From Patescibacteria group bacterium (GTDB taxonomy: Bacteria > Patescibacteriota > Patescibacteriia > UBA1558 > GWA2-36-10), in contig JBAYIR010000006.1 of the NCBI GenBank assembly GCA_041665505.1, positions 1,707 to 65,706 of the forward strand: 64,000 nucleotides of DNA. Reading direction: 5' to 3'. The notes under the pieces are model-generated. The model did no database searches, was not told where the DNA came from, and saw nothing but the letters and a program-made list of their open reading frames with translations. A program made the position numbers and the translations under genes. Numbering within the stretch: position 1 is the stretch's first letter; every line of letters begins with the position of its first letter. Shown one piece after another: positions 1-64,000 of this stretch.

Positions 1-2
1 TA

Positions 3-614
3 TTATCTATTTTTGGCTGTCCAGATATTTTCCCACCATTTAGAAACACTGGCCTCTAGTATTTCTTTGCCTAGTTCTTTGGCCGAGGCAGTTGTTAGAT
101 TTTTATATTGGAAACTCTCTGTATTATTATCTCCTTTTCCAGCTAACCAAATAGCCGCTTCTTTGTTGCCTTGGTGGGCGTATTCTTTTAGTAGTAGCAT
201 TTGGTCAATTCTATCAGCATCTTTGGCTACTAGAGCTTCTGGACTTTGTCTGATTTCAAACTCTTTATCAATTTCAAACAAGTCATCAAAAGGTAGAGCA
301 CCTAGTTGGTCTTTGACAATTTCATCCTCAAATATTTTGACATATTTTTTGTGGACATAGTTATGATCACCACTTCGGACTTCTTTACTATCATGAAGCA
401 AAGCCATCATCACTGTTTTGTAGGGGTCAACATTTTCTAGTTTAGCTAAAAACCAAGCTACTATGGCTACTCGATAGGAATGGCTGGCAATATTATCAGA
501 CAAATCTTGTGATAATAATGTTTGTTGATGCATTCTTGGCAGTTTTCTCATAGTGCCAATTTCAAACAAAAAGTTAACTATACTTTTGTTTTGCTCATCT
601 TTTTCCATTTTCAT
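3..614 (-). CDS. HD-domain phosphohydrolase (YfbR-like 5'-nucleotidase family)
   Basis: 203 aa ORF. Contains an HD motif 'LLHDSKEVRSGD' and a conserved His/Asp pattern typical of HD-superfamily metal-dependent phosphohydrolases. The stop codon lies at the window edge. Confidence 0.6.
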   Translation of the reverse strand: MKMEKDEQNKSIVNFLFEIGTMRKLPRMHQQTLLSQDLSDNIASHSYRVAIVAWFLAKLENVDPYKTVMMALLHDSKEVRSGDHNYVHKKYVKIFEDEIVKDQLGALPFDDLFEIDKEFEIRQSPEALVAKDADRIDQMLLLKEYAHQGNKEAAIWLAGKGDNNTESFQYKNLTTASAKELGKEILEASVSKWWENIWTAKNR

Positions 615-652
615 ATTATTATTGTAAATTGTCTAGTTTCTATATTCCATAT

Positions 653-1267
653 TTATTTTTGACTACGTAGTTGTGACACCCAGCCTAGTCGTCGGTTTGT
701 TTCATTATCTCGTTTAAGTTCTTGTTCAGCTATTCTTTTTTTCATAAGACCTGGTGTTGGTCCAAAAAGAGCTAATTTATCGGTTTTTATTTGAGCTAGT
801 TTATCTATCTCCCCATTAATTTCCGCCTCTTTAGCTGTTTCACTATTTTCAAGAAAGTCGGCAATGTCTTCATAATTTTCCCCGCCATCAAGATTATCCA
901 GTAAAGCTTTCAAATCATCAATTTCTCTTTGTGTTTTTTGCATAACAATTTCAGCGACACCAGGGGCTTTAAATTTTTTAGCCAGTTCACCAACTCCTAC
1001 TTGCCAAGTTCTGGGTCTTGGTATTTCTCCTTTTTTTTGTATACCATGTTCAAGATATTCTAAAGCCTCATTTTGCACACTCATTTCCAATAGTAAAGCA
1101 GTCAATTTATTGGTAATTTCTTGACGAATTTCGGTTTTTATTTTTAAGGGTATTTCAGAAACAACTCTTCTATCTCTTGGCTGACTTGTTTCATTTGGGG
1201 GTGTTTCTACTGGTGGCGGTGTGGCGGCTGTTTCAGCAGAATATCTCTCAAATCCAATTGGTTTCAT
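653..1267 (-). CDS. hypothetical protein (Pro/Thr-rich N-terminus, coiled-coil-like acidic body)
   Basis: 204 aa intact ORF in the same orientation as its neighbours. No recognisable motif. Confidence 0.45.
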   Translation of the reverse strand: MKPIGFERYSAETAATPPPVETPPNETSQPRDRRVVSEIPLKIKTEIRQEITNKLTALLLEMSVQNEALEYLEHGIQKKGEIPRPRTWQVGVGELAKKFKAPGVAEIVMQKTQREIDDLKALLDNLDGGENYEDIADFLENSETAKEAEINGEIDKLAQIKTDKLALFGPTPGLMKKRIAEQELKRDNETNRRLGWVSQLRSQK

Positions 1268-1365
1268 ATTTTTTTATATTAATAATTTTTTATTAGGTCA
1301 GACCGTTATTAAGAATAATAATATAATTTTAACACTAGGGCTATCAGAAGGCAATTTTGTAAAAA

Positions 1366-1926
1366 CTACTTGCTAGAGGCTAAGATTTTTATTTCAGAAA
1401 TAATCTGCTCAGTATTATTTTCATGTAGCAGTAGATAGTCAGCTTCAGATTTTTTTGGCTCATCAAAATTTGGTTTTTGTATCTTTTCATATACATCTTG
1501 CCAATTATGTCCATGTGCTAGACTTTCATCAGCCACTTTGATATTTTTATAGAGTATTGCTTCGTCAATTTTGTGCCTGATAATAATAGTTTGCATATTA
1601 GTATTAGCTTCTTTTGCTTTAGCTAGTATTTTTTTGCGGATATCCATTTTGATATTACATGAATCCAAAAGCACAGAATGTCCATTTTCTAATAAAGCTG
1701 AAATTAAACCAATTTGCATATATTTATTGGATATTTGCCGGAGTTGATATGACGATCCAGTTATTGAATTATCATCTTGAAAAATTGGATAAGTTTTTGT
1801 TAGAAACTCAAGAATGGAATCAGAATCTATCTTAGTTAATTCGGGTAGAGATTTGATTATTTTATCAGCCAAAGTGGTTTTACCAGATCTAGAAAAACCT
1901 ACTAGCATTATAAATATTTGTTTCAT
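1366..1926 (-). CDS. P-loop kinase / AAA-domain protein (zeta-toxin/polynucleotide-kinase-like fold)
   Basis: Walker A motif 'GFSRSGKTT' near the N-terminus. The track ORF extends to 1983 and overlaps the upstream MFS gene. The internal Met (MKQIFIM) at 1926 is the more likely start. Confidence 0.5.
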   Translation of the reverse strand: MKQIFIMLVGFSRSGKTTLADKIIKSLPELTKIDSDSILEFLTKTYPIFQDDNSITGSSYQLRQISNKYMQIGLISALLENGHSVLLDSCNIKMDIRKKILAKAKEANTNMQTIIIRHKIDEAILYKNIKVADESLAHGHNWQDVYEKIQKPNFDEPKKSEADYLLLHENNTEQIISEIKILASSK

Positions 1927-1936
1927 AATTTTGTTG

Positions 1937-3115
1937 TTATAAAGCTTTATGTTTGTGTAAAAATAAAATTGAGCTAGTGGCAAAGATAAAAAATATAATT
2001 CCTGAGGCGGTCAAAGCTAATTGCAGAGAATAGATATCAGTCAGCCAGCCAATTAGCGGTCCAACAATAGCAAAGATAGCTCGGCCAACTAAATTTTTGA
2101 TAGACAATACCGTGGCTCTCATATCAGAACTTACTAATCTATTGACGTAGTCTTTGAGTATAGGGTAGCTGATACCTCTGGTAAAGTAAAAGAGAAATAT
2201 AAATATTATTGACCAGAGTGATTGAGTGAGACTAAGTAGTAGGTAGGCAATAAGCGGAAAAAATATCAAAGAAATCAAGGCATATTTACGGCCAAGTTTT
2301 AGCTCATATTTGTAAGCCAGTAAAGAAAATATCCCAACTGATAAATTAAAAGTTGCCCAAACCACACCAAAAAAAATCAAAGGCAAATTTATTAATTGGA
2401 AATAGGGCTGAATAAAAAATACAGCTGTTAAAGTAGAAGCGCTAACAAAACCAGAATAAATTATTAACCATTTTATTTCATGATGGTGATGCAAAGAGTG
2501 TTTGACTATTTTTAGTATACCCTTGATATTGCCCTCAGGACTTTGGTAGCGTCTCCTTTCGGGTTCTACTAGACTTAGTGCTATAAATATAGTAACAAAC
2601 ACTAAGGCAGCTTCTATGAAAAATGGAGCCCGCAAACTTATAGTAGCTACAAATCCGGCCAGCAAACTGGCAATGCTTTCAGAAAAATTACCAATAGACA
2701 TTAAGCGACCTTCTGTTTGTTTGTAATTAGTTTCTTGTTTCATTTGAGCCAAACTATCATACAACATAGCCGAGTCAGTGCCTGATAAAAAACTGGAGCT
2801 AAAACCCAAGATGATTTCAGCTATCAGAAATTGTGTAAAGCCATAAGCAAAGGAATAAACTAGTAGTCCAGCAAAGCCTAAAATACAAGCTATGACAATA
2901 GTAATTTTTCGGCCAATGACGTCAGAAAAATAGCCTGAAGGTATTTCAAAAATAATAATTGATACAGAAAAAGCAGATTGTAGTATCAATATTTCTTTCA
3001 TTGATAGGCCATTTTCTTGGAAAAATAAAACAATAGTTGGCATTATCAACATAAACCAGCGCAGGGCTTTGATAATGTATAGTTTTGGGATATTAGCGGC
3101 AATATTACTAGTCAT
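1937..3115 (-). CDS. MFS transporter
   Basis: 392 aa with about 12 predicted TM helices. Carries MFS motif A-like 'GYFSDVIGRK' between TM2 and TM3. Confidence 0.7.
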   Translation of the reverse strand: MTSNIAANIPKLYIIKALRWFMLIMPTIVLFFQENGLSMKEILILQSAFSVSIIIFEIPSGYFSDVIGRKITIVIACILGFAGLLVYSFAYGFTQFLIAEIILGFSSSFLSGTDSAMLYDSLAQMKQETNYKQTEGRLMSIGNFSESIASLLAGFVATISLRAPFFIEAALVFVTIFIALSLVEPERRRYQSPEGNIKGILKIVKHSLHHHHEIKWLIIYSGFVSASTLTAVFFIQPYFQLINLPLIFFGVVWATFNLSVGIFSLLAYKYELKLGRKYALISLIFFPLIAYLLLSLTQSLWSIIFIFLFYFTRGISYPILKDYVNRLVSSDMRATVLSIKNLVGRAIFAIVGPLIGWLTDIYSLQLALTASGIIFFIFATSSILFLHKHKAL

Positions 3116-3212
3116 AGTTTATTTTTTTTGATTATCTTCTCTTGCACCCATTACTACAAAAACTATCAGGAGAATGACAAAAATTAAAATTCCGATAATT
3201 ATCATATAATTT

Positions 3213-3734
3213 TTATTTTAAAATTATTTTAGCTACAGTCCTAGCAACTTTGTCTGGCCTTAGTTCGGAAGTGTCTACAATTGGACAATTTGACTGTTTA
3301 AACATTTTTTCCATTTGATCCAAGATATAGATATTGTCATCAATAAAAACGTTAATTGTTTTGCCAATAACTTTTTGAGATTCATCAAAAATTCCGTCTT
3401 TAGTATATCTTTTTTTCAAACGCTTACGAATTATTTCTGGCTGGGCGGACAAAAGTATTTTGACAATTTCTGGAGTTTTGTAATCTGGGAAGTCAGTCAA
3501 TTTAACAAAACCACAGACAACTATACTTTTATTTTCCTTTGTTAAGCTAGCCTCTTTTTCTAGCCAGTATTTTATCTCAGAAATTCTCCAATTACTATCA
3601 GCTTTTTCTGGCACACCTCTTTCGTCAAAATCATGTATTTCAAATTTTTCTATTGGGAGCAATGAACTCAAATAGGGTATTATTGAAGATTTACCAACGC
3701 CGTTGACTCCACTAATAAAAAATATTTTATTCAT
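3213..3734 (-). CDS. P-loop NTPase (AAA-family/nucleoside-kinase-like)
   Basis: 173 aa. Walker A 'GVNGVGKSS' at the N-terminus. ATGA overlap with the upstream gene. Confidence 0.5.
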   Translation of the reverse strand: MNKIFFISGVNGVGKSSIIPYLSSLLPIEKFEIHDFDERGVPEKADSNWRISEIKYWLEKEASLTKENKSIVVCGFVKLTDFPDYKTPEIVKILLSAQPEIIRKRLKKRYTKDGIFDESQKVIGKTINVFIDDNIYILDQMEKMFKQSNCPIVDTSELRPDKVARTVAKIILK

Positions 3735-4312
3735 TATATAATTTTATTTTTTTTAGCTCTATAAATAGTTAGTGCTAAAGATGAATTTAGTAAAACTAGA
3801 TAAATTGGAAAAGCTAATTCAGAAAAGGCAAATGTTTTTAAAGCAAAGAAACTAGTCAAAGCATTAAATATCCCAGTAGAGTAGGCTTCTACTGATTCGG
3901 TCTCGGGATGTTTCCAAGATTTTTTAAAGGTAGGGAAAGCGGCGAACAGGTCGGCACTAATAGAAAATATAATAGCAATCATTGGCTCTTTAGTTATGCC
4001 CCAAAGAATCAAGGCCAAGGCTGATAAAGTACCACAAACATAATCAAATTTTTCTAATTTCCAGTAAGCTTTTTTGTTTTTAAAACTAACAATAAAAACC
4101 AAAAGTGGGGCAAAGCCAGACATAAAGACTGGTAAAATTGCCAGCCTTACTCCGTCTGATATTGCAGCAGCAGTGCCTATCAGTGGCGCGATAGACCACA
4201 TTAGCCAAGTAACTCTATTGGGTTTGGTTTCTCCTTTTAGAGTTTGTCGGATATAGACATATATACCAGCTATTTGGACAAGGGCTCCTAAAAAAACTAA
4301 GTATGGAAACAT
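3734..4312 (-). CDS. integral membrane protein
   Basis: 192 aa with 5-6 hydrophobic helices. No known motif. Confidence 0.45.
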   Translation of the reverse strand: MFPYLVFLGALVQIAGIYVYIRQTLKGETKPNRVTWLMWSIAPLIGTAAAISDGVRLAILPVFMSGFAPLLVFIVSFKNKKAYWKLEKFDYVCGTLSALALILWGITKEPMIAIIFSISADLFAAFPTFKKSWKHPETESVEAYSTGIFNALTSFFALKTFAFSELAFPIYLVLLNSSLALTIYRAKKNKII

Positions 4313-4321
4313 ATGGATAAA

Positions 4322-5104
4322 TTAATAAAGTGTCGAGATTAAAGGAAAAAAGATTACATGTAGCATTATATCAGCAGAGAAGTGAGCTATTATTGCAAAC
4401 TCTAAACCTTTTTTCCAATAGAGCCAACCAAAAACTAATCCGCCAACTCCATTTAGTAGTAGGGCTCGAAAAATTACCAAGGGGGTGATAGTTGTTAGAG
4501 CCGTGGTTATAGGCAGGTGTCCAAGGCCAAACAAAATTGAGGCAATTATAATAGCTGACCAGACTAAAAAATTATTTTTAACTAGCTCAGTTTTTACTTT
4601 TACCAGCTTGCTAATTAGCCAGAGTATAAAAGTCATAAAAAATAATCTCATTATAATCTCTTCGCTAATTCCACCATAAAAAGATGCCAAAAAACCTTGC
4701 CAGATTGGTATAGATGTTTGTCCCATGACATTTACACCCAGTTTGATAAATAAAAAATCTAGTAAAATTATAATAATGCCAGCTAGACAACCCAGTAGGA
4801 TAGATATTTTAATAGGCGCCTTAATATTAATATCAATTTTTTGTTTATTAATATAGCCTTCAAGAATTGGGATTTTGAAGCCTAATTTTTTTGATAGTTT
4901 TAATCCTATAAATAATAAAATAGCAATTAGTATAAAGCTTTGGAGTATTGCCACTATTATTACCAAGGGCAATGGTACAGGAGCAGCTCTTAGTACCTCT
5001 CCTTGGACGGTCATTATATAGGGCATAATGGCAATAATAGAAAATAGACTGGCCGTTAGTAGTATAAAATATAATTTCCAGTTAATTAAATTTTTTAGGT
5101 TCAT
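4322..5104 (-). CDS. CPBP-family intramembrane metalloprotease (CAAX protease / Abi-like)
   Basis: 260 aa polytopic protein. Carries the CPBP motifs 'EEIIMR', 'FGLGHLP' and 'HFSADIM' (EExxxR / FxxxH / HxxxD). Confidence 0.65.
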   Translation of the reverse strand: MNLKNLINWKLYFILLTASLFSIIAIMPYIMTVQGEVLRAAPVPLPLVIIVAILQSFILIAILLFIGLKLSKKLGFKIPILEGYINKQKIDINIKAPIKISILLGCLAGIIIILLDFLFIKLGVNVMGQTSIPIWQGFLASFYGGISEEIIMRLFFMTFILWLISKLVKVKTELVKNNFLVWSAIIIASILFGLGHLPITTALTTITPLVIFRALLLNGVGGLVFGWLYWKKGLEFAIIAHFSADIMLHVIFFPLISTLY

Positions 5105-5247
5105 ATTTTTAAAAATAATTTTGATGTCCTTAAGTAATTAGCTTATTCTATTCTAGCACTAGTTATTTACTTGGGCAATTCAATAGAAATAGAGGAATAT
5201 AGCTATTTAAATCTAGTTGTAAAATAATACTAAAAGGGCTGTTATCA

Positions 5248-5276
5248 TTGACAAATAGTCTTTTATATTATATATT
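5248..5276 (+). promoter_or_regulatory. consensus sigma70-type promoter (TTGACA-17 bp-TATATT) driving the GC-rich gene 5391-5798
   Basis: Exact TTGACA at 5248-5253, a 17-nt spacer, and TATATT at 5271-5276, all in AT-rich DNA. Confidence 0.5.
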
Positions 5277-5390
5277 GTTCAGTTGTCAATCACGGCAGCA
5301 CTCAATTTTCGCTGGAGAAGCTCTAGTACTGTCTTTTTTCTGCAGGCCGCAGAATTATAGACAGGCTAGGTTAACAGGAAAGGACCAAGT

Positions 5391-5798
5391 ATGTTCTCTA
5401 CAGTCAGTTGGAGTGTCCCCGGGACCACAGATCCCGAATCCTGCAACATCTTCGAGATCATGGCCAGAAGTGCGCGTGGTGAAAGCACCACGGCGTCGGA
5501 GGTCTTCATCTCTTTTCACTACTTGCCCGAGTCCTTGGCGGTTGAGATTGCCAAACATCTCAACTCCCAGCAGGCCAGGATGTTCTGGAGGATTCGGGAG
5601 ATCGACCCCATGCAGTTCCAGCCCCGCCGAAAGTGGTGGAAGCCCTTCACCAAGCCGCGCGTGGTTACCTGGCGTGATTACGCCAACCATCTCGGCTTCT
5701 ATGATGACCAGTCATGGTGGGACGCCTGCAAGGGCATCTCGCATGAGGTACTGAGCTACCTGGAGGGCTACCTGGAGACTAGTAATCAGTCGAGCTAA
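5391..5798 (+). CDS. hypothetical protein, GC-rich orphan gene (no TM, no known motif)
   Basis: 135 aa ORF with 'AGGAAAGGACC' about 10 nt upstream. Its GC content is far above the flanks. The overlapping ORFs at 5248-5754 and 5355-5690 are off-frame artefacts. Confidence 0.5.
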   Translation: MFSTVSWSVPGTTDPESCNIFEIMARSARGESTTASEVFISFHYLPESLAVEIAKHLNSQQARMFWRIREIDPMQFQPRRKWWKPFTKPRVVTWRDYANHLGFYDDQSWWDACKGISHEVLSYLEGYLETSNQSS

Positions 5799-5847
5799 AC
5801 ACAGCTCGAGCGAAGTCCGTAGATTGATGTCGTTTCAGACGACTGCG

Positions 5848-5887
5848 AAGGAGGGGGAGCTATTGGCACCTCTCCTTCTTCTTTTTG
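5848..5887 (+). terminator. rho-independent terminator (GAAGGAGGGG...CCTCTCCTTC + TTCTTTTTG), copy 1 of a shared module
   Basis: 10-bp GC-rich stem with a 12-nt loop followed by a T-tract. It is preceded by 'CAGACGACTGC', which is identical to the copy at 9781-9828. Confidence 0.6.
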
Positions 5888-5943
5888 ATTTTAATATTAT
5901 TATAACAAGCTAGTTAGTAGCTAGGTTTTACAAAAAAACTAGC

Positions 5944-6981
5944 TTAAGCTAGTTTTAATTTTCTAACAATACTTTTTTTATCATCAATTTCTATTAAATC
6001 GCCATCTTTAAATATAGCAGTAGCATGTTTGGTCGCTACTATACAAGGTATTTTCATTTCGCGAGATATTATAGAAGCATGGCAAGTCAATCCACCGTAG
6101 TCTGTCACTATACCAGCCACTTTTTTTAGGCTAGGAATAAATTCGGGATTAGTCATGATAGTGATTAAGATATCTCCAGATTTTATTTTGCTCAGCTGTT
6201 CTTTTTTTAGAACTATTTTGGCTGGGCCAGCCACTTTTTTTGAGTAGGTGATAATACCTTTTAGCTCACTTACATTGGCTAGGTTTTCGCTAGCCAAATA
6301 TTTAGTCAATGTTTTTTGAATTACTTGGCGCTTGATAGTTTTGGTTTTGAGATTAGTCATTGCCAGAAGGTATTCATTTTTTCTCTCCAGTAGAATATTT
6401 TGATTTGGTAGTTTTTTGCTAGCTAGATATTTGCTTATCTCTTTACTATTCAAAAGAGTTAAGTCAATTTTTTTATAATATTTTTTTAAGAAGTCATCTA
6501 ATATTTGTAAATCATTTATTTCGTTTCTTACTCTAGCTACTAATTTGTAGTTTTTTTCTTTTATCAAATCAAGCTTTTTTCTTTCAGTGGCATAATTAAA
6601 ATATATTCCAAACATGTAATGTAACCAAACTTTTTCTGCTAGTCTAGCCAAAAGTGACCAAGTTTTAGTATTTAACTTTAATCCGGGCAATTGTTTTTTT
6701 AATTGTTTGTATAGCTCTTCGGCTTTTTTTAGCTCTTTTATAATATATTTTTCATCTAATGTCTCATAATAATCTATCAGCTTATTCATTTCTGATTTTT
6801 TGCGGATTAGGGTCATGACACCATCTTGAGAATAAAACAAAGCATTTTTAAATGTATGCTTATATATTTTATGCATATTGTAATAGCCTTTGATTATTTG
6901 ATTGGTAGAGAAAAAAGACATTTCTCTGGCAGCACTTTTGTGCCAATCATTTTTAGCTGATTTTTTTGATTTGGTATACAT
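5944..6981 (-). CDS. PEP-utilising-enzyme mobile (phosphohistidine swivel) domain protein with an unknown N-terminal region
   Basis: The C-terminal ~90 aa read 'GGLTCHASIISREMKIPCIVAT...DGDLIEID'. This matches the PPDK/PEP-synthase phosphohistidine domain (GGxTSHAAIIARE). The N-terminal 250 aa are uncharacterised. Confidence 0.6.
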   Translation of the reverse strand: MYTKSKKSAKNDWHKSAAREMSFFSTNQIIKGYYNMHKIYKHTFKNALFYSQDGVMTLIRKKSEMNKLIDYYETLDEKYIIKELKKAEELYKQLKKQLPGLKLNTKTWSLLARLAEKVWLHYMFGIYFNYATERKKLDLIKEKNYKLVARVRNEINDLQILDDFLKKYYKKIDLTLLNSKEISKYLASKKLPNQNILLERKNEYLLAMTNLKTKTIKRQVIQKTLTKYLASENLANVSELKGIITYSKKVAGPAKIVLKKEQLSKIKSGDILITIMTNPEFIPSLKKVAGIVTDYGGLTCHASIISREMKIPCIVATKHATAIFKDGDLIEIDDKKSIVRKLKLA

Positions 6982-6986
6982 AAAAA

Positions 6987-7490
6987 CTATTTAATAATAG
7001 CTATTATTTGTCTGATTATTAACTCATCAGCTTTTATATATTGTCCTTTAAAATCAAACCAAACTATCATAAAGTCAGTTTTCTTGATTTTTCTGATTTT
7101 GCCTATTTCCGGATCTTGAAGATAAATATATTTGTCATCTAGCCCGGACACCACCGAATAATGTCCATCTGAAACTTCTGACTCAGAATATTCTGACCTA
7201 CCTTTGGTGAACCAGTCTACAATCACGGGGACTTTTCTGTCCAGCCATTTTTCAATATCTTTGAAACTACTATTGTTTTTGATGATGACTTTAAAACCTA
7301 AGCCTTCAGCTGTTCTTCTGATGTCTTTATCAAGGACACCTATGTTTTTTTTCACTTGGCAAAGTTTGGCTAAATCTTTTTCAGATTTATTAAGGCCATA
7401 ATAATCCAAAACAATTTTTAGTGAAGCTGGTCCGCACATATTAGCGTTGAGAGTTTCTTGGAAGGCTTTAATTTTTAGGAATTTTTTCAT
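6987..7490 (-). CDS. C39-like papain-fold peptidase domain protein (standalone, no ABC transporter)
   Basis: Carries 'QETLNANMCGPASLKIVLDYYG' (catalytic Cys in the Qx5CGxAxL context). Downstream His ('DGHYSVV') and Asp ('LQDP') complete the triad. 167 aa with no signal peptide. Confidence 0.55.
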   Translation of the reverse strand: MKKFLKIKAFQETLNANMCGPASLKIVLDYYGLNKSEKDLAKLCQVKKNIGVLDKDIRRTAEGLGFKVIIKNNSSFKDIEKWLDRKVPVIVDWFTKGRSEYSESEVSDGHYSVVSGLDDKYIYLQDPEIGKIRKIKKTDFMIVWFDFKGQYIKADELIIRQIIAIIK

Positions 7491-7497
7491 AAATCTA

Positions 7498-8073
7498 TTA
7501 TTGTAAAATTTTTTCTAATAATTCAGGAAATTCTTCGGTGCCCATATCATCTAAACAATAATGTCTATGGTTATTCAAATTAATGATTTCTCCACCTAGG
7601 GCTTGATGGAAAATTTTTAAGCTCTCTTTACCAGATGCTTCTTCATTGTTGGAAGTAAACATTATTATTTTATCTACCCGTTCTTTGATAGTGCTATCAA
7701 TATCATAAGTATAAAATTTCTTTTTAATATCATCGCCTGTTTTAGGTATTTTCCAGGGGGCAACTAAAATAAGTTTTGCCACTTTTGTTTTTGTTTCACC
7801 TAACCAACGGACCAAAAAATTAGTAGCACAACTGTGGCCTATTAGGATGGTATTTTGATTAACATTATATTTTTCAAATTCTATTTTAAATTTGTCGTAG
7901 ATTGGCTGCCATGGTTCGGGCATTTGAGGAGTCTCAGTATTTATTCCTTTCAAAATTAATTGTTTTTTAAGCCAAGGCATCCAGTGCTTATTATAAGTCC
8001 TAGTTTTTGGATTTATTGCCTGTTCTTTATTAGAAACACAGCCATGAATTATTATACAATTTTTTGTTTCCAT
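7498..8073 (-). CDS. alpha/beta hydrolase (RBBP9/YdeN-like serine hydrolase)
   Basis: 191 aa. Nucleophile-elbow motif 'IGHSCA'. Begins 'CIIIHGC' like RBBP9-family esterases. Confidence 0.5.
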   Translation of the reverse strand: METKNCIIIHGCVSNKEQAINPKTRTYNKHWMPWLKKQLILKGINTETPQMPEPWQPIYDKFKIEFEKYNVNQNTILIGHSCATNFLVRWLGETKTKVAKLILVAPWKIPKTGDDIKKKFYTYDIDSTIKERVDKIIMFTSNNEEASGKESLKIFHQALGGEIINLNNHRHYCLDDMGTEEFPELLEKILQ

Positions 8074-8167
8074 ATTCGTAATTAATTAATAAGCAAACAG
8101 CTTATTTTAATTTTAACACCCATAATCTAAGAAGGCAAAAATTTTAGTAGAGGCTATGTTTTTAGTA

Positions 8168-8196
8168 TTGACATTTTGTGATAAATATTGTATATT
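8168..8196 (+). promoter_or_regulatory. consensus sigma70-type promoter (TTGACA-17-TATATT) for the GC-rich operon 8288-9772
   Basis: Exact -35 and near-consensus -10 boxes with a 17-nt spacer. An SD 'AAGGGAAGGAG' lies before the ATG at 8288. Confidence 0.5.
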
Positions 8197-8287
8197 TGGT
8201 CGTTGTGATAATTTTGTCCCGTCACGTTGGTTCTTCACATAGAAGTTTCGAACAGTCCCAAACAGTCCTAAAGGGAAGGAGACAGCG

Positions 8288-8830
8288 ATGTTTCGTTACT
8301 TGCAGAGCGGCAAGGCTTTGGTCGCGATGTTTGTGACGAGCGTGATTGTGATGATCACCTCGTCTTTCGTCCTGATCAACGCCGGCCCGGAGAACTCTCG
8401 GGTGGATTTTTTGACCATGGAAGGTCACGATTTGTTGAGCCTGCCGTCGGTCAAGCTGGCCTATGACTTCGCGCTGGCCGACAGCGTGCTCACCGAGAAC
8501 ATCGAGTTTCTCGAGCGGCAAGGGCTCGATCAGGGCCAGGTAGCTTTCTATGGCGACCTGTCCAAGTACTATCAGGAGCTTTGCGGGCTCCGCCAGCAGG
8601 TCCAGACTTTGGCTCTGGAGTACCCTGATTCGCTCAGTGGTAACCACAGAGCCAACGAGGAGCTCAAGCAGGTGGCCAAGCCTGTCATGGCTGCGGTCAT
8701 CAATTTCAGATCGTCTTGGCTGCTGGCTCACGCCATGCAGCATGGACTCAAGTTCTGGAGCATGGCTTTCGGGCTGTCGCTTCTCTTCTTCATCTACGGC
8801 CTGATCTGCTGGAAGCAAGGCCGCTTCTAG
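8288..8830 (+). CDS. hypothetical bitopic membrane protein (N- and C-terminal TM helices, ~130 aa soluble middle), GC-rich
   Basis: 180 aa with a strong RBS. GC-rich codon usage is consistent along the frame. The antisense and off-frame ORFs here are artefacts of the GC-rich DNA. Confidence 0.55.
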   Translation: MFRYLQSGKALVAMFVTSVIVMITSSFVLINAGPENSRVDFLTMEGHDLLSLPSVKLAYDFALADSVLTENIEFLERQGLDQGQVAFYGDLSKYYQELCGLRQQVQTLALEYPDSLSGNHRANEELKQVAKPVMAAVINFRSSWLLAHAMQHGLKFWSMAFGLSLLFFIYGLICWKQGRF

Positions 8831-8845
8831 CTCAAAGGAGCACAC

Positions 8846-9772
8846 ATGTTCATCGACAGTCCGACCTACAGCCGAAGCAAATCGCCACACTACAGGTTTT
8901 GGCGCTGGACATACCAGAACAGTCTCTGGAACCGGTCGGTGCCAAATTCCTACCAGACCTCACTCTGCCTGTACTGGCAGCGGATGTTCTGGGTGGGGGT
9001 GCTGATCTTGCCGGTGTTGCACCTCCTGTACTTCGCCACCGCTGCTGTGGTCTACGAGCTGCTCTATAAGAGAGTGGTCAGGCCCGTGGTTAAGTTTGAT
9101 TTCCTGGCCGCCGTGGTCATCTGGCTGATGATTATGGGCATGGTGATCTGCGGGGAGGTGGAAGTACTTTTGTTCTACCTGGTGGTAGTGTGTAGTTGCG
9201 GCATCGTCGGCTTGCTTGCCATTGTTTTCTTCTGCATCTACGCCAAGAGAGCCGTGGAGTGGTTGCTCAAGAGGGTCATCGGACCTTTTCTCTGGGAGCC
9301 ATTCATTTGGCTCTGTGATTTCAACTGGCAGGTTTATCGACGGTACTACAACCGTCGACATCCTCTGCCGGACGAGGAGTGCACGATCAAGGGTTACAAC
9401 CAGCTCATGGTTCACAGCCTGTTCTGGCTGCAATCTGTTGTGGTGGCTCTGGCCTTGCACTTCGGTAGTGGTCAGGCTCATCCCGAGCTCTGGGGCTTGG
9501 CCTTGAGCTGGATCATCTGGTACGGGCTGGCCTTGCTGCTGGTTAGCTTGGTCATCAACCTGCTCATCAACCGGCACTACGACAAGCTGGACAAGGAGCG
9601 GTACTACGAGCTTTACCCGGAAAAGCGGCCGGGCAAGAAGCTGAAGATCAAGAGGGTGAAATCTAAGCCCTATCGCGAGCCTTCGCGGTGGGCGCACTGG
9701 AGGTACGACTTCAACCAGTGGCGTAAAGCCACCAAGGAGAAGGTCTGCCCTCTGGTGAAGTTCGTGGACTGA
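8846..9772 (+). CDS. hypothetical polytopic membrane protein (~6 TM) with a basic C-terminal tail, GC-rich
   Basis: 308 aa, tightly coupled to the upstream gene by a 15-nt gap. Hydrophobic helices alternate with short loops. Confidence 0.55.
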   Translation: MFIDSPTYSRSKSPHYRFWRWTYQNSLWNRSVPNSYQTSLCLYWQRMFWVGVLILPVLHLLYFATAAVVYELLYKRVVRPVVKFDFLAAVVIWLMIMGMVICGEVEVLLFYLVVVCSCGIVGLLAIVFFCIYAKRAVEWLLKRVIGPFLWEPFIWLCDFNWQVYRRYYNRRHPLPDEECTIKGYNQLMVHSLFWLQSVVVALALHFGSGQAHPELWGLALSWIIWYGLALLLVSLVINLLINRHYDKLDKERYYELYPEKRPGKKLKIKRVKSKPYREPSRWAHWRYDFNQWRKATKEKVCPLVKFVD

Positions 9773-9790
9773 TCTCGTCGAGACGACTGC

Positions 9791-9828
9791 GAAGGAGGGG
9801 TGCTAATGACCCCTCCTTCTTCTTTTTG
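9791..9828 (+). terminator. rho-independent terminator (GAAGGAGGGG/CCCCTCCTTC + T-tract), copy 2 of the shared module
   Basis: Perfect 10-bp stem with a 9-nt loop followed by TTCTTTTTG. The 5' context 'AGACGACTGC' is identical to that at 5838-5847. Confidence 0.65.
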
Positions 9829-9866
9829 CTTAAAATAAAAATTTAATTAATTTTGGGCTTTTAATA

Positions 9867-9895
9867 TTGACAATATTGTTGTTATATGATATAAT
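9867..9895 (+). promoter_or_regulatory. consensus sigma70 promoter (TTGACA-17-TATAAT) for 9963-11582
   Basis: Perfect consensus hexamers with a 17-nt spacer, sitting in an AT-rich intergenic island inside the GC-rich region. Confidence 0.5.
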
Positions 9896-9903
9896 ATTTT
9901 GTT

Positions 9904-9933
9904 AACCAAAATGACCAATTCTGGTCTTTGGTT
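9904..9933 (+). ncRNA. 5'-leader RNA hairpin motif, copy 1 (AACCAAA-AU-GACCA-AUUC-UGGUC-UUUGGUU)
   Basis: Nested inverted repeat between the promoter and the RBS of 9963. It is homologous to the element at 10591-10622. Confidence 0.4.
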
Positions 9934-9962
9934 GGTACACTCACAGCTTTTTTAAGGAGGCC

Positions 9963-10586
9963 ATGATGGTTAGACTGTTGTTCTGGTTCCAAGTCGTCAT
10001 GGCTTGGATTTATATGGTGCCTCAGGTGGTGCAAATCACCAGAGGTAAAACTAACGGGTTGACCCTAGCGATGTGGGCGATTATGATGGGCTATCTTTTG
10101 GTCAGTCTCTCGTTGGCACTGCTTGCTTGGCGAGAGAAAAAAGAAAAGATTCGCCTGTATACCGTTATTGTCTTCGCACAGTGGGCTGTGTTTGTCTTGG
10201 TGTTGTTTGTTATGAGCATCAAGTCAGTTCACTGGTCTGCTGGTGACACCGTAGTCTGCCTGGCAGTCAGCATCCTTTCAATCATCACGGTAATGCGAAA
10301 TGGTCTGAAAGACCCCATGACCCGTGCTTGGTTGTCTGTTTGGTGTAAGGGTGTTCCACAACTTTGGGCGGCTTATGTAATGATGACTGCCCACAGCACA
10401 GAATGGCTACATCCACTCGCACTTTTTGCAAGCAACGCAACTTCGATTCCCAGGCTCGTTCAAGTCTATCTGCAAGGTAGGCGAGGTGGCTGGGACAGAG
10501 CGACTAAGGGCCTGTTTCTTGGTGAGACCGCCAATGTCGCCACTTGGACAGTGGTAACTATTGTGTGGTTTGTCCTAAGATTCTAG
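9963..10586 (+). CDS. PQ-loop-repeat-like membrane protein (SemiSWEET/LAB_N-like), GC-rich
   Basis: 207 aa with about 6-7 TM helices. Carries 'MVPQVVQITRGKTNGLTL', which resembles the PQ-loop signature (PQ...K/R.T..LS). SD 'AAGGAGG' before the ATG. Confidence 0.45.
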   Translation: MMVRLLFWFQVVMAWIYMVPQVVQITRGKTNGLTLAMWAIMMGYLLVSLSLALLAWREKKEKIRLYTVIVFAQWAVFVLVLFVMSIKSVHWSAGDTVVCLAVSILSIITVMRNGLKDPMTRAWLSVWCKGVPQLWAAYVMMTAHSTEWLHPLALFASNATSIPRLVQVYLQGRRGGWDRATKGLFLGETANVATWTVVTIVWFVLRF

Positions 10587-10590
10587 ACCT

Positions 10591-10622
10591 AAACCAAAAT
10601 GGTCAATTCCGACCACTGGTTT
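10591..10622 (+). ncRNA. RNA hairpin motif, copy 2 (AAACCA-AAAU-GGUC-AAUUCC-GACC-AC-UGGUUU)
   Basis: Same architecture as 9904-9933. The inner stem is changed GACCA/UGGUC to GGUC/GACC, a compensatory substitution. Confidence 0.4.
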
Positions 10623-10647
10623 GTCCTTAGAAAGGGGTGTCTCGAAG

Positions 10648-11067
10648 ATGAGAGAGAAACTGTTGGTTACGTCGCTGATGATGCTCGTCATGGTCAGCTT
10701 CACTGGTTGCAAACGGACTGTTGTTCAGCAGTCTGGCGAGCTGACCGAGTCGGCAGTGGTCGACGAGGTGATTTTCAGCCCATCATCGCACGGCTCTTCG
10801 GTCGGACCGACCATGTCAGGCGATGGTGGCATCGGCATCGCGGTGACTTCGGTCAGTATACCGGAGAAGTACGCAGTCGTGTTCCGTTGCCAGCACGGCA
10901 AGTTCGTCGTCCAGGGTACCAGCCAGAAATACAAGGAGCTCTGGGAGCGCTTGATCCGTGGCCAGGCCGTCACTGTTTACTACAAGGAAACCTACCGTGT
11001 CGTGTACGAAGGAGAAGAGCTCCTTTCCCGCGAGCTCATTGGTTACGATTTCCTCACCGCTAGGTAG
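10648..11067 (+). CDS. putative lipoprotein, GC-rich
   Basis: Begins 'MREKLLVTSLMMLVMVSFTGC', a signal peptide plus lipobox Cys. An RBS 'AAAGGGG' lies upstream. The track ORF from 10621 starts on TTG inside the hairpin. Confidence 0.5.
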   Translation: MREKLLVTSLMMLVMVSFTGCKRTVVQQSGELTESAVVDEVIFSPSSHGSSVGPTMSGDGGIGIAVTSVSIPEKYAVVFRCQHGKFVVQGTSQKYKELWERLIRGQAVTVYYKETYRVVYEGEELLSRELIGYDFLTAR

Positions 11068-11093
11068 TGCCACTGTCCATTCAGGAGGAAGAG

Positions 11094-11582
11094 ATGCTGA
11101 CGAAATACAGTCTGTCGAAGTTCGATCGTGGTAGCGCGGCCTATGTGGTCGCGCATGCTCGTTGGAAGCGGAGTAGGGGTCGTGGGCCTTCCATGTCCTA
11201 CCTCACCGAACGCAACCCGGTGAAAGCACTGGTCAACGCTCAGACTTTCCTCGTGGCGTTCGGTCGTCGACAGGAGCTGGAGGAAATGCTTCAGTATCTT
11301 CCGCTCACGACGCCCAAACAGGCTGCGGCGATGGACAAGCAGACGATCGAGCTCCACATTCGCCGCATCGCCATCGAGTGCAAGTCTGAGACTGAGCTTG
11401 CTCAGCGTTTGACCGATGAGCTCGGCTTCAGTGGTGCTCTCATCAACTGGTACGAACCGACCGACCAAACCGGCGTCGAGGCGCGAGATCTCGTTCGTGC
11501 CTTCGGTGGTCTCATCTCCAAAAACGGGGCCATGGTCAGTGTGATGATCTACACTCTGAGTGATGATGTGATCATCGTGTGA
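11094..11582 (+). CDS. hypothetical cytoplasmic protein, GC-rich
   Basis: ATG at 11094 follows SD 'CAGGAGGAA'. About 162 aa with no TM helices. It is translationally coupled to the lipoprotein gene. Confidence 0.5.
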   Translation: MLTKYSLSKFDRGSAAYVVAHARWKRSRGRGPSMSYLTERNPVKALVNAQTFLVAFGRRQELEEMLQYLPLTTPKQAAAMDKQTIELHIRRIAIECKSETELAQRLTDELGFSGALINWYEPTDQTGVEARDLVRAFGGLISKNGAMVSVMIYTLSDDVIIV

Positions 11583-11641
11583 TTCTGGCGGTCGCGCCAG
11601 AACAAGAGGTCAAGGCTTTCTCCTCAGAGAGAAGCTATCGA

Positions 11642-11680
11642 GGGCCGCTGACGTAAGTCGGCGGCCCTTTCATTTTGTTT
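11642..11680 (+). terminator. rho-independent terminator (GGGCCGC...GCGGCCC + T-rich)
   Basis: 7-bp GC stem with an 11-nt loop followed by TTTCATTTTGTTT. Confidence 0.5.
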
Positions 11681-11750
11681 AAAATAAAAAAATCTGGCCA
11701 AAGCCAGAATTTTGCTAGTGGATAATTTATAAGAAGACAATTTAAAATGA

Positions 11751-11781
11751 GGCTGCAACCGTGCTACGGTCGCAGCCTCAT
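11751..11781 (-). terminator. hairpin terminator downstream of csrA (GAGGCTGC...GCAGCCTC)
   Basis: 8-bp stem. On the minus strand it is followed by ATTTTAAATT. Confidence 0.4.
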
Positions 11782-11807
11782 CTGATCTCTAGTCCCGCAA
11801 GGGCCTT

Positions 11808-11996
11808 CTAGACGCTAGCAGAGCTAGCTTTCTTTTTGGCCTCTTTGTCGGCCCGGACTTCTTCTCGGTCGACAGGCACGTCATCGGGAGCTTCAATGCC
11901 GACCTGCACTTGGTCGCCTCTGATGTCGGCGATAATGATGACAATGTTGTCACCAATGTATATTTTTTCGTCTTTTTTTCTGGACAGGACCAACAT
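11808..11996 (-). CDS. csrA: carbon storage regulator CsrA (RNA-binding global regulator)
   Basis: 62 aa beginning 'MLVLSRKKDEKIYIGDNIVIIIADIRGDQVQVGIEAPDDVPVDREEV'. This closely follows the CsrA consensus (MLILTRR.GE...IGD...V.VL...G..V.IGI.AP..V.V.REE). The coding DNA is GC-rich. Confidence 0.65.
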   Translation of the reverse strand: MLVLSRKKDEKIYIGDNIVIIIADIRGDQVQVGIEAPDDVPVDREEVRADKEAKKKASSASV

Positions 11997-12065
11997 GGCT
12001 TCCTCCCTGAACTTGAGTCTTCCTTGAATCTAGCCTTGAGGCTAGGGCGAAATGAACCGGGGATT

Positions 12066-12094
12066 ATTATAGATTTTTTGGATGTTTTTGTCAA
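12066..12094 (-). promoter_or_regulatory. consensus sigma70 promoter (TTGACA-17-TATAAT) for csrA with a GGA-rich leader
   Basis: Minus-strand -35 at 12094-12089 and -10 at 12071-12066. The leader contains a CTAGCC-UCAA-GGCTAG hairpin and several GGA motifs before the SD. Confidence 0.45.
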
Positions 12095-12153
12095 TTATAA
12101 AAACTCCCCAGCCGAAGCTAGGGAGTTTTTTTGTTTAATATAGAGAAATAAAA

Positions 12154-12483
12154 TTATTTTAATACCATAATAGAAATTCGCCTAATAATTGTTACTGCTG
12201 CTCCCCAAGCCATTGGTGCCCACAATGGTAATCCAAAAAATGTTGGATTACTATAATACCAAGCACCTTGATGGATTGTTAGACTTTCACCTATTGGTCC
12301 AAGTATAAAGGCAGTAAAATAATAAGATAGATCTTCTTTCTCGTGCCATTTTAAAAATATTAGAGCAGTAATTATCACAAAAACAATTGTTAGCCAAGTG
12401 TTGTTATTGTAAAGATATGTGATAGCTACAACACAAACTGCAAATAGTATAATTGCCAATAATAATTCTTTTATTTTTTTCAT
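12154..12483 (-). CDS. small integral membrane protein
   Basis: 109 aa with 3 TM helices. A bidirectional hairpin terminator follows at 12096-12140. Confidence 0.45.
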   Translation of the reverse strand: MKKIKELLLAIILFAVCVVAITYLYNNNTWLTIVFVIITALIFLKWHEKEDLSYYFTAFILGPIGESLTIHQGAWYYSNPTFFGLPLWAPMAWGAAVTIIRRISIMVLK

Positions 12484-12558
12484 GATTTTTAGTTTATATA
12501 ATAAACAATCAGCTTATTCCGATTCGCTCCTCAGATATCCAGCTTTGGGTAAGTAGTG

Positions 12559-13080
12559 CTACATCAAAGCCTTAATTTCCGTCTCCAATTTTTGTATTCT
12601 ATTTTTAGCTAATTGAACTGTCTGTAAAAAGTCTTTATCATTTTTGTATCGTTTTTCAATATCTTCAAATCTTTCTTTTAAACTGACCCTTTCTTCATTT
12701 TGATTATAATACATATCAGCTAAAACAATGATTTTATTTTCAACAGTTTTAGGCAAAAATTTATCAGGGGCAGTATTTTTTGCTAAAGGTGTTTCGTAAA
12801 TAAATCCGTGCATAGCAATTTTAGCAATATCATCAAGACCTTCTTTTTTTAAAACTTCAACAGTATTTAATTCATGGAGACCTTCTTTATAACGTCCTAT
12901 GTCATGTAATAGGGCAGCAATTTTAACTTTTTCAGGGTTTATATCCAAGGATATATTTTTTTGTTTAATTTTTGTCGCCATCTCGTAGGCTACATCAGCT
13001 ACACCTAGACAATGCTTGATAGTTTTTTCATCAGTCAAATAACGCTTTAACAAGAGCAGAGCTTGGTCATAAGTTATCAT
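12559..13080 (-). CDS. HD-domain phosphohydrolase
   Basis: 173 aa with an 'LLHDIGR' HD motif. Confidence 0.6.
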   Translation of the reverse strand: MITYDQALLLLKRYLTDEKTIKHCLGVADVAYEMATKIKQKNISLDINPEKVKIAALLHDIGRYKEGLHELNTVEVLKKEGLDDIAKIAMHGFIYETPLAKNTAPDKFLPKTVENKIIVLADMYYNQNEERVSLKERFEDIEKRYKNDKDFLQTVQLAKNRIQKLETEIKALM

Positions 13081-13092
13081 AAAATTTTAATC

Positions 13093-13941
13093 TTAGTATT
13101 TAACTAATGCCTTTAGTAATTTGCTATATTGGGCATATTTTTCTTTGTGAGATGAATAATAGGGGATTATATATAGCAAATGCAAAACAGCAAAATACTT
13201 TATTTTTTTCATATTGACTAGGTTTTTACCATAGCCATTAAGAATATGAGAAAATTTTTTATTTGGATTTTCAAGATATGCTTTGGCTAAATCATATTCT
13301 TTTGGCCCGCAACTAAGATCGCCAAAGTCTATAATCCCAGCTAGCTTATTATTTTTTACCAAAATATTATCGTCTATTAAATCAAAGTGTAGGAGGACAG
13401 ATTTATCAGAGTCAAATAGAGAAATATTATCATAGATAAATTTTTTGGTATGCTGTAACAGCTTTTTATCAAATGTTTTTATTTTGGATAATAGAGGTAG
13501 ATTTTCTTTAAGTAAAAATTCAATATGTTGAGTAGGATTTGCTTGTCGGCCCTTGCCACCAGTCATTAATTCTCCAAAACCACTCATCTTAATTTGGTGA
13601 ATTTTTTTGATAGTTTTTCCTAAGGTATTATAAAAGTTAATATTTTGTGGTTTAGCTTTATTTAATGTTTCGCCGTTTATAAAAGTCTCAATCAGAAAAG
13701 TCCGGCCTTTTAAAATGATTTTTGGTAGTAGCTTAATTTTTAAATGACTACAAACAAAATTTTCTCTATAAATCATTAATTCATTACCTTTACGAGGAAA
13801 TTTTATTATGTATTTATTTTTGTCCGTTTCAACAATTTTTACAACTTGGGCAATGCCATGAGAGCAGTCGTTTATACTTACAACTTCTTCATGTAGTCGT
13901 TGTTTAAAAATAAAAATTATTTTTTTATCTAGCTTGGTCAT
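13093..13941 (-). CDS. aminoglycoside/choline-kinase-family phosphotransferase (APH-like)
   Basis: 282 aa. Carries the Brenner motif 'LHFDLIDDNILV' (HxDxxxxN) and a downstream 'IDFGD'-like 'IIDFGDLS'. Confidence 0.6.
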   Translation of the reverse strand: MTKLDKKIIFIFKQRLHEEVVSINDCSHGIAQVVKIVETDKNKYIIKFPRKGNELMIYRENFVCSHLKIKLLPKIILKGRTFLIETFINGETLNKAKPQNINFYNTLGKTIKKIHQIKMSGFGELMTGGKGRQANPTQHIEFLLKENLPLLSKIKTFDKKLLQHTKKFIYDNISLFDSDKSVLLHFDLIDDNILVKNNKLAGIIDFGDLSCGPKEYDLAKAYLENPNKKFSHILNGYGKNLVNMKKIKYFAVLHLLYIIPYYSSHKEKYAQYSKLLKALVKY

Positions 13942-13955
13942 TTATGGTAATTTTT

Positions 13956-14423
13956 TTATTTTAATCTATTTGAAAAATGTTTTTTGGCTATTTTTATAAA
14001 ATTTAGATCTCGATTATTCATTTTTATTTCAAAAGGGACTGTGCTTCTAACTTTTTCAAATAAACTTATTGCCTCCTCAAAAGATAACCATAATAATCTA
14101 AACTTATTGGCTAGTTCTTCTTCGGTAAAGTATGATGTCTGATGGTCTTTTATTTTTTGAGCTAAAAAGCATACAGAATGATGAAATAAATTTGGGTCAT
14201 TTGGATCTGTGAATTTAGCTTCTCCAATCATTTCAATAAGTCGAACATCACAAGCTCCTTCTTCTAGCGCTTCTCTAATTGCTGCCATTTCCGCGCTCTC
14301 ACCATTTTCAATACCACCTCCAGGGATTTTGTGATAGTCTCCATTTTTTACCTCCAAAACAGCAATTTTTTCTTGCTTTTCATCTAGGATAATTGTTCTG
14401 GCTGCTTCTCTAATATTTGGCAT
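13956..14423 (-). CDS. NUDIX hydrolase
   Basis: Nudix box 'GGGIENGESAEMAAIREALEEGA'. Confidence 0.7.
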   Translation of the reverse strand: MPNIREAARTIILDEKQEKIAVLEVKNGDYHKIPGGGIENGESAEMAAIREALEEGACDVRLIEMIGEAKFTDPNDPNLFHHSVCFLAQKIKDHQTSYFTEEELANKFRLLWLSFEEAISLFEKVRSTVPFEIKMNNRDLNFIKIAKKHFSNRLK

Positions 14424-14537
14424 ATATGTAAATTATAACATCCCAAATATTTCCAGGCAATTTAGCTAAAAAGCACAAAAATAGCCGCAAATATTCACGG
14501 CTAAATTTTAGGATTTTTATTAGGGATTATTTAATTA

Positions 14538-15461
14538 TCAAATATCAAAATATCTTTCCCAAATTTCCTTAGCTATTATTTTAGCATTATTTTTATTAAA
14601 ACCATCAAGATAAATATTATTTAGATAATTATAGATATCATTTTCTGTGCTAAAAGATTTAAAAGTAGATATAAATTGATGTATATATGAATCATATTCA
14701 TCATGAGGTGCCCCACCATCTATAAGCTCACTAGGGACATTATTCATAAATAGGTTTTGGATAAACAAAAATTCTTCTTTAAAATTTTTTTCATCTATTT
14801 TTATGTAGGCTTTAATTTTAGGATCCAATGGCCTATGGAAATCTATTCCTTTATTTAATGGTTTATTTTTAAATTCGTGGTCAGTTATTGTTAATTTTAT
14901 GTCATAATCACTATCTATAAATTCATAGTTATTAATATGGTTAACTAATTCTCCATCACTATCATCTTGCTTTGAATAAATAATATTGTCTTCCTTCTTA
15001 TTTAGATAAAGATGCAGTATGCGACCATTTTTATGATTAAATATATGTGGTACTATAAAATCATTTTTTTCAAGTTTTTTTGTATTAATTTTAATATTTT
15101 CTAAGTTAAATATTATTATTTTTAATAAAAGAAATGGTTTAATAAATTTCTCTGGTTTGATAGTGGGTAATTTTTTTAATTTTAGTGCATGAATATTTTT
15201 ATTTTTGAAATGGGATAGCCCTGCAACATAATGGTAAGAAAATTCTTCGAGATTTTTGTTTTCATATTTAAACTGTTCATAATAATTATCTACAATTTGT
15301 GAAGTTTTATCTATGTCATACAATTTTCCACCCAATTTATTTTTTGGAAAACATATTTTTATATAAGGTTCACCTCTCCCGTCGGATTGACTTAAAACTA
15401 TAAATATTTTGAATAAGTTATTTTTCTCATCTTTTATAAATAGTCTTTCCAAGTTAATCAT
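14538..15461 (-). CDS. hypothetical protein (Asn/Lys-rich, no motif)
   Basis: 307 aa intact ORF. Confidence 0.45.
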   Translation of the reverse strand: MINLERLFIKDEKNNLFKIFIVLSQSDGRGEPYIKICFPKNKLGGKLYDIDKTSQIVDNYYEQFKYENKNLEEFSYHYVAGLSHFKNKNIHALKLKKLPTIKPEKFIKPFLLLKIIIFNLENIKINTKKLEKNDFIVPHIFNHKNGRILHLYLNKKEDNIIYSKQDDSDGELVNHINNYEFIDSDYDIKLTITDHEFKNKPLNKGIDFHRPLDPKIKAYIKIDEKNFKEEFLFIQNLFMNNVPSELIDGGAPHDEYDSYIHQFISTFKSFSTENDIYNYLNNIYLDGFNKNNAKIIAKEIWERYFDI

Positions 15462-15511
15462 AAAATTATTTATTATTTTAAAGAACGGAGACTATAAGTC
15501 TCCGTTCTTGA

Positions 15512-18466
15512 TTACTTCATATCACAACTACCTTTAAATCCACATTGTTTGGAGCATTCAGTACAGCCACCAAACTTGGCCATAATACCTTGTTTACACT
15601 GAGGACAGATTTTACCTACTTCTGGACCATATTTAGTGGGGTCAAGCTCTGCTTCATCTGGTTCAGGAATTTCTAGGTCAGCGTGCTTTCTAGCATTTTG
15701 CATTTCCGGGATTTCGGCTTTGACAGCTTCTTTAAAGGCTGGTATTTGCTCTTGCTTGGTCGGCTTTCTATCACCATTGTAGGCTAGGTTTTTCTCTTCA
15801 GTATCAGCACTAGTAGTCAGCACTTGCTCATCACGAGAGCTATCTCTATAGATTGTCACACCTTTACAACCCAGCTCATAGGCTTTTTCATACAGCTGAG
15901 CAGTTTGTTCTACAGTATAGTCAGCCGGAGCATTAGCAGTTTTGGAAATAGAGGAGTCAGTCCATTTTTGGACAGCGGCTTGGACTTTGATGTGCTCCAT
16001 TGGCTCTAGCTCCATAGCCGAGACAAAAAATTCTGGTAAAGTGCCATTACTCCTATATTCTTGAGCTAGAGGAATCAGCACTTCATGAAAGCCTAGTCTA
16101 GACTGGCGATAAAATTTGAAAGCATAGTAGGGTTCTATACCAGTAGAAGTGGAAAGCATGGAGCCGACTGTGCCAGTAGGAGCTTGAGTAGTCAAAGTGA
16201 CATTTCTAATACCATTTTCTCTAATCATTTGGCGGACATCTTCGGGCATAGTTTTCATAAAACCAGAGTCTAGGAATTTGTCAGCGTTGAATTTTGGGAA
16301 AGAGCCTTTTTCTTTGGCAATGCGAGAGGATTCTTTGTACATTTCCGAAGCAATAATTTTGTAGAGCTCGTCTATAAAGACCAGAGATTCATCAGAGCCG
16401 TAGCGCAAGCGTAGTTTGATGAGCATTTCTCCCAGTCCTAGTGTGCCCCCACCAACCCGGCGTTCTTTTTTCTGGTTATCTTCATTTTCTGGAAAGTGGT
16501 AAGGAGTGAGGTCAATGACATTGTCCAAAAATCTAGTCAAAGTGCGAGCGGCTTGCTTTAATTCTGACCAATTGACTTTGAAAGTTGGTCCCAGCTCATC
16601 ACGGCCAGCTTCTTCCAAAAAGGAAGCTAAGTAGAGATGTCCCAAATTACAGACACCCCAACCAGGTAGGCCTTGCTCACCACAAGGGTTGGTGCAGATT
16701 ATTTTGTTGAAATAATAGGAATTGGATTGTTTGTTGTATCTTTCCATAAAGACCACGCCTGGTTCAGCGCTAGCATGAGCAGAAGTGACTAGTTTGTTCC
16801 ACAACTCGCGAGCTTTGATAGTTTTGTATATTTTGGTGGGGTAGTTGGCTTCTTTCCAAGCTTGCAAATCGCCAGTCCATTCTTTGTCGTAGATATCAGC
16901 AAAAGCTGGATTTTCATAATCAGGAAATTCCAAATTCCAGTCTAGGTTGTTTTTGACGGCTTCCATAAAGCTATCAGAAATCATGACAGATATATTGGCA
17001 TTTTCAATTTGACCAGCCACATTTTTGGCGGAAATAAATTCTAGTACATCTGGATGCCAATCCCATTGCATGAGCATCAGTGCGCCTCTTCTAGAACCAC
17101 CTTGCTCTATCAGACCAGTGGCATAGGAAAATAGTCCAGCCCAAGATACTGAGCCTGATGATTTGCCGTGTACACCTTTGACATAGGCGTAGCGAGGGCG
17201 TAGAGCGGAGAGAGTCATACCAACGCCACCACCACGACTCATCACTTCTACCATTTGGTGTAGTGAGTCTTTGACAATGGCTTTTCTAGAATCTAGAGGT
17301 GATGGTAAAACATAGCAGTTAAAGAGAGTCAGGTTGCTAGTGTAGTTGCCATGTTTGTCCAAATTGGCGCCAGTCATAATACGGCCACCTGGTTGAATAT
17401 ATTTTTTAGATAAGGCTTCAAAAAAGTCTTCAAAGTATTTGATTTTATTTTCTTCGGTTTTTTCTACACTAGCTACTGCTCGAGCAATTCGGCGGTGAGA
17501 ATCGGAAATAGCCTCGCGGGGTTTGTCACATTTGAAAATATCTTGTTCAAATTCAAAATTATTGACTGCTTCGGCATAAATGCCAGTCAGCATGTGTATT
17601 TTGGCGCGGTCACTGCTAATCATTTCTTTGATAATACCCAAATCTTTTTTGGGATATTTTCTATCTTCTTTGGTAATGACAATCACTAGGTCACCTAGAG
17701 CAATATCTTCTCTTTTGTCTTTGATAGAATAGCGATCCAAAAAAATAATCCGACCCAATTGATCAAAATTGGTAGAATTGTTGATTATGTGTTTGGCTTG
17801 TTTAGAAAGATTGACGCCAGCTTCTTGAAGTTTTTTGACTTCTTCTGAAGTAATCTCTTTACCCTGCTCAATACGGATTTTTTTTCTTTGCTCACGATAG
17901 AGGATAAAGTGTTTGGCAGTTCTAGCCCAATTGGACTGAATCAGGATGATTTCAATGATATCTTGTATTTGTTCTACCCCTGGAGTCAGGTGGTCGTTAA
18001 ATTTGTGCTCCAAAATAGCAGTGACTACATCAGCCAATCTTTGGGCTTCTTCTCTATTATATTCACCAGAGGCTTGTCCGGACTTAAATAAAGCAGCAAA
18101 GACCTTATCTTTATCAAAAGGCACAATAGAGCCATCTCTTTTTTTGATTTGTTTAATGCCGGTGGCTATTTCTTTTTCTTTGACGAGCTTTTGACCACGA
18201 GTTTTAAAGTAAACCTTAGCTACTTCAGGGTAGTTGTTGTCCAAAAGTACTATATTAACAGCACTTCTGATGTCATCACTGGTAATGTTTTGATTATTAG
18301 AGTAGCTATCTTCCAAATATTTGACCACTTCTTTGGATAATTGGCCAGAGATAGGATTATCTTTTAGCCCAGTGCTAGTGATTGATTGAGATAGAGAAAA
18401 AATGAGCTTATTAATGTCAAAATTTTCTATTCGACCATCACGCTTTTTGATTTCCTTTAACTGCAT
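15512..18466 (-). CDS. nrdJ: ribonucleotide reductase, class II (adenosylcobalamin-dependent), with two N-terminal ATP-cone domains and a C-terminal Cys4 zinc ribbon
   Basis: 984 aa. Two ATP-cone repeats ('KRDGRIENFDINKL', 'KKRDGSIVPFDKDKV'). Active-site 'TNPCGEQ' and a C-terminal 'CPQCKQG...CTECSKQC'. Confidence 0.8.
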   Translation of the reverse strand: MQLKEIKKRDGRIENFDINKLIFSLSQSITSTGLKDNPISGQLSKEVVKYLEDSYSNNQNITSDDIRSAVNIVLLDNNYPEVAKVYFKTRGQKLVKEKEIATGIKQIKKRDGSIVPFDKDKVFAALFKSGQASGEYNREEAQRLADVVTAILEHKFNDHLTPGVEQIQDIIEIILIQSNWARTAKHFILYREQRKKIRIEQGKEITSEEVKKLQEAGVNLSKQAKHIINNSTNFDQLGRIIFLDRYSIKDKREDIALGDLVIVITKEDRKYPKKDLGIIKEMISSDRAKIHMLTGIYAEAVNNFEFEQDIFKCDKPREAISDSHRRIARAVASVEKTEENKIKYFEDFFEALSKKYIQPGGRIMTGANLDKHGNYTSNLTLFNCYVLPSPLDSRKAIVKDSLHQMVEVMSRGGGVGMTLSALRPRYAYVKGVHGKSSGSVSWAGLFSYATGLIEQGGSRRGALMLMQWDWHPDVLEFISAKNVAGQIENANISVMISDSFMEAVKNNLDWNLEFPDYENPAFADIYDKEWTGDLQAWKEANYPTKIYKTIKARELWNKLVTSAHASAEPGVVFMERYNKQSNSYYFNKIICTNPCGEQGLPGWGVCNLGHLYLASFLEEAGRDELGPTFKVNWSELKQAARTLTRFLDNVIDLTPYHFPENEDNQKKERRVGGGTLGLGEMLIKLRLRYGSDESLVFIDELYKIIASEMYKESSRIAKEKGSFPKFNADKFLDSGFMKTMPEDVRQMIRENGIRNVTLTTQAPTGTVGSMLSTSTGIEPYYAFKFYRQSRLGFHEVLIPLAQEYRSNGTLPEFFVSAMELEPMEHIKVQAAVQKWTDSSISKTANAPADYTVEQTAQLYEKAYELGCKGVTIYRDSSRDEQVLTTSADTEEKNLAYNGDRKPTKQEQIPAFKEAVKAEIPEMQNARKHADLEIPEPDEAELDPTKYGPEVGKICPQCKQGIMAKFGGCTECSKQCGFKGSCDMK

Positions 18467-18750
18467 GGGGATATATTTTAATTTTTTTTATTAATTTATC
18501 ATGACAGATAAAAAAAGGACAAAAATTTTTAGCGATTTTTTACTATATATTGTGTCCCAAAGTATTATAGCACACAAGATATGGCCTTGCCAAATTTTCG
18601 TCTTTTATTTTTATTTTCGCCTGTTTGTCCTAGGGACAAGCGTCAAATTCTTTTGACCAGAGCGCATATATTATAATAGATGAAAAAATATTTGTCCAAT
18701 TATGACATTTTTTGGGCTATTGTCACAAGAAAAAGTATCTGCTATGATGT

Positions 18751-18978
18751 TTGGTATACAAATATATGGCAAAAATATTCAAAAAATTTAATAGGAAAGC
18801 CCAAAATCCTAGACCTCCAGTTAAAGCCCAGGCTCCAAAAGTCAAAGAAGATATCATGGACCCCATTCTTTATAGTGGGGGACTTGATAAAGAGAAATAT
18901 CCACAGTTGCCTCTAGAAAATAATGAAAAGCCAGAAGAGGAAGTAGAAAACCCTCTCAATCAACGCCGAAGTTTATAA
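18751..18978 (+). CDS. small hypothetical protein (Lys/Pro/Glu-rich)
   Basis: 75 aa ORF followed by a long hairpin plus T-tract at 18985-19050. The RBS is weak. Confidence 0.25.
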   Translation: MVYKYMAKIFKKFNRKAQNPRPPVKAQAPKVKEDIMDPILYSGGLDKEKYPQLPLENNEKPEEEVENPLNQRRSL

Positions 18979-19045
18979 AACAAAAAATCCCCACACTTTT
19001 TTCTTCTGCTTATAGGCAGAATTAGTCAGTGTAGGGATTTTTTAT

Positions 19046-19180
19046 TTAGCTAGCGATACAAGGTCCACCTTGGGCTTGTAAATACCAAGTAGCTAGTACG
19101 ACATAAGTTGTCAGTATAAAAGCTATTACGATATATAGCATCAGCCAAGCGAAAGTTAGTTTTGATTCTTTTTTTGCCAT
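19046..19180 (-). CDS. possible 44-aa membrane peptide
   Basis: Reads 'MAKKESKLTFAWLMLYIVIAFILTTYVVLATWYLQAQGGPCIAS'. No SD, so this is speculative. Confidence 0.2.
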   Translation of the reverse strand: MAKKESKLTFAWLMLYIVIAFILTTYVVLATWYLQAQGGPCIAS

Positions 19181-19211
19181 ATTTTTTGTTTAAGAATTAT
19201 TAATTAAATTT

Positions 19212-20567
19212 TTATTTTAATATGATAGGATGGTTATATTTTATTATTTCTGCTTCAAAGTTCAGCTGTTCTTTTATTAGTATAGCAAATTTTTCCAAAA
19301 CGCGCTTGTCGCCATGGCTAAGGAGTATCTTTTTTGGTTTAGCAAAAGCTTTCAGCCACTTGAGTAATCCCGTTTGATCAGCGTGAGCCGAGAAGCCATC
19401 AATTTGTTCAGCTACTGCTTTGACTTCAATTTTGCGACCGTAATAGTCAAAAGAAAAAGCGCCATTTAATATTTTGTGTCCCAAAGTGCCGGGCACTTGA
19501 AAACCCATAAATAAAATATTATTTTTGGCATCACCAATATACTGAGACAAGTGATGAATCATCCGACCGCCTTCCATCATACCAGAACCAGCCAAAATTA
19601 TTTTTGGTGGTCGAGCGCTATTTATTTCTTTGGACTGTCTGATATTATTGGTGATTTTTAGGTGAGGGAAGCTGAATATATCTCGATCTCTTTTTATATC
19701 ATCTTGGGCATCGCTATTTAAATAGTGGAGATATTTTTTGTATATTTTGGTTGCTTGAGAAGCCATGGGGCTATCCAAAAAAACCGGCACTCGGAAATCC
19801 AAATGAGATTCGTAGTAGTCATTTAATACTTTCAGGATATCTTGAGTGCGCTCTAGAGCAAAAATAGTAATCAGTAGAGTAGAGTGATTTAAGGTAGCTC
19901 GTTGGACAGCTTTTATCAGCTCTCGATCGCGAGTCTTAGCATCATGATGAGCCCTATCACCATAGGTGCTTTCACAGATGACATAGTCAGCTGATTCAAG
20001 TAGGTCTATATTTTTTACCAAGGGCATATTTTCTCCACCAATATCGCCAGAAAAGACAATAGTTTTGTTGGCTATTTTTATTTCTACTATGGACGAACCC
20101 AAAATATGAGCGGCATTGTGCAATTTAAAACTAATATCAGGATGGAGTTCTTGTTTCTGATAATAGCTTAAAGGCACAAAACTTTTGAAAGTTTTATTCA
20201 GGTGAGCCTCACTAAAAAGCTTGGGCATTTTTTTGCGAAAAGCTTTTTCTTCCATGATAAAGTAGCTATCTTCTAGTACTATCTTGGCCAAATCAATAGT
20301 AGCGTCAGTAGCATAGATAGGACCATTATAGCCATTGGCATAGAGTTTGGGCAGACGACCACAATGGTCTAAGTGAGCGTGAGTGAGAATGACAGCGTCT
20401 ATATTTTTGGGGTCAAACAAAAAGGCATCCCAATTTTTTTTGTAGTTATCCCAATCACCTTGCCACATACCGCAATCAATTAAGATACGGTAACCATCAA
20501 CACTTAGAAGATGACAAGAACCAGTTACTTCTTCGGTGGCGCCATGTGATGTTAGTTTTATTTCCAT
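19212..20567 (-). CDS. MBL-fold metallo-hydrolase, beta-CASP family (RNA-metabolising ribonuclease-like)
   Basis: 451 aa. 'LTHAHLDHCG' HxHxDH motif with downstream beta-CASP-like His/Asp. Confidence 0.65.
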   Translation of the reverse strand: MEIKLTSHGATEEVTGSCHLLSVDGYRILIDCGMWQGDWDNYKKNWDAFLFDPKNIDAVILTHAHLDHCGRLPKLYANGYNGPIYATDATIDLAKIVLEDSYFIMEEKAFRKKMPKLFSEAHLNKTFKSFVPLSYYQKQELHPDISFKLHNAAHILGSSIVEIKIANKTIVFSGDIGGENMPLVKNIDLLESADYVICESTYGDRAHHDAKTRDRELIKAVQRATLNHSTLLITIFALERTQDILKVLNDYYESHLDFRVPVFLDSPMASQATKIYKKYLHYLNSDAQDDIKRDRDIFSFPHLKITNNIRQSKEINSARPPKIILAGSGMMEGGRMIHHLSQYIGDAKNNILFMGFQVPGTLGHKILNGAFSFDYYGRKIEVKAVAEQIDGFSAHADQTGLLKWLKAFAKPKKILLSHGDKRVLEKFAILIKEQLNFEAEIIKYNHPIILK

Positions 20568-20591
20568 TGTTTTGTTTTTACTTATAGATAT

Positions 20592-21173
20592 TTATTTTAT
20601 AAATGGATTGGGCATATCAAAGACAATATGAGTAGTTTGAGTGTTGATTTGTTCCAGAGTGACACCATATTTGGCTGCGTATTGAAAATCAACTGAGCCA
20701 AAAATAGCTTGGGAATAATCAAAGTCCAATAATTTGGCTACTACTTGGATAGCTTGTTCATTTGGTCCTTCTATTTCGACAAATGGTTCTAGAAATGGCC
20801 ACTCATCAATAGTTATTTCTACTTGACCAATTTTCCAGAGCTCGCGTTTGCTCTCTTGGTAAGCTATTTCTTGACAGCCAATGGTATTTATTATTTCTCT
20901 AGCATCTTCAAAGCTACTGACAGTCAGGCAAGTTTCTTTTTGGTCTTCAATATGTTTATTATCTTTGATGATTTTGACGCTCATGGTTACTTTGTCAGCT
21001 TCTTGCCTGACTCTGATCCAGCCGCCTTTGATTTCATACCCTTTGGGAAAGTGCCAGACATATCTTTTCATCAGAAATTCTGGGTAGATCATTTGGGCAC
21101 CTGCTTTTTTGAGCCGAGAGCGGATATCGTCTTTATCAATATTTGTAAAACTAGCTTCGTATTCTATTTGCAT
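20592..21173 (-). CDS. CYTH-domain-like protein (class IV adenylyl cyclase / triphosphatase fold)
   Basis: 193 aa beginning 'MQIEYEASF'. This resembles the CYTH ExExK start, and there are acidic clusters later. Confidence 0.4.
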   Translation of the reverse strand: MQIEYEASFTNIDKDDIRSRLKKAGAQMIYPEFLMKRYVWHFPKGYEIKGGWIRVRQEADKVTMSVKIIKDNKHIEDQKETCLTVSSFEDAREIINTIGCQEIAYQESKRELWKIGQVEITIDEWPFLEPFVEIEGPNEQAIQVVAKLLDFDYSQAIFGSVDFQYAAKYGVTLEQINTQTTHIVFDMPNPFIK

Positions 21174-22009
21174 AAGTCTTTTAGTAATTGGTTGATATAA
21201 GTAAAGTCTTCATCTCCTTCTATCACGATATCAAAGTTTTTTAAAAAGTATTTTTTTTGCTGGGGTGTATTATAATTTAAAAAACCAATTTTAATCAGAT
21301 TATCATAATCAAAACCTTTGATCATATCTACATCAGCTAGGCTATCTCCCAAGAGTAGGACGTTTTTTCTGTTTTTAATCTGTTGGTATATTTTGGGGAA
21401 ATCTTTAATTAGAGTTTCGTCTTTACTTAAAGAGTGGATAATAGGTTCTTTGATAGCTATAGCCTGTCCAGCTTTGTTCCAAACTAAGGAGCTAGTAATA
21501 TAGTGAATATTAGAATAATTTTTTTTGTTTTGTTTAAAATAAATTTTGACGGCTTCGCCCACGCCACTGGCTGACAATATGACTAGGGGAATATTTTTTC
21601 TTTGTAAAGTATTTAAAAATGAATTAAGTCCTTTTCTAAATCGAATTTGTTTATCGGAAGCAATAAGCTCTAAATCTTTTTTATTAAGGCCAGATTTTAT
21701 TAATAATTTTATGTGGCTGCGCCACCATTTGTTCATAGCAGTTTTTTTGGCTGCCAAGCTTAATTGCGGGTCAATTTCTAAAGGGTGATATTTATCAAAG
21801 AGAGCATGAGCTTTTTGGGCATAGTCTTTACTTAGGTAGTGACCATTTCTAAGTATAGCTATCAGTGAAGGGACTTTTTGTCCATCAGCATAAGCATAGG
21901 TCAAAGTGCGATCAAAATCACTCAAAACATGTAAGTTGTCTGGACCGGCTACTTTTATTTTAGCTATAGCTTGTTTTAGCTTTTTCTCGTGGCTAATTAT
22001 AACTGACAT
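21164..22009 (-). CDS. HAD-superfamily hydrolase (pyrimidine 5'-nucleotidase-like)
   Basis: 281 aa. 'VLSDFDRTLT' DxDxT motif I, plus 'LLLGDSLAD' motif IV-like. Confidence 0.5.
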   Translation of the reverse strand: MSVIISHEKKLKQAIAKIKVAGPDNLHVLSDFDRTLTYAYADGQKVPSLIAILRNGHYLSKDYAQKAHALFDKYHPLEIDPQLSLAAKKTAMNKWWRSHIKLLIKSGLNKKDLELIASDKQIRFRKGLNSFLNTLQRKNIPLVILSASGVGEAVKIYFKQNKKNYSNIHYITSSLVWNKAGQAIAIKEPIIHSLSKDETLIKDFPKIYQQIKNRKNVLLLGDSLADVDMIKGFDYDNLIKIGFLNYNTPQQKKYFLKNFDIVIEGDEDFTYINQLLKDLCK

Positions 22010-22128
22010 AGTAGTATAGAAATTATAGCATTTTTGTAAGGAAAATAAAAAGTTTGCCCGATATTAACCTCAGATAACATTTTTTATTTTTTTATGTTAA
22101 AATATATAATATAAATTAATATTTATTT

Positions 22129-23892
22129 ATGAAAAAAACACTAGTTATTTTCAGCCTATTTTTAGGGCTTTTATTTTGTCCAAATATTAGTCAGGCCGAG
22201 AGCGATAAAATCTCAGATTATAAAGTGGATATTTTTGTAAATCAAGATAGTAGTATCAAGGTAGAAGAAATAATTGCTTATGATTTTGGTGATAATTATA
22301 AGCATGGTATTTATCGGGAGATACCTTTAAGTGATTCTGTCCTCTGGCCGACAAAACAATTGGATATTAGTGATATTTCAGTCCATGATCAAAAAGGACA
22401 GCCTTATCAATTTGATGTATCAACGGCCAATAATTTAAAAACAATCAAAATAGGTGATCCCAATCAGACTGTTTCTGGAGAGCAGGTCTATGTTATCAAA
22501 TACCAAGTAAAGCAAGCTATAGATTATTATGATGATCATGATGAGCTTTATTGGGACGCCATTGGTAATAATTGGATTGTGCCGATTTTAAATTCACAGC
22601 TTAGTTTGCATTTTTATGAACCTTTAGCCATTGAGCAGTTTAAGCTAGAGTGTTATTTTGGACAGTTTGGTAGTAGCAATAAATGTGTAGATAAAAATAT
22701 TTATTCTGGTACTAAGGATAAATTGACAGACTTTGTTTTTCAAGCTGACCAGCTTAGTGCTAATTCTGGGGTGACTGTCCGGTGGCAGTTTGATAAAGGT
22801 TTAGTTTTAGAGCCAAATGCTAAGCAAAAAGTAATATTATTTTTAAAACAATATGCTTTGTTATTTTTGCCATTTTTAGCTTTGATACTGATGTTTTTTT
22901 ATTGGTATAAACGTGGTCGTGATCCAAAAGGCCGAGGCACTATCATTGCTCAATATGAGCCACCAGCTGATTTGATGCCAGCTGAAGCTGGTATTATCTT
23001 GGATGAGAAAGCTAATAGTCACGATATTTCAGCAGAGATAATACTACTAGCTATTTGGGGTTATATAAAAATTAGTCGTATAGAAAAAACTGGCCTTTTG
23101 TCATCAACAGATTATTTGTTAGAGAAAATAAAAGATGAAAATGATTTGCCTCGGGGGTATCAAAAAGAATTAATGGCCAATTTGTTTAGTAATTCTAGCG
23201 CAGACAAAAAACCTCAAAAAATAAAAAATATAGAATTAACTACCGGGGCTACTTCTAGGGTGTTGATGTCTGATTTTAAAAATAAAGCTTACAAATGGAT
23301 TAAAATTGTAGAAGATGGTCTATATAAATCAGTGGTGGATAAAAAATATTTTCCTAAAAATCCACACAAGATTAAATCAATTCATGCTTTTATTGTGGCT
23401 TCACTTTGTGCAGTCTTGATAGGATTTTTCCGCGACGTAAGTGTTTTTGCTAATCTGGCTAATCTTTTAGCTACTGGTTTTACTTTTGTGATACTTTATA
23501 TTTTTAGTCTAAAGATGCCTCGTCGCACTAAAGAAGGGGTCTTAGTTAAAGAATATCTTTTGGGCTTAAAGGAATATATCAATGTAGCAGAAAAAGACAG
23601 AATTGCTTTTCACAATGCTCCAGAGAAAAATCCAGCCTTGTTTGAAAAATTACTGCCTTATGCCATGGCTTTTGGTTTAGAAAAAAAATGGGCCAAGCAG
23701 TTTGAGGGTATTTATACAGAAGAGCCCAATTGGTACCATGGTGCATCTACTGGCGCTTATTTTAGTGCTGCTTCCTTTGGTGATAGTTTAAAGAGTTTTA
23801 GTAGCAGTTCTGGTTCGACATTGTCTTCCTCTTCTAGCAGCAGTGGTGGTGTTGGTGGAGGTGGCGGAGGCGGCGGTGGGGGTAGTTGGTAA
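22129..23892 (+). CDS. DUF2207-family membrane protein with a C-terminal poly-Gly tail
   Basis: 587 aa. Signal peptide, a large extracytoplasmic domain, several TM helices, and a C-terminal 'SSSGGVGGGGGGGGGGSW'. Confidence 0.6.
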   Translation: MKKTLVIFSLFLGLLFCPNISQAESDKISDYKVDIFVNQDSSIKVEEIIAYDFGDNYKHGIYREIPLSDSVLWPTKQLDISDISVHDQKGQPYQFDVSTANNLKTIKIGDPNQTVSGEQVYVIKYQVKQAIDYYDDHDELYWDAIGNNWIVPILNSQLSLHFYEPLAIEQFKLECYFGQFGSSNKCVDKNIYSGTKDKLTDFVFQADQLSANSGVTVRWQFDKGLVLEPNAKQKVILFLKQYALLFLPFLALILMFFYWYKRGRDPKGRGTIIAQYEPPADLMPAEAGIILDEKANSHDISAEIILLAIWGYIKISRIEKTGLLSSTDYLLEKIKDENDLPRGYQKELMANLFSNSSADKKPQKIKNIELTTGATSRVLMSDFKNKAYKWIKIVEDGLYKSVVDKKYFPKNPHKIKSIHAFIVASLCAVLIGFFRDVSVFANLANLLATGFTFVILYIFSLKMPRRTKEGVLVKEYLLGLKEYINVAEKDRIAFHNAPEKNPALFEKLLPYAMAFGLEKKWAKQFEGIYTEEPNWYHGASTGAYFSAASFGDSLKSFSSSSGSTLSSSSSSSGGVGGGGGGGGGGSW

Positions 23893-23910
23893 CATTTTAA
23901 ACAAAAAAAG

Positions 23911-23938
23911 AAAGGAGTCCGCGGTCGGACTCCTTTTC
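23911..23938. terminator. bidirectional rho-independent terminator (GGAGTCCG-CGGT-CGGACTCC flanked by A- and T-tracts)
   Basis: 8-bp GC stem. An A-run lies upstream and a T-run downstream. It serves the convergent DUF2207 gene and the small peptide gene. Confidence 0.65.
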
Positions 23939-23968
23939 GCACTCGTGAGCTCTGTGAGAAGCTCGCGT

Positions 23969-24142
23969 TCAGCTCACCGGCGTGTTCCAAGCACTGATGA
24001 TGTTGCCGACGAAACTCGCCAGCACCAGTACCACGGCGACCGCCATGACCTTTTCGATGAGAGAAGTCTCCTGCCACTTCACCTGAAACCATTTCAGGAA
24101 GCTGTGTGCAGGAGTTTCCTCCCAATTGTATTTGACCTGCAT
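23969..24142 (-). CDS. 57-aa GC-rich tail-anchored membrane peptide (type I toxin-like), not in the ORF track
   Basis: The reverse complement reads 'MQVKYNWEETPAHSFLKWFQVKWQETSLIEKVMAVAVVLVLASFVGNIISAWNTPVS'. SD GAGAGGTAAG lies upstream. It sits in a ~250-bp GC-rich patch within AT-rich DNA. Confidence 0.4.
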   Translation of the reverse strand: MQVKYNWEETPAHSFLKWFQVKWQETSLIEKVMAVAVVLVLASFVGNIISAWNTPVS

Positions 24143-24196
24143 TAACGTCTTACCTCTCGTTGGAGTGAGTCAGCTGGGGAACTTTGTATCTATAGT

Positions 24197-24225
24197 ATAG
24201 TACCATATTTTTGATATTTTGTCAA
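24197..24225 (-). promoter_or_regulatory. consensus sigma70 promoter with an extended -10 (TTGACA-17-TGgTACTAT) for the small peptide gene
   Basis: Minus strand. -35 TTGACA at 24225-24220 and -10 TACTAT at 24202-24197, with a TG dinucleotide upstream. Confidence 0.45.
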
Positions 24226-24261
24226 TATAGTTCAAGAGTGGGGATATATTTATTGAACAAA

Positions 24262-24298
24262 CAAAAAAACCGCCCCGAGCGTAGTCGAGGGGCGGTTT
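24262..24298 (-). terminator. rho-independent terminator of the peroxiredoxin operon (CCGCCCC...GGGGCGG + T7)
   Basis: 7-bp GC stem followed by TTTTTTTG on the minus strand, immediately after the stop at 24310. Confidence 0.65.
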
Positions 24299-24309
24299 AA
24301 AATAATATT

Positions 24310-24939
24310 TTATATTTTACCTACCAAATCTAAACCTGGTTTTAAAGTATCTTGACCTGGTTGCCAGTTGGCTGGGCAAACTTGATCACCGTATTTGGCA
24401 ACAAATTGAGCAGCTTGGAGTTTTCTAATCAGTTCATCACTACTTCTACCTATACCATTGTCATGGACTTCCATAGTTTTTAGTATGCCTTTAGGATCAA
24501 TGATAAATGTACCTCTTAGAGCCAAACCTTCTTCTTCAATCAGGACATTATATTTATAAGATATTTCATGAGTGGGGTCAGCTAGCATGGGGAAGTTTAC
24601 TTTTTTGATAGTTTCTGATTCATCGTGCCAAGCTTTATGGACAAAAATAGTGTCAGTTGAAACTGATAATATTTCAGTATTTAACTTTTTTATTTCTTCA
24701 TAGCGACTGGCCAAATCACCCAACTCAGTTGGGCAGACAAAAGTAAAATCAGCTGGGTAGAAGAATAAAATTACCCATTTACCTTGGTAGTCAGATAATT
24801 TAACTCTTTTGGTTTTATCTTCATGATAGACTTCTGCCTCAAAACTGGGGGCTAGGCTACCAATTTTTAGTTCATAGTTGTCACAACAACCATGGCCACA
24901 ACAATCTTCGCCTTTGTCACAACAATTTTTTTCTTCCAT
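24310..24939 (-). CDS. peroxiredoxin (AhpC/TSA 2-Cys family) with a Cys-rich N-terminal extension
   Basis: Peroxidatic 'FTFVCPTE' and a resolving Cys near the C-terminus. The N-terminus reads 'NCCDKGEDCCGHGCCD'. Confidence 0.7.
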   Translation of the reverse strand: MEEKNCCDKGEDCCGHGCCDNYELKIGSLAPSFEAEVYHEDKTKRVKLSDYQGKWVILFFYPADFTFVCPTELGDLASRYEEIKKLNTEILSVSTDTIFVHKAWHDESETIKKVNFPMLADPTHEISYKYNVLIEEEGLALRGTFIIDPKGILKTMEVHDNGIGRSSDELIRKLQAAQFVAKYGDQVCPANWQPGQDTLKPGLDLVGKI

Positions 24940-24957
24940 ATATTTTTTTATTAATTA

Positions 24958-25860
24958 TTAATTATCTTCAGGTGGTATAAAGCCTATTTTTTTTAAAAGT
25001 TTTTCTCCTTTACTGACGCCGTGCTTATAGGATAGATAAATTCTTTCCTGACTTTTTTCTCTTTTGGAAGTGCAGGCTTCATCATAGAGCACGTGGACAT
25101 TTTTGTATCTAACTAGAGTTTCTATATAAGGGTAGTTAAAAATATTAAAAAGATGTTTGAGACCATATATCAGCCCTAGGTAGCGAGCTTTAAATAATAT
25201 ATCCAGTAAATCCCAAAGTATATATTTGAAGACTCGAGCGAGGGTTTTTTTGTCATTGAAAATATAAATTATTTGTTTATCAGGATGTTTTCTGATGACA
25301 TTTTTGATAAAATCTCTAGTGGGCATAATACCACCATCATAGTAGAGCTCATTTTTTATTTTGGTGTAGGCATAAGGTGGCACTTTAGCTGATTGAATCA
25401 GACGATTGATGGTATCTACCTTGCCATCTAGATATTCCAAGCGTAGAGTCTCTGGATTAAACACTCGCACATAAAAATTAATTGGTGAGGTGCGAATAGT
25501 TTTGACATCCAATTTAGTTGGTCCCATAGTTTCCAACTCACGAGCATAATCTAAATCAATAATATCAAAAGGTTTTTTGTGGATTAATAATTGCCAAAAT
25601 TTTTCCCAGATTATTTTAGGAGATAAATCTTTTAAAAATCTATGTCTTTTGTAGAGATGCTCATAATATATACTAGAACCAATTTTGGTTTGATGAGCTA
25701 GAAAATAAGCGGCATTATGAGCACCTGAGGATACTCCATAAACCGAGTGAATACGAGGGTAAAGATCGTGTCTTTCAAAAGCCGTTAACACTCCAGCGCT
25801 AAAAACTCCTTGGATAGTGCCTCCTTTGACGATGATAATAATATCTCGCTCTGTTTCCAT
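24958..25860 (-). CDS. patatin-like phospholipase
   Basis: 'VKGGTIQG' oxyanion region, 'YGVSSGA' GxSxG, and a 'YYDGG' catalytic Asp. Confidence 0.65.
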   Translation of the reverse strand: METERDIIIIVKGGTIQGVFSAGVLTAFERHDLYPRIHSVYGVSSGAHNAAYFLAHQTKIGSSIYYEHLYKRHRFLKDLSPKIIWEKFWQLLIHKKPFDIIDLDYARELETMGPTKLDVKTIRTSPINFYVRVFNPETLRLEYLDGKVDTINRLIQSAKVPPYAYTKIKNELYYDGGIMPTRDFIKNVIRKHPDKQIIYIFNDKKTLARVFKYILWDLLDILFKARYLGLIYGLKHLFNIFNYPYIETLVRYKNVHVLYDEACTSKREKSQERIYLSYKHGVSKGEKLLKKIGFIPPEDN

Positions 25861-25886
25861 TGGTCTTTGTGATAGATTTTTAGAAT

Positions 25887-26507
25887 TTATCTTTTGCTAG
25901 CTGCTTGATATTTTTCAGCTACCTTTAGCCAGTTTATCACATTAAAGAAGCTTTCGACAAATTCTACTCGTCTATTTTGGTATTTTAGATAATAGGCATG
26001 TTCCCAAACATCAATGCCTAGTATTGGCTGATGTCCTAGAGAATAGGGGCTATCTTGATTGCTAGTTTTTTCTATCATCAATTTGCCGTCAGACATAGAG
26101 AGCCACGCCCAGCCTGAACCAAAAACAGTCATAGCGGTGGTAGTAAATTCTTCTTTAAATTTTTCTAAGGAACCAAAAGTTTTAATAATGGCTGCTAGTA
26201 AATCTCCAGTGGGTTGATTATTTTCTTTAGCTGGAGCCATGATTTCCCAAAAGAAGCTATGATGGACATGGCCACCACCGTGATTTTTGACAGCTGGACG
26301 GATTTCTTCTGGTAAGCTAGCTAGATTTTTTAAAATTTCTTCAGCAGACAGCTGGGCAATATCTGGGTAAGCTTCTAGAGCTTTATTAAAATTGGTAGTA
26401 TAAGCGACATGATGCTTATCATGATGAATTTTCATTGTCTCTTCATCTATGTATGGTTCTAGAGCATTGTAAGCATAAGGTAAATCTGGTGTGGTAAATT
26501 TATTCAT
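25887..26507 (-). CDS. superoxide dismutase (Fe/Mn family)
   Basis: 'HHDKHH', 'HHSFFW' and 'DVWEHAYY' are classic Fe/Mn-SOD motifs. Confidence 0.85.
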   Translation of the reverse strand: MNKFTTPDLPYAYNALEPYIDEETMKIHHDKHHVAYTTNFNKALEAYPDIAQLSAEEILKNLASLPEEIRPAVKNHGGGHVHHSFFWEIMAPAKENNQPTGDLLAAIIKTFGSLEKFKEEFTTTAMTVFGSGWAWLSMSDGKLMIEKTSNQDSPYSLGHQPILGIDVWEHAYYLKYQNRRVEFVESFFNVINWLKVAEKYQAASKR

Positions 26508-26536
26508 ATATTTTTATGTTAGTTTATTATATATTA

Positions 26537-27232
26537 TTAACCAAAATATTTTTCAGTATAAAATCTAATTAGTTGCTCAACTTCTGGTATCACTTCTGGG
26601 TTACCAATCCCGACTTTGGTCTTTTTTTGGACGGCTTCTAGAGTTTGAGCACCCTCTAGTACAGCTTCTTCAATATCATGGTCAGTTACTTGAGCACTTT
26701 TATCTATCATGCGAACTTGTTCTTTGACCACGCGATCTTTTTGTCCGGATTTTATAAAATAATTATTAATAGCACTACGCAAAGCCTTGTCTCCTAGTAC
26801 TGAACAATGAATTTTTCTGGTTGGCAAGTCACCTAGGCGTTTGGTAATATCTTGAGGCTTTATTTCTAGAGCCTTAGTTATTAACATACCACCTTTTTCA
26901 GAAGCCATGACCGATAACATAGAAGTAGCAGCAATAGCACTACCACAACCAAAAGTTTGCCATTTCATTTTTTTGATACGGTCAGTCTTTTTGTCTACTT
27001 TTATCCAGATTTTCATCATATCACCACAGGCTGGTGAACCGACCATCCCTAGACCATCATAGCCTTTCATTTTGGAAGCGTCCATGACCAAATTTTTGGG
27101 GTGGAAAAAATGATCTTTGACTATATCAGTGTAAACCCAGACGTCATTGGTACCTTTGGGCACTACGTCTACTGAACTAGCTAGGTTAGTTTTATTTTTT
27201 TTGGTTGAGGCTTTAGTTTTTAAATTAGACAT
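26537..27232 (-). CDS. NifU/IscU-like Fe-S cluster scaffold protein (extended)
   Basis: 'GSPACGDMMKIW' and 'FGCGSAIA', the conserved scaffold cysteines. 231 aa with N- and C-terminal extensions. Confidence 0.7.
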   Translation of the reverse strand: MSNLKTKASTKKNKTNLASSVDVVPKGTNDVWVYTDIVKDHFFHPKNLVMDASKMKGYDGLGMVGSPACGDMMKIWIKVDKKTDRIKKMKWQTFGCGSAIAATSMLSVMASEKGGMLITKALEIKPQDITKRLGDLPTRKIHCSVLGDKALRSAINNYFIKSGQKDRVVKEQVRMIDKSAQVTDHDIEEAVLEGAQTLEAVQKKTKVGIGNPEVIPEVEQLIRFYTEKYFG

Positions 27233-27250
27233 ATATATAAATTGTATTAA

Positions 27251-28492
27251 TTATAATTCTGTTATTTTACGGGGAGCATTTTTAATAGCCTTAGCTACTT
27301 CATCCATATTTACTATGACTGGGGAGGCGGCGCGCAAATGAGCTACTATCTTTGGTAAATGTTTTAAGACATATTTGATATCTTCAACTTTGGTGTCTTT
27401 ACCTAAAGTGAATCTCATGGAGCCGTGAGCTACTTCATAAGGGCAACCTAAAGCTCTAATAACATGAGACGGTTCTAAAGTGGTAGAGGTACAAGCCGAT
27501 CCAGTGGAAGCTTGAATGCCTATTTCATCCAAATAAAGGAGCATAGCTTCACCTTCAATATCTAAGATGGAAATATTAACATTATTAGCTAGTCTTTTAG
27601 TAGGGTGACCATTTAATATAGTTTTAGGGATAGTTGTTAAAATTCCGTTTATCAATTGATCTCTTAGTTTAATCAAACGAGCGTTTTCTTTATCTTTAGA
27701 GGATTGGGTTAATTCTAAAGCAGTAGCTAGTCCAACAATACCTGGTACATTCTCAGTACCAGAGCGCAGATTTTTTTCTTGGCCACCACCATCTATAATT
27801 GGATTGAGAAGGGTACCGGTTTTTATATATAAAGCACCAACTCCTTTGGGGCCATATATTTTTGAGCCGTTAATAGTCAAGAGATCTACGTGTAGTTTTT
27901 TGACATTTAAGTCTAAATTGCCGCTAGCTTGGCAGGCATCAGTATGAAAATATATTTTTGCTAAGCCTTTTTGCAGACGAGTGTTATTGATTTTCTCTAT
28001 GAAGGCGCCAATTTTTTGGATGTCTTGAATGACACCAATCTCATTGTTGGCCATCATAATAGAAATCAGTCTAGTATTGTCCTCTATGGCTTTGCTTATA
28101 TCATCTAAATTGACAAAACCTTCTGCATCAACTGGTAAGATAGAAATTTTATGTCCAGATTTTTTCAGAGTTTCGGCGGCGTGGAGCACAGCGTGATGCT
28201 CAATAGAGGAAGTAATCAGATGACCTTCTTTTACTTTAGACATCACTCCTTTTAGAGCTAGATTGATACTTTCTGTTCCCCCACCAGTAAAAATTATTTC
28301 ATCAGCTTGGCAATCGAGTATTTTGCTGATTTTTATTCTAGAGATTGATATAGCTTCCTTGCTTTTCAAGCCTAGATAGTAAAGGCTAGAAGGATTACCA
28401 TAATATTTTGTCCAATATGGTTCCATGGCTTTGACCACTCGAGGATCAGTAGCTGTAGTCGCAGCGTTGTCTAAGTAAATATATTTTTTCAT
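27251..28492 (-). CDS. cysteine desulfurase (NifS/IscS class V aminotransferase)
   Basis: 413 aa. PLP Lys region 'INGSKIYGPKG' and active-site 'STGSACTS'. Confidence 0.8.
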   Translation of the reverse strand: MKKYIYLDNAATTATDPRVVKAMEPYWTKYYGNPSSLYYLGLKSKEAISISRIKISKILDCQADEIIFTGGGTESINLALKGVMSKVKEGHLITSSIEHHAVLHAAETLKKSGHKISILPVDAEGFVNLDDISKAIEDNTRLISIMMANNEIGVIQDIQKIGAFIEKINNTRLQKGLAKIYFHTDACQASGNLDLNVKKLHVDLLTINGSKIYGPKGVGALYIKTGTLLNPIIDGGGQEKNLRSGTENVPGIVGLATALELTQSSKDKENARLIKLRDQLINGILTTIPKTILNGHPTKRLANNVNISILDIEGEAMLLYLDEIGIQASTGSACTSTTLEPSHVIRALGCPYEVAHGSMRFTLGKDTKVEDIKYVLKHLPKIVAHLRAASPVIVNMDEVAKAIKNAPRKITEL

Positions 28493-28513
28493 ATGTTAAT
28501 AGATTTAAAAGGG

Positions 28514-28975
28514 TTATTTTAGGGCGGAAAGCATTTCTTCATCTTTTGGTAGACCACGTTTTAAGAAAATAATTTTTCCTTCTTTGTTTATTAAGACTAC
28601 CGATCTTCTGATACTTTCATAGCCAAACATAAATTTAAGAGCTTTATATTTTTTTGATACCAGGCGGTCAGTATCTATCAGTAAATCAAAAGGATATTTT
28701 TGTTTGTCAATAAATTTTTGGTGAGATTTGGCATCGGCTTGGTTAATACCAAAAACCACTGTGTCTAGTTTTTCAAATTTGGAAAAATCATTTCTAACAG
28801 CGCAAAGTTGTTTGGTACAACCAGGCGTATTATCACCAGGATAAAAAATTAGTAGGACATTTTTTTCTCCTTGATAATCACGAAGAGAAATTTTTTGTCC
28901 AGCTTGATTTTTTAGAGTAAATAAGGGAGCACTGTCACCGACTTTGATAGCGGCTATGTCTTTGTAGTCAGACAT
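28514..28975 (-). CDS. bcp: thiol peroxidase Bcp (peroxiredoxin Q)
   Basis: 'YPGDNTPGCTKQLCAV' Prx-Q motif. Confidence 0.7.
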   Translation of the reverse strand: MSDYKDIAAIKVGDSAPLFTLKNQAGQKISLRDYQGEKNVLLIFYPGDNTPGCTKQLCAVRNDFSKFEKLDTVVFGINQADAKSHQKFIDKQKYPFDLLIDTDRLVSKKYKALKFMFGYESIRRSVVLINKEGKIIFLKRGLPKDEEMLSALK

Positions 28976-28978
28976 GAT

Positions 28979-29197
28979 TTATTTGATAGGCGGATGAATT
29001 TGTTTACCATTGTCATCATAAACAATGATGGCATTAACTGGGCAACTTTGGGCAGCTTGTAAAATAGTAGCTTCATCATCTCCTTTAGGGTCCTTGATAA
29101 TAGCAATACCTTCATCATCTAGTTCAAAGGTATTAGGGGCTACAGCTACGCAAGTAGCAACGCTAGTGCAAAGTTCTCTGTCTACTTCAACTCTCAT
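28979..29197 (-). CDS. small ferredoxin
   Basis: 72 aa. Carries 'CTSVATC...CP' cysteine ligands and an acidic surface. Confidence 0.5.
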   Translation of the reverse strand: MRVEVDRELCTSVATCVAVAPNTFELDDEGIAIIKDPKGDDEATILQAAQSCPVNAIIVYDDNGKQIHPPIK

Positions 29198-29230
29198 AGT
29201 TTTATTCTTTTAATTATTATTAATTACTTA

Positions 29231-29680
29231 TTATTTTAGCATTTTTTCTTTAAAAATGTCAGATTGGCATGGCGTCTTGTCTTTACAAGTGGCACAAATA
29301 CCAAACAAATCTAGTTTAAAATCTCCTATTTGATAATCTTTATTGGGTAGATATTCTTTTTTTAAAGGATATTTTGGGACATTATAGATATTTTTACAGC
29401 TATAGCAGATAAAATGGTCATGATCTTTGAGGTGACCATCAAAACGACTAGGACCATTTGGTACAATTATTTCTCTAACCAAGTCCATTTTGGTCAAAAA
29501 ATGGAGGTTTCTATAAACAGTAGCTATTGATATTTTTGGCAACTTTTTCTTAACTTTTTCATAGATTTTCTCGACACTGGGATGTGAAAAATCATTTTTT
29601 AATATATCTAAAATAAGCTGCCTTTGTCTAGTCAAGCGACTTTTAAGAGGAGAGTAAGTATAAAATGCAGATTTTCTCAT
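29231..29680 (-). CDS. Fur-family metalloregulator (PerR-like, heading an oxidative-stress operon)
   Basis: Winged-HTH N-terminus, 'HDHFICYSC' and a C-terminal 'CATC' structural Zn site. It is the first gene of the Prx/SOD/Fe-S operon. Confidence 0.7.
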   Translation of the reverse strand: MRKSAFYTYSPLKSRLTRQRQLILDILKNDFSHPSVEKIYEKVKKKLPKISIATVYRNLHFLTKMDLVREIIVPNGPSRFDGHLKDHDHFICYSCKNIYNVPKYPLKKEYLPNKDYQIGDFKLDLFGICATCKDKTPCQSDIFKEKMLK

Positions 29681-29749
29681 TTCTTATTGATAATTATTAT
29701 CAATAATATAATTTAAACACTAAAAAGTCAAGTTTTTTGACTGATATGA

Positions 29750-29778
29750 TTGACAAAGGCCTTTTTTTGTGCTATACT
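29750..29778 (+). promoter_or_regulatory. consensus sigma70 promoter (TTGACA-17-TATACT), divergent from the Fur-family gene
   Basis: Exact -35 and good -10 with a 17-nt spacer. There is also an AGTCAA-N5-TTGACT palindrome at 29722-29738. Confidence 0.45.
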
Positions 29779-29805
29779 GTATTTGTAAGTTAGAATTGGC
29801 AACAA

Positions 29806-29843
29806 ATCCCAAAGGGGATTATGCCAATTTTTTGTTTTTCTAG
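29806..29843 (+). ncRNA. candidate small RNA: double-stem hairpin (TTGGCA/TGCCAA outer, AATCCC/GGGATT inner) plus a U6 tract about 25 nt after the promoter
   Basis: The promoter is followed by the hairpin and a T-tract. The predicted transcript is only about 60 nt and contains no ORF. Confidence 0.35.
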
Positions 29844-29942
29844 AGCCTTTTAGAAAAACAGCCCCAATAATTTAATAATTAACAAAAACTTACTAAAAAC
29901 TTCTATGTTTTTATCGTCAACAGTGGCAGGAGGGATAAATCT

Positions 29943-30086
29943 ATGATAAATAGCAGTGTAGAGTCCTTTAAATTAGTTGTTAGACCAGGTGATAGAAAAT
30001 TAAGAAGCAGCGACTATTGGGCAATAGTGGTTTTATGCTCAGTTGGTGCTTCAGTTCTCCTTTTTGTAGTAGGAAACTCTGTTTAA
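29943..30086 (+). CDS. 47-aa hydrophobic peptide
   Basis: Strong SD 'AGGAGGG' 8 nt upstream. Reads 'MINSSVESFKLVVRPGDRKLRSSDYWAIVVLCSVGASVLLFVVGNSV'. Confidence 0.35.
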   Translation: MINSSVESFKLVVRPGDRKLRSSDYWAIVVLCSVGASVLLFVVGNSV

Positions 30087-30105
30087 TTAATTAATAAAAT
30101 AAATT

Positions 30106-30225
30106 ATGAAAAAATGTAAATCTTTTCATTTAGCTGGCTATCGGTGTAGTCCAGAAGTAGAAAGTCATGAGAATTGGGCAATTCTTAGCTTGCTTCTCTT
30201 CAACTTATTATTTTTGGTAGTTTAA
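30106..30225 (+). CDS. 39-aa peptide with a hydrophobic C-terminus
   Basis: Reads 'MKKCKSFHLAGYRCSPEVESHENWAILSLLLFNLLFLVV'. The RBS is weak. Confidence 0.25.
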   Translation: MKKCKSFHLAGYRCSPEVESHENWAILSLLLFNLLFLVV

Positions 30226-30730
30226 CAATTGAATAAATGAAAATCTCAATTGGGGATAGTTGAGATTAGTATCTAAGTCCAAGTAGTGACAAAATTTAAG
30301 CAAAAATAAAAATAAAAAAATGCCACAATTAATTTATGTCCTATTAATTTTTTCTTGGACACCACTTATCTTGTATTGCTAGTCCCGCAGAGCGGGATCC
30401 CGTACGCGGGATAGTATAAGACAAAAATAAAAACAAAAATAATTCATCTGCCTCCTTTAGCTGTTTTTAGCTCGGGAGTAGGTGAAAGAACATTAAAAAT
30501 TTAAAATTATGTCATTTTGGAAAAAATTATTTAAGCTCTCTAAAAAAGAGACACAAATAATACAAGAACCAGAACATGATTTAGCACTCAAACCAGTAGA
30601 TGATTTGATGGTGCTAGAAAAAAAAGATGAATCAAATAATTTAAATAATAAAAAGGGAGATCTAGCTAATCGGGATTCTCCTTGATAATCTGAAATAAAA
30701 TTTTTAGATTTTAATAATTAAAAATTTAAA

Positions 30731-30913
30731 ATGGCAGAACAATTAAAAGCTAACCCAGGAGCTGATGAGCTGGGTCTTGAAGGTCAATTGGTAGAAGAGC
30801 CGCTAGAGGCCGAACCAGTCTTTCCTCAAGCAGAAGAACCACTCCATGAAGATGGAGAGGAAGAGGCTCTAAAAAGAGCTAGAGAGCAAGTAGATAAAAA
30901 TGCTTCTCAATAA
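30731..30913 (+). CDS. small acidic protein (60 aa)
   Basis: Intact ORF followed by a CCUUGU...ACAGGG + U-tract terminator at 30936-30966. No SD. Confidence 0.3.
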   Translation: MAEQLKANPGADELGLEGQLVEEPLEAEPVFPQAEEPLHEDGEEEALKRAREQVDKNASQ

Positions 30914-31020
30914 AATTATATTTTAATAAAGAACCTTGTCATATACAGGGTTTTTTATTTTGTCTGAAAAAATGTTATAATAAACATGATTTAAATTTAA
31001 GAGCATTTTCTAATAATTTT

Positions 31021-32793
31021 ATGGTTAATAAAAAACAAAATAAAATTTTCAGTGCTAAGAGCAGAAATAATTTGACTTGGAAAATTGGTGGTGAAGCTGG
31101 TTTTGGTATTATGTCAGCTGGACTGATGTTTGGTAAAATATTTATGCGCACTGGCTATGAAATTTTTGATTATACGGAGTATCCTTCACTGATCAGAGGC
31201 GGACACAATACTTATCAATTGGTAGTAGACACCAAACCAGTCAATAGCATCAATAGGCAAGTGGATATTTTAATAGCCCTAAATCAAAATACTGTTGTTC
31301 AGAATTTTTCGGAGATTAATAATGGTGGGGCTTTGATTTATGATAGTGATAAGGTCAAAGTAGTAGCGGCCAAATTAGCAGATAAACAGATTAAAGCTTT
31401 GGCTATACCACTAACTACACTAGCCAAAGAAGCTGGTGGGGAATTGATGAGAAATGTAGTAGCTCTAGGAGCTAGTTTATGTTTAGTCGGTCAAACTTTG
31501 ACTATTGCCAACAAAATTGTCAAAGAAAATTTTTCCAAAAAAGGTCAAATAATAGTAGATAATAATATCAAAGCGCTGAAAGCTGGCTATGATTTTGCCA
31601 AGAAAAATATCAAGGAAGAGTTTGTATGTCAACTGCCAACTTTGCCAGCTAAAGACAATATTTTAATTAGTGCCAATGAGGCTTTGGCCTTGGGAGCAAT
31701 AGCTGGAGGTTTAGGTTTTTATGCGGCCTATCCAATGACACCATCTTCATCTATTTTACATTATCTAGCCAGGATAGCTGAAAAAACTGGTTTGGTAGTC
31801 AAACATGCGGAAGATGAAATATCAGTAGCCAATATGGCGCTAGGAGCAGCCCATGTGGGAGTCAGATCAATGATTGGTACTTCTGGTGGTGGTTTTTCTT
31901 TGATGACAGAGACTTTGGGGCTAGTGTCTCTGACGGAAACACCACTGGTGATGGTCAATGTGCAAAGAGCGGGTCCAGCTACAGGTCTACCTACTTGGAC
32001 CGAGCAAGCTGACTTGCAATTTATACTCCACGCCGCTCAAGGAGATTTTCCTAGGATAATAATGGCTCCTGGTGATGCTGGTGAAGCCTTCACTATGGGC
32101 CATCAAGCTCTCAACCTAGCTGATATGTATCAAATGCCAGTAATAATATTGTCAGATAAATTAATTGGCGAAGGCTATACTACTATAGCTAGGCTAAATA
32201 CTAAAAATGTCAAAATAAATAGAGGTAAAATTTTGACCCAAGCCCAACTGAGTAAAATAAAAGAATATAGACGGTATAAATTAACGGCTGATGGTATATC
32301 TCCTCGGACTTTACCTGGTATGAAGGATGGTTTGTTTATAGCCAATAGTGATGAACACGATTCTTATGGATTTTCTAATGAAGATAGTCAAAATAGAGTA
32401 GAGCAGGTGGATAAGAGAAATAGAAAATTACTGGAGTTTGCCAAAACTATGCCCAAGCCGTTAATTTATGGTAATCCGAAGGCCAAAAAAACAGTAGTTT
32501 TTTGGGGGTCAAACAAAGGAGTAATTTTGGATTCTTATGTGGCTTTGCCAGATAAAATAAAATCTAAAATTAGAATAATGCAATACCAGTACCTCTGGCC
32601 TTTTGATGGAGAATTCACTAAAAAAATATTAAATACTTCTAAGGAAATATTGATTATTGAAAATAATCCCAATGGTCAATTGGCTAATTTGATAGCTCAG
32701 GAAACGGGTATTAAAATACAAAATAAATTACTCAAGTATGATGGCCGTCCTTTCTTTAGGGAAGATATAATTAATGCTTTAAAGAAATTTTAA
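31021..32793 (+). CDS. 2-oxoacid:ferredoxin oxidoreductase, alpha subunit (fused gamma+alpha, KorA/PorA-like)
   Basis: 590 aa with N-terminal gamma-like and central alpha domains. It is paired with a downstream TPP-binding beta subunit. Confidence 0.75.
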   Translation: MVNKKQNKIFSAKSRNNLTWKIGGEAGFGIMSAGLMFGKIFMRTGYEIFDYTEYPSLIRGGHNTYQLVVDTKPVNSINRQVDILIALNQNTVVQNFSEINNGGALIYDSDKVKVVAAKLADKQIKALAIPLTTLAKEAGGELMRNVVALGASLCLVGQTLTIANKIVKENFSKKGQIIVDNNIKALKAGYDFAKKNIKEEFVCQLPTLPAKDNILISANEALALGAIAGGLGFYAAYPMTPSSSILHYLARIAEKTGLVVKHAEDEISVANMALGAAHVGVRSMIGTSGGGFSLMTETLGLVSLTETPLVMVNVQRAGPATGLPTWTEQADLQFILHAAQGDFPRIIMAPGDAGEAFTMGHQALNLADMYQMPVIILSDKLIGEGYTTIARLNTKNVKINRGKILTQAQLSKIKEYRRYKLTADGISPRTLPGMKDGLFIANSDEHDSYGFSNEDSQNRVEQVDKRNRKLLEFAKTMPKPLIYGNPKAKKTVVFWGSNKGVILDSYVALPDKIKSKIRIMQYQYLWPFDGEFTKKILNTSKEILIIENNPNGQLANLIAQETGIKIQNKLLKYDGRPFFREDIINALKKF

Positions 32794-32797
32794 ATAT

Positions 32798-33655
32798 ATG
32801 AAAGAAACAGATTTTAATACAAGTTATAAACCTAGTTGGTGTCCAGGTTGCGGAAATTTTGGAATATTTATAGCTTTAAAAAATGCTTTAGTAGAATTGG
32901 GATTAAAGCCAGAAAATGTTTTATTAGTAGCAGGTATTGGTTGTTCAGGTAATGTAGCCAACTTTCTCAAATCTTATACTTGGCATTCTTTACACGGCCG
33001 AGCTTTGCCGAGCGCTATTGGGGCAAAATTAGCTAATAAAGATTTAACAGTCATAGTTATGGCTGGTGACGGCGATGGCTACGGTGAAGGCATGGCTCAT
33101 TTTATTCACGCTGTCCGTGGTAATGCTAATATCACCTATATTACTCATGATAATCAGTTATATGCTTTGACTACTGGTCAATCAGCTCCAACTACTGAAA
33201 AGGGCACTAAAACAAAATCTACTCCCGATGGTCTGATAGATGAGCGAGCTAATCCGATGAGTCTAGCTTTAGCGGCTGGTGGTGGTTTTGTCTCTCGTGG
33301 TTTTTCGGGTAATGCTAATCATTTAAAAGAGTTGATTAAAAAAGCCATTACTCATGAAGGATTTTCTCTGGTGGATGTATTTCAACCATGTGTGACTTTT
33401 AATAAAGTAAATACTTTTAAATATTTTTTTGATCGGCTTTATAATTTAGATGAAAAACCAGGTTATGATAATACTAATATTTTGATGGCCTATCAAGAAG
33501 CTCTGGTTTGGGGTGATAAAATTGCTTACGGCTTGCTTTATCAAAATCAGCGTCCTAGTTATGATCAGGGTCTGCCTCAATTAAAAGGTCAGGCTTTAGC
33601 CAAGCGTCTAGTGAAAGTTAAAAATATTGATCAACTAGTTAGAGAATTCGCTTAA
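32798..33655 (+). CDS. 2-oxoacid:ferredoxin oxidoreductase, beta subunit (TPP-binding, KorB-like)
   Basis: 'CPGCGNFG' and 'GDGDGYGEG' TPP-binding motifs. Confidence 0.75.
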   Translation: MKETDFNTSYKPSWCPGCGNFGIFIALKNALVELGLKPENVLLVAGIGCSGNVANFLKSYTWHSLHGRALPSAIGAKLANKDLTVIVMAGDGDGYGEGMAHFIHAVRGNANITYITHDNQLYALTTGQSAPTTEKGTKTKSTPDGLIDERANPMSLALAAGGGFVSRGFSGNANHLKELIKKAITHEGFSLVDVFQPCVTFNKVNTFKYFFDRLYNLDEKPGYDNTNILMAYQEALVWGDKIAYGLLYQNQRPSYDQGLPQLKGQALAKRLVKVKNIDQLVREFA

Positions 33656-33661
33656 ACAAAA

Positions 33662-34465
33662 ATGATGTCTGGTAAAAACAAACAAGGTTTTACTATGGTG
33701 GAGTTGATTGTTGTCGTAGCCGTACTTTTAGTTTTGTCAGCGGCTGTTTTTAGCTGGATTGATCCTTTAGCTAGAGTGGGCGAGGCCAAAAATAAAAGAA
33801 GAATCCAAGACATAAATCTTTTGTCAGCCGCTTTGGCAAATTATGCCACTGCTCATGAGGGGGTCTTACCAGTTTTGGGCTCAATAAGCACTAATAAAAA
33901 AGTTTTATGTTCGGTCCAAGGAGGGAGTAATCTTAGTTGTGCGGGAGTCAGCCAGCTTTGTTTGACAGTGGACGATGATTTTTATAAATATTTAGGAGCC
34001 TTACCATATGACCCAGATAAGACTTCAGCGGTTGATACTGGTTATTATTTACAAAAAGATGCCAGCAATAATTTGATAGTTGGCTCTTGTGCAGCGTACA
34101 ATTCAGAAGTAATTACTAAAAAGCCTAACTTGAAAGTATCTTGCCCGGCTTATGGGGGAGGTTATTGTTGGTATGCTGCAACGGAAGATACTATAAATTG
34201 TAATCAAGTTTGCTCCAACATTAATTTAGATTGTGTTGATGGAGCCAAAGCCATCTTAGATGTAGATGCCGGAGGTAATCCATTTTGTGCTCTGCAAAAA
34301 AATATAAGTGCTAGTTATTGTACAGCTGGTTGTGGTTTGTCTACAGCAGTAGGCTTCCCACCCATGTTTAATTCTCAACCAGCTTGTGATGTTCAAATAA
34401 CAGGCCCTTTAAATTGTGAGTTTGTTATGGATCAGGGAGACTCTCCAATTTGTCCTTGCCAGTAA
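33662..34465 (+). CDS. type IV pilin-like protein (prepilin N-terminal methylation motif) with a Cys-rich C-terminal domain
   Basis: 'KQGFTMVELIVVVAVLLVL' is a class III signal with Glu at +5. The C-terminal ~200 aa contain about 17 cysteines. Confidence 0.6.
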   Translation: MMSGKNKQGFTMVELIVVVAVLLVLSAAVFSWIDPLARVGEAKNKRRIQDINLLSAALANYATAHEGVLPVLGSISTNKKVLCSVQGGSNLSCAGVSQLCLTVDDDFYKYLGALPYDPDKTSAVDTGYYLQKDASNNLIVGSCAAYNSEVITKKPNLKVSCPAYGGGYCWYAATEDTINCNQVCSNINLDCVDGAKAILDVDAGGNPFCALQKNISASYCTAGCGLSTAVGFPPMFNSQPACDVQITGPLNCEFVMDQGDSPICPCQ

Positions 34466-34692
34466 TTGTTATTAATTTTATAAAAATTCTGCTTTAGACA
34501 GGATTTTTTTATTTTAGCTAATTTGTGCTATAATAACTTCGTTAATTAATAAATTCACCCCGTTAAATAAATTTGAATTTAGCGAGGAATTAAGAGGAAT
34601 ATTAAAAATAATTCGACATTAGAATTTTTATAGGTATTTAATAATTCAAATTTAATATTTAAGTACTTAAATATTATTTAATGGGGTAAATT

Positions 34693-37600
34693 ATGATTTT
34701 AGATCGAATTCAGCGTTATTTAAGCCTGGCTTTTTTCACTAGTTTAGTGATTACTCAAGCTTTGATTTTTGTAGCAGTTAGTGCCTCCAATAACAATAAT
34801 CAACTACCAGTGGTCTTTGTAGAGCCCAGCTCGGAAAATATTGAGCCTAAGCAAGCTTTTTATTTTCAGGCGATGATTTCTCAAGATAAGCTAAGTTTTG
34901 ACTCAATAAATTTTCATCTAGTCAGTCCGGCCTTAGGAGTGGATCAAATGTATGAAGCTAGTTTACAAGCTGATGGTAGTTATAAGGCTCAGAGTATTTT
35001 TGATGCTTCACTTTATCCAGCTGGTGCTTATTATCTAAGTTTGAGAGCTTATGACTATGAGAATGATATACCAGTAGCTATTTATGATTCTCTACCACAG
35101 CTTATTAATATTTCTGGCACCTATCAGGCAGCCGCTCAAGATGGTGTCCCGACTGCCATATCAATAGCTAATTTTAATTTACCACTAGCTAATAGTGTAT
35201 TGAACCCCCAAGTAGATAGCCAAATGGAAATAGAATTTTCTGTCGGGGGCAGTACAGCTAGGGATTTAAATGCTTTAAGTTTTGTCATACATAGTAGTGC
35301 TGGCTCGGATGGGCAAACGCAAGAAGTATATACTAGTCGAGAAATTTCGGGAGTGGCTTCAGCTGATGGCACAGAAATTTATTCTGATACAGTAGATATT
35401 TCTAATTTTTCAGACGGTGATTATGTTATTAATATATCTTCTAATTTGCCAGATGTTAATAGTTTATCAATTTTCTTTATAAGTTTTTCTATTTGTAGAG
35501 ATTGTGATCAAGTTGTCCAAGATTTGTCTAGTCTAACTTTAGATATAAGTTCACCATTAGCTGGGGCTAATATCACTAGTAATAATTTGAATGTCATAGC
35601 TAGCAGCTCTGCTATTTTGCCGGCTAATTATACATATCTAGCGGAAATGAAATATAGACAGAATGGAGTAGTTTTTGGTACTTATGAATTGGCTACTACT
35701 GCTAGCAATCCGCTTATTTTTTCTACTAATATAAATCTACTTAGTCAAAATATTCCTAGTGAAGATGGGTTAGCTCCTTTGAACTTGGTATATTTATCTG
35801 GTAATTATGACTTAAGTGTCTACTTAGTTGAATCAGGGGGAGTAAGACGACTAGTGGATTCTCAAGTAGTTACTTTATCTTTAGATACTGATGTGCCAGA
35901 ACCAGTTTATGAAATCAGTTTAGCCAATCTTTCACCAGTATCAAATGGCGATCTTTTGGACTTAAACTTTACTACTAGTTGGTCAGCTAGTAATTTTCAA
36001 TTTTCTCTAGTCAATTTAGATGACCCTACTATTGCTCTAGAGAGCACTATTGCTTTAGTGGGATCTGGTACTAGCTGGTCACGTCAAATATCAGCTCAAG
36101 AAGCCAATCTGACCAATGGTAGATATAGTCTATCAGCTACAGCTAGTGATACTTTGGGCCACAGTGCTCAACTTGATCCTATTACTTTTAGTTGGAATAT
36201 TACACAAGAAAATGTAGCCATAGATCCTAATCAAGTGACTTTAACTGTTTATCAACCGAGTAGTGGTCAGCTTGGTTTAGGAGGAATGTTATTTGCTAGT
36301 GCCAATATTTTGGATGTGGAATTTATATTGCGTAGTGTGGGGGATACTAACTTAGGTCACACTTTAGCCCATAATTATATTAGTTGTAGTGACCAAACTA
36401 TTTTAAGCCAAGAAGTCAGAGAACGAGCAGCTTTGTTAGGGCATCAATATTGTTTTTATTCTTTGATTTCTGATGATATAGCTGGCCAAATAATTAATGG
36501 TAATTATAATTTTTTCGTCCAACACGTGGCTCTAGATTTTACGGCACAAAGTGGTGCAGTGCTACTGACATATTTTAATGCCGACAATCAAAATATAGAA
36601 GAGCCATCAGAAATATTATTAAAAATAAATAATAATTTTGTCTATGGTGGGGATAAAAGAAATATTATTTTTTATATAATGTCTAATATAGATAATGCTC
36701 TTCGCAGTATAATATTTTATATTGAAAATTCAAAAGGAGAGCTAATATCAGATTATACATTTAGCAAAAGGGATTGGGCACAGACTGCTATGTTAAAGGA
36801 AGACTATCCAGCCACTCCTTATTTATATGCGCATGATATCAATATTAGTGAGGAGGGGAGAGTTTTTTTAGAAGATGGTGATTATAATGTTTATGCTAAA
36901 ATATTATCACTTGATGACAAAGAAGTTTTAGCTGAAAGTAATAAAGTTTCTTTTAAGGTAAAAGATGGTAAGGCTGTAAATAATGAAACAGAAAATATTG
37001 ATAAAACAGAAGAGACTCCAGATGTGACTACTAGCACGGCTAGCCAAAATTCAGCAGTAGCCAACAATAAAATAGCTATTGATTTTTATAGCACTTGTAT
37101 CGAACAAGGTATTAATAATGAACAAAGCTGTTCACGATTTAGAGCTACTATGGACTTGCTGGATGATACTTGTGTGGAGCAAGGTATTTATGAGGCTGTA
37201 GCTTGTGAGGACTATCTCTATCGTATTAAGACAGACTTGGAGTGTCAGGAAAATAAGATTATTGATAAAGAGGAGTGCAAAAATTATTTATTAGAAAAAT
37301 ATGGCGGTCAAGTAGATTGTCAATTAGAGGATAGAAATTTGTGCGACAATATTTTAAGAAATGAATATCTTAATCGTTTGGTGGCTGGTCAAAGACTGAG
37401 TCAAAATATTAGCCGAGCCACTGATTCTTGGTTGGGTAAAAATATTAGCACCAAAGAATTAAGTAATCTCTTACAAGAAAGTGGAGTAGATAGCAAAAAG
37501 GCTTTACCGCTTTTAGCTAGCCAAGATATCAAAGTATTAGTAGCTAGGGCACAAAAAGAAGTAGTGTTGGAAGAAAAAGATAAATTGACTATTTTAAACC

Positions 37601-38274
37601 AAGCCGTTTTGATATTGGATACAGACGGTGACGGTCTGTCTGATGACCTAGAAAAATATTATGGCACCGAGATAAACAATCCTGATACAGACGGTGATGC
37701 TTATAATGACGGGTTAGAAATTAAAAGTGGTTTTGATCCTTTAGGTCCAGGGGCTTTGTTAAAAACCAGAATAGATTTAGATAAGGTACTTTTAGATGAT
37801 GAAAAAAAATTGGAACAACCAAAAATTAAGTCCAAGAAAATAGACAAAAAAATGGCAGTGGAAGATGTAGTTGTTTCTCCAGAAGAGTTTAAGTTCAGTG
37901 GCAAGGCCGAGCCAGACACTTGGGTTAATATTTATTTATATAGTGCTTTGCCTTTGGTTATGACTACCAAGACAGACGCTAGTGGTAACTGGTCATATGA
38001 TGTCAAACACTCTATAAGTGATGGTCATCACAGGGTTTTTGTGACCGTCAACGATGACACTGGAAAAATAGTCAAACAATCTAGACCAATTTCATTTTTG
38101 ATCAAAGAAGCTCAAGCCGTAACAGCTGACAATTATTTTGATCAGAGTTCTGGCCAAACAGCTGTCAAAAATTCATTTATCTATTATATATTAGGAGGAG
38201 CTTTCTTAGTCTTTTTAGCTCTAGGAGTCATTATATTTCTTCACAAAGGCAAAAACAAAAATTTGGAAGTATAA
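34693..38274 (+). CDS. giant cell-surface protein (1193 aa) with N- and C-terminal TM anchors and TSP3-like Ca-binding Asp repeats
   Basis: Signal/TM at the N-terminus, 'DTDGDGLSDDLE...NPDTDGDAYNDGLE' repeats, and a C-terminal TM 'FIYYILGGAFLVFLALGVIIFL'. Confidence 0.6.
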   Translation: MILDRIQRYLSLAFFTSLVITQALIFVAVSASNNNNQLPVVFVEPSSENIEPKQAFYFQAMISQDKLSFDSINFHLVSPALGVDQMYEASLQADGSYKAQSIFDASLYPAGAYYLSLRAYDYENDIPVAIYDSLPQLINISGTYQAAAQDGVPTAISIANFNLPLANSVLNPQVDSQMEIEFSVGGSTARDLNALSFVIHSSAGSDGQTQEVYTSREISGVASADGTEIYSDTVDISNFSDGDYVINISSNLPDVNSLSIFFISFSICRDCDQVVQDLSSLTLDISSPLAGANITSNNLNVIASSSAILPANYTYLAEMKYRQNGVVFGTYELATTASNPLIFSTNINLLSQNIPSEDGLAPLNLVYLSGNYDLSVYLVESGGVRRLVDSQVVTLSLDTDVPEPVYEISLANLSPVSNGDLLDLNFTTSWSASNFQFSLVNLDDPTIALESTIALVGSGTSWSRQISAQEANLTNGRYSLSATASDTLGHSAQLDPITFSWNITQENVAIDPNQVTLTVYQPSSGQLGLGGMLFASANILDVEFILRSVGDTNLGHTLAHNYISCSDQTILSQEVRERAALLGHQYCFYSLISDDIAGQIINGNYNFFVQHVALDFTAQSGAVLLTYFNADNQNIEEPSEILLKINNNFVYGGDKRNIIFYIMSNIDNALRSIIFYIENSKGELISDYTFSKRDWAQTAMLKEDYPATPYLYAHDINISEEGRVFLEDGDYNVYAKILSLDDKEVLAESNKVSFKVKDGKAVNNETENIDKTEETPDVTTSTASQNSAVANNKIAIDFYSTCIEQGINNEQSCSRFRATMDLLDDTCVEQGIYEAVACEDYLYRIKTDLECQENKIIDKEECKNYLLEKYGGQVDCQLEDRNLCDNILRNEYLNRLVAGQRLSQNISRATDSWLGKNISTKELSNLLQESGVDSKKALPLLASQDIKVLVARAQKEVVLEEKDKLTILNQAVLILDTDGDGLSDDLEKYYGTEINNPDTDGDAYNDGLEIKSGFDPLGPGALLKTRIDLDKVLLDDEKKLEQPKIKSKKIDKKMAVEDVVVSPEEFKFSGKAEPDTWVNIYLYSALPLVMTTKTDASGNWSYDVKHSISDGHHRVFVTVNDDTGKIVKQSRPISFLIKEAQAVTADNYFDQSSGQTAVKNSFIYYILGGAFLVFLALGVIIFLHKGKNKNLEV

Positions 38275-38277
38275 GCT

Positions 38278-39660
38278 ATGTTAAAAAAATCCAATACTTT
38301 TTTACTCAAACAAAGCCATCAGGTGATATACGCTGTGGTTTTAATTCTTTTGATACCACTAGCAATTATTTTAAATACTATTTGGTCGGTAAAATCTTTT
38401 CAGACCAATATTGATATATCTTTACAAAGACAAGCTCTGATGGTCGGTCAGCTTTTTGATAGTGCAGTTTATCAAGGCCTAGAGAGTAATGATGAGATTC
38501 AAGCTAAAGTGCAAAAAATAAAAGATTCTGGTATTGAGGTGCGAAATTTTGATATTTTACTTAGAGAGGGTGAAAGTTTTAAAGTAGTAGCCAGTTTTGA
38601 TGAAAATAAAATAGGCAATTCAGCTGATGATTTAAATTATGTAATTTCTTGGCATCAAAACGAAGCAGTAGCTACTTTGGTGGCAGCGCCGACTGGCAAT
38701 GGAGCAGAAGAGGAGCGTCTTTGGGAGATAGCTATGCCGTTAAAAAATGCCAGTGGTGAAAAAACTGCTTTGCTTAGTCTGCGTTTGTCATTAAAATTAA
38801 TTGATGATTTGGTGGCTGATACCCTGACACAATCTTATGTCATCTTAACTATCACCGTCTTGATTGTTATTTTGCTACTAGCTCTTAATACTAGACTGTT
38901 TGAGCACGCTTTGCTTTTTAGAAAGCTCAAAGAAATAGATCAGATGAAAGATGAATTTATTTCTATAGCTTCTCACGAGCTGCGTACCCCTATTACTACG
39001 CTCAAAGGTTATATCTCTATGGCTTTGGAAGGTGATTATGGTCAGCTGGATGAAAAAGGAGCTAAAGGATTTAAGATTATGGAGGCTTCAGTCAATCGTT
39101 TGGGATCCTTGGTAGAAGATCTTTTAAGTGTCAGTCGTATTGAACAAAAGAGACTATCTATTTCACCAAAAGTCATTAGTTTGCCAGAACTGTTGGAGAG
39201 CTTAGAAGCAGAATTTGAATTTCGGGTCAAAGAAAAAGGTTTACAGTTTAAATTAATCAAAGAAGATAAGTTGCCACAGATTTGGGCAGATGAAGATAAA
39301 CTCAGACAGATATTAGTCAATCTGATTGGCAATGCTATTAAATATACTAAACAAGGAGAGATTGAGTTGATTGCCAAAGTGGAGGATAGTAAATTTGTCA
39401 CTTTAAATATCAAAGACACTGGTATTGGTATGGATGCCAAAGATAGAGAGGCTTTATTTACAAAATTTTATCGCGTCCAAGGTGAAGAAACTAAGGGTAT
39501 TGTTGGTACCGGCTTAGGTCTTTGGATTACCAAACAACTAGTAGAGCTCTTGGGTGGCAAAATTTATGTAGATAGCATCAAGCACGTTGGCTCGCAATTT
39601 TATTTTACTGTGCCCATATATAATGCTTTAGTACATAAGGTAGTGGAAGCTAAAAAATAA
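38278..39660 (+). CDS. sensor histidine kinase
   Basis: Two TM helices, a HisKA H-box 'SHELRTPIT', and HATPase N, G1 and G2 boxes ('NLIGNAIKYT', 'DTGIGM', 'GTGLGL'). Confidence 0.75.
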   Translation: MLKKSNTFLLKQSHQVIYAVVLILLIPLAIILNTIWSVKSFQTNIDISLQRQALMVGQLFDSAVYQGLESNDEIQAKVQKIKDSGIEVRNFDILLREGESFKVVASFDENKIGNSADDLNYVISWHQNEAVATLVAAPTGNGAEEERLWEIAMPLKNASGEKTALLSLRLSLKLIDDLVADTLTQSYVILTITVLIVILLLALNTRLFEHALLFRKLKEIDQMKDEFISIASHELRTPITTLKGYISMALEGDYGQLDEKGAKGFKIMEASVNRLGSLVEDLLSVSRIEQKRLSISPKVISLPELLESLEAEFEFRVKEKGLQFKLIKEDKLPQIWADEDKLRQILVNLIGNAIKYTKQGEIELIAKVEDSKFVTLNIKDTGIGMDAKDREALFTKFYRVQGEETKGIVGTGLGLWITKQLVELLGGKIYVDSIKHVGSQFYFTVPIYNALVHKVVEAKK

Positions 39661-39666
39661 AAATTT

Positions 39667-40314
39667 ATGTTTTATTTCAAAAATGTTATTAGCTCTGTTA
39701 CTAGGTATAAAATAAATTTAGTAATTAAAATTTTAATTATTTCTGATTTTTTGTTTTGGTCCGCCTATCAATTGTTGGGACCTTTTTTTGCTATTTTTAT
39801 TACTGATAATATAAAAAATGGTGGCTTGGAGGCGGTAGGAATTTCGGCGGCTATTTATTTGATTTTTAAATCGGTTTTTGAAATACCAGTAGGCATATAT
39901 ATTGATAGATCAAAAGTTGAAAAAGATGATTTGTATACGGCTTTTTTTGGTACTTTGTTGATGGGGTTTTTATATTTTGCTTATATATTCATAGATTCTA
40001 TTTGGCAACTTTATTTATTACAAGCTTTGATGGGGATTGCTGCTGCTTTGTCTTACCCTGGTTGGTGTTCAATTTTTACTAGACATATAGATAAAGGTAA
40101 GGAAGGGTTTGAGTGGAGCATTTATGATATTCTATCTGGAGTTGGTATGGCCGCTGCTGCCGCTTTAGGAGGTTTTATGGCGCAAGAATTTGGCTTTAAT
40201 TTTTTATTTATTTTGGTAGGGATTATTAGTATTTTTAGTGCTTTTATTTTACTTTTCATTAAAAATAAAATATATTATTGTAGTCCAAAAAAGTTAGTAA
40301 AAAAGAAAAAATAA
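39667..40314 (+). CDS. half-size MFS-like membrane protein (6 TM, possibly truncated)
   Basis: MFS motif A-like 'GIYIDRSK' and TM4 'LMGIAAALSYP'. At 215 aa it is only one six-helix bundle. Confidence 0.45.
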   Translation: MFYFKNVISSVTRYKINLVIKILIISDFLFWSAYQLLGPFFAIFITDNIKNGGLEAVGISAAIYLIFKSVFEIPVGIYIDRSKVEKDDLYTAFFGTLLMGFLYFAYIFIDSIWQLYLLQALMGIAAALSYPGWCSIFTRHIDKGKEGFEWSIYDILSGVGMAAAAALGGFMAQEFGFNFLFILVGIISIFSAFILLFIKNKIYYCSPKKLVKKKK

Positions 40315-40338
40315 TCCAGCTGCTCGCGAGAGGCTGGA

Positions 40339-40986
40339 TTATTTTAATTTAGCTAGTGAGGCTTTGATATTTTTTGAGTTTTGTAAGTATGATCCAGGAC
40401 AGACTATATTGGCGCCAGCTTTGACAATAGCTTGAAAAGTTTGATCATTTATGGCGCCATCAACTTCTATATTCAGTTTAGGGAATTGCTGGCGCAGATT
40501 TTTTATTTTAGTTAGTACTCGGCTTTGAAATTTTTGACCTTGACGACCAGGAGTGACAGCCATGATTTGGATAGTATCAAAGTGAGGAATGAGGCTTTTT
40601 ATTTTAGCTAGAGATGTCTGCGGATTGATGACCAAGCCAGTTTTAATTTCTTGGTCTTTTAGATATTTATTTAGTGCTTCGATATGCTGAGTATTTTTGT
40701 CGGCTTCATAATGCCAGATTATTTTTTGGACATTTTTGAGCTGAGACCAAATAGCGATATATTTTTTGACATCTTTGACCATTAGATGAATTTCCAATTG
40801 GTGTTTTTTGGTCAAAGTTTTTATGTCATCTGGGGTAATAGAATTTTTGCTTTTGACAAATTGACCATCCATAATATCAATTTGAGCATAATTAAAATAA
40901 TGGCTGATGTGTTTCCAATGTTTTGTAAATTCAGCTTTATTTTTAACCAAAATAGAGGGAATTATTTTTATTCTTTTTTTGCTCAT
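40339..40986 (-). CDS. rpe: ribulose-phosphate 3-epimerase
   Basis: 'IPSILV', 'IDIMDGQFV' (HxDxMDGxFV-like) and a C-terminal 'VDGAIN...AGANIVCPGS'. Confidence 0.6.
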   Translation of the reverse strand: MSKKRIKIIPSILVKNKAEFTKHWKHISHYFNYAQIDIMDGQFVKSKNSITPDDIKTLTKKHQLEIHLMVKDVKKYIAIWSQLKNVQKIIWHYEADKNTQHIEALNKYLKDQEIKTGLVINPQTSLAKIKSLIPHFDTIQIMAVTPGRQGQKFQSRVLTKIKNLRQQFPKLNIEVDGAINDQTFQAIVKAGANIVCPGSYLQNSKNIKASLAKLK

Positions 40987-41418
40987 TTAAGTGCTTATCT
41001 TTTTGATACGTCTTTTGTAGCGAGGTAAATTACCAAAATCAGTGCTAAGCCAAGTGCGGACAATTTTTAGGGCTTTTTCATGACCAAAACTCCAAGCTGG
41101 CAGGCAAATTATATTGGCATCATCATCATGGCGAGCCCTACGAGTAGCAGCTGATGACCAGCCCAAAATAGCCCGGATATTTTTGAATTTGTTGGCTACT
41201 ATAGTCATACCGTGTCCACTACCACAGATCAAAATGCCACTAGAATTTTTGTCGGCTTGGACCTTTTTGGCTACGCGTTTGGCAAAGTCTGGATAGTCAT
41301 CGGTTCTTTGGAACTTGTTGTTTCCCAAATCACTATAGGCAATATCCTTGTCGCTAAAGTATTTTTTTAAATATTCTTTGGTCTTAAAACCATTGTGATC
41401 AGCTGCGATGTAAATCAT
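40987..41418 (-). CDS. rpiB: ribose-5-phosphate isomerase B (RpiB/LacAB family)
   Basis: 'IYIAADHNGF' and 'GILICGSGHGMTIVANK' signature. Confidence 0.75.
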   Translation of the reverse strand: MIYIAADHNGFKTKEYLKKYFSDKDIAYSDLGNNKFQRTDDYPDFAKRVAKKVQADKNSSGILICGSGHGMTIVANKFKNIRAILGWSSAATRRARHDDDANIICLPAWSFGHEKALKIVRTWLSTDFGNLPRYKRRIKKIST

Positions 41419-41428
41419 ATTTTTAAAA

Positions 41429-41815
41429 TTATTTGAGTCTTAAATTTTTTGATTTGCGAGAAATGGCAAAGATGCCAAGCACAGATAGATAGGTGGCTGT
41501 GAATTCAGCGGATAATTTGTATTGATTTTTGTCTATAGCTGACATGAGGATAAAGATGAGTATTAGTATAGTCCAAGAGATAATGAATATTTCCCCGTGG
41601 TACTGTGATAGGTATTTTTTGCTTTTCCAGCGGCGATATTCTTTGAGGCCGGTAAAAATAGATAGAATAGATAGATAAATAATAGTGATATCAGTTAAAA
41701 TATGGGATAGGTCATATTTTCCTAGGAAAGTCAGTAGAAAGAAGATGGCAGTTACCACGCCCCAAAAGTCACTTAGTATTTTCCAAAAGAATAATTCCTT
41801 AGTAGGTTTTTTCAC
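41429..41815 (-). CDS. small membrane protein
   Basis: 128 aa with 4 TM helices. Confidence 0.4.
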   Translation of the reverse strand: MKKPTKELFFWKILSDFWGVVTAIFFLLTFLGKYDLSHILTDITIIYLSILSIFTGLKEYRRWKSKKYLSQYHGEIFIISWTILILIFILMSAIDKNQYKLSAEFTATYLSVLGIFAISRKSKNLRLK

Positions 41816-41954
41816 GCGTTTAGAAATTAATGATTATTTTTATTTTTTAATAAATTGCTATATAATATATTAATTATATCAAAACTAGAATTTATTTAAC
41901 AGAGTTGACTTAAAAGCTATTTATTGGTATACTTGCTCGTGTTTTAAAATATCC

Positions 41955-42029
41955 GCTCCTATAGTTCAACGGATAGAACAGCGGCCTTCTAAGCCGTAGA
42001 TGTAGGTTCGATTCCTACTGGGAGCACCA
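41955..42029 (+). tRNA. tRNA-Arg: tRNA-Arg (anticodon TCT), CCA encoded
   Basis: Cloverleaf folds by eye. 7-bp acceptor GCTCCTA/TGGGAGC, D-stem GTTC/GAAC, anticodon stem GCGGC/GCCGT with loop CTTCTAA, T-arm GTAGG-TTCGATT-CCTAC, discriminator A. A TTGACT-17-TATACT promoter lies upstream. Confidence 0.8.
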
Positions 42030-42082
42030 CTCGATTCACTTTGTTCGCTCGTGGTCTTCGACCATTTGATTATGTAATAAAA

Positions 42083-42157
42083 TTATTTATATGGTGCCTA
42101 TGGTGTAGAGGTAACACAGCAGGTTGTGGTCCTGTTATCGAGAGTTCGATTCTCTCT
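42083..42157 (+). tRNA. tRNA-His: tRNA-His (anticodon GTG) with genomically encoded G-1 and CCA
   Basis: G-1 pairs with discriminator C73. Acceptor GTGCCTA/TAGGCAC, D-stem GTGT/ACAC, anticodon loop TTGTGGT, T-arm GAGAG-TTCGATT-CTCTC. Confidence 0.8.
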
Positions 42158-42282
42158 AGGCACCCCATAAGAGCTTCTCGCGTAAGCGAGGAGTTTTTGT
42201 ATTGTTTAAGTAGCAATAATGTAAAATATACCTTACGTAAAGTAAATTTGACATTATGTTTCTAATACTATATCATAAAACT

Positions 42283-42504
42283 ATGAAAGAAAGTATTTCT
42301 AATGAAGTCTATGAATTTAGAACTAAGGCTAAAATCAGACAAGAAGATTTGGCTGAAGCTATTGGTGTGACTAGACAAACTATTATAGCTATAGAGCATG
42401 GTAATTATTCGCCTTCACTTATTTTAGCTATAAAGATAGCGCGTTATTTTAATACAAATGTTGAAAAAATATTTACTTATATTTATGACAAAAAAAATAT
42501 TTAA
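42283..42504 (+). CDS. XRE-family HTH transcriptional regulator
   Basis: 'IRQEDLAEAIGVTRQTIIAIEHG' is an HTH_3 motif. About 73 aa from the internal ATG. Confidence 0.65.
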   Translation: MKESISNEVYEFRTKAKIRQEDLAEAIGVTRQTIIAIEHGNYSPSLILAIKIARYFNTNVEKIFTYIYDKKNI

Positions 42505-42850
42505 AGAGATTATTATTAGTTTAGTTTTAGTGGTGTTGATCATTAGTTTTTTGGATCCTTTTATGCTTTGGATGCCCTCTCAGATTTTAATGATGGTTTT
42601 GTTTGGACTAGTAGTTGTTTATATTATCTATACAGTTTTTCTTTGGCGTGAGCAAGCTAAAGATGAAAGAGAAGAGTTACATCGCTTGCTGGCTAGTCGT
42701 TATAGTTGGTTAGCGGGGTCAATAGTATTGATAGCAGCGGTTATTGTTCAAGGTTTGAAGCACGACATTGATCCTTGGATATTATATAGTTTATTAGTCA
42801 TGGTTTTAGTAAAAACTATAAGCAGAATATATGGTTCATTTAAGTATTAA
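42485..42850 (+). CDS. small membrane protein co-transcribed with the XRE regulator
   Basis: 3 TM helices, overlapping the XRE stop. This matches the typical XRE plus membrane-partner arrangement. Confidence 0.45.
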   Translation: MTKKIFKEIIISLVLVVLIISFLDPFMLWMPSQILMMVLFGLVVVYIIYTVFLWREQAKDEREELHRLLASRYSWLAGSIVLIAAVIVQGLKHDIDPWILYSLLVMVLVKTISRIYGSFKY

Positions 42851-42875
42851 TTTAATAAATATTAAGAAAAAATAT

Positions 42876-43451
42876 ATGAAGAAAATATATAAACAGGAAG
42901 GCAATACTGCATTAATTGCCATAATTCTAGGCTTGATTATTATTGGTGGTGGGGCTTATCTTCTGTTAAATAAATCAAATAATAATCAAGCCTTAGAAGA
43001 GCAAGAAAAAGCTATGATGCAGGAAGAAAATTCTAAAAAAGATGAGGAAACTATGGAGGAAAATAAAAATGCTATGATGGAAAATACTAACATCAATATA
43101 AACACTAATGATTCCATGATGGAAGAGGATAAAATGATGGCTGAGGCTGGTGCCTATGTCAGTTATAGTCAATCTGCTTATGAAGCTGCTAAAGACAAAA
43201 CTAGAATTTTGTTTTTTCACGCTACTTGGTGTCCAACTTGCAAAGCAGCCAATGCGGATTTTGAAGCCAATTTGGATAAAATTCCTACTAATGTTTTTTT
43301 ATTCAAAACAGATTATGATAAGGAGACAAGTTTAAAACAAAAATACGCTATTACTTATCAGCATACTTTTGTTTTGGTAGATGCTAGTGGTCAGGCTATC
43401 AAAAAATGGTCAGGCGGAAGCATTGATGAGTTGATAAAAAATATTTTATAA
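42876..43451 (+). CDS. membrane-anchored thioredoxin-fold protein
   Basis: N-terminal TM and a Met/Glu/Asn-rich linker. 'FHATWCPTCK' is a CxxC thioredoxin motif. Confidence 0.6.
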   Translation: MKKIYKQEGNTALIAIILGLIIIGGGAYLLLNKSNNNQALEEQEKAMMQEENSKKDEETMEENKNAMMENTNININTNDSMMEEDKMMAEAGAYVSYSQSAYEAAKDKTRILFFHATWCPTCKAANADFEANLDKIPTNVFLFKTDYDKETSLKQKYAITYQHTFVLVDASGQAIKKWSGGSIDELIKNIL

Positions 43452-43460
43452 AATATTTTT

Positions 43461-45140
43461 ATGTTAATTCTCATTATATTTGCTTTTTTCGGTGGCCTGA
43501 TAACAATTTTATCACCATGTATTTTACCAATCTTGCCAATCATACTGGCTGGGTCAGTCGGTAGTGGCAGGCGGAAGCCTTTTGGCATTGTTAGTGGTTT
43601 TATTTTGAGTTTTACATTTTTTACTCTTTTTTTGACCGCTATAGTACAGGCTACTGGTATTTCAGCTGATAGCTTGCGTTATATTTCTATATTTATTTTG
43701 ATTATTTTTGGTCTTACCTTGGTCTTACCAAGTATTCAAGCTCGTTTTGAACAATTGATCAGTAAATTTTCACTTAAGCCAAAATCTCAAGGAGAACACC
43801 ATGGTTTTGGTGGCGGTATGATTATTGGCTTTAGCCTTGGTTTATTATGGACGCCTTGTGTTGGTCCAATATTAGCTTCAGTTATATCTTTAGCCTTGAC
43901 CGGCACTGTTACTGGTAGTGCCTTTATTATTACTTTTGCCTACTCTTTAGGTACAGCTTTGCCTATGCTAAGTATAATCTATGGCGGTAGGCAATTACTT
44001 AATAAGGTGCCTTGGTTACTGCAACAAGGAGCTTTGATACAAAAGATTTTTGGTTTGATTATGATTATTATGGCTCTGCTTATTTATTTTAATATTGATC
44101 GCCAGTTTCAGAGCTATATTTTAGAAAAATTTCCTAATTATGGTTCACAATTAACTGGCTTGGAGGACAATGATATGATTAAAAAAGAATTGAATAATTT
44201 ATCACAGCTAGACAGTCTAAATAAAGCAGATAATTTAGCTCCAGAATTAGTAGTTGGTGGTCAATGGTTAAATTCTCAAGCCTTGAGTTTAGCGGAGCTA
44301 AAGGGCAAGGTAGTTTTGTTAGATTTTATGACTTATTCTTGTATCAATTGCATTCGTACTTTTCCTTATCTACAAGCTTGGCACGAATCTTATCAAGATA
44401 ATGGCTTGGTGGTTATTGGTTTGCATAGTCCAGAATTTGAGTTTGAAAAAAATCCAGAAAATGTAAAGAAAGCTTTAACAGAATTTGGTATAACTTTTCC
44501 AGTGATGCAGGATAATGATTTTGCTACTTGGAAAAATTACAATAATAAATATTGGCCACATACTTTTTTGATAGATTATAATGGTCAGATAGTCTATGAT
44601 CATATTGGGGAGGGAAATTATGATGTGACTGAAGCTAAGATCAAAGAGTTATTAGAGCAGAGACAAGAGGCCTTGGGTGAAGTAAATAGTATTGAAAAAA
44701 AATTAGTCATGCCTACTGATCAGTTAAATACTTTACCCCAAAGTCCAGAAACTTATTTTGGTTCTAGTCGCAACAATCTACTGGCTAATGGCAAATCTTT
44801 AACAGAGGGTATTATGGACTTTGAAATGCCTAGCGATATAAAAACTAATCGTTTATATTTAGTTGGTAAATGGCGCATCTATCCAGAATATGCAGAAAAC
44901 ATAGATAACGATGCTAAAATTATATTTTCTTATTCAGCTAAAAAGGTTTTTTTGGTAGCTGGTGCTGACCAAGCTGTGGATTTGAAGATCAAACAAGATG
45001 GTCAAGATATAGCTGATCATATTAAAGTATCTGATGAACAGCTCTATACATTGATTCAAAATAGCGCACCTGGCAATCATACTATAGAGATTATTCCTCA
45101 GTCAGCTGGTTTTAGGGCTTTTACCTTTACTTTTGAATAA
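43461..45140 (+). CDS. DsbD/CcdA-family transmembrane reductant transporter fused to a thioredoxin-like domain (DipZ-like)
   Basis: N-terminal 'LSPCILP' and 'WTPCVGP' CcdA cysteines in a polytopic domain. C-terminal redoxin 'MTYSCINCIRTFP'. Confidence 0.7.
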   Translation: MLILIIFAFFGGLITILSPCILPILPIILAGSVGSGRRKPFGIVSGFILSFTFFTLFLTAIVQATGISADSLRYISIFILIIFGLTLVLPSIQARFEQLISKFSLKPKSQGEHHGFGGGMIIGFSLGLLWTPCVGPILASVISLALTGTVTGSAFIITFAYSLGTALPMLSIIYGGRQLLNKVPWLLQQGALIQKIFGLIMIIMALLIYFNIDRQFQSYILEKFPNYGSQLTGLEDNDMIKKELNNLSQLDSLNKADNLAPELVVGGQWLNSQALSLAELKGKVVLLDFMTYSCINCIRTFPYLQAWHESYQDNGLVVIGLHSPEFEFEKNPENVKKALTEFGITFPVMQDNDFATWKNYNNKYWPHTFLIDYNGQIVYDHIGEGNYDVTEAKIKELLEQRQEALGEVNSIEKKLVMPTDQLNTLPQSPETYFGSSRNNLLANGKSLTEGIMDFEMPSDIKTNRLYLVGKWRIYPEYAENIDNDAKIIFSYSAKKVFLVAGADQAVDLKIKQDGQDIADHIKVSDEQLYTLIQNSAPGNHTIEIIPQSAGFRAFTFTFE

Positions 45141-45214
45141 ATAATTTATTGGGTTAATTTCGGGATACTATATTGCAATTTACCCCAATCTAGGGTTCAG
45201 AATTCATCCCACAG

Positions 45215-45262
45215 TGGATCCCATCAAAAAAGCACTTAATAATTTAAGTGCTTTTTTGTTTT
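45215..45262 (+). repeat. terminator-module repeat, copy A (CCCATCAAAAAAG-hairpin-TTTTTTGTTTT)
   Basis: GCACTTAA-taat-TTAAGTGC hairpin plus a T-tract. The 5' context matches that at 45984 and 46938. Confidence 0.5.
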
Positions 45263-45275
45263 AAATAATTTTATA

Positions 45276-45737
45276 TTACATAATCATATCAGGTGGAGGT
45301 AGACCTGGATCATCTGATTCAGATGTTAAAAATTTACCTAGTTTAGTCTTACCAAATTTAGAGACTTTGATTGTTTCAACAAGACCTTGTAGAGCAAGAG
45401 CTGTGCCGCCACCAAGCCCAGCAACTCCGCCAAATACTAATGCTAATTCATTTGAAGGCGCTCCACCTAAAAGTTGTTTCATTGCATAACCGCCTCCTAA
45501 AATACCAAGAGAACCAAATATCAACATTAATTTACCTTTAATAGATTTTGCTTCTACCTCACTAAATTTTTCTGGGTCAGCTTGGTCTATTAGTGTGGTG
45601 ACTTCTTCTAGGTTATTTACAAAGGCAACTTCTTCTCTCTCAATCTCATTTTCTATTGTTTCAGTTTGATTTTCAGGATTAATAGGCATTTCTGGTGGTG
45701 GTAAATTTGGATATAATTTTTCTTCTTCAAATCCCAT
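45276..45737 (-). CDS. hypothetical protein with a Gly-zipper membrane segment
   Basis: 153 aa with an acidic N-terminus and 'GGGYAMKQLLGGAP...GGVAGLGGG'. A possible 42-aa ORF lies upstream at 45769-45894 (-). Confidence 0.4.
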   Translation of the reverse strand: MGFEEEKLYPNLPPPEMPINPENQTETIENEIEREEVAFVNNLEEVTTLIDQADPEKFSEVEAKSIKGKLMLIFGSLGILGGGYAMKQLLGGAPSNELALVFGGVAGLGGGTALALQGLVETIKVSKFGKTKLGKFLTSESDDPGLPPPDMIM

Positions 45738-45983
45738 ATTTTTATAATTTAGTTTCTAATTCACTCTTTAATTCCTTAATAATTTTATTAAGTTCTTTAA
45801 GGTAGGCCAACTTTTCTTCTTTAGAAGCAGTACCATTTTTTAATTTTTCCGCAAGTTTTATAAGATAATTGTTTGTGTCCATATTTTTTATATTTATATA
45901 CTTTTTATAGAATACCAAAAATAGCTAAATAAGTAAACATTATCTAATTCTCTAAACATCTTAGTCCCGATAGCTTTTACTAA

Positions 45984-46030
45984 GTTGCCCCATCAAAAAG
46001 TGAGCTAACATTAGCTCGTTTTTTGTTTTG
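45984..46030 (+). repeat. terminator-module repeat, copy B, followed by an extended -10 promoter (TGGTATAAT)
   Basis: 'CCCCATCAAAAAGTGAGCTAAcaTTAGCTCGTTTTTTGTTTTGTGGTATAAT'. Confidence 0.55.
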
Positions 46031-46062
46031 TGGTATAATTATTATGTTATTAAAATAAAAAT

Positions 46063-46881
46063 ATGAAAAAAACATTCTTATTTTTAGTATCAATTTTTTT
46101 ATTATTTAGTAATTATGTCTTAGCTGCACCAGCGCCACATGTTTTAGTAATTAATGACCAAACAAAACAATGCGATTCTTTTTGGGCTGGTGATGAATTT
46201 GGAGGTTATGATTTAAATAGCGGTTGGGAAGGATACATGCCGAAAGTTTATTATTACATTGATACCCCTTTTGGTACTTGTCCTATTGTAGATGGTTCGT
46301 CATACCAAGACTGTTGTAAACAATTAGGATTGAAAACTATTGATTATAAACAAATTCCTTTTTCAGGTGAGGAATTTTATCTTCCTGGTTCGGATAAATC
46401 TAAAAGGGACGATGGCCCATATAGGTGTGTAATTAGTGATTTTGTTAGATTAAGTAAGTATACTGGAATTTCTGTAAATCAATCTACAAGAGAATGTACC
46501 GCTGAACTTAACTATTATTTTGTAAAAAAAACTAAAGATGGGGAAGTGCGTAAAAACGGCGCTTCGTATGAGTGTTTAGCTAATGTTAGAGATTGGCATA
46601 TATATCGTGTTAACAATGATTTAACTAAGAGAGTTTATGAAACTCCTTACGGTAATTGTGAGTTGACGGACACAATTAGAGATCAAAATTGTTGTGAAAA
46701 ATTTAGTTTGACTTGGGCTAGCGGCGCTTCATTCGGTGCATACCACAAGGCGCCCCTAAGTTTTTTACTTGATAATAATATTATTCAATTTTTGTATTAT
46801 TTTTTGCCACTTCTTTTTATATTAATAGTTATTTTTATTGTAATTGTTATTAGAAAAAAACGTTCTAATAAAAAATTATAA
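46063..46881 (+). CDS. secreted Cys-rich protein with a C-terminal TM anchor
   Basis: Signal peptide, about 14 Cys, and a C-terminal 'FLYYFLPLLFILIVIFIVIVIRKKR'. Confidence 0.5.
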   Translation: MKKTFLFLVSIFLLFSNYVLAAPAPHVLVINDQTKQCDSFWAGDEFGGYDLNSGWEGYMPKVYYYIDTPFGTCPIVDGSSYQDCCKQLGLKTIDYKQIPFSGEEFYLPGSDKSKRDDGPYRCVISDFVRLSKYTGISVNQSTRECTAELNYYFVKKTKDGEVRKNGASYECLANVRDWHIYRVNNDLTKRVYETPYGNCELTDTIRDQNCCEKFSLTWASGASFGAYHKAPLSFLLDNNIIQFLYYFLPLLFILIVIFIVIVIRKKRSNKKL

Positions 46882-46937
46882 GTATCACAATTTAATACTA
46901 TCCCAATCAAAAGTTATAAAAGTATTCCATAGAGGAC

Positions 46938-46985
46938 CCCATCAAAAAGTGAGCTAATCCTAGCTCGTTTTTTGTTTGCTATAAA
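46938..46985 (+). repeat. terminator-module repeat, copy C, followed by an extended -10 promoter (TGGTATAAT)
   Basis: About 50 bp nearly identical to copy B. Confidence 0.55.
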
Positions 46986-47025
46986 ATAGTGGTATAATAA
47001 ATATATTAAAAATTTAATTTAAATT

Positions 47026-47928
47026 ATGAAACTATTTAAAAACCAAAAGGGATTCAATGACACTATAGTAGTAGCCATACTAGGAGGTATAATAGGGGCT
47101 ATATTTATTACAGGAGTTTTTGTTTGGCAGGAAATAGATAAACAAAAAGAACTAAATAGTTTAATAAAACAAATTGTCCATGTCTCTAATTCCAATGAGA
47201 CGTCTATTGTACAGGGGAATGATGGTACTTTAGAGGAAGAAAGTTTAAAACCAGAGGAAGTTTTTGGGGAGATGATGATTGCTGCTAAAAATGTTGATGT
47301 TGATAAATATTTTTCTTATGTATATTCATCAGCCAGTTTTTTAAAAGCAGCAAAAGAAATGGCGGCATTATATCCTGATATTAAAGAACTTAGTTTAGAA
47401 AATACACTGGTAAGTCAATTCAATAATTTAGAATACACTATAGATAATGTTGAAATAAAAGATGATATAGCAGTATTAAAAGTTAATATCGTTAAAAATA
47501 ATCGTCAAAAAAAGCCTCAGTATTTTAATTTAATAAAAGATAAGGGGGAGTGGAAAATTAATAGCTATGGATGGATGCATCCGGCTGATGGGATAGTGGA
47601 AAATTTGGATGCTTGTAGGGAAATTTGTGACAGTAGCCCAATGTTTGTTGAGAATACCAATGAATGTTTTTGTTTTAGAGAAAAGCCATCGGTGGTAGAT
47701 TTATCTTATTTAGAAGTTGAAAGATGTGAAAATCAGGAAATTCCGTTTAGAAGTACTTGCTACATATCCTACGCAAAAGAAACTTTAAATGAAGAGTATT
47801 GCAAAAAAACTAGTCTGATGAATATGAATGATTGTTTTAGTACATTAGCACTTATTAAAGATGATGATGCCATATGTGATTATTTATTGGATGATGAACA
47901 GTGCTTAAATGGCGTGGCAAATAATTAG
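47026..47928 (+). CDS. membrane-anchored Cys-rich protein, paralogue family member 1
   Basis: N-terminus 'MKLFKNQKGFNDTIVVAILGGIIGAIF' is shared with 48371. The C-terminus is Cys-rich. Confidence 0.5.
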   Translation: MKLFKNQKGFNDTIVVAILGGIIGAIFITGVFVWQEIDKQKELNSLIKQIVHVSNSNETSIVQGNDGTLEEESLKPEEVFGEMMIAAKNVDVDKYFSYVYSSASFLKAAKEMAALYPDIKELSLENTLVSQFNNLEYTIDNVEIKDDIAVLKVNIVKNNRQKKPQYFNLIKDKGEWKINSYGWMHPADGIVENLDACREICDSSPMFVENTNECFCFREKPSVVDLSYLEVERCENQEIPFRSTCYISYAKETLNEEYCKKTSLMNMNDCFSTLALIKDDDAICDYLLDDEQCLNGVANN

Positions 47929-47978
47929 AAGACAAAATAGATTTTTTTACTTAAAGTATTAATATTAAATATAAAATT

Positions 47979-48332
47979 ATGAAAAAAATTATAGTATTAA
48001 TAGGTTTTATATTTCTATTATCAGGATGTTCTCTTCCTTTTGTCAATAATAAAAAAGAAGGAGCTTCGGTAGAGAAGTTTAGTAAATGCGTTTTAACTAG
48101 TCGTTATGCCAATAGGGCAGAAGATATTTATATTGATATAGGGGAAGACTGTAATATCTTATTAAATGAGACGGAGTGTTCACAATATTGTAAGATAAGT
48201 CAAGATTGTCAGGCAGGTAGTCCAGCTACTCATTGGGCTTTGGACAGAGAAGTGAGCAGCCCAGTTCTAGCTGTAGGCTCAGTTAAAAATATAAATGAAT
48301 GTTGGTGTAGATGTGAGGCTTTAAGGGATTAA
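47979..48332 (+). CDS. Cys-rich lipoprotein
   Basis: 'LLSGCSL' lipobox, 117 aa, 10 Cys. Confidence 0.5.
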   Translation: MKKIIVLIGFIFLLSGCSLPFVNNKKEGASVEKFSKCVLTSRYANRAEDIYIDIGEDCNILLNETECSQYCKISQDCQAGSPATHWALDREVSSPVLAVGSVKNINECWCRCEALRD

Positions 48333-48370
48333 TATTTGTATAAATATTTAATGATTATAAATTAAAAATT

Positions 48371-49096
48371 ATGTTTAAAAACCAAAAGGGATTCAATGAC
48401 ACTGTAGTAGTAGCAATACTAGGAGGAATAATTGGAAGCATATTTATTATGAGTGTCTTTGTTTGGCAGGAGGTGAAAAAGACCAATGATATGAGTTATT
48501 TTTATAATAAGGCGTCTGCTATTATCAAAAATAACAATAAAGTATTAGAAGAGTCACTTAAAGAAAATAAAAGTGATAATATAAAATTTGTCAGCAATGA
48601 GCTAGGTATTTCTTTTGAGTATCCAGATAGGTATGGTGAAGTCAAAATAAATTTTTCTGATTATGGAGATGATGCAAATGCTGCAGCTAGCGGAAAATTA
48701 TTTATGGGTACTTTTAGCAGCGAGACAGATATAGTGTTTGGGGGCACTTCATTAGATTTTCAGGCAGGTAGAGGAGGTTCTATTACAGATTCACAAGGCT
48801 ATACTTTTGAAAATGATAAATACTACAGTAGGATGCCTGGTTTAAAAAAGCGCATAATTGCTCCAATATCAACTTTAAATAATAATAGCAATATAATTTT
48901 GGTGATAAGTGATAATAGTTTTAGTGATAGTTCTGGTATAAGTGGTTGGGGTTTAGTTCCTAATACGAGAGCAGCGCTTATTAATTTTGAAAGTGACAAT
49001 GAGTATGCGGGTATGGCTATTTATAATAAAAATACAAAGAATATTAGCGAGGGTGAATTTGAAAAAATTTTAGTCTCTTTTGATTTCTTAGATTAG
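48371..49096 (+). CDS. membrane-anchored protein, paralogue family member 2
   Basis: N-terminal ~37 aa are about 85% identical at DNA level to 47029-47140. Confidence 0.5.
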   Translation: MFKNQKGFNDTVVVAILGGIIGSIFIMSVFVWQEVKKTNDMSYFYNKASAIIKNNNKVLEESLKENKSDNIKFVSNELGISFEYPDRYGEVKINFSDYGDDANAAASGKLFMGTFSSETDIVFGGTSLDFQAGRGGSITDSQGYTFENDKYYSRMPGLKKRIIAPISTLNNNSNIILVISDNSFSDSSGISGWGLVPNTRAALINFESDNEYAGMAIYNKNTKNISEGEFEKILVSFDFLD

Positions 49097-49258
49097 TTTG
49101 ACTCAAAGGTGAAAGTATTAAATACTAAAAGTGGCATTTCAGATGCTTGGAATGTCACTTTACGAAATGTCGCCCCACAAAACAGTCTTCCTCTGGGAGG
49201 GTGTTTTTGTTTATGGTTTTTTGATATAATAAACTTAATATCATTTAAATTAAAAAAT

Positions 49259-49882
49259 ATGGATGTAAAAAATAGTCCGGCAACACATTTTATTGTTAGT
49301 TTTTTTTCATTACTCTTGGTGCTTATTATGCATTTTTTGTTTAATATAGAATGGACAACATCTTTTGCTCGTACAGCCTTTATTCTCTTATTTCTCATTC
49401 TCATTATCGGACCTTTAGTTAGAATAAAAGTTCCCAGCAAAAAAATGTCCCCTATGATGAATCCATGGAGCTGGCGGGGTGAATTGGGTATTTGGTTTAG
49501 CATTATGGCTCTAGCTCACTTTACATTACTACTTATTGAGCAACCACTTACACAACTAATAAAAATTGGTGGATCTGGATATAGCCTGGCAAATTTTATT
49601 GGATTAATTGCCCTGATTATATCAATAATATTATCCTTTGCTTCTTTTGGAAAAGTAATTAAATTTTTAGGCGTCATATCATGGAAATTATTACATACTC
49701 TGACTTATGTAGTTTTTTATTTAGTAGCTTCTCATTTGATTTATTTTCAATTTTTCTCAAGCTACGGAGAGGTAGGCCCTGATTGGTTTGGGTGGACATC
49801 GGTTGTTGCTATGAGCTTAGTCGTTATATTACAGATAATAGCTTTTGTTAAAATAGTTAACCAACAAAATAGAATCCGATAA
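49259..49882 (+). CDS. polytopic membrane protein
   Basis: About 6 TM helices. An internal ATG at 49259 is preferred over the overlapping track start at 49109. Confidence 0.45.
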   Translation: MDVKNSPATHFIVSFFSLLLVLIMHFLFNIEWTTSFARTAFILLFLILIIGPLVRIKVPSKKMSPMMNPWSWRGELGIWFSIMALAHFTLLLIEQPLTQLIKIGGSGYSLANFIGLIALIISIILSFASFGKVIKFLGVISWKLLHTLTYVVFYLVASHLIYFQFFSSYGEVGPDWFGWTSVVAMSLVVILQIIAFVKIVNQQNRIR

Positions 49883-49906
49883 CATAATTTATATTAACAA
49901 AATCAT

Positions 49907-50536
49907 ATGAACACCAATCCAAGGGCAAAAACAGTAATATGCTATGGCGACTCAAATACTTGGGGAGCTAATCCTTTTAAAGATGAACGTCTACCGGCTA
50001 ATGTGCGTTGGACAGGGGTACTTCAAGATATTTTGGGTAAAGAATATGAAGTTATTAGTGAAGGTTTATTTGGTAGAACTTTCATAGCCGAAGATCCAAA
50101 TAAACCATATAAGTGTGGAATAACACACCTTAAATCGATACTAGCTACTAATAAACCAATAGATATTATTATCGTAATGCTGGGCACTAATGATCTCAAA
50201 AATACTTATGGTTTATCAGTTGCAGATATAGCTAATCATCTTAAACAAACTATTGAATTTATAAAAAAAGAGTTAGAAGGAGATGACTCTCAGATTTTAG
50301 TTATTTGTCCGCCACCAGTTGTAAATCCATCAAGCAAAGAGCTTGATAAGCGCTTAGTGGATGCACCTAAAAATTCACTCTTATTACCACCTCTGTATGA
50401 GAAGGTAGCAAAAGACTTAGGATGTTTATATTTAGATGCTGGGAAATTTATTAATTTGGAGAATACAGATGGTTATCATATGGCGTCAGAACATCATAAA
50501 ATATTAGGCGAGAAAGTAGCCAGTGTAATAAAATAA
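49907..50536 (+). CDS. SGNH/GDSL hydrolase (arylesterase-like)
   Basis: 'ICYGDSNTWG' block I, 'MLGTNDL' block III, and a C-terminal 'DGYHM' His. Confidence 0.7.
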   Translation: MNTNPRAKTVICYGDSNTWGANPFKDERLPANVRWTGVLQDILGKEYEVISEGLFGRTFIAEDPNKPYKCGITHLKSILATNKPIDIIIVMLGTNDLKNTYGLSVADIANHLKQTIEFIKKELEGDDSQILVICPPPVVNPSSKELDKRLVDAPKNSLLLPPLYEKVAKDLGCLYLDAGKFINLENTDGYHMASEHHKILGEKVASVIK

Positions 50537-50546
50537 TAGTTAATTT

Positions 50547-51296
50547 ATGAAAGCAGAAGAAATAAAAAAGGTAGTCAAAGACAGTTACGGCCAATTAGCT
50601 CAGCAGTCTTCGGGTTGTGGTTGTAAGTGCAGTTGTGGCTCAGATACCAGCCAAGTAATTTCCAAAAGTATTGGCTATTCTGACGAAGAGATGAGTGCTG
50701 TGCCAGAAGCTAATATGGGGCTTGGTTGTGGTAACCCTATTGCTATTAGTAAAATTAAAAGCGGTAACATAGTCTTAGATTTAGGTAGTGGAGCAGGCTT
50801 TGATGCTTTTTTGGCAGCCAAAAAAGTTGGTGAGACTGGGAAAGTTATTGGCGTAGATATGACTCAAGAGATGATTGTCAAAGCTACTATTTTAGCTAAT
50901 AAATACAAATATTATAATGTGGAATTCAAATTGGGAGAAATTGAAAATTTGCCGATAGATGATAATTCTATTGATATTATAATTAGCAACTGCGTAATTA
51001 ATTTAGCGCCGGATAAATTGAAAGTTTTTAAAGAAGCTTATAGGGTATTAAAACAGGGTGGCCGGATGTATATTTCCGATATTGTCTTATTAGAAAGCTT
51101 ATCAGAGGAGCAAAGAAATGATGAAAATTTAATAGCTGGTTGTGTGGGCGGGGCTATTTTAAAAGATGATTATATCAAAATAGTAGAGCAGTCTGGTTTG
51201 CAAGTAAATATTTTGGGAGAGAATAAAGAGATTAGTAAAGTTCAATACCAAGGCTTGCCACTGGAAAGTTTATCTTTGGAAATCATTAAAAAATAA
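50547..51296 (+). CDS. class I SAM-dependent methyltransferase, ArsM-like (arsenite methyltransferase family)
   Basis: N-terminal Cys cluster 'GCGCKCSCG', 'VLDLGSGAGFD' motif I, and 'CVIN' near the ArsM conserved Cys. Confidence 0.55.
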   Translation: MKAEEIKKVVKDSYGQLAQQSSGCGCKCSCGSDTSQVISKSIGYSDEEMSAVPEANMGLGCGNPIAISKIKSGNIVLDLGSGAGFDAFLAAKKVGETGKVIGVDMTQEMIVKATILANKYKYYNVEFKLGEIENLPIDDNSIDIIISNCVINLAPDKLKVFKEAYRVLKQGGRMYISDIVLLESLSEEQRNDENLIAGCVGGAILKDDYIKIVEQSGLQVNILGENKEISKVQYQGLPLESLSLEIIKK

Positions 51297-51399
51297 TTTT
51301 AATATTCTCAATAAAAATAGTTTTATAATTTATAAAGCTATTTTTTTGTTACCTTTTTCCTTTTTATCCGTTATAATATAGTGAGAGAAACAAAAATCC

Positions 51400-51960
51400 A
51401 TGGAAAATAATGAATTAGCGTTAATTTATGCCTGCCAGCGTGGAGAGGCTGAGGCTTTTGGTCAAGTTTATGAGAAGTATTTTAAAAAAATATATAGTTT
51501 TGTTTACTATCGAACTAGTCACAAAGAAAGCACCGAAGATTTAGTTTCCTTAATTTTTAGCAAAGCTTTAGAAAATATCAACAAATTTCAAAGTAGTAAA
51601 GGGAGCTTTTCTTCTTGGTTATATAAGATAGCTAGAAATACAGTGATTGATTATTACAGGGGACATAAAAATATTCAAAATCTGGATGATATAGAAGATC
51701 TTTCTGACTTCAGTGATATCTCAGATAATATGGATAGAAAAAAAGCTTTATCAGATATCCAAAACAAGCTCGCTCAGTTAAGTTCTAATCAAAGGGAAAT
51801 AGTAATTATGCGTGTGTGGGAAGATTTATCTTATAAGGAGATTGCAGAAATAGTTGGTAAATCAGAAGCTAATTGCAAAATGATTTTTTCTCGGGGTATT
51901 AAAGAGCTTAGATTGTCTCTAGCTAGCCTAATTTATTTAGTGATGATGTTAATAGATTAA
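51400..51960 (+). CDS. ECF-type RNA polymerase sigma factor
   Basis: Region 2 'FSFVYYRT...DLVSLIF' and a region 4 HTH 'LSYKEIAEIVGKSEANCKMIFSRG'. Confidence 0.7.
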   Translation: MENNELALIYACQRGEAEAFGQVYEKYFKKIYSFVYYRTSHKESTEDLVSLIFSKALENINKFQSSKGSFSSWLYKIARNTVIDYYRGHKNIQNLDDIEDLSDFSDISDNMDRKKALSDIQNKLAQLSSNQREIVIMRVWEDLSYKEIAEIVGKSEANCKMIFSRGIKELRLSLASLIYLVMMLID

Positions 51961-51964
51961 ATAT

Positions 51965-53380
51965 ATGGATAAAAATATAAAAAAAATTTTAGAAGACTTG
52001 TATTCTCTTGATCAAAGTTTAAAAAAGCACGAAAATGAGTTGTTAAAACTCATTGAGGAGTTGATAGCCTCTAAGCCAAAAATAAAGTTTGATGAAAACT
52101 TTAAAAAGGAGCTTTATTTGGAGCTTTTAGAAAAACTAGATCAATTAGAAAATAAAAAAAATAATTTTAATTTTATGAAAAAACTAAATTATGCTTTCGG
52201 AGCTTTAGGAGTTTTACTTTTAATACTCATACCTACATTATTAAAAAATAAACAGCCTATAGCTAATAATATAAATGTTAATAGACCAGATGATTTTAAG
52301 GTACAAATAGCTAAGTTGGACAAAAATGCTTTTGGACCACTCCTAGCTAATAACATAGAACCACAAAGAGAAGCTGTAGCTGGTTTTGGTGGGGGAGGAG
52401 GAGTGGCTATGGACAGCCCCAAAATGGCAGCTGGCTCGGATATGATCTGGCCAGGGCCAATGGCTTATAAATATGTTTATGTCGGAGAAGATTTCTCAGT
52501 TGATGGCTTGGATATGGCAGTTCTTAAAAAAATAAATGGCTTAGCCTCTCAATCACAAGGGGCACAAATTTTACAGAATTTGAATTTTGATAATATAAAT
52601 TTGCAGTCTTTAGATAATGCCAAACTGAGGAATTTTACAGTGTATGAAGATAAGGATTTTGGCTACTCAGTCAATGTAGATTTTTATGAAGGGATGATTT
52701 CTATCAATGAAAATTGGGAGCGTTGGCCAAATAATATAGAACTCTTAGAGCGAGTTATGAAAATTGATGATATGCCAGCTGACGATAAGCTCATAGCTAT
52801 GGCTGATAAATTTTTGCAGGATAGAAATATCAATGTCAGCACTTATGGCAAGCCTTTAGTTGATAATACTTGGAGATACAATTATGAGAAATATGCTGAT
52901 AGTGGAGAATTTATGGTGCCAGATATAGCTACTGTTATTTATCCTTTATTGATAGAAGGCCAAGAGGTCTATGAAGAGGGTGGTGAAATACAAGGTTTGA
53001 GAGTGTCTATCAATCTTAGACACCAGAGAGTCAGTGGTTTGTGGAATTTGACTAGCCAAAATTATCAGAGCTCTGTATATGATATGGAGACTGATGTAGC
53101 CAAGATATTGGAGCTGGCTTCTAAAGGTGGTGCTTATTATCCTTTTCCAGAAGATAGTAATACGGAGTTGATAGAAGTAAAAATAGGTACACCACATATC
53201 GCCTATACTCAGATTTGGAGTTTTGAGAATAATGTTAATAGTCAGCTTTTGGTACCAGCTCTTGTCTTCCCAGTGACAGAAATTCCAGAGCAGGCCCAAT
53301 ATTTCTATAAGAAAAATGTGGTCATTCCATTAGCTAAAGATATACTTGGTCAGAGAATGGAGATATTGATGAAGAGTTAA
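51965..53380 (+). CDS. putative anti-sigma factor (cytoplasmic N-terminus, single TM, large extracytoplasmic domain)
   Basis: 4-nt gap after the sigma gene. TM 'LNYAFGALGVLLLILIPTLL'. Confidence 0.45.
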   Translation: MDKNIKKILEDLYSLDQSLKKHENELLKLIEELIASKPKIKFDENFKKELYLELLEKLDQLENKKNNFNFMKKLNYAFGALGVLLLILIPTLLKNKQPIANNINVNRPDDFKVQIAKLDKNAFGPLLANNIEPQREAVAGFGGGGGVAMDSPKMAAGSDMIWPGPMAYKYVYVGEDFSVDGLDMAVLKKINGLASQSQGAQILQNLNFDNINLQSLDNAKLRNFTVYEDKDFGYSVNVDFYEGMISINENWERWPNNIELLERVMKIDDMPADDKLIAMADKFLQDRNINVSTYGKPLVDNTWRYNYEKYADSGEFMVPDIATVIYPLLIEGQEVYEEGGEIQGLRVSINLRHQRVSGLWNLTSQNYQSSVYDMETDVAKILELASKGGAYYPFPEDSNTELIEVKIGTPHIAYTQIWSFENNVNSQLLVPALVFPVTEIPEQAQYFYKKNVVIPLAKDILGQRMEILMKS

Positions 53381-53457
53381 AAATAACTATAGCAAAAAAT
53401 CCCCCAGCTACGTTTGACGTGGCTGGGGGATTTTTATAACTAACTTAAGTTTTAATT

Positions 53458-54756
53458 TTAATCGTCTTTTTTGCTTTGTTTTTTGATTTTGATTTTTTCT
53501 ATCTTTGATAATATATTATCTTTTTTGTCATGACGGTCATAATGATCATCTTCGTCATCTTCATCTTCGTCATCTTCATCATCGTGGTCATTATTAGCTT
53601 TTCTTGTCAGCGTAGTTATAGAAATTATATTAGAGTCGCTAGACATATTACCAGCCTTATCATAGGCTCTGACAGTGTAAGTATAAGTAGTAGCTGGATT
53701 TAAACCAATATCATTGAAGTGATTTCTTTTCACAGTAGCGATTTTGATGCCGTCTCTAAAAATTGCATAGCCTTTAATACCTTTTTTACGCTCAGGAGCT
53801 TTCCATTTTAAATTGACGTGTGTATAGGAAACAACGTGAGCTTTGAGTTTTCTAGGGGCATTAGGAGCTGTGTTATCGCCAGAATTTTTTAGAGTGGTGG
53901 CTGAGGCAATATTAGAATTAGCTGACATGTTACCAGCACCGTCGTGTGCTTTGACAGTATAACTATAAGTAGTTGAGGCTGTTAAACCAAGATTGTTGAA
54001 AGTGTTGCTGGTAACTGTAGCGATTTCAGCACCATTTCTAAAGATAGAATAACCAGTGACAGCGACATTGTCTGTAGAAGTTGCCCAAGTCAAATTTATT
54101 TGGCTAGTGGAGATTGGGTTAGCTGTTAAATTGGTAGGTGCACTAGGGCTAGTAATATCTGTGGAAGTGGTTAAAGTCGTAGCGGAAATAGAATTAGAGT
54201 TAGCTGATTTATTTCCAGCGGCATCATAGGCTTTGACAGTATAAGTATAGGTGGTAGAGGCAGTCAGACCAATATTGCTAAAAGTAGTAGTAGCCGTAGA
54301 AGCAATCTCTGTGCCGTTTCTAAAGATAGTATAGCCAGTGACAGCGACATTGTCTGTAGCGGCTGACCAAGTGAGATTTATCTTGGCTGATGAGATGACA
54401 TTGGCTGTTAGGTTGCTAGGAGCAGATGGCTTGGTAGTATCAGCAGTCGTAAGGTTGCCTAGAAAATAATTATTTAATTGGGCATTAGCAGTAGCATTGC
54501 CGCTGTGTTGTCCAGAAAAGGCTGCTGTGCCATTGGTACCACAGAGACTAGTGATAGCCGCTGCTCCACCGGGGTGCTGGGTAATATAGTTTGTGAGGTT
54601 ATATACTTTATTGTTTACTATAACCCAACAATTTGTGCTGGTATTGTGAGCTTGTACTTGTTGTAAAGTATAGCTAGCGGCATTGGCTCTTAAGCCTTGT
54701 GATATTGAAAATATCATTGCTACCAATACTGCAAGTATTGTAAATGTTTTTTTCAT
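53458..54756 (-). CDS. secreted protein: cytochrome b5-like heme-binding domain, 3 fibronectin type III repeats, and a poly-acidic tail
   Basis: Signal peptide. 'CWVIVNNKVYNLTNYITQHPGG' cyt-b5 motif. Three ~90-aa repeats 'P.NLTA...INLTW...DNVAVTGY.IFRNG.EIA'. C-terminal 'DDEDDEDEDDEDD'. Confidence 0.6.
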   Translation of the reverse strand: MKKTFTILAVLVAMIFSISQGLRANAASYTLQQVQAHNTSTNCWVIVNNKVYNLTNYITQHPGGAAAITSLCGTNGTAAFSGQHSGNATANAQLNNYFLGNLTTADTTKPSAPSNLTANVISSAKINLTWSAATDNVAVTGYTIFRNGTEIASTATTTFSNIGLTASTTYTYTVKAYDAAGNKSANSNSISATTLTTSTDITSPSAPTNLTANPISTSQINLTWATSTDNVAVTGYSIFRNGAEIATVTSNTFNNLGLTASTTYSYTVKAHDGAGNMSANSNIASATTLKNSGDNTAPNAPRKLKAHVVSYTHVNLKWKAPERKKGIKGYAIFRDGIKIATVKRNHFNDIGLNPATTYTYTVRAYDKAGNMSSDSNIISITTLTRKANNDHDDEDDEDEDDEDDHYDRHDKKDNILSKIEKIKIKKQSKKDD

Positions 54757-54890
54757 ATTTTTTGTTTATTTTATTAATAATTAGTCTTATATAAATTAAT
54801 ACAAAGTAAATAAAATTTTGTTACACCATTAGACAAAGTTTGATACTTTGCTATAATGGCATTTTATGGTGAAACATTAGTTGCTAATAT

Positions 54891-55391
54891 TTGTATATTA
54901 TTATGAATAGCAAAAGTGACAATTTCATTAGCTATTATGACCAGTTTAAAAATAAAATATTTGTATATTTTTTATATCGGGTCAATTTTAATCGAGAGGT
55001 GGCCGAAGATCTTACTTCGGAAGTTTTTTTAAAAGCTCTAAAAAGTTTTGAAGATTTTGACCAAAGTCGCTCTTTTCAATCATGGATTTATGCTATTGCC
55101 CATAATCATTTGGTCAATTATTATCGGGTAGCCAATAGAGAAACGCAGCTGTTGGAAGATAGATATCTGACCAAAGGTGATATTGATAAAGTAGAGTTGG
55201 AATATGAGCTAGAGGCAATAATGAAAATTATCAAACTAATGGACAGTAGCGATCGGGAAATATTATTGATGAGATTTGTAGATCAACTGAGTAACACCGA
55301 GATAGCAATGCTTTTAGATAAAGACGAAGGAGCAATTAGAACCAAAATCAGTCGGAGCTTGGCAAAACTAAGAGAACTATTAGACAAATAA
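54891..55391 (+). CDS. ECF-type RNA polymerase sigma factor (second copy)
   Basis: Region 2 and a region 4 HTH 'LSNTEIAMLLDKDEGAIRTKISR'. Confidence 0.7.
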   Translation: MYIIMNSKSDNFISYYDQFKNKIFVYFLYRVNFNREVAEDLTSEVFLKALKSFEDFDQSRSFQSWIYAIAHNHLVNYYRVANRETQLLEDRYLTKGDIDKVELEYELEAIMKIIKLMDSSDREILLMRFVDQLSNTEIAMLLDKDEGAIRTKISRSLAKLRELLDK

Positions 55392-55392
55392 T

Positions 55393-56223
55393 ATGGATAA
55401 TTTAGAAAAAAACTTATCAAACTTACCAAAACCATCGCTTAGTAAGCAAGCTGATTTTAAAATTAAATTTAAAATCTATAGTTTTATATTGCACAGTAAG
55501 TTACAAAAATTAGGTCGGGTATTTTTCCGACCATATTCAATGTTGGCTAAGGTTTCTTACACTGCTTTATTAGTGGTGATAATTTTGGGTAGCACAGCAG
55601 TTTATGCTGCCAATAATGATAATATCACACCGGGACATTCTTTTTATCCTTTAAAGAAGACTATTGAAAATGTGGAAGAAAATTTATCTTTTACCAAAAA
55701 TGCCCAAGTAGATACTTTAAATAAAATGTCTGAACGTCGCTTAAAAGAAGCTTTAAATATGGCTCAGGAAAATATTGCAGTGGAGGACACTAGTAGCCAA
55801 GGAGAAAATAATAGCAATATCAAACAAAGTTTGGATGAAGTAGTTGATAATCTAGAAGAGGCAGTAGCTACCTCCAAGGAAATAAGTAATGCCAAATCAG
55901 CCAAAAAAGCCAAAGAGGCTATTAAGAAAAAAAATAAAGATATTATTCAATACTTAGATAATATTGGTGATATGGCAGAGAAAAATCAAGATGAAGGAGT
56001 AATAAATAAAATTGATGAGGCCAAAAAAGCTATTAATAAGTATAATGATGATTTAGACGAGGATAGTGAGAAGGATTCTGAAAGATATGATAGCTTTATA
56101 GAAAATAGGAGAGATAAAAATACTGATAAGCAAAATGAAGATTCGGATAAGGATTCAGAGGATAGAAATTCTAATAATGAATCAGGTAAAGACTCTAGAC
56201 AAGATAGAGAGGACAATGATTAG
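55393..56223 (+). CDS. putative anti-sigma/DUF5667-like membrane protein with an acidic coiled-coil tail
   Basis: Overlaps the sigma gene's stop. One TM and a Lys/Glu/Asp-rich C-terminus. Confidence 0.45.
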   Translation: MDNLEKNLSNLPKPSLSKQADFKIKFKIYSFILHSKLQKLGRVFFRPYSMLAKVSYTALLVVIILGSTAVYAANNDNITPGHSFYPLKKTIENVEENLSFTKNAQVDTLNKMSERRLKEALNMAQENIAVEDTSSQGENNSNIKQSLDEVVDNLEEAVATSKEISNAKSAKKAKEAIKKKNKDIIQYLDNIGDMAEKNQDEGVINKIDEAKKAINKYNDDLDEDSEKDSERYDSFIENRRDKNTDKQNEDSDKDSEDRNSNNESGKDSRQDREDND

Positions 56224-56320
56224 AGCACTAATATTTTAATAAATAAAAAATCATCTTTTGGCTTTTGCTTAAGATGGTTTTTTGCTATACTGAGGTGGTT
56301 ATAAATTAATTAAAAAATAA

Positions 56321-56827
56321 ATGCCTTATTTTATTCTTATCTTAATTATTATATTTTTATTGACATTTGCCTATGCTTTTATTCGGGCGATTGGTTGGGT
56401 ACCAATGTGGCATAAAGATATTGACAGTGTTATGAAATTAGCTGATATAAAGCCAGGAGAAAAATTTTGTGATTTAGGTTGCGGAGATGGCAAAGTAGTT
56501 TTGGCTGCTGGTAAAAAACAGGCTAAGGCAGTTGGTTATGAAATATCTTTGTTGTTATATTTTATAGCTAAAGTAAGGGCTTGGTTTAGTAAAGGGCAAG
56601 TAGAAATTAAATTTAGAGATTTTTGGCTGGTTAATCTAAGAGATATGGACATAGTCTTTTTCTTTCTAATTCCTAGAATTTTTCCTAAAATGAAAGCTAA
56701 GTTGGAAAAAGAGCTCAAACCCGGTTCGCGAGTGATTACTTATGTTTGGCCTATGGAGGGTTGGACAGCCATTCAGGTAATTAAGCGTGAAAAAGGTCCA
56801 GCTATCTATTTATATAAGATAAATTAG
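56321..56827 (+). CDS. class I SAM-dependent methyltransferase
   Basis: 'FCDLGCGDGKVVL' motif I. N-terminal TM. Confidence 0.55.
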   Translation: MPYFILILIIIFLLTFAYAFIRAIGWVPMWHKDIDSVMKLADIKPGEKFCDLGCGDGKVVLAAGKKQAKAVGYEISLLLYFIAKVRAWFSKGQVEIKFRDFWLVNLRDMDIVFFFLIPRIFPKMKAKLEKELKPGSRVITYVWPMEGWTAIQVIKREKGPAIYLYKIN

Positions 56828-56896
56828 TAATATATTGGAAATTTTTAGTTTTCTACCTCGCTTCGGGCGGGGTTTTTTGTTATAATAAGCCTGTCT

Positions 56897-58291
56897 TTGA
56901 TTTTAGGCATTATGATAGTAAATAGACAAATAAAAGCACTTATAGTTTTTACCCTGCTAGGCTTATTTTTGTTTGTTTGGCTTTTAAAATTTGGTTATTT
57001 CTTTTCAGATGACTTTACTTGGCTCTGGCATGCTCAGAAAATGCAGAGTTTTAGAGATATCATGACTTTTAAAATGTCTAGTTATTATTCACCAGTCATG
57101 AATTTGTTTTATTATGTTAGTTACAAATTATTTTATTATCAAGCCGCTTATTATTTTTTGTTTACAATATTGGTGCATATATTGAGCACTTTTTTGGTCT
57201 GGTTATTACTGAGTAAGTTTGTAAAAAATAAATTAGTAGTTTATTTAGGAGCAATATTATTTTTAGTAGCGGGCTCAGCTTATGAATCAGTTATTTGGAT
57301 ATCAGCTAATATTCATAGTTTGACGACTTTATTTATTTTATTAGCAGTTTATTTTTATTGGCTCTTTTTAGAGGATAATAAATTAAAAAATGCTATTTTA
57401 GTCTGGTTGTTTTTTATTTTGGCTCTAGGCACCAAAGAAATAGCTTTTATTTCTGGGCCTTTAATTATTTTAACTTTTATTTTTTTTGTTATCAGCAGAA
57501 AAAAGCTAGCGTTGACTTTATATCATAAATTTTTATTGTTTTTTATTTTTATTATCAATGCTGTTTATGCTTTTTTTGAATACCGTTGGCAACAAGGTAG
57601 TGTTAATATCAGTAGTGGTTATTGGCAATTAGACTTCTGGCAAGTGTTGCGCTGGCCAGTGATAATTATTGATACTATTGTGCCTTTTGGCAAGTTGATT
57701 GATATTAGCAATTATCGTTATTTTTATGTGGCTAGTTTTCTACTCTTGATATTGGTTATATTTATTCTAAGAAAATCTTTATTATTTTATTATGGTTTAT
57801 TTTGGCTACTAATTGCTTCTTTACCAACTATTTTTGCCGTAGATAAATGGTGGATGCCTCTAGTTTCGCGCTATACTTATTTGCCAAAAGTAGGAGCAGT
57901 TTTAATTTTTGTGCTTTTGCTAGAAAAAATGTATCGCGCTTGGCCCAAAAAATATTTTTATGCTTTAGTTTCATTAATTATAATTTACAATTTAGCTTAT
58001 TGGGTTATTATTGCTAAAAATGATTATCCTTATGTTTATCAAAGTGGCCGTAGCTTAAAACAAATGGTAGAAGAGGTGGGACAAAAAAATCCAGTTAGAG
58101 TTTTTATGGTTTTCCCTTTTCCTTTTGAAAATAATAATGCGCATGTGGTTGGGGCTTTTTCTACTTTAATTGATTTTTCATGGGAGCGGATTATTTTTGT
58201 AGAGGAAAATCAATTAGAGGCTGCTTCACCTAGTCCCCAGGATGCAGTAGTATATTGGGATAATAAAAATAGGCTTTATCATATTAAATAG
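56897..58291 (+). CDS. polytopic membrane glycosyltransferase-like protein (PMT/ArnT GT-C fold)
   Basis: 464 aa with more than 10 TM helices. Sits in a GtrA/GT context. Confidence 0.5.
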   Translation: MILGIMIVNRQIKALIVFTLLGLFLFVWLLKFGYFFSDDFTWLWHAQKMQSFRDIMTFKMSSYYSPVMNLFYYVSYKLFYYQAAYYFLFTILVHILSTFLVWLLLSKFVKNKLVVYLGAILFLVAGSAYESVIWISANIHSLTTLFILLAVYFYWLFLEDNKLKNAILVWLFFILALGTKEIAFISGPLIILTFIFFVISRKKLALTLYHKFLLFFIFIINAVYAFFEYRWQQGSVNISSGYWQLDFWQVLRWPVIIIDTIVPFGKLIDISNYRYFYVASFLLLILVIFILRKSLLFYYGLFWLLIASLPTIFAVDKWWMPLVSRYTYLPKVGAVLIFVLLLEKMYRAWPKKYFYALVSLIIIYNLAYWVIIAKNDYPYVYQSGRSLKQMVEEVGQKNPVRVFMVFPFPFENNNAHVVGAFSTLIDFSWERIIFVEENQLEAASPSPQDAVVYWDNKNRLYHIK

Positions 58292-58293
58292 TT

Positions 58294-58707
58294 ATGACAT
58301 TAGTTGGTATAAAAAATTATATAGCATCAGCTAAACATCAAATTTTTAAATTTTTGCTGATTGGTGGAAGTGCTACTTTAATTGATGTGGCGTTATTATT
58401 TTTGTTAAAAGAAAAAGCTCATTTACCTGCTGTCTTGGCTGTGGCACTAGAGCAGATTTTGATTATTACTTATAATTTTTTGTTAAATAAATATTGGACT
58501 TTTCAATCAAAAAATATCCCTTGGCAACAATTGCAGCGATATTTTGTCTTGGTAGCTGGCAATTATTTAGCCGCTATATTTTTGATGTATTTTATGCATC
58601 AGATATTAGGCTTTAATTATATATTAGTGAGGTTAATTACTATTGCCCTGATGGCGCTTATCAATTTTATTTTGTATAAGCATTGGGTCTATAAAGAAAA
58701 AATATGA
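58294..58707 (+). CDS. GtrA-family flippase-like protein
   Basis: 'FKFLLIGGSATLIDVALLFLL' and a C-terminal 'NKYWTF', typical of GtrA. Confidence 0.65.
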   Translation: MTLVGIKNYIASAKHQIFKFLLIGGSATLIDVALLFLLKEKAHLPAVLAVALEQILIITYNFLLNKYWTFQSKNIPWQQLQRYFVLVAGNYLAAIFLMYFMHQILGFNYILVRLITIALMALINFILYKHWVYKEKI

Positions 58708-60419
58708 ATTTATTTGATGTGCAAATGTATCTAATAATAAAATTGTTGCTGGTTATTTTTTTAATAGCTAGTTTTTTTATTATTTATAAAAAATATCAGC
58801 CAATTTATTTTTTAATACTATTTGGTCTAATTAGTGCCATTTCATATGCTCTGTTTGTTAATAATCTAGGGCTTTTACTTTGGGGTTTGCAAGGTGACGA
58901 AGTCACTATCAGTGCTATGTATAATAATTTTGCTAGTAGTGGTATTTTTGGTTCGGATTTTGCTTTTCATCAATTGTCGTCTTTTTATCCGCCAGCTTTT
59001 TTTTGGTTTTTTGGTCAAATTGGGAAATTGATGTCTTTAAATGGCGTAGTTATTGCTAAATTAGCCAGCATTACTTTTTTCTTTTCCTTCCCCATAGTTT
59101 TATACTTTTTTCAAAAATGGATTTTATCAAAAAATGAAAGATTTTTTAATAATGATCTACCAGGGAAAATATTTATACTCTTGTCGCCACTTTTGATAAT
59201 GACTATTTTGGATAAAGACGTACTAATTGGAAAACCTTATGAGGTTTTGGCAGTTGGCCTTAGTATTTTTTGGTTTTTAGGTTTGTACTCGGCTATTAAT
59301 ACTGATAAATGGGGTAAAGCCAAAGCATTAATTTATGGTTTAGTGGCTGGCCTAATTTTTATGCTTTATTATTTATGGCTTATTTTTGCTGCACTGGCTC
59401 TTTTGCTTTTAGCTTTTAATCAAGATAGCAAAAAAATAAAGCTTTATTTTTTTAGATTATTTCAAACAATGTTAGTAGCCATTGTTGTGGCTGCTCCTTT
59501 TCTCGGGCCACTGTTTTTAGATTATTGGAAATTTGGCATGGAAAGTTGGCAAACTGCTTTATTTATTCCTAGCGGTTTGGATTTTTGGTTGCCGATGTTT
59601 AAAAGTTTGTCTTTTATTAATATTTTTTTATTATTTGGTTTAGGCACAATGATTTATTATAGAAATAATAAATTTATCAAACCATTACTGTATCTTTTTT
59701 TGACAACTTTTATTTGGTGGGCAGCGGGTATTATTTTATTATTGTTTTTTAAAAAACCTTTTCAAGAATTTCGGGGTTTTTATATTCTGGCGCCAAGTAT
59801 ATTGTCTATCACATCTGCTTATGGACTAGAGCGTCTTTGGAATTATTATGGACTAGCCAAAAAGCAAAGTTTTTATTATTTAGCTTGTGTCTTAGCCACT
59901 GGCTTATTGGCTAGTCAAGCTATTTTTGGTTTTTTTATTGATGATCCAGCTATAAAGAATCGTCGAGTAGAGTCAAGAAATATTCCAGCCAAAATTGTTA
60001 ACTTATCAAATTATTTGCAGGCTGATCCTCAAACCAGCTCAAAACTAACTTTACAGACCATTCCACAAATTATGGCTTTTATCCCTATAAATAATTTATT
60101 GTATTATAATCAGCACAATAATCACCCATCGGCTATTTTTTCCAAGCGGTATCAGTACGTTCAAGACTTAGCTGATTCAAGCTCAGCTGAAGAATTGTAT
60201 AAAAAAATTAAATTATGTCCATATGGTCAATTGGAACAATTTATTTTTCATAATCCAGATCAAGCATATTATTATTTGTATTTTCATGTAGATAAGTTTA
60301 TAGAAGGTACAGAGGAACAAATAATAAAATTTGATAAGAGTTTATTTTCACCTGATTTTTTTGAAATAAAGTATGATAGTGATAATTTAGTAGTAATTGA
60401 TATCAAAGTTAATAATTAA
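58704..60419 (+). CDS. polytopic membrane protein (GT-C-like glycosyltransferase candidate)
   Basis: 571 aa with about 12 TM helices and a C-terminal soluble domain. Overlaps the gtrA-like stop. Confidence 0.45.
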   Translation: MNLFDVQMYLIIKLLLVIFLIASFFIIYKKYQPIYFLILFGLISAISYALFVNNLGLLLWGLQGDEVTISAMYNNFASSGIFGSDFAFHQLSSFYPPAFFWFFGQIGKLMSLNGVVIAKLASITFFFSFPIVLYFFQKWILSKNERFFNNDLPGKIFILLSPLLIMTILDKDVLIGKPYEVLAVGLSIFWFLGLYSAINTDKWGKAKALIYGLVAGLIFMLYYLWLIFAALALLLLAFNQDSKKIKLYFFRLFQTMLVAIVVAAPFLGPLFLDYWKFGMESWQTALFIPSGLDFWLPMFKSLSFINIFLLFGLGTMIYYRNNKFIKPLLYLFLTTFIWWAAGIILLLFFKKPFQEFRGFYILAPSILSITSAYGLERLWNYYGLAKKQSFYYLACVLATGLLASQAIFGFFIDDPAIKNRRVESRNIPAKIVNLSNYLQADPQTSSKLTLQTIPQIMAFIPINNLLYYNQHNNHPSAIFSKRYQYVQDLADSSSAEELYKKIKLCPYGQLEQFIFHNPDQAYYYLYFHVDKFIEGTEEQIIKFDKSLFSPDFFEIKYDSDNLVVIDIKVNN

Positions 60420-60540
60420 AGCAATAGTCAGCAAATATCTCAAAAATTGAAAAAGCAAGCTTTGTCTTTTAATTTAGATGATTTTTTGCTATACTTTATT
60501 TACTTATTAAATAGTAGGGACCTTGTATCATAATATAGCT

Positions 60541-61461
60541 ATGCCAAAAAAATCAATTTTATACATTTTTTTTCTGAGCATTTTTACACTGATATTTCCA
60601 AATGTTTCACAAGCAGCTGGAATTTTAGATGGCTTGCCTTGTATCGCCTGTGGTAGTTGTGGTTTTGCCGACATCGCCAAATTCTTTTATGATTTTATAG
60701 TGCTGTTACTGGGAGCTATGGGGGCTGTAGCTCTAGTGTATTTTGTCTGGGGTGGGATACAATGGTTGACCTCAGGCGGTAGTGCCGAAAGAGTTAATAG
60801 AGGTAAGCAGATTATGATCAATACAGTTTTTGCTATTATTTTGGCTTTTGGTAGTAATTTACTAGTCAAATTTTTTATAGATGATGTTTTGGGTGTTGAT
60901 AGGACACAAATAAGCGCCGATGTAGGTGCAGCTGGCGTTTGTAATTTACCAGCGAGCCCCAATATAGCCATTCAAGGACTGCCAGCCGGAACACCAGGAG
61001 CTTATGGCTGTACTTCATCTTGGGAAGGTGGTACTTCTTGTGGTGGAAACTGTGCGGGTTTTACTACTAGTGGTATAAAACCTGAGCAATGTTCAGATGC
61101 CTCGCCTAGTTTAGTGGCGCTGCTTGCTTGTCTAAAGACTGGAGTGGATGTTAGTCCAGTGCTAAATCCTAGTGATATTATTATTACTTCTATTAGTCAA
61201 GATGTTGGTTTGGCAACTTGTAGAGATAATTGGCTCGCTTCAGTTTGTGTCCATGCTAGAAGATCTTGTCATTATGGTGGGCCATCAGTACACCTAGATG
61301 GGTCTTATGCAGCTGATTTAAGGAGTACTAGTTTTGGTCAAGGTCAGAGGGACACTATTAGAGATATTATTGAGGACTGTGGAGGAAATTATTATTATCA
61401 TCCACCATCAGATCCACCAACCCATATTCATATTAGCGCTGGCAGTTGTGGAGCTACCTAA
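60541..61461 (+). CDS. secreted protein: signal peptide, VirB2/TrbC-like double hydrophobic segment, Cys-rich C-terminal domain
   Basis: Signal 'ILYIFFLSIFTLIFPNVSQA'. Two TM-like helices flank 'WLTSGGSAERVNRGKQ'. The C-terminus has about 16 Cys. Confidence 0.45.
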   Translation: MPKKSILYIFFLSIFTLIFPNVSQAAGILDGLPCIACGSCGFADIAKFFYDFIVLLLGAMGAVALVYFVWGGIQWLTSGGSAERVNRGKQIMINTVFAIILAFGSNLLVKFFIDDVLGVDRTQISADVGAAGVCNLPASPNIAIQGLPAGTPGAYGCTSSWEGGTSCGGNCAGFTTSGIKPEQCSDASPSLVALLACLKTGVDVSPVLNPSDIIITSISQDVGLATCRDNWLASVCVHARRSCHYGGPSVHLDGSYAADLRSTSFGQGQRDTIRDIIEDCGGNYYYHPPSDPPTHIHISAGSCGAT

Positions 61462-61603
61462 ATAAAACTCCTCCAAGTTTACGGAGATGCTTATAAGCAG
61501 GAGCTAGTGTTAATAGTAATTTAACTTAATTACTTAGGGCATTGATTTTATTTGAATAACAAGCTAGAATAGTCTATATTATATAAATAAATAATACTTA
61601 TAT

Positions 61604-61726
61604 GGCCAAAAGACAACATGCCGCTGGTAGAAAACAAAAATCAAGTTCTCATAAAACTCCTAAAAGATTGGAGATAAAAAGATTGATGTTGGAAGCTAAG
61701 GCTAAGAAAAAACATAGTAAATAAAA
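61604..61726 (+). CDS. 40-aa highly basic peptide
   Basis: Reads 'MAKRQHAAGRKQKSSSHKTPKRLEIKRLMLEAKAKKKHSK'. An ATTGCC-ACTAG-GGCAAT + T7 terminator follows at 61732-61758. Confidence 0.25.
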
Positions 61727-61754
61727 AAATTGCCACTAGGGCAATTTTTTTATT

Positions 61755-63023
61755 TTAAGAATTACTATTTCTGCGTCTTGATCGGAAAGTTTTTGGTCGA
61801 CGACTTCTAGAGCCGGAATTTCTACTTGGTCTGTTGCCTGGTTTATTGCTTGGTCGTCTAAAATCTGATTCTCTAGGCATAGCAATATGTTCTTTCATTT
61901 CTGGTAGGGCTTTGATTGGTAATCTGACTCGAACTAATCTTTCTATAGTAAAAATATCTCTTTTTTGTTCAGGCACAGCAAATGATATAGCTTTACCATT
62001 TTTACCAGCTCGGCCAGTTCGTCCAATACGGTGGACATAATCTTCAGGATTATCTGGCAAGTCATAATTAATTACTACTTCTATATCTTGGACATCAATA
62101 CCGCGAGAAGCAATATCAGTAGCCACTAAGATTCTAGTAAAACCAGATTTAAAATCTTTTAGAGCTTTGGTTCTTTGAGCTAGGGATTTATTGGAGTGTA
62201 TTTCTGCTGCTCGGTGGCCCATGAGTTCTACAGCTTTAGTTATTTTTTTAGCACCGTGCTTGGTGCGACTGAAAATAAGGATACGTTGTTTATATTCAGA
62301 TAGTAATTGATTCAGTAAAGAAAGTTTTTTGTCTTTTGGTACAATAAAAACTTCTTGTTCTATACCACTGGCGCTGGTGCCAGCTGGGGCTACCTCTACC
62401 CGCAAAGGAGAGCGCATATAGTTTTTAGCTAGTCTGGTTATTTTTTCAGGCATGGTGGCTGAAAAAAGCATAGTTTGACGTTGGCCAGAGGGGATAGTAG
62501 CTAATATTTTTCTAATATCTGGTTCAAAGCCCATATCCAACATCCGGTCAGCTTCATCTAAGACCAAAATTTTTACATTACTCAGGATAGTTCTTTTTCT
62601 ACTTAGATGATCTATCAATCTACCCGGAGTGGCTATAATTATATTTGGTCGATTAGCTAGAGCTCTAACTTGTGGACCAATAGGGGTACCACCAATCAAA
62701 ATTGCAGTACGTAGTCCAAAAGAGTGACCAAGAGTTTGGAGGGATTGATCGACTTGAGCAGCTAGTTCGCGAGTTGGTAAAAGCACTAGACCAGTGCCTT
62801 TATTTTTGTCCAAATTTTGGATCATAGGAATACCAAAAGCCATAGTTTTACCAGTGCCGGTCTGGGCAATACCCATTAAATCCTGTCCACTGATGGCTAT
62901 TGGTATAGCTTGATGCTGTATCGGAGTAGGAGTGTTGAAACCTAATCTTTGTAGCTGCCCTAAGATACTTGTAGAAATGCCTAATTCGGCAAAACCCAGA
63001 GCTTTGTTGCTTGTGTTTGTCAT
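61755..63023 (-). CDS. DEAD-box ATP-dependent RNA helicase with an Arg/Ser-rich C-terminal tail
   Basis: Q-motif, 'AQTGTGKT', 'DEAD', 'SAT' and 'HRIGRTGR'. Confidence 0.85.
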   Translation of the reverse strand: MTNTSNKALGFAELGISTSILGQLQRLGFNTPTPIQHQAIPIAISGQDLMGIAQTGTGKTMAFGIPMIQNLDKNKGTGLVLLPTRELAAQVDQSLQTLGHSFGLRTAILIGGTPIGPQVRALANRPNIIIATPGRLIDHLSRKRTILSNVKILVLDEADRMLDMGFEPDIRKILATIPSGQRQTMLFSATMPEKITRLAKNYMRSPLRVEVAPAGTSASGIEQEVFIVPKDKKLSLLNQLLSEYKQRILIFSRTKHGAKKITKAVELMGHRAAEIHSNKSLAQRTKALKDFKSGFTRILVATDIASRGIDVQDIEVVINYDLPDNPEDYVHRIGRTGRAGKNGKAISFAVPEQKRDIFTIERLVRVRLPIKALPEMKEHIAMPRESDFRRPSNKPGNRPSRNSGSRSRRPKTFRSRRRNSNS

Positions 63024-63274
63024 ATTTGTTATGTATAAAATTACGACCCGATATTACATCTGGTCGTATAATATATAAAACAAGAGTTTTCGAGTCCAGC
63101 CCACTTAACTACTGGGGCATAATAATCGTGTACTATACACTACAAAACTATATTTGTCAAGAGTAGCTATGATAGCTGTTAATTTGTATTAATTTTAGTG
63201 GCTAGACTAGATTTTTGAAAGTTATTTTTCTGTGTTATAATATGACTACATTATATAATTATTAAAATAAAATT

Positions 63275-64000
63275 ATGAGAATAGCAAAGAGGCTTTCTAT
63301 CATATCATTAGCATTTTTAATGCTAATTACATATTATTCTCCTTTAACCACTACTGCTCAAGCTAGTTATGGTGAAGGATCACTCCTTAAGATAAAGGCT
63401 AACCCAGCTGTTTATTACATAGGAGCTAATGGCAAAAAATATGTTTTCCCAGAGGGTAAAACATATAAGACTTGGTTTGATGATTTTTCTCAAGTGAAAG
63501 AGGTCTCACTTGGTGAATTGGATAGTTATCCTGACGGTGGTGCTATGCCAGCTAAAGGTGGCGTCAAACTAATTACTCATAGTAACACAGCTAAGATCTA
63601 TGCATTGGAAACTGGTGGAATACTGCGACACATACCATCTGAAGCTAAGGCTAGAGAACTTTTTGGTGATGACTGGTATACCAGAGTGATTGATGTCTTA
63701 CCGGGATTCTTTGCCAGCTCATATAGATTGGGTGAAGAGGTGACAGATCTTTTGCCAAATGGTTATTTAGTAACTGATGGCAGTAAATATTACTATATTG
63801 AAAATGGCAAAAAAAGACCAATGACAGAGAAATCATTAAAGCTTAATAATCTAAAAGAAAGTGATGCTTTACGTATTAAAAATATAGCTAAATACGGAGA
63901 TGATGACTCAATATATGAGAGAGAAGAATCATTAGTAAATTTTGTACCACCGATTACAGAATTGGAAGATCAAAAAATTACTATTTGTCATGATAGTCAA
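63275..64000 (+). CDS. secreted hypothetical protein (partial, continues beyond the window)
   Basis: Signal peptide 'MRIAKRLSIISLAFLMLITYYSPLTTTAQA'. Open frame to the window edge. Confidence 0.45.
   Translation, partial: MRIAKRLSIISLAFLMLITYYSPLTTTAQASYGEGSLLKIKANPAVYYIGANGKKYVFPEGKTYKTWFDDFSQVKEVSLGELDSYPDGGAMPAKGGVKLITHSNTAKIYALETGGILRHIPSEAKARELFGDDWYTRVIDVLPGFFASSYRLGEEVTDLLPNGYLVTDGSKYYYIENGKKRPMTEKSLKLNNLKESDALRIKNIAKYGDDDSIYEREESLVNFVPPITELEDQKITICHDSQ

Follow-up and report, generated by a model that had tools for sequence, protein, structure and literature searches.

The window analyzed in this study, a 64-kb stretch of DNA assigned by its annotation to a MAG of a Patescibacteria group bacterium, has a mean GC content of 35%. 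Two stretches are outliers (5276-5901 and 8193-12050), each with 52% GC. The first of these contains an ORF of 135 amino acids (GC 0.56, GC3 0.76). As originally predicted, this ORF lies between a CPBP protease gene and a PEP-utiliser/C39/hydrolase module, and both neighbours were confirmed by Pfam. The GC3 of the flanking genes is 0.24-0.31, and that of 13 host genes across the window is 0.16-0.36. We refer to the segment from the promoter of the 135-aa gene to its terminator as the orphan unit. The host-composition genes at 5944-8073 stand between the orphan unit and the second stretch, a large GC-rich island. Among the ORFs scanned around the units, the Pfam domains were HD, AAA kinase, MFS, CPBP, PEP-utiliser, C39, hydrolase and APH. 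The Rfam scan of the window at gathering cut-offs detected two tRNAs only. The features are listed in Table 1.

Table 1. Features of the orphan unit and the neighbouring GC-rich units (window coordinates)
Feature	Position	Strand	Remarks
CPBP/Rce1-like protease	4322-5104	-	Pfam; one neighbour of the 135-aa ORF
Predicted sigma-70-type promoter TTGACA-17-TATATT	5248-5276	+	11/12 consensus matches; in AT-rich, host-like DNA
Structured GC-rich leader (predicted)	5277-5390	+	Homologous to the L004 spacer that separates the partner and 135-aa genes
135-aa ORF	5391-5798	+	NCBI MFA6466946.1, WCV71_03735, on a 68,454-bp contig; rare uncharacterised all-helical family (modelled)
Putative leftover 3' end (six codons) of a 308-aa-like ORF	5810-5827	+	Non-coding here; GCG AAG TCC GTA GAT TGA
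Predicted intrinsic terminator of the orphan unit	5847-5887	+	10-bp stem GAAGGAGGGG/CCTCTCCTTC with one G.U pair, then TTCTTTTTG
PEP-utiliser + C39 peptidase + Ser hydrolase	5944-8073	-	Pfam; other neighbour of the 135-aa ORF
GC-rich unit 2	8168-9772	+	Promoter TTGACA-17-TATATT (8168-8196); 180-aa and 308-aa membrane ORFs
180-aa membrane ORF	8288-8830	+	Unit 2
308-aa membrane ORF	8846-9772	+	Unit 2; MFA6466951.1
Paralogous terminator behind ORF 8846-9772	9781-9829	+	11-bp stem (9791-9819), T-run; conserved in L008
Terminator motif common to both cassettes			GACRACTGCGARGGAGGGG
GC-rich unit 3	9842-11690	+	1,849-bp whole-module indel; promoter 9867-9895 (12/12, with TG); 5' hairpin 9902-9935; ORFs of 207, 148 and 171 aa; terminator 11640-11669
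GC-rich unit 4	11740-12094	-	Promoter TTGACA-17-TATAAT (12094-12066); terminator hairpin 11781-11747
CsrA ORF	11996-11808	-	Unit 4; PF02599, 68.9 bits (cut-off 27), E = 3.6e-19

The coding status of the 135-aa ORF was analyzed with six distinct orthologues. In the 15 pairs, dN/dS was 0.16-0.35 at dS of 0.21-1.24, and the high GC3 was confined to the 5391 frame. Thus, the ORF is coding, and it is a real gene under purifying selection. Relatives of the protein are rare. Only five were found among 5.8 billion proteins searched (71-81% identity), and 16 of 1.84 billion cluster representatives were matched in an HMM search. About 12 of these 16 are small (99-160 aa) stand-alone proteins. The AF2 model of the protein is all-helical (pLDDT 84, pTM 0.79), and the product is predicted to be a small cytoplasmic all-alpha protein. 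No significant match was obtained by Foldseek against PDB and BFVD or by a profile search of PDB, and no significant fold or profile match to a sigma-70 region 4-like helix-turn-helix was found. Our best guess, a tentative one, is a helix-turn-helix-like regulatory or RNA-polymerase-binding protein. In addition, the six GC-rich ORFs were searched against Pfam, PADLOC and PHROGs, and no family was assigned except for a weak match of the 308-aa ORF to phrog_944 (membrane protein, "moron/host takeover" category; E = 6.2e-5).

For comparison, the DNA of the five relatives was recovered as loci L001-L007, and two further loci (L011 and L012) came from the same organism as L001. A scan of genome contigs for the 135-aa family gave one locus. 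L008 and L010 are both from JGI sample 3300037810, and L010 is identical to the window. Wherever the recovered DNA reaches past the GC-rich unit, the flanks of the orthologues are AT-rich; L006 ends inside the unit. The Ser hydrolase is the sole flanking gene common to L001 and the window, with 27% identity as against 74% for the cassette gene, and no synteny between the window and the orthologue loci was found beyond it. Two distant members of the family were also analyzed. The member in L013 has an intermediate GC3 of 0.44. The composition of the L009 member (27% identity) is unremarkable for its contig, which is 13 kb long and has about 50% GC.

In L004 and L006, a GC-rich partner ORF is located directly upstream of the 135-aa orthologue. 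The partner family also adjoins the distant family member in L009 (27% identity, E = 4e-8, local search). Neither the window nor any of L001, L005, L007, L011, L012 and L013 contains the partner. In five of these loci (L001, L005, L007, L011 and L012), the orthologue is headed by a conserved promoter of its own, with a stem-loop (ACCAAAA...TTGGT) in the 5' leader. A type II toxin-antitoxin pair was considered and rejected, since the partner is adjacent only in L004, L006 and L009 and neither the 135-aa protein nor its partner has a Pfam or PADLOC match.

The TTGACA-17-TATATT promoter, which had been expected to head the 135-aa ORF, is present. Like the terminator of the orphan unit, it is a pattern or fold prediction. 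The window contains 12 promoter sites with at least 11 of 12 consensus matches: four head GC-rich units (+5248, +8168, +9867 and -12094), and eight precede host genes. When the cassette promoters were compared by eye, no homology was visible outside the hexamers. The promoter architecture supposedly shared with the large island therefore reduces to the consensus hexamers and their spacing, which the eight host promoters have as well. A consensus promoter such as that of the orphan unit is the host norm.

The leader downstream of this promoter is predicted to fold at -36 kcal/mol (z = -3.26), and an SD-like AGGAAAGGA is located 6 nt before the ATG. The 5' end of the leader corresponds approximately to the final 10 nt of the partner gene that was lost. 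The homology of the leader to L004 stops approximately at the partner stop codon, directly after the AT-rich promoter. Therefore, the window copy seems to have lost the partner, and "orphan" is an apt description. The leader would be a remnant of the spacer between the partner and the 135-aa gene.

At the 3' side, the terminators at 5838 and 9781 are nearly identical including their 5' context, in agreement with the original prediction. The 20-nt string AGACGACTGCGAAGGAGGGG is found without a mismatch at 5837-5856 and 9781-9800, and the alignment of the two terminators shows 87% identity over 52 columns. The hairpin of the orphan unit (5847-5878; 5847-5856 pairing with 5869-5878), followed by a T-run to 5887, has a predicted energy of -22.7 kcal/mol (z = -2.85). 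With a GC-rich hairpin and a direct U-tract, it is a predicted rho-independent terminator by sequence. The stem changes had been described as compensated, and this was not borne out: pair 8 is G-C in one copy (9798/9812) and a G.U wobble in the other (5854/5871), so that only one side is changed. Furthermore, the 5838 copy lacks the apical U-A pair present in the 9781 copy and has a loop that is 3 nt longer, and the L008 variant of the 9781 terminator has another one-sided change, from A-U to G.U. Pairing is kept through wobbles, and two-sided compensatory change was seen nowhere.

A 19-mer of the shared terminator occurs twice in the window with up to three mismatches (0 expected from 100 shuffles). 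Among 13 related loci, the 19-mer was found only at two orthologous positions, in L008 and L010, and a scan of IMG/VR with the terminator motif gave no match. The reservation that the motif might be a common terminator behind ordinary AT-rich genes thus does not apply to the 64 kb, the 13 related loci or IMG/VR.

The homology reaches about 27 nt upstream of the terminator, into the coding 3' end of ORF 8846-9772. The codons at 5810-5827 (AKSVD*) correspond to GTG AAG TTC GTG GAC TGA (VKFVD*) at 9755-9772, and a small hairpin between this codon remnant and the terminator is also inside the shared stretch. The whole stretch, compared with 9755-9829, shows 76% identity over 83 alignment columns. 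The junction between 135-type and 308-type sequence is at about 5805-5812; approximately 14 nt after the stop codon are still 135-type. GTG to GTA and GAC to GAT, two of the differences from the 308-aa codons, would leave the amino acid unchanged. The fragment thus probably stems from a 308-like gene that had diverged, rather than from recent copying of the neighbour. Paralogy of the 135-aa and 308-aa genes was rejected: no protein similarity was detected by BLASTP, and the sharing is limited to the 3' non-coding segment.

In all eight orthologous loci, the sequence runs from the stop codon into a CCAATTG-N7-CAATTGG terminator. The GAAGGAGGGG-type terminator behind the 135-aa gene was found only in the window and the identical L010. 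Because all eight orthologous loci end differently, the reused terminator is regarded as a local deletion or recombination scar, not as a design element. Thus, of the proposed common origin or construction scheme of the two cassettes, the first part stands in a limited form, for the 3' segment (5810-5890) and for the foreign codon usage that the orphan gene has in common with the island. The second part is not supported, since the orthologues in eight other loci carry another promoter-leader or an upstream gene, and all carry another terminator.

The AT-rich tail motif TTTTGYTTAAAAT has 11 matches in the window, as against 2.8 expected (none of 100 shuffles reached 11). Its sites include 9824, 11673, 21528, 23894 (-) and 45254, and it forms the tail of several terminators. 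We considered this motif as an attC-like cassette boundary and rejected it, because it also follows at least one host-gene terminator (45254, after ORF 43461-45140).

Within the large island, unit 3 is flanked by a 22-nt direct repeat, TTCWTTTTGYTTAAAATAAAAA (9820-9841 and 11669-11690). L008 is without the 1,849 bp of this unit and has a single copy of the repeat (L008 1013-1034). The identity between L008 and the window is 98% over 8808-9841 and 89% over 11669-12032. Unit 3 therefore appears to have been gained or lost whole, from promoter to terminator, between near-identical strains. At the orphan unit, no flanking direct repeats of 9 nt or longer were detected, and no recombinase was found near it among the ORFs scanned. 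The CsrA gene of unit 4 has a perfect promoter of its own at the island edge. Its homologue in L008 is also annotated as CsrA, and the ORF matches the phage CsrA-like family phrog_9500 (E = 1.4e-18). Since the L008 CsrA is only 85% identical in protein sequence while the adjacent 308-aa gene is 98% identical, the region is mosaic. The cassette leaders contain GGA and are possible targets of this CsrA.

The codon usage of the 135-aa gene correlates with that of the 180- and 308-aa genes (r = 0.62) and of the 148- and 171-aa genes (r = 0.54), and negatively with that of the host (r = -0.39). It is thus foreign to the host and similar to the neighbouring GC-rich island. Among singleton third-position changes, 19 were GC-to-AT and 8 AT-to-GC (about 2.4:1). 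This excess indicates that the sequences drift towards host composition, that is, a net decay. By our own estimate, free drift would give roughly 7:1; as the observed excess is below this value, some selection for GC-rich codons is possible. No donor genome was found, and every close homologue sits in a contig that is equally AT-rich, though otherwise not similar. Therefore, a GC-rich source is what we infer and not what was observed. Likewise, no related genome without the orphan unit at this site was recovered, and thus we infer the insertion as well.

Based on these results, we consider it likely that the feature is a horizontally acquired, self-contained promoter-leader-gene-terminator unit, moron-like in form, in an AT-rich Patescibacteria chromosome. 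A transfer from a GC-richer pool is favoured by the codon usage, the contrast in identity to the flanking Ser hydrolase, the drift and the distant family members taken together. The unit would be what is left of a more extensive foreign operon. At its 5' end, it would have lost the partner gene, which is upstream in L004 and L006, and a host-type consensus promoter would now directly precede the former spacer between the two genes. At its 3' end, the gene would have been fused, by a deletion or by illegitimate recombination some 10-15 nt past the stop codon, to the terminal 18 nt and the terminator of a diverged 308-aa-like gene, which would explain the match of the terminator to 9781-9829. 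Given the partner remnant at the 5' end and the 308-like remnant at the 3' end, the cassette would be a truncated and re-joined piece of a foreign operon. More generally, such units may come and go as whole promoter-to-terminator modules via recombination in similar AT-rich terminator tails. According to published work, Patescibacteria commonly have genomic islands and exchange genes horizontally, for the most part with members of their own phylum (PMC12455944). Nothing specific on GC-rich cassettes in Patescibacteria was found in the literature.

Several other explanations have to be weighed against this acquisition. The units might have been carried, as morons or as cargo of another kind, by a prophage or other integrated mobile element that has since degraded, so that the whole 5.2-12.1 kb would be one decayed element without independent islets. 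The unit layout matches the moron definition, the phrog_9500 and phrog_944 matches are weak hints of a phage, and one unit is an indel between near-identical strains. However, no phage structural, replication, integrase or transposase domain was detected by Pfam in the flanking ORFs scanned within 1-15.5 kb and the six GC-rich ORFs. No match was found in GenBank phages (megablast and tblastn), in IMG/VR (protein family and terminator motif) or in PLSDB plasmids, and the units are split apart by the host-composition genes at 5944-8073. We therefore regard a decayed element as unlikely. Still less probable is that the GC-richness is native and that these are lineage-specific genes kept GC-rich by selection, for mRNA stability or structure or for escape from an AT-targeting nuclease or silencer. 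It would account for a GC3 that remains at 0.63-0.77 in each of the six orthologues at dS of up to 1.2, for the GC-to-AT excess of just about 2.4:1, and for the similar one-gene-one-promoter layout in L007, L009 and L011. It would also account for the GC-rich stretch starting near the predicted transcription start and stopping at the terminator. However, such a sharp boundary is expected for any transferred unit, because AT-rich promoters and T-tracts are functionally needed even in GC-rich DNA. Moreover, the net decay towards AT persists, a relative with intermediate GC3 exists, and the conservation of the cassette gene (71-81%, as against 27% for the one comparable flanking gene) without synteny points to transfer between hosts.

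That the shared 3' motif is merely a dispersed genome-wide terminator or repeat, with no bearing on a link between the cassettes, is very improbable. Its AT-rich tail TTTTGYTTAAAAT is indeed general and follows at least one AT-rich host gene. However, the 19-mer is restricted as described above, and the homology takes in coding sequence of the 308-aa gene. An artefact can practically be set aside, be it a chance ORF in non-coding DNA of high GC, a chimera formed during assembly or an engineered construct. Although GC-rich DNA yields long ORFs in several frames, and 5248-5754 (+) and 5355-5690 (-) overlap the gene, the dN/dS values and the GC3 frame signal back coding in the 5391 frame. The same AT/GC junctions are seen in assemblies obtained independently (L010 is identical, and three separate assemblies gave L001, L011 and L012), and the natural divergence among the orthologues speaks against an engineered construct. 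A broader proposal concerns the units as a group. AT-rich Patescibacteria might carry a dedicated pool of GC3-rich self-framed modules (consensus promoter, 5' stem-loop leader, gene, strong terminator) that recombine between genomes and with each other at similar terminator/promoter junctions and bring their own CsrA, with GC-rich coding actively maintained, for example, against an AT-directed nuclease or silencer. We give little credence to such a chromosomal, phage-independent "moron system". Current evidence on the wider pattern of GC3-rich self-framed units fits standard horizontal transfer with partial amelioration.

The acquired unit resembles several known systems in part. By definition, a moron carries a promoter and a terminator of its own and deviates in GC content (Cumby, Davidson and Maxwell 2012, PMC3594210). 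Like phage morons such as HK97 gene 15, the orphan unit is independent, with a predicted sigma-70 promoter and factor-independent terminator, horizontal spread and deviating GC (GC3 0.76 as against 0.24-0.31 in its neighbours). Presence or absence between close relatives was seen for the neighbouring unit 9842-11690, in the comparison with L008, whereas L010 is identical at the orphan site. Unlike phage morons, the orphan unit lies outside any recognisable phage or prophage, no phage homologues of the 135-aa protein were found, and the unit is GC-richer than its surroundings and a probable truncated remnant of a two-gene operon. It shares with the genomic islands and single transferred genes of Patescibacteria (PMC12455944) the phylum, the atypical composition, the hypothetical or membrane proteins and, most likely, an exchange within the phylum. 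In contrast to these, it is a very small single-gene islet with an explicit promoter/terminator frame, a traceable recombination scar and no donor identified. As in integrons, short single-gene modules with a hairpin end are adjacent to each other and are gained or lost at the cassette level. However, the units have promoters of their own, the hairpins are canonical terminators with T-runs instead of attC, and there is no common recombination core. An integron gene cassette was therefore rejected; in addition, the ORFs scanned gave no integrase domain, and no flanking repeats are shared.

As a process, this is ordinary horizontal transfer without a new mechanism. The case would provide a base-resolved example of foreign-gene domestication in the ultra-small genomes of Patescibacteria. 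Foreign genes would arrive or persist as autonomous promoter-to-terminator units and then be trimmed and re-joined by short-range recombination, through which a gene may inherit the terminator of another gene, and whole modules would be gained and lost between near-identical strains. The 135-aa family, rare and unannotated (about 16 representatives among 1.84 billion clusters) and sometimes accompanied by a conserved partner, is a candidate for the study of Patescibacteria-specific biology.

Several additional elements were observed in the window and the related loci. The leader stem-loop, ACCAAAA-(inner hairpin)-TTGGT, is conserved and begins about 9 nt past the -10 box. It was found in the window at 9902-9936 and 10593-10624, in L001 at 3120-3150, in L005 at 464-499 and in L007 at 9946-9981, and is thus common to the 9867 unit, the intercistronic site before the 148-aa ORF and orthologue promoters elsewhere. 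The inner stem is inverted between the two window copies (GACCA/TGGTC and TGGTC/GACCA). This stem-loop could serve as an operator or stabilise the mRNA at its 5' end. An AT-rich hairpin repeat, AAAAGTGCYTAAGCTAATTTAAGCACTTTTAA followed by AATTTCAACTA, was found at about 3000-3040 in L001, 9820-9860 in L007 and 5785-5830 in L011. In L001 and L007 it precedes the 135-aa unit, and in L011 it lies apart from the 135-aa gene. It may be a dispersed host repeat or terminator.

In L007 (same as L002), a second GC-rich unit at 10680-11560 adjoins the 135-aa orthologue. It has a 12/12 promoter, and its ORF of 189 aa is preceded by a leader of approximately 160 nt. A fragment copy of the C-terminal 42 aa of this ORF (62% identity) is located downstream at 11811-11936. 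In L009, the contig of about 50% GC with the distant family member and the partner, a terminator-promoter junction, GGACTTTTTTATTTTATTGACTTTG, is repeated at 3490-3530 and 4575-4615 between consecutive single-gene units. Therefore, junction reuse occurs elsewhere too.

A tiny GC-rich unit (50% GC) is located in the window at 23895-24226 (-). It has a TTGACA-17-TACTAT promoter, a 57-aa ORF (23969-24142) and a terminator, AAAGGAGTCCGaccgCGGACTCCTTT with a T-run. The hydrophobic C-terminus of the 57-aa ORF may be a membrane helix, and Pfam gave no match. The host ORF at 22129-23892 (587 aa), for which NCBIfam gave no match, has a Ser/Gly homopolymer tail, SSSSSGGVGGGGGGGGGGSW, at its C-terminal end (23790-23892). 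The local GC peak at this position is due to the tail and is unrelated to the cassettes.

Follow-up and report, generated by a model that had tools for sequence, protein, structure and literature searches.

Between ordinary genes of a Patescibacteria (CPR) chromosome lies a 4-kb block whose composition differs sharply from its surroundings, and the question is whether it represents an artefact, a recent import, an undescribed system or something else. We analyzed it within a contig stretch of 64 kb, referred to here as the window. The block (8.2–12.05 kb) has a GC content of 49–58% compared to a background of ∼33%. A profile in 300-nt steps showed a sharp discontinuity on both sides, with GC fractions of 0.28–0.32 at 7850–8299, 0.46–0.59 over 8150–12049 and 0.28–0.33 past 12050. 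GC3 is 0.55–0.79 in the block frames, which are identical in the NCBI annotation of the MAG, versus 0.16–0.33 in host genes. The first-pass annotation had described a compositionally foreign, GC-rich island of ∼4 kb with G/C-ending codons unlike those of the host, and both descriptions are supported: the block is foreign to its host in composition. The intergenic segments had also been called AT-rich, which holds for three of the five spacers (GC 0.33, 0.35 and 0.38) but not for the other two (0.46 and 0.48), which carry GC-rich hairpins. The block contains the following features:

8168–8196, + strand: promoter P1 of the p180–p308 unit, TTGACA-17-TATATT (promoter scan, 11/12 match)
8288–8830, + strand: p180 (NCBI locus tag WCV71_03755), membrane protein with a hydrophobic segment near each terminus, GC3 0.78
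8846–9772, + strand: p308, polytopic membrane protein, C-terminal tail basic, GC3 0.79
9781–9836, + strand: intrinsic terminator of the p180–p308 unit
9867–9895, + strand: promoter P2 ahead of p207–p139–p162, perfect TTGACA-17-TATAAT with a TG-extended −10
9902–9950, + strand: 5′ UTR hairpin of p207
9963–10586, + strand: p207, 7-TM protein of PQ-loop/SWEET/KDEL-receptor-type fold (predicted structure), GC3 0.55
10648–11067, + strand: p139, lipoprotein with lipobox FTGC (read directly in LVMVSFTGC), GC3 0.72
11094–11582, + strand: p162, soluble protein whose N-terminus carries the conserved motif GSAAYVVAHARW.RSRGR.PSM, GC3 0.68
11583–11685, + strand: highly structured 3′ region formed by three hairpins, of which the third is the terminator (11640–11669)
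11747–11781, − strand: csrA terminator hairpin, stem conserved and loop variable
11808–11996, − strand: csrA, CsrA/RsmE-family RNA-binding regulator of 62 aa, GC3 0.59
11997–12094, − strand: csrA leader including promoter P3, perfect TTGACA-17-TATAAT (12094–12066)

Judged from its sequence signals, the block is organized in three units, p180+p308, p207+p139+p162 and csrA, each with its own sigma-70-type promoter, GC-rich coding sequence and intrinsic terminator. The textbook promoters noted earlier are indeed present: P2 and P3 are the only perfect TTGACA-17-TATAAT sites in 64 kb, where 0.02 would be expected. However, promoters of this kind are not special to the block. The window holds eight near-consensus promoters, half of them on the ∼7% of the sequence that is GC-rich; the other four, with at most one mismatch, lie beyond the cassettes in host sequence that is AT-rich, and two of these (18698− and 63160−) are located, by their coordinates, just 5′ of the ribonucleotide reductase and DEAD-box helicase ORFs. 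The same promoter type is also found ahead of p207 homologues in other genomes. Nor is the block the only one of its make in the window, since two similar cassettes were found:

5248–5885, + strand: cassette A, promoter TTGACA-17-TATATT, GC-rich CDS 5391–5798 (135 aa, GC3 0.76) and terminator
23908–24230, − strand: cassette C, promoter TTGACA-17-TACTAT, GC-rich single-TM ORF of 57 aa (24142–23972) and related terminator

The architecture of promoter, GC-rich coding sequence and terminator is common to five units at three loci. Sequence similarity links the terminators of cassettes A, B1 and C: the one at 9781–9836 shares the 20-nt stretch AGACGACTGCGAAGGAGGGG with that of cassette A, and its tail TTTTGCTTAAAAT is common to other cassettes.

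A sharp composition step combined with textbook promoters could point to an artefact, i.e. a GC-rich contaminant or, as had been suspected before, a chimeric assembly or an engineered construct. However, both junctions are identical in an ENA contig (83 kb) and a Logan contig, a 68-kb NCBI/JGI contig also lists the island proteins, and the right junction is present in a 99.3%-identical strain from a separate JGI sample. Natural variants of the block exist at 99.3%, ∼91% and ∼82% identity, and the promoters and UTRs join directly to host sequence, part of which is shared with a sister genome (L006). Compared with this sister genome, the four shared genes are under purifying selection, with dN/dS values of 0.17 for p207, 0.20 for p139, 0.37 for p162 and 0.11 for csrA. 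On the grounds of identical junctions, diverged alleles and purifying selection we rejected an artefact origin, which is hardly credible; the block is natural.

The sister genome also tells how the region varies. Its flanking host genes are 93–96% identical to those of the window, yet it lacks both cassette A and the p180–p308 unit (8174–9855), and the island region is therefore accessory. Homology skips from P1 straight to P2, the flanks being joined inside the TATTGACA promoter box. The rest (9856–12102) is retained at 82% identity; the order p207–p139–p162–csrA is thus found again in the sister genome, but the full block is not. A further relative (L005) is a mosaic of both allele types. 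With dS values of 0.46–0.81 versus 0.18–0.35 in the flanks, the shared genes are 2–3 times more diverged, and the p207–p139–p162–csrA part predates the split from the sister genome. The UTRs are nearly invariant between variants and more conserved than synonymous sites: the 5′ UTR hairpin of p207 has 100% identity between window and sister genome despite a dS of 0.81 in the coding sequence, and the 3′ region at 11583–11685, whose Rfam match to BjrC68 falls below threshold, is ∼96% conserved across three variants. A recent acquisition of foreign coding sequences, as first proposed, agrees with the deviating composition and the accessory state, but it holds only in part, since the related genomes L006 and L091 retain the GC-rich state. 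That state is old, and simple recent import is therefore an insufficient account.

Could the genes instead be long-standing residents that are actively kept GC-rich, so that composition marks a functional class and not foreignness? Candidate causes would be that selection acts on the stability or structure of the mRNA, that rare G/C-ending codons slow translation, or that alleles are repeatedly replaced from a pool richer in GC. Cassette C fits such a scenario: a more distantly related genome carries it at the corresponding site, with GC3 values of 0.74 and 0.71 in the two genomes while host genes differ by a dS of 0.3–0.9. There the TTGACA-17 architecture is kept, the −10 hexamer differs and the terminator hairpin core looks alike by eye. 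A crude neutral-decay model demands an ancestral GC3 of 0.85–1.05, and of 0.95–1.05 for cassette C. Homologues of p207, which share 37–74% protein identity across six genome loci, exceed their contig or neighbours in GC or GC3 at five of these six loci and are likewise GC-richer in L011, but not in L016 or L010, and p162 homologues are GC-richer than their surroundings in L007 and L009. The high conservation of the UTRs relative to synonymous sites also speaks for residence, as do synonymous GC-to-AT and AT-to-GC changes, which are balanced (12:15) with L012 as the outgroup. However, they are AT-biased (18:7) with L013 as the outgroup, the numbers of changes are small, the decay model is only a rough one, and close relatives differ in which units they carry. 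In addition, GC-richness is not intrinsic to these families, because members in other hosts have an AT-rich native composition (p139 in L021, L024 and L031, p207 in L010 and L016, a p162-like gene in L018). We regard long-term residence as a doubtful explanation.

As anticipated from the sequence, most of the island genes are unrecognizable. Profile searches yielded no family match for p180 and no relatives were found. It had been taken for a bitopic protein, but is not single-pass because it has two hydrophobic segments (residues 12–30 and 156–174). For p308, first read as a 6-TM protein, at least four TM segments are clear. It is an ORFan: a search of 5.8 billion proteins gave a single near-identical fragment, and phrog_944 (‘membrane protein, moron’) matched weakly (E 6e-5).

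The proposed PQ-loop-like nature of p207 was borne out at the level of the fold. Its AF2 model (pLDDT 97) shows a bundle of seven helices, and Foldseek returned cystinosin first (8dkw and 8dyp, E 7e-4 to 1e-3, TM-score 0.58–0.66), then the KDEL receptor (6i6h) and SWEET (5ctg); TM-scores of the best matches among these proteins are 0.60–0.66. In contrast to these known proteins, to which sequence identity is just 10–20%, the p207 family (∼139 clusters, without a Pfam model) seems to be restricted to ultra-small prokaryotes. The Pfam PQ-loop repeat (PF04193) does not match p207 itself and matches one of 89 family members (E 3.5e-4). Pro-Gln dipeptides occur at 20–21 and 132–133; P132 is nearly invariant in the family and Q133 is conserved to at least 90% within the close set, whereas the first dipeptide is conserved among close relatives only. 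By its fold, p207 is a PQ-loop-type 7-TM protein and putative transporter.

The lipobox visible in p139 confirms the lipoprotein noted earlier. p139, which has the conserved core IPEKYAVVFRCQHGKF, belongs to an undescribed lipoprotein family with members in Patescibacteria, DPANN archaea, five IMG/VR viral contigs and a 735-kb phage; those on DPANN-type contigs have native composition. Searches gave no PHROG or Pfam match and no homology to characterized superinfection-exclusion lipoproteins of the Llp, Cor or Ltp type. The lipobox and the phage-borne relatives invite speculation about an analogy to such proteins. For p162, few relatives and no fold match were found.

The csrA product matches Pfam PF02599 with 76.5 bits (cut-off 27; E 1.5e-21) over profile positions 1–49 of 53, in agreement with its first identification. 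It stays below the NCBIfam equivalog cut-offs (63.6 versus 73 for NF002469, 61.1 versus 70.1 for TIGR00202), and on these profile scores we place it in the CsrA family and do not assign it as a canonical orthologue. Residues 1–49 align with RsmE (2jpp) and E. coli CsrA (1y00), with MLxLxRK at 1–7 and REE at 44–46; L2, L4, R6 and R44 are kept. The residues by which CsrA binds RNA, in the N-terminal strand and around R44, are conserved. The leader is nearly invariant between variants and carries GGA motifs at the RBS and upstream. Like CsrA/RsmE regulators, including the phage-borne phrog_9500, the protein combines a full-length Pfam CsrA match with a GGA-rich leader. In contrast to them it is short with a Lys/Ala/Ser tail, scores below equivalog level and has a composition foreign to its host. 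No Rfam match to a Csr/Rsm-type sponge RNA was obtained in 5100–12300, and no FliW was seen nearby, the neighbouring ORFs matching no family other than CsrA; such partners may be encoded in another part of the genome. Relatives of csrA occur in 59 viral loci, the closest (70–72% identity) on viral contigs of 55–57% GC.

The first-pass annotation had proposed one undescribed system, in which membrane proteins, transporter, lipoprotein and soluble partner would form a co-functional envelope machinery under CsrA control. The conserved order of p207–p139–p162–csrA in the window and the sister genome would be in line with this, as would a hairpin at 10592–10624, ahead of p139, that is related to the one before p207. 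A small lipoprotein also precedes the p162-like gene in L018, but shows no detectable relationship to p139 (E 6.1); GGA occurs in the SD regions of the island genes, although it is typical of most SD sequences. However, the block consists of three separate units, of which p180–p308 is dispensable in the sister genome, and its families occur singly and in different contexts in DPANN archaea, other Patescibacteria and phage contigs: in L012–L017, p207 is either solitary or has different partners, p162-like genes are solitary in L007 and p139-like genes in L019, L021 and L024. The 59 viral loci with a csrA relative contain no further gene of the island, and the PADLOC models gave no known defence system, with two chance-level matches only (E 0.04–0.05). 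Because its gene families occur singly elsewhere, a single system is unsupported, and we consider it distinctly unlikely; the block is neither an artefact nor one coherent new system.

With moderate confidence we favour another reading, in which the block is a flexible accessory region holding three moron-like expression cassettes from a shared gene pool. Each cassette would comprise a strong sigma-70-type promoter, a conserved leader, a GC-rich coding sequence and an intrinsic terminator, and p207, p139 and p162 would be co-transcribed. The pool may be common to ultra-small bacteria, ultra-small archaea and their phages, with arrival via a phage or mobile element; cassettes would be gained, lost and recombined as units, with breakpoints in promoter or terminator modules. 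The products, mostly envelope proteins, may act at the cell surface in uptake, host-cell interaction or phage exclusion, and the CsrA-type translational regulator probably controls its own GGA-rich leader. This reading draws on the GC and GC3 contrast, the five-unit architecture, the related terminators, the units missing from L006, the mosaic in L005 and the purifying selection and raised dS of the shared genes, as well as on p139 in DPANN and viral contigs, the viral csrA relatives and the weak phrog_944 match of p308. Against it count the absence of mobility marks and of a donor, the lack of relatives for p180 and p308 and the age of the GC-rich state. Domain searches found no integrase or phage domains in the block or its flanks, which encode a hydrolase, a C39 peptidase, HD and NUDIX proteins and a kinase; no phage structural gene marks the block and no phage or plasmid DNA matched it. 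The only tRNAs of the window lie at 41.9–42.2 kb, and no convincing direct repeat flanks the block. The lack of an integrase, a tRNA target and flanking direct repeats speaks against a classical genomic island or integrative element.

Morons are defined as autonomous extra genes in lambdoid and Mu-like prophages (PMC4378225). The cassettes resemble them in having, by their sequence signals, one or a few coding sequences with their own sigma-70-type promoter and factor-independent terminator. Further similarities are a composition unlike that of the neighbours, small membrane proteins or lipoproteins as products, the lack of a recombinase signature, and presence or absence at the same site between close relatives, as with 8174–9855. 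They differ from morons in lying outside a recognizable phage or prophage, between ordinary Patescibacteria chromosomal genes; several share related terminator modules, and their odd composition is kept across related genomes and not obviously recent. Genomic islands and transfers between Patescibacteria, or between Patescibacteria and DPANN archaea, are documented (PMC12455944). Compared with these islands the block is only 4 kb in size, has no mobility genes, tRNA or repeat borders and consists of stand-alone cassettes. It resembles them as a compositionally deviant accessory region of a CPR genome that encodes membrane-associated proteins, with families common mainly to other Patescibacteria and DPANN archaea.

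The GC content of the window changes sharply at the borders of the island: it amounts to 0.28–0.32 up to 8299, 0.46–0.59 across 8150–12049 and 0.28–0.33 beyond (300-nt windows). The four 1-kb windows spanning 8–12 kb have a GC content of 0.49–0.53, the values outside GC-rich segments are mostly 0.27–0.39, and the mean of the window sequence without these segments is 0.33. Thus both profiles bear out the discontinuity seen in the first-pass annotation, and its description of G/C-ending codons also holds: GC3 is 0.55–0.79 in the island frames and 0.16–0.33 in host genes across the window. The island genes (named by protein length in amino acids) are:

8288–8830: p180, membrane protein, GC3 0.78
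8846–9772: p308, membrane protein, GC3 0.79
9963–10586: p207, seven-TM protein, GC3 0.55
10648–11067: p139, lipoprotein, GC3 0.72
11094–11582: p162, soluble protein, GC3 0.68
11808–11996 (−): csrA, GC3 0.59

The spacers inside the island had been called AT-rich as well, which does not apply to 10587–10647 (GC 0.46) and 11583–11807 (GC 0.48), both filled with hairpins.

The NCBI annotation of the MAG uses the same frames for five of the six island genes and for p135, the CDS of a second GC-rich cassette (WCV71_03735 to _03775); for p308 with the exact start 8846 no record was found. Since this annotation matches the frames and dN/dS is well below 1, the frames are correct. The automatic gene calls of ENA and Logan contain antisense or shifted ORFs at 8222–8890 (−), 8960–9697 (−) and 10599–11063 (+). 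For this reason the island genes are only partly held in protein databases, and p308 is absent in its true frame from the protein collection. Callers trained on an AT-rich host miscall frames in GC-rich islands, so that such families are under-represented in protein databases. That the GC-rich stretch is structured RNA and not coding was rejected on the basis of GC3 periodicity, dN/dS below 1, the seven-TM model of p207 and the lack of an above-threshold match in Rfam.

The locus was found on independent contigs. The flanking 191-aa protein and CsrA are encoded on ENA contig ERZ27249449 (83 kb), Logan contig SRR6484324 (15.6 kb) and JGI contig 3300037810 (8.5 kb). Across both junctions, the ENA and Logan sequences match the window at 100% identity; the JGI contig represents a 99.27% strain covering 9678–18169, including the right junction. 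A ∼91% identical variant exists on a 628-nt ENA contig, and the NCBI protein names read ‘MAG: ... [Patescibacteria group bacterium]’. With the same junctions on several contigs and variants of ∼91% and 82% identity, a chimeric assembly or an engineered construct, both raised at first, is in practice excluded. Almost all positions at which the 99.3% strain (L004) departs from the window are clustered in the ribonucleotide reductase gene at 16053–17033 (∼40 substitutions in 1 kb), which looks like a recombination tract; a 16-nt indel is located at 15617.

The island is composed of three units (B1–B3), and two further cassettes (A and C) of the same kind of layout are present in the window:

Cassette A, 5248–5885 (+): promoter TTGACA-17-TATATT, 135-aa CDS (p135, GC3 0.76), terminator
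B1 (+): promoter P1 at 8168, p180 and p308, terminator 9791–9819
B2 (+): promoter P2 at 9867, 60-nt hairpin leader, p207, p139 and p162, three-hairpin 3′ region with terminator 11640–11669
B3 (−): promoter P3 at 12094, 70-nt leader, csrA, terminator 11781–11747
Cassette C, 24230–23908 (−): promoter TTGACA-17-TACTAT, 57-aa single-TM CDS, terminator

Perfect TTGACA-17-TATAAT promoters occur in the 64 kb only at 9867–9895 (+) and 12094–12066 (−), with 0.02 expected, and 8168–8196 matches at 11 of 12 positions; the first-pass description of textbook promoters in the island is thus correct. Half of the eight window promoters with at most one mismatch are located in the cassettes, which make up ∼7% of the sequence. 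The remaining four are found in AT-rich DNA of the host; by their coordinates, two (18698-, 63160-) stand just 5′ of the ORFs for ribonucleotide reductase and a DEAD-box helicase. Their location indicates that this promoter type is the host's own. A near-consensus promoter at 29750 (+) also stands at the start of 29700–31020, a stretch of 1.3 kb between a Fur-like gene and an oxidoreductase. It lacks ORFs >60 aa and has no match in Rfam; its small ORFs encode membrane peptides of 47 and 39 aa and a GC-rich acidic product of 60 aa (30731–30913).

Strong hairpins resembling intrinsic terminators follow 9772, 11582 and csrA. The terminators of cassette A and B1 contain the identical 20-mer AGACGACTGCGAAGGAGGGG (20 nt which A has in common with the terminator at 9781), and that of cassette C is a recognisable relative. 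The tail TTTTGYTTAAAAT is found exactly at B1, B2 and C and at one other site only, and the 19-nt motif common to the terminators is absent from IMG/VR. Cassette A carries a structured leader (z −2.5) and encodes a soluble ORFan; the cassette C protein ends in SAWNTPVS. Integron-type cassettes were rejected as an explanation, since no integrase is present and every unit carries a promoter of its own.

Two related hairpins (AACCAAAATGACCAATTCTGGTCTTTGGTT and a variant), near-invariant in the sister genome L006, are located 5′ of p207 and p139 at 9904–9936 (+) and 10592–10624 (+); their inner palindrome GACCA-N4-TGGTC could equally well be a protein operator. Downstream of p162, 11583–11685 (+) has the appearance of a three-hairpin RNA element (MFE −49.7 kcal/mol, z −6.3) with a full-length, sub-threshold match to the Rfam sRNA BjrC68 (31.7 bits, threshold 39). 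It could be a stabilising 3′ UTR or a 3′-derived sRNA. A Csr sponge pair of csrA and this RNA was rejected, as the RNA has no GGA motifs.

Comparison with relatives demonstrates that whole units are present or absent. The host genes of L006 (Logan SRR22387796) are 93–96% identical to the window in DNA and 92–98% in protein. This genome lacks 5112–6948 (cassette A and a PEP-utilising-domain gene), the gene of the 191-aa hydrolase and 8174–9855, the B1 unit. Homology passes from upstream of P1 directly into P2, which places the break inside the TATTGACA box. L006 keeps B2 and B3 (9856–12102) with only 81.7% identity. The codon-level comparison of window and L006 gave:

p207: dN/dS 0.17, dS 0.81
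p139: dN/dS 0.20, dS 0.57
p162: dN/dS 0.37, dS 0.50
csrA: dN/dS 0.11, dS 0.46
Four flanking host genes: dN/dS 0.03–0.14, dS 0.18–0.35

Hence the island genes are genuine and under constraint, although their divergence is two to three times that of the flanks. The non-coding parts show the reverse pattern: the p207 leader (9902–9950) is 100% identical between window and L006, and the p207–p139 spacer has two differing positions. In three variants 11583–11685 (∼96% conserved) and the csrA leader are near-invariant, whereas the CDSs adjoining 11583–11685 differ by 18%. The variant L005 combines an L006-like p162 end with a window-like csrA, which indicates recombination between allele types. In the more distant relative L091, with host DNA ∼88% identical to the window and host dS of 0.30–0.94, cassette C occupies the same site; its promoter architecture is the same and so, judged by eye, is the core of its terminator hairpin. 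The encoded protein shares only 47% identity with that of the window (dN 0.41), compared to 78–96% for host proteins; GC3 is 0.71 in L091 and 0.74 in the window.

The proteins had been described as mostly unrecognisable, and homology searches confirmed this. For p207, which has ∼139 related clusters among 1.84 billion representatives and no Pfam family, an AlphaFold model from 89 sequences (pLDDT 97) shows seven helices. In the PDB it is closest to cystinosin, the KDEL receptor and SWEETs, so the earlier label ‘PQ-loop-like’ is justified at the fold level. PQ dipeptides are found at 20–21 and 132–133, the latter nearly invariant. As the family alignment proved too diverse for a genome scan, a trimmed version was used; its matches included one record named as a Patescibacteria MAG, some ‘uncultured Gammaproteobacteria’ records and one record labelled Nanoarchaeota. 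A close-relative scan of IMG/VR with the alignment yielded nothing. In five loci (L010 to L014) the homologue has its own near-consensus promoter (with a TG-extended −10 in most, not in L013), and GC-rich hairpins with T runs after them can be made out 3′ of the stop codons. The homologue in L013, a Patescibacteria-type genome, is GC-rich (GC3 0.82), and a 282-aa gene at 1032–1880 of L013 (GC3 0.70) stands among genes of GC3 ∼0.3; such genomes may often contain single GC-rich genes. In two distant genomes (L015, 239–1885; L017, 5374–7042) a p207 homologue lies at most 0.5 kb from a homologue of the 191-aa Ser-hydrolase (62–64% identity). The orientation is convergent there and divergent in the window, where the hydrolase gene flanks the island; the proximity could be a weak functional link or coincidence.

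p139 has a lipobox, the invariant core IPEKYAVVF(R/K)CQHGKF and ∼20 related clusters, with no match in Pfam, NCBIfam, PHROGs or PADLOC. Relatives occur on contigs with archaeal markers (family-B DNA polymerase, FEN-1, TYW2-type methyltransferase, prefoldin) and in an NCBI Pacearchaeota MAG. The archaeal-type relatives have native composition (GC3 0.31 and 0.20); a relative on a CPR-like contig is GC-rich (GC3 0.79, contig 0.41). The family is also present in five IMG/VR viral contigs (35–66% GC) and a 735-kb uncultured phage, and one viral version (L028, 7896–8393) carries a type-IV-pilin-like N-terminus in place of the lipobox. It thus crosses domains, from DPANN-type contigs (L021, L024) to phages (L028; LR756501.1). 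CsrA gives a strong Pfam match with a score below the NCBIfam equivalog cut-offs and aligns with RsmE and E. coli CsrA over residues 1–49. Viral contigs encode 59 relatives, of which the closest (70–72% identity) are on contigs of 55–57% GC, the composition of the island. In ultra-small prokaryotes from groundwater, csrA is reported to be one of the highly expressed genes (PMC9938205).

Four relatives of p162 were found with the motif GSAAYVVAHARW.RSRGR.PSM. One adjoins gatC and has a GC3 of 0.86 on a contig of ∼45% GC, and another lies beside AT-rich sequence; a metagenome scan gave at least one further locus, of native composition on a 38% GC contig. A PDB search with the p162 model (pLDDT 77.5) gave no structural neighbour. 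Nothing was found for p180, p162 and p135 in Pfam, NCBIfam, PHROGs and PADLOC, and IMG/VR scans gave no close relatives of p308, p162 and p180. p308 has one near-identical fragment among 5.8 billion proteins, no tblastn match in phages and a weak match to phrog_944, a membrane protein of the ‘moron’ category (E 6e-5). Save for this match, p180 and p308 are effectively orphans. p180 has two hydrophobic segments and is not bitopic as proposed; of the six TM segments proposed for p308, at least four are clear.

The first-pass annotation had suggested recent acquisition of foreign genes. The foreign composition and accessory nature of the genes stand; their arrival is not simply recent. The GC-rich state is present in L006 and L091, and in most, not all, genomes checked the homologues of p207 and p162 have a higher GC content than the host contig or the neighbouring genes. 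A rough two-state decay model with host dS as clock would need an ancestral GC3 of 0.85–0.90 for p139 and 0.95–1.05 for cassette C. Owing to this long persistence, recent import fits poorly. Possibly alleles are exchanged with a GC-richer pool, as the excess divergence and the mosaic L005 suggest; selection for GC in the cassette transcripts is possible too, with the ultra-conserved UTRs pointing to constraints at the RNA level, and the host-dS clock might also be wrong. Polarised synonymous changes yield few counts and an outcome that depends on the outgroup. It seems rather unlikely to us, though worth stating, that small, self-contained GC-rich expression cassettes with common promoter, leader and terminator modules and fast-evolving envelope proteins form a class of their own in AT-rich Patescibacteria, their GC actively maintained by mRNA selection or because a phage-borne pool common with DPANN archaea constantly replaces them. 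If so, episymbiotic ultra-small cells would have a modular ‘surface-interface’ layer dedicated to gene shuffling. Why GC-rich genes persist in AT-rich genomes is a small testable puzzle that sets mutation bias against selection, and the sole aspect that could lift the finding above the ordinary.

Patescibacteria live attached to other cells, and their envelope proteins are mostly uncharacterised. The locus offers a well-delimited set of candidates: a PQ-loop-type putative transporter family, a lipoprotein family of CPR, DPANN and phages, and a CsrA with a conserved leader. The cassettes differ between near-identical strains, the kind of place in which one would expect host-contact or phage-resistance proteins.

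The idea that the block is one undescribed system is not supported, because elsewhere each family is found on its own or next to different partners, and B1 is dispensable. The island proteins have no match to known defence systems, and the block DNA has none in GenBank phages and PLSDB plasmids. p139 and p207 are common to CPR and DPANN, and phage connections exist for three families: p139, csrA and, weakly, p308. This fits reports of abundant islands in Patescibacteria and of membrane-related gene exchange with DPANN (PMC12455944 and references therein). These connections, together with the likeness to morons, the autonomous extra genes of (pro)phages, lead us to read the block as a small flexible region of moron-like accessory cassettes, a mini genomic island in a CPR chromosome that carries three undescribed protein families. 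The cassettes would come from a pool of genes that ultra-small prokaryotes and their viruses have in common, would be gained, lost and recombined as whole units, and would likely act at the cell surface, with one RNA-binding regulator. As in morons (PMC4378225), the units have their own promoter and terminator, deviant composition and small envelope proteins, and are present or absent between adjacent genes of close relatives. Judged by sequence, they share every such feature of morons except residence in a phage, since their flanks are ordinary chromosomal genes.

Follow-up and report, generated by a model that had tools for sequence, protein, structure and literature searches.

A two-tier RNA stem-loop in the leader and between the cistrons of an operon for a predicted PQ-loop protein in Patescibacteria

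Why would a bacterial operon carry much the same small hairpin twice, once ahead of its first gene and again between its first gene and its second? The question is raised by a 64,000-nt stretch of DNA from a Patescibacteria group bacterium (GCA_041665505.1 JBAYIR010000006.1:1707-65706), here called the window, in which a sequence-only reading had picked out two similar hairpins and proposed that they form a functional RNA element. The two are separated by 657 nt, with one gene between them. The element is a two-tier RNA stem-loop of ~32 nt, built from a 6-7-bp outer helix and a 4-5-bp inner helix, with a 5'-side bulge of 2-3 nt and a loop that contains AAUUC. Below we describe its setting, its history among related loci, and the functions that it might serve.

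Two stem-loops in one operon

The window has a G+C content of ~33%, and from about 8.2 to 12.1 kb it contains a stretch of 51% G+C made up of three self-contained expression cassettes, each with a sigma-70 promoter that matches the consensus at 11-12 of 12 positions; for the two plus-strand cassettes, a scan also found intrinsic terminators (Table 1). The terminator of the first cassette, g180-g308, marks off the hairpin-bearing transcription unit on its upstream side. This unit is an operon of three genes, encoding a 207-aa protein, a lipoprotein whose signal peptide ends in FTGC, and a 162-aa protein. Judged from the promoter, whose -10 hexamer ends at 9895, its transcription is predicted to start at about 9902 (9901-9903). 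The GC-rich island also contains a csrA gene, at a distance of 1.2 kb. For the 207-aa protein, Pfam gave no match above threshold; its AlphaFold2 model (pLDDT 94) has seven transmembrane helices, and the best Foldseek matches of the model are cystinosin, SWEET and KDELR (the KDEL receptor), suggesting a transporter-like, 7-TM PQ-loop fold.

Table 1. Features of the hairpin-carrying operon and its neighbours, in coordinates of the window
Feature	Position	Strand	Basis or detail
g180-g308 cassette	promoter 8168-8196, terminator 9791-9819	+	promoter/terminator scan
Intrinsic terminator of g180-g308	9791..9819	+	11-bp stem, 7 G-C pairs, then TTCTTTTT
Sigma-70 promoter of the hairpin operon	9867..9895	+	TTGACA-17-TATAAT, 12/12 consensus, TG extension 9887-9888
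Hairpin copy 1 (type A)	9902..9935	+	fold, CM score, covariation in homologues; AACCAAAAUGACCAAUUCUGGUCUUUGGUU at 9904-9933
Copy 1, outer helix (P1)	9904-9910/9927-9933	+	optional U.G pairs 9902-3/9934-5
Copy 1, bulge AU	9911-9912	+	
Copy 1, inner helix (P2)	9913-9917/9922-9926	+	loop AUUC 9918-9921
Linker, SD and spacer to start codon	9936..9962	+	single-stranded linker GUACACUCACAGCUUUUUU, conserved; SD AAGGAGG 9954-9960
207-aa protein gene, first cistron	9963..10586	+	stop UAG 10584-10586
Hairpin copy 2 (type B)	10591..10622	+	fold, CM score, L061 swap, L005 likeness; AAACCAAAAUGGUCAAUUCCGACCACUGGUUU
Copy 2, outer helix (P1)	10591-10596/10617-10622	+	
Copy 2, inner helix (P2)	10600-10604/10611-10615	+	loop AAUUCC 10605-10610
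Lipoprotein gene with RBS, second cistron	10631..11067	+	RBS AAAGGGG 10631-10637, ATG 10648
162-aa protein gene, third cistron	11094..11582	+	no family or PDB match
Intrinsic terminator closing the three-gene operon	11640..11669	+	13-bp stem, 9 G-C pairs, T-rich tail
csrA cassette	promoter 12094-12066	-	sigma-70 promoter scan

Both copies lie where the sequence-only reading had placed them, copy 1 between the promoter and the RBS of the 207-aa gene and copy 2 between the stop codon of that gene and the lipoprotein gene, each ending 27-30 nt 5' of a start codon. The helix of copy 1 starts at 9902-9904, 7 nt after the end of the promoter and with 0 unpaired nt at the predicted +1, so that the primary transcript would be paired from its first nucleotides; an 18-nt linker separates this hairpin from the SD. 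Between the stop codon and copy 2 lie 4 nt, and between copy 2 and the lipoprotein RBS another 8 nt. Because the promoter scan found no internal promoter of 9/12 or better upstream of it, copy 2 would lie inside a polycistronic mRNA. The other junction of the operon, between the lipoprotein gene and the 162-aa gene, has no hairpin, and neither the g180 leader nor the csrA leader has a significant 5'-flush hairpin, which rules out such a hairpin as a general design rule of the island's cassettes.

The two copies fold as had been expected of them. In 41-nt segments, the proposed hairpin was recovered at -13.5 kcal/mol for copy 1 (z = -2.7) and at -13.3 kcal/mol for copy 2 (z = -3.3), and dinucleotide shuffles folded as well in 2/200 and 1/200 cases, respectively. 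Exact matches to a 16-base core pattern, AACCAAAATGNNCAATTC, occur in the 64-kb window only at these two sites, which a covariance model (CM) scores at 55.5 bits (copy 1) and 48.1 bits (copy 2), the next best site in the window reaching 14.7. The compensatory differences reported for the inner stem are present, with two pairs changed on both sides (A-U to G-C and C-G to U-A), and copy 2 has an extra U-A pair there. The claim that the outer stem is conserved in both copies holds in part: the outer stems are partly alike, but that of copy 2 (AAACCA/UGGUUU) is shifted outward by one pair in register, and the two innermost P1 pairs of copy 1 are lost, becoming A.C and A.A in copy 2. The flanks also differ, GGUACAC lying 3' of copy 1 and GUCCUUAG 3' of copy 2. 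An intrinsic terminator is a G+C-rich stem-loop with a U-tract immediately after it; the true terminators of the island carry such tracts and neither hairpin is followed by one, so the earlier conclusion that the hairpins are not terminators stands.

Covariation and history among related loci

How far does the hairpin extend beyond this operon? We collected 73 loci that contain a homologue of the 207-aa gene or of the lipoprotein gene. The 207-aa protein has 47 homologues, from metagenome contigs and MAGs, of which the named ones are few and mostly Patescibacteria or unclassified bacteria and MAGs; the lipoprotein gene has 20. In many different genomic surroundings the 207-aa gene forms a GC-rich cassette whose conserved boundary lies at the -35 element, that is, outside the hairpin, and a TTGACA/TTGACT-17-TATAAT-like promoter (9-12/12, with TTGACA in most) lies upstream in 41 of 43 distinct regions with a homologue of this gene. 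The hairpin itself is confined to a closer clade, at about 63-87% aa identity (15 loci including L073), with leaders of 53-73 nt. It is specific to this one clade of the Patescibacteria PQ-loop gene family, where the sequence-only reading had taken it for a feature of the island. Since the more distant homologues have short leaders of 23-43 nt with no significant structure and no hairpin, the element is dispensable for the 207-aa gene as such.

Within the hairpin-bearing clade, placement is more constant than sequence. Across the 14 loci scored, the distance from the -10 element to the hairpin is constant, the transcripts predicted from the promoters begin with 0-3 unpaired nt in 10/14, and the fold z lies between -2 and -3.7 in 12/14. 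Examples of these leader hairpins are UUAAUCAAAGUGGCUAAUUCUGGCCCUUGAUUAG (L056), UUAAUCAAUUUGACUAAUUCUGGUCAUUGGUUAG (L003), UUCACAUUGGCCAAUUCAGGUCUUUGUGAA (L006) and UUAACCAUUGGCUGAUUCUGGCUAUGGUUAG (L047). Both helices are merged into one continuous 9-11-bp stem in L065 and L073, and in L007 and L010 the outer helix is kept while the inner hairpin and loop are different; the architecture of the hairpin outlasts its sequence. The unpaired parts are more uniform: the loop, (A)AUUC, is 96% conserved, compared with 69-83% for the stems and about 50% for the flanks, U13 in the bulge is invariant and G14 nearly so, and a linker motif, C..U.AC-A, is conserved across the clade together with the SD. 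At most homologous loci the unit consists of a single gene with a hairpin at one end and a terminator at the other. When the CM was run on 230 kb of related loci, it returned the leader hairpins, copy 2 of L061, a locus from a related genome, and one weak terminator-like match (L004/L062). The hairpin is therefore no dispersed repeat: REP and MITE-like elements have many copies across the intergenic regions of one genome, whereas this one has two copies in 64 kb and was found elsewhere (230 kb) only with this gene family. A phage origin was likewise discarded, as the viral contigs searched showed neither relatives of the protein nor matches to the motif.

The proposal of a functional RNA structure had been drawn from two sequences; it holds for 16 distinct hairpins from homologous loci, which keep the two-tier stem through many double-sided changes. 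With MAFFT and RNAalifold the inner stem alone was recovered, since indels had thrown the outer stem out of alignment, and we therefore used a hand alignment of 16 distinct hairpins with gaps coded N (A5), together with an alignment made by the covariance model (A7). In pair counts that are somewhat optimistic, both alignments leaning towards the structure, 84.9% of the 212 cells of A5 are standard pairs, compared with 71.4 +/- 1.7% for shuffled partners (0/500 reach the observed value) and 15-45% for slid partners, and A7 is 86% paired, a level also reached in 0/500 shuffles. Changes on both sides are seen at 12 of the 14 pairs of A5. The four core pairs of the inner stem are standard in 62/62 cells, and as many as five pair types occur at one position. 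From these patterns we judge the hairpin structure to be real and under selection. Where cells depart from Watson-Crick pairing, G.U on the gene strand is much commoner than A.C (26 against 9 in all, 10 against 0 in the core of the inner stem), and this excess points to an RNA of the sense strand, not to a DNA palindrome or an antisense transcript.

L061, which has the same backbone as the window and a 207-aa protein 76% identical to that encoded there, carries both copies. From the hairpin to the SD, its leader is identical to that of the window except for a 3-nt indel, whereas identity at fourfold-degenerate sites in the 207-aa gene is no more than 63%. Copy 2 of L061, AAAGCAAAAUUGGUCAAUUCCGACCACUGCUUU, is identical to that of the window at 35/38 positions and shows a C-G to G-C swap in P1 and one extra bulge nucleotide; this copy, too, is maintained. 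The lipoprotein of L061 has 87% aa identity over residues 20-139, and the terminator of the operon is also conserved there. Copy 2 has less in common with copy 1 than with the 5' leader hairpin that L005 carries, AAACCAAAAUGGCUAAUUCCAGCCACUGGUAA, from which its helices differ by two double-sided swaps, and the hairpins fall into two subtypes, type A with the loop AAUUCU and type B with the loop AAUUCC and, after it, CCACUGGU. Type B is the leader hairpin in one lineage (L005) and the intercistronic hairpin in the window. Copy 2 is a diverged paralogue or subtype and not a recent duplicate of copy 1. Nor is it an ancestral feature of the lipoprotein gene, because the stand-alone lipoprotein homologues L068, L070 and L071 have no such hairpin. 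In L068 the gene is preceded by a consensus promoter of its own and by the same RBS segment, CCUUGAAAGGGGCUGU, but by no hairpin; a module of ~35 nt was thus placed exactly between the stop codon and the native RBS of the lipoprotein gene. The hairpin alone thus seems to be a portable unit.

Stabiliser, recognition site or something else?

What might such a unit do? We favour a cis-acting role in the sense mRNA, to which we give a probability of roughly 0.45: the stem-loop would stabilise the message from its 5' end and form a barrier between its cistrons. Stabilising 5'-terminal stem-loops lie within about 4 nt of the 5' end of their transcripts. The operon mRNA for the 207-aa protein would start with a base-paired 5' end at the predicted +1, which would deny access to 5'-end-dependent decay, whether by an RppH/RNase E-type pathway or by the RNase J 5' exonuclease, and the hairpin combined with a perfect SD would make for a long-lived, highly expressed message. 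Copy 2 would be an internal barrier between cistrons, either capping the 5' end of the distal cistrons after a putative upstream endonucleolytic cut or halting 3'-to-5' exonucleases before they reach the first cistron. In this scheme we infer the transcription start from the promoter, and likewise infer the effect on half-life, the processing at copy 2 and the set of RNases in this organism. It is well established that 5' stem-loops, and leaders that join a stem-loop to a strong RBS, stabilise mRNA (Emory 1992; Hambraeus 2002; Sharp and Bechhofer 2005; reviewed in PMC7509114), and the arrangement of paired terminus and strong SD is the one that stabilises leaders of the ompA, aprE and ermC type (reviewed in PMC7509114).

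Copy 1 resembles E. coli ompA leader hp1, the B. subtilis aprE leader and ermC-type constructs: its hairpin starts right at the predicted 5' end, has an unpaired spacer and then a strong SD behind it, lacks a terminator tail and acts in cis on the sense strand. It has no sequence relationship to those leaders; unlike them, the Patescibacteria operon has a second, internal copy, and the hairpin has a conserved loop and linker, which those leaders do not need. For copy 2, the nearest parallels are the stem-loops that follow a stop codon between cistrons without a U-tract, as in Rhodobacter puf and the REP hairpins of malEFG, although copy 2 is a single small hairpin (about -13 kcal/mol) and not a multi-hairpin block, belongs to no dispersed repeat family and shares its ancestry with a 5' leader hairpin. 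The stabilising role fits the constant placement at +1, the retention of the helix despite changes in sequence and register, and the lack of a co-inherited factor gene. It is favoured for copy 1 because that hairpin starts at the predicted +1. Three observations count against it: a purely steric barrier would need neither loop nor linker to be fixed; copy 2, being internal, could cap a 5' end only after the putative cleavage; and the more distant homologues manage without a hairpin. The shortlist of the sequence-only reading (stability hairpin, processing site or protein-binding site) still seems right, with stability favoured for copy 1.

The conserved unpaired loop and linker motif suggest instead that something reads the sequence. 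A factor acting in trans, be it an RNA-binding protein or a small RNA, might recognise the AAUUC loop and the bulge and co-regulate the translation or stability of the PQ-loop and lipoprotein cistrons; we regard this as the main rival, possible if on balance unlikely. The uniform loop and bulge amid stems that vary with compensation speak for it, as do the shared distance of both copies from a start codon, the conservation of the leader in L061 far beyond that of neutral sites, and the presence of the same module before two different genes of one operon. Yet no gene for a candidate factor accompanies the hairpin: among hairpin loci, csrA and the 162-aa gene are present only in the window, L061 and L003. 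In addition, L007 and L010 have replaced the inner stem and loop, and the hairpin does not sequester the SD. CsrA in particular can be set aside. Its sites have a GGA in the hairpin loop and usually a second GGA at the SD, and the resemblance to CsrA targets ends with a leader hairpin near the SD and a csrA gene in the island: the loops AUUC and AAUUCC lack GGA, and most loci with the hairpin have no csrA. In a broader form, to which we lend the same limited credence, the AAUUC loop, the bulged U and the linker would be recognised by a conserved host factor or ligand, making the hairpin a new class of cis-regulatory RNA in Patescibacteria. If so, the element would coordinate the 7-TM PQ-loop transporter and, in some lineages, the adjacent lipoprotein, and would bring another cistron under the same control when placed before it. 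A very small riboswitch, in which hairpin and linker sense a ligand for the transporter gene, seems very improbable: the transporter-like fold predicted for the downstream product, the conserved nucleotides of loop, bulge and linker and the strong purifying selection on the leader would suit it, but this is a plain hairpin with neither junction nor pocket, copy 2 lacks the linker motif, and we found no pseudoknot or alternative pairing of the loop or the SD that was consistent between the window and L061. Nor does it belong to a known family. At gathering thresholds, Rfam 15 matched only two tRNAs in the whole window, and in the region 9860-10680 with E up to 10 it gave only a chance snoRNA match of 11 bits. 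Guanidine-II (mini-ykkC) riboswitches consist of a pair of neighbouring hairpins, both with ACGR loops and 7-40 nt from each other, and are excluded by the AAUUC loops and by the gene that lies between the copies. Cleavage by an endoribonuclease, RNase III or a similar enzyme, that would trim the leader and cut between the cistrons is improbable as well, although phage T7 offers a close parallel in layout: its early mRNA has RNase III hairpins in the leader (R0.3) and between cistrons (R0.5 to R1.1), similar to one another as copies 1 and 2 are, and its R-sites share the small internal bulge that interrupts the helix. RNase III sites, however, are near-continuous duplexes of ~20 bp or more, about two helical turns, cut to leave 2-nt 3' overhangs, and the helix here is about half as long, at 11-13 bp in total with its bulge. 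Moreover, one of the two intercistronic junctions lacks a hairpin, and at most homologous loci there is just one gene and nothing to separate.

Two further readings each retain only a sliver of our credence. One takes the palindrome for a site in double-stranded DNA, either an operator for a dimeric repressor over +1 or a recombination site of a mobile gene, and could draw on the overlap with the transcription start, on the many contexts of the gene as a GC-rich cassette and on the two copies that flank the 207-aa gene in the window. We reject it on the G.U bias described above, on a loop that is asymmetric (AATTC, never GAATT) and on a cassette boundary that falls at the -35 element; in addition, the half-sites vary freely provided that pairing holds, and most loci have one hairpin with a terminator at the other end. 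An integron attC is excluded too, since attC sites are imperfect palindromes of 57-141 nt with RYYYAAC and GTTRRRY cores, arrayed beside intI, whereas the hairpin is just 30 nt long, its 3' ends (GTTGGTA and GTTTGTC) do not fit GTTRRRY, and the cassettes carry their own promoters. The other reading, to our minds the least credible of all, holds that translation of a short leader peptide, M[AT]NSG[HL]W..., begins at an NUG in the hairpin and regulates the operon. Positions 12 to 14 are indeed AUG, GUG or UUG in 14/16 hairpins, ORFs of 6-20 codons follow, and the 3-nt indel between the window and L061 preserves the frame. But this start has no SD and lies ~10 nt from the 5' end, it is lost in L011 (AUA) and L067 (GUA), the ORFs vary in length and stop from 6 codons to open-ended, the frame at copy 2 differs between the window and L061, and the substitutions compensate pairs rather than being synonymous. 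With start codon, length and frame all unconserved, we set a conserved leader peptide aside.

Significance and the remaining island proteins

The hairpin is an undescribed element of a familiar kind, that of stem-loops in mRNA leaders and between cistrons. Post-transcriptional control in Patescibacteria (CPR), which cannot be grown alone, is to our knowledge almost unexplored. The element adds a compact mRNA structure supported by covariation and tied to a single CPR-specific gene family with a predicted 7-TM PQ-loop fold, the 207-aa gene riding on a self-contained, GC-rich cassette with predicted high expression. If the hairpin is a stabiliser, CPR bacteria would use the 5'-end protection logic of model bacteria, and it could become a small part for expression constructs; if its loop is read by a factor, it would offer a way to find that regulator and to learn what the transporter does in the cell. 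These points will mainly concern specialists in RNA motifs or CPR biology, and they overturn nothing.

A family search with the island proteins of 180, 308, 139 and 162 aa gave nothing usable, with two weak matches only, a phrog_944 membrane protein for the 308-aa protein and Cas5b (E 0.037) for the 139-aa protein. The 162-aa protein is present in L061 and has partial matches in L003 and L014.

A G+C-rich island of self-contained cassettes

The hairpin operon lies in an island of 51% G+C in a genome of 33% G+C. The island consists of three self-contained cassettes in array, each with a sigma-70 promoter matching consensus at 11-12 of 12 positions inside an AT-rich spacer and with a strong SD, and a scan detected canonical terminators for both plus-strand cassettes. 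When the window is compared with L061, a locus from a related genome with the same backbone, backbone homology extends exactly to a TTGACA -35 element; the g180-g308 cassette upstream of the hairpin operon is extra in the window, inserted promoter-to-promoter.

Features of the island, related loci and the tRNA pair (window positions unless stated)
Feature	Position	Strand	Remark
G+C-rich island	8168-12100
Genes for 180-aa and 308-aa proteins	8288-9772
Gene for 207-aa protein	9963-10586
154-aa ORF	10599-11063		Starts at AUG inside hairpin copy 2; overlaps lipoprotein gene in a different frame
Gene for 162-aa protein	11094-11582
csrA homologue, 62 aa	11808-12094	minus	Pfam CsrA E = 1.5e-21
Island right edge	~12100		Just past csrA -35 element
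140-aa ORF	L062, 1598-2260 region; also L004		LAGLIDADG-like motif (LDFIAGLITGNGSF); upstream of 207-aa gene homologue
tRNA-Arg(TCT) and tRNA-His(GTG) genes	41955-42167		Adjacent

The csrA homologue at the right end has its own 12/12 promoter, is kept in L061 (89% aa) and is also found in L003, one of the loci fetched around homologues of the 207-aa and lipoprotein genes. Its leader combines a CUAGCC/GGCUAG hairpin with GGA motifs in AAGGAAG and in the SD-located CAGGGAGGAAGCC, features that suggest autoregulation. For the 180-aa, 308-aa and 162-aa proteins, hardly any family or relative of solved structure could be detected, save a weak match of the 308-aa protein to phrog_944 'membrane protein'; the 180-aa and 308-aa products are membrane proteins and the 162-aa product is cytoplasmic.

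What is the 154-aa ORF that overlaps the lipoprotein gene? The gene caller picked it on L001, a contig identical to that of the window, and the frame conserved in L061 and 20 homologues is that of the lipoprotein; the ORF is probably an artefact of an alternative, G+C-rich reading frame.

The 207-aa protein family

No Pfam family scored above threshold for the 207-aa protein. Its structure model (pLDDT 94) identifies it as a predicted bacterial 7-TM PQ-loop fold resembling cystinosin, SWEET and the KDEL receptor. The gene's G+C content is far above that of its flanks in the window and in L003-L067, which represent many Patescibacteria genomes (47-61%, with GC3 up to 0.86, against 35-40%). Because, in addition, its neighbourhoods are unrelated between genomes and it forms a single promoter-to-terminator unit, repeated horizontal transfer is suggested.

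Irrespective of leader type, the gene is preceded in 41 of 43 distinct upstream regions by a TTGACA-17-TATAAT promoter close to consensus, in many cases with TG. There are two readings: expression of the family is very strong throughout, or promoters in Patescibacteria are unusually near consensus.

Other RNA elements

In L062 and L004, three hairpins follow the 140-aa ORF in series, two long GTATAC-centred palindromes on either side of AAAAUGGCUAAUCUUAGCCAUUAUUUUUU. This middle hairpin is similar to the inner part of the hairpin motif but looks like a terminator. Across the whole window, the only Rfam matches were the two tRNA genes.
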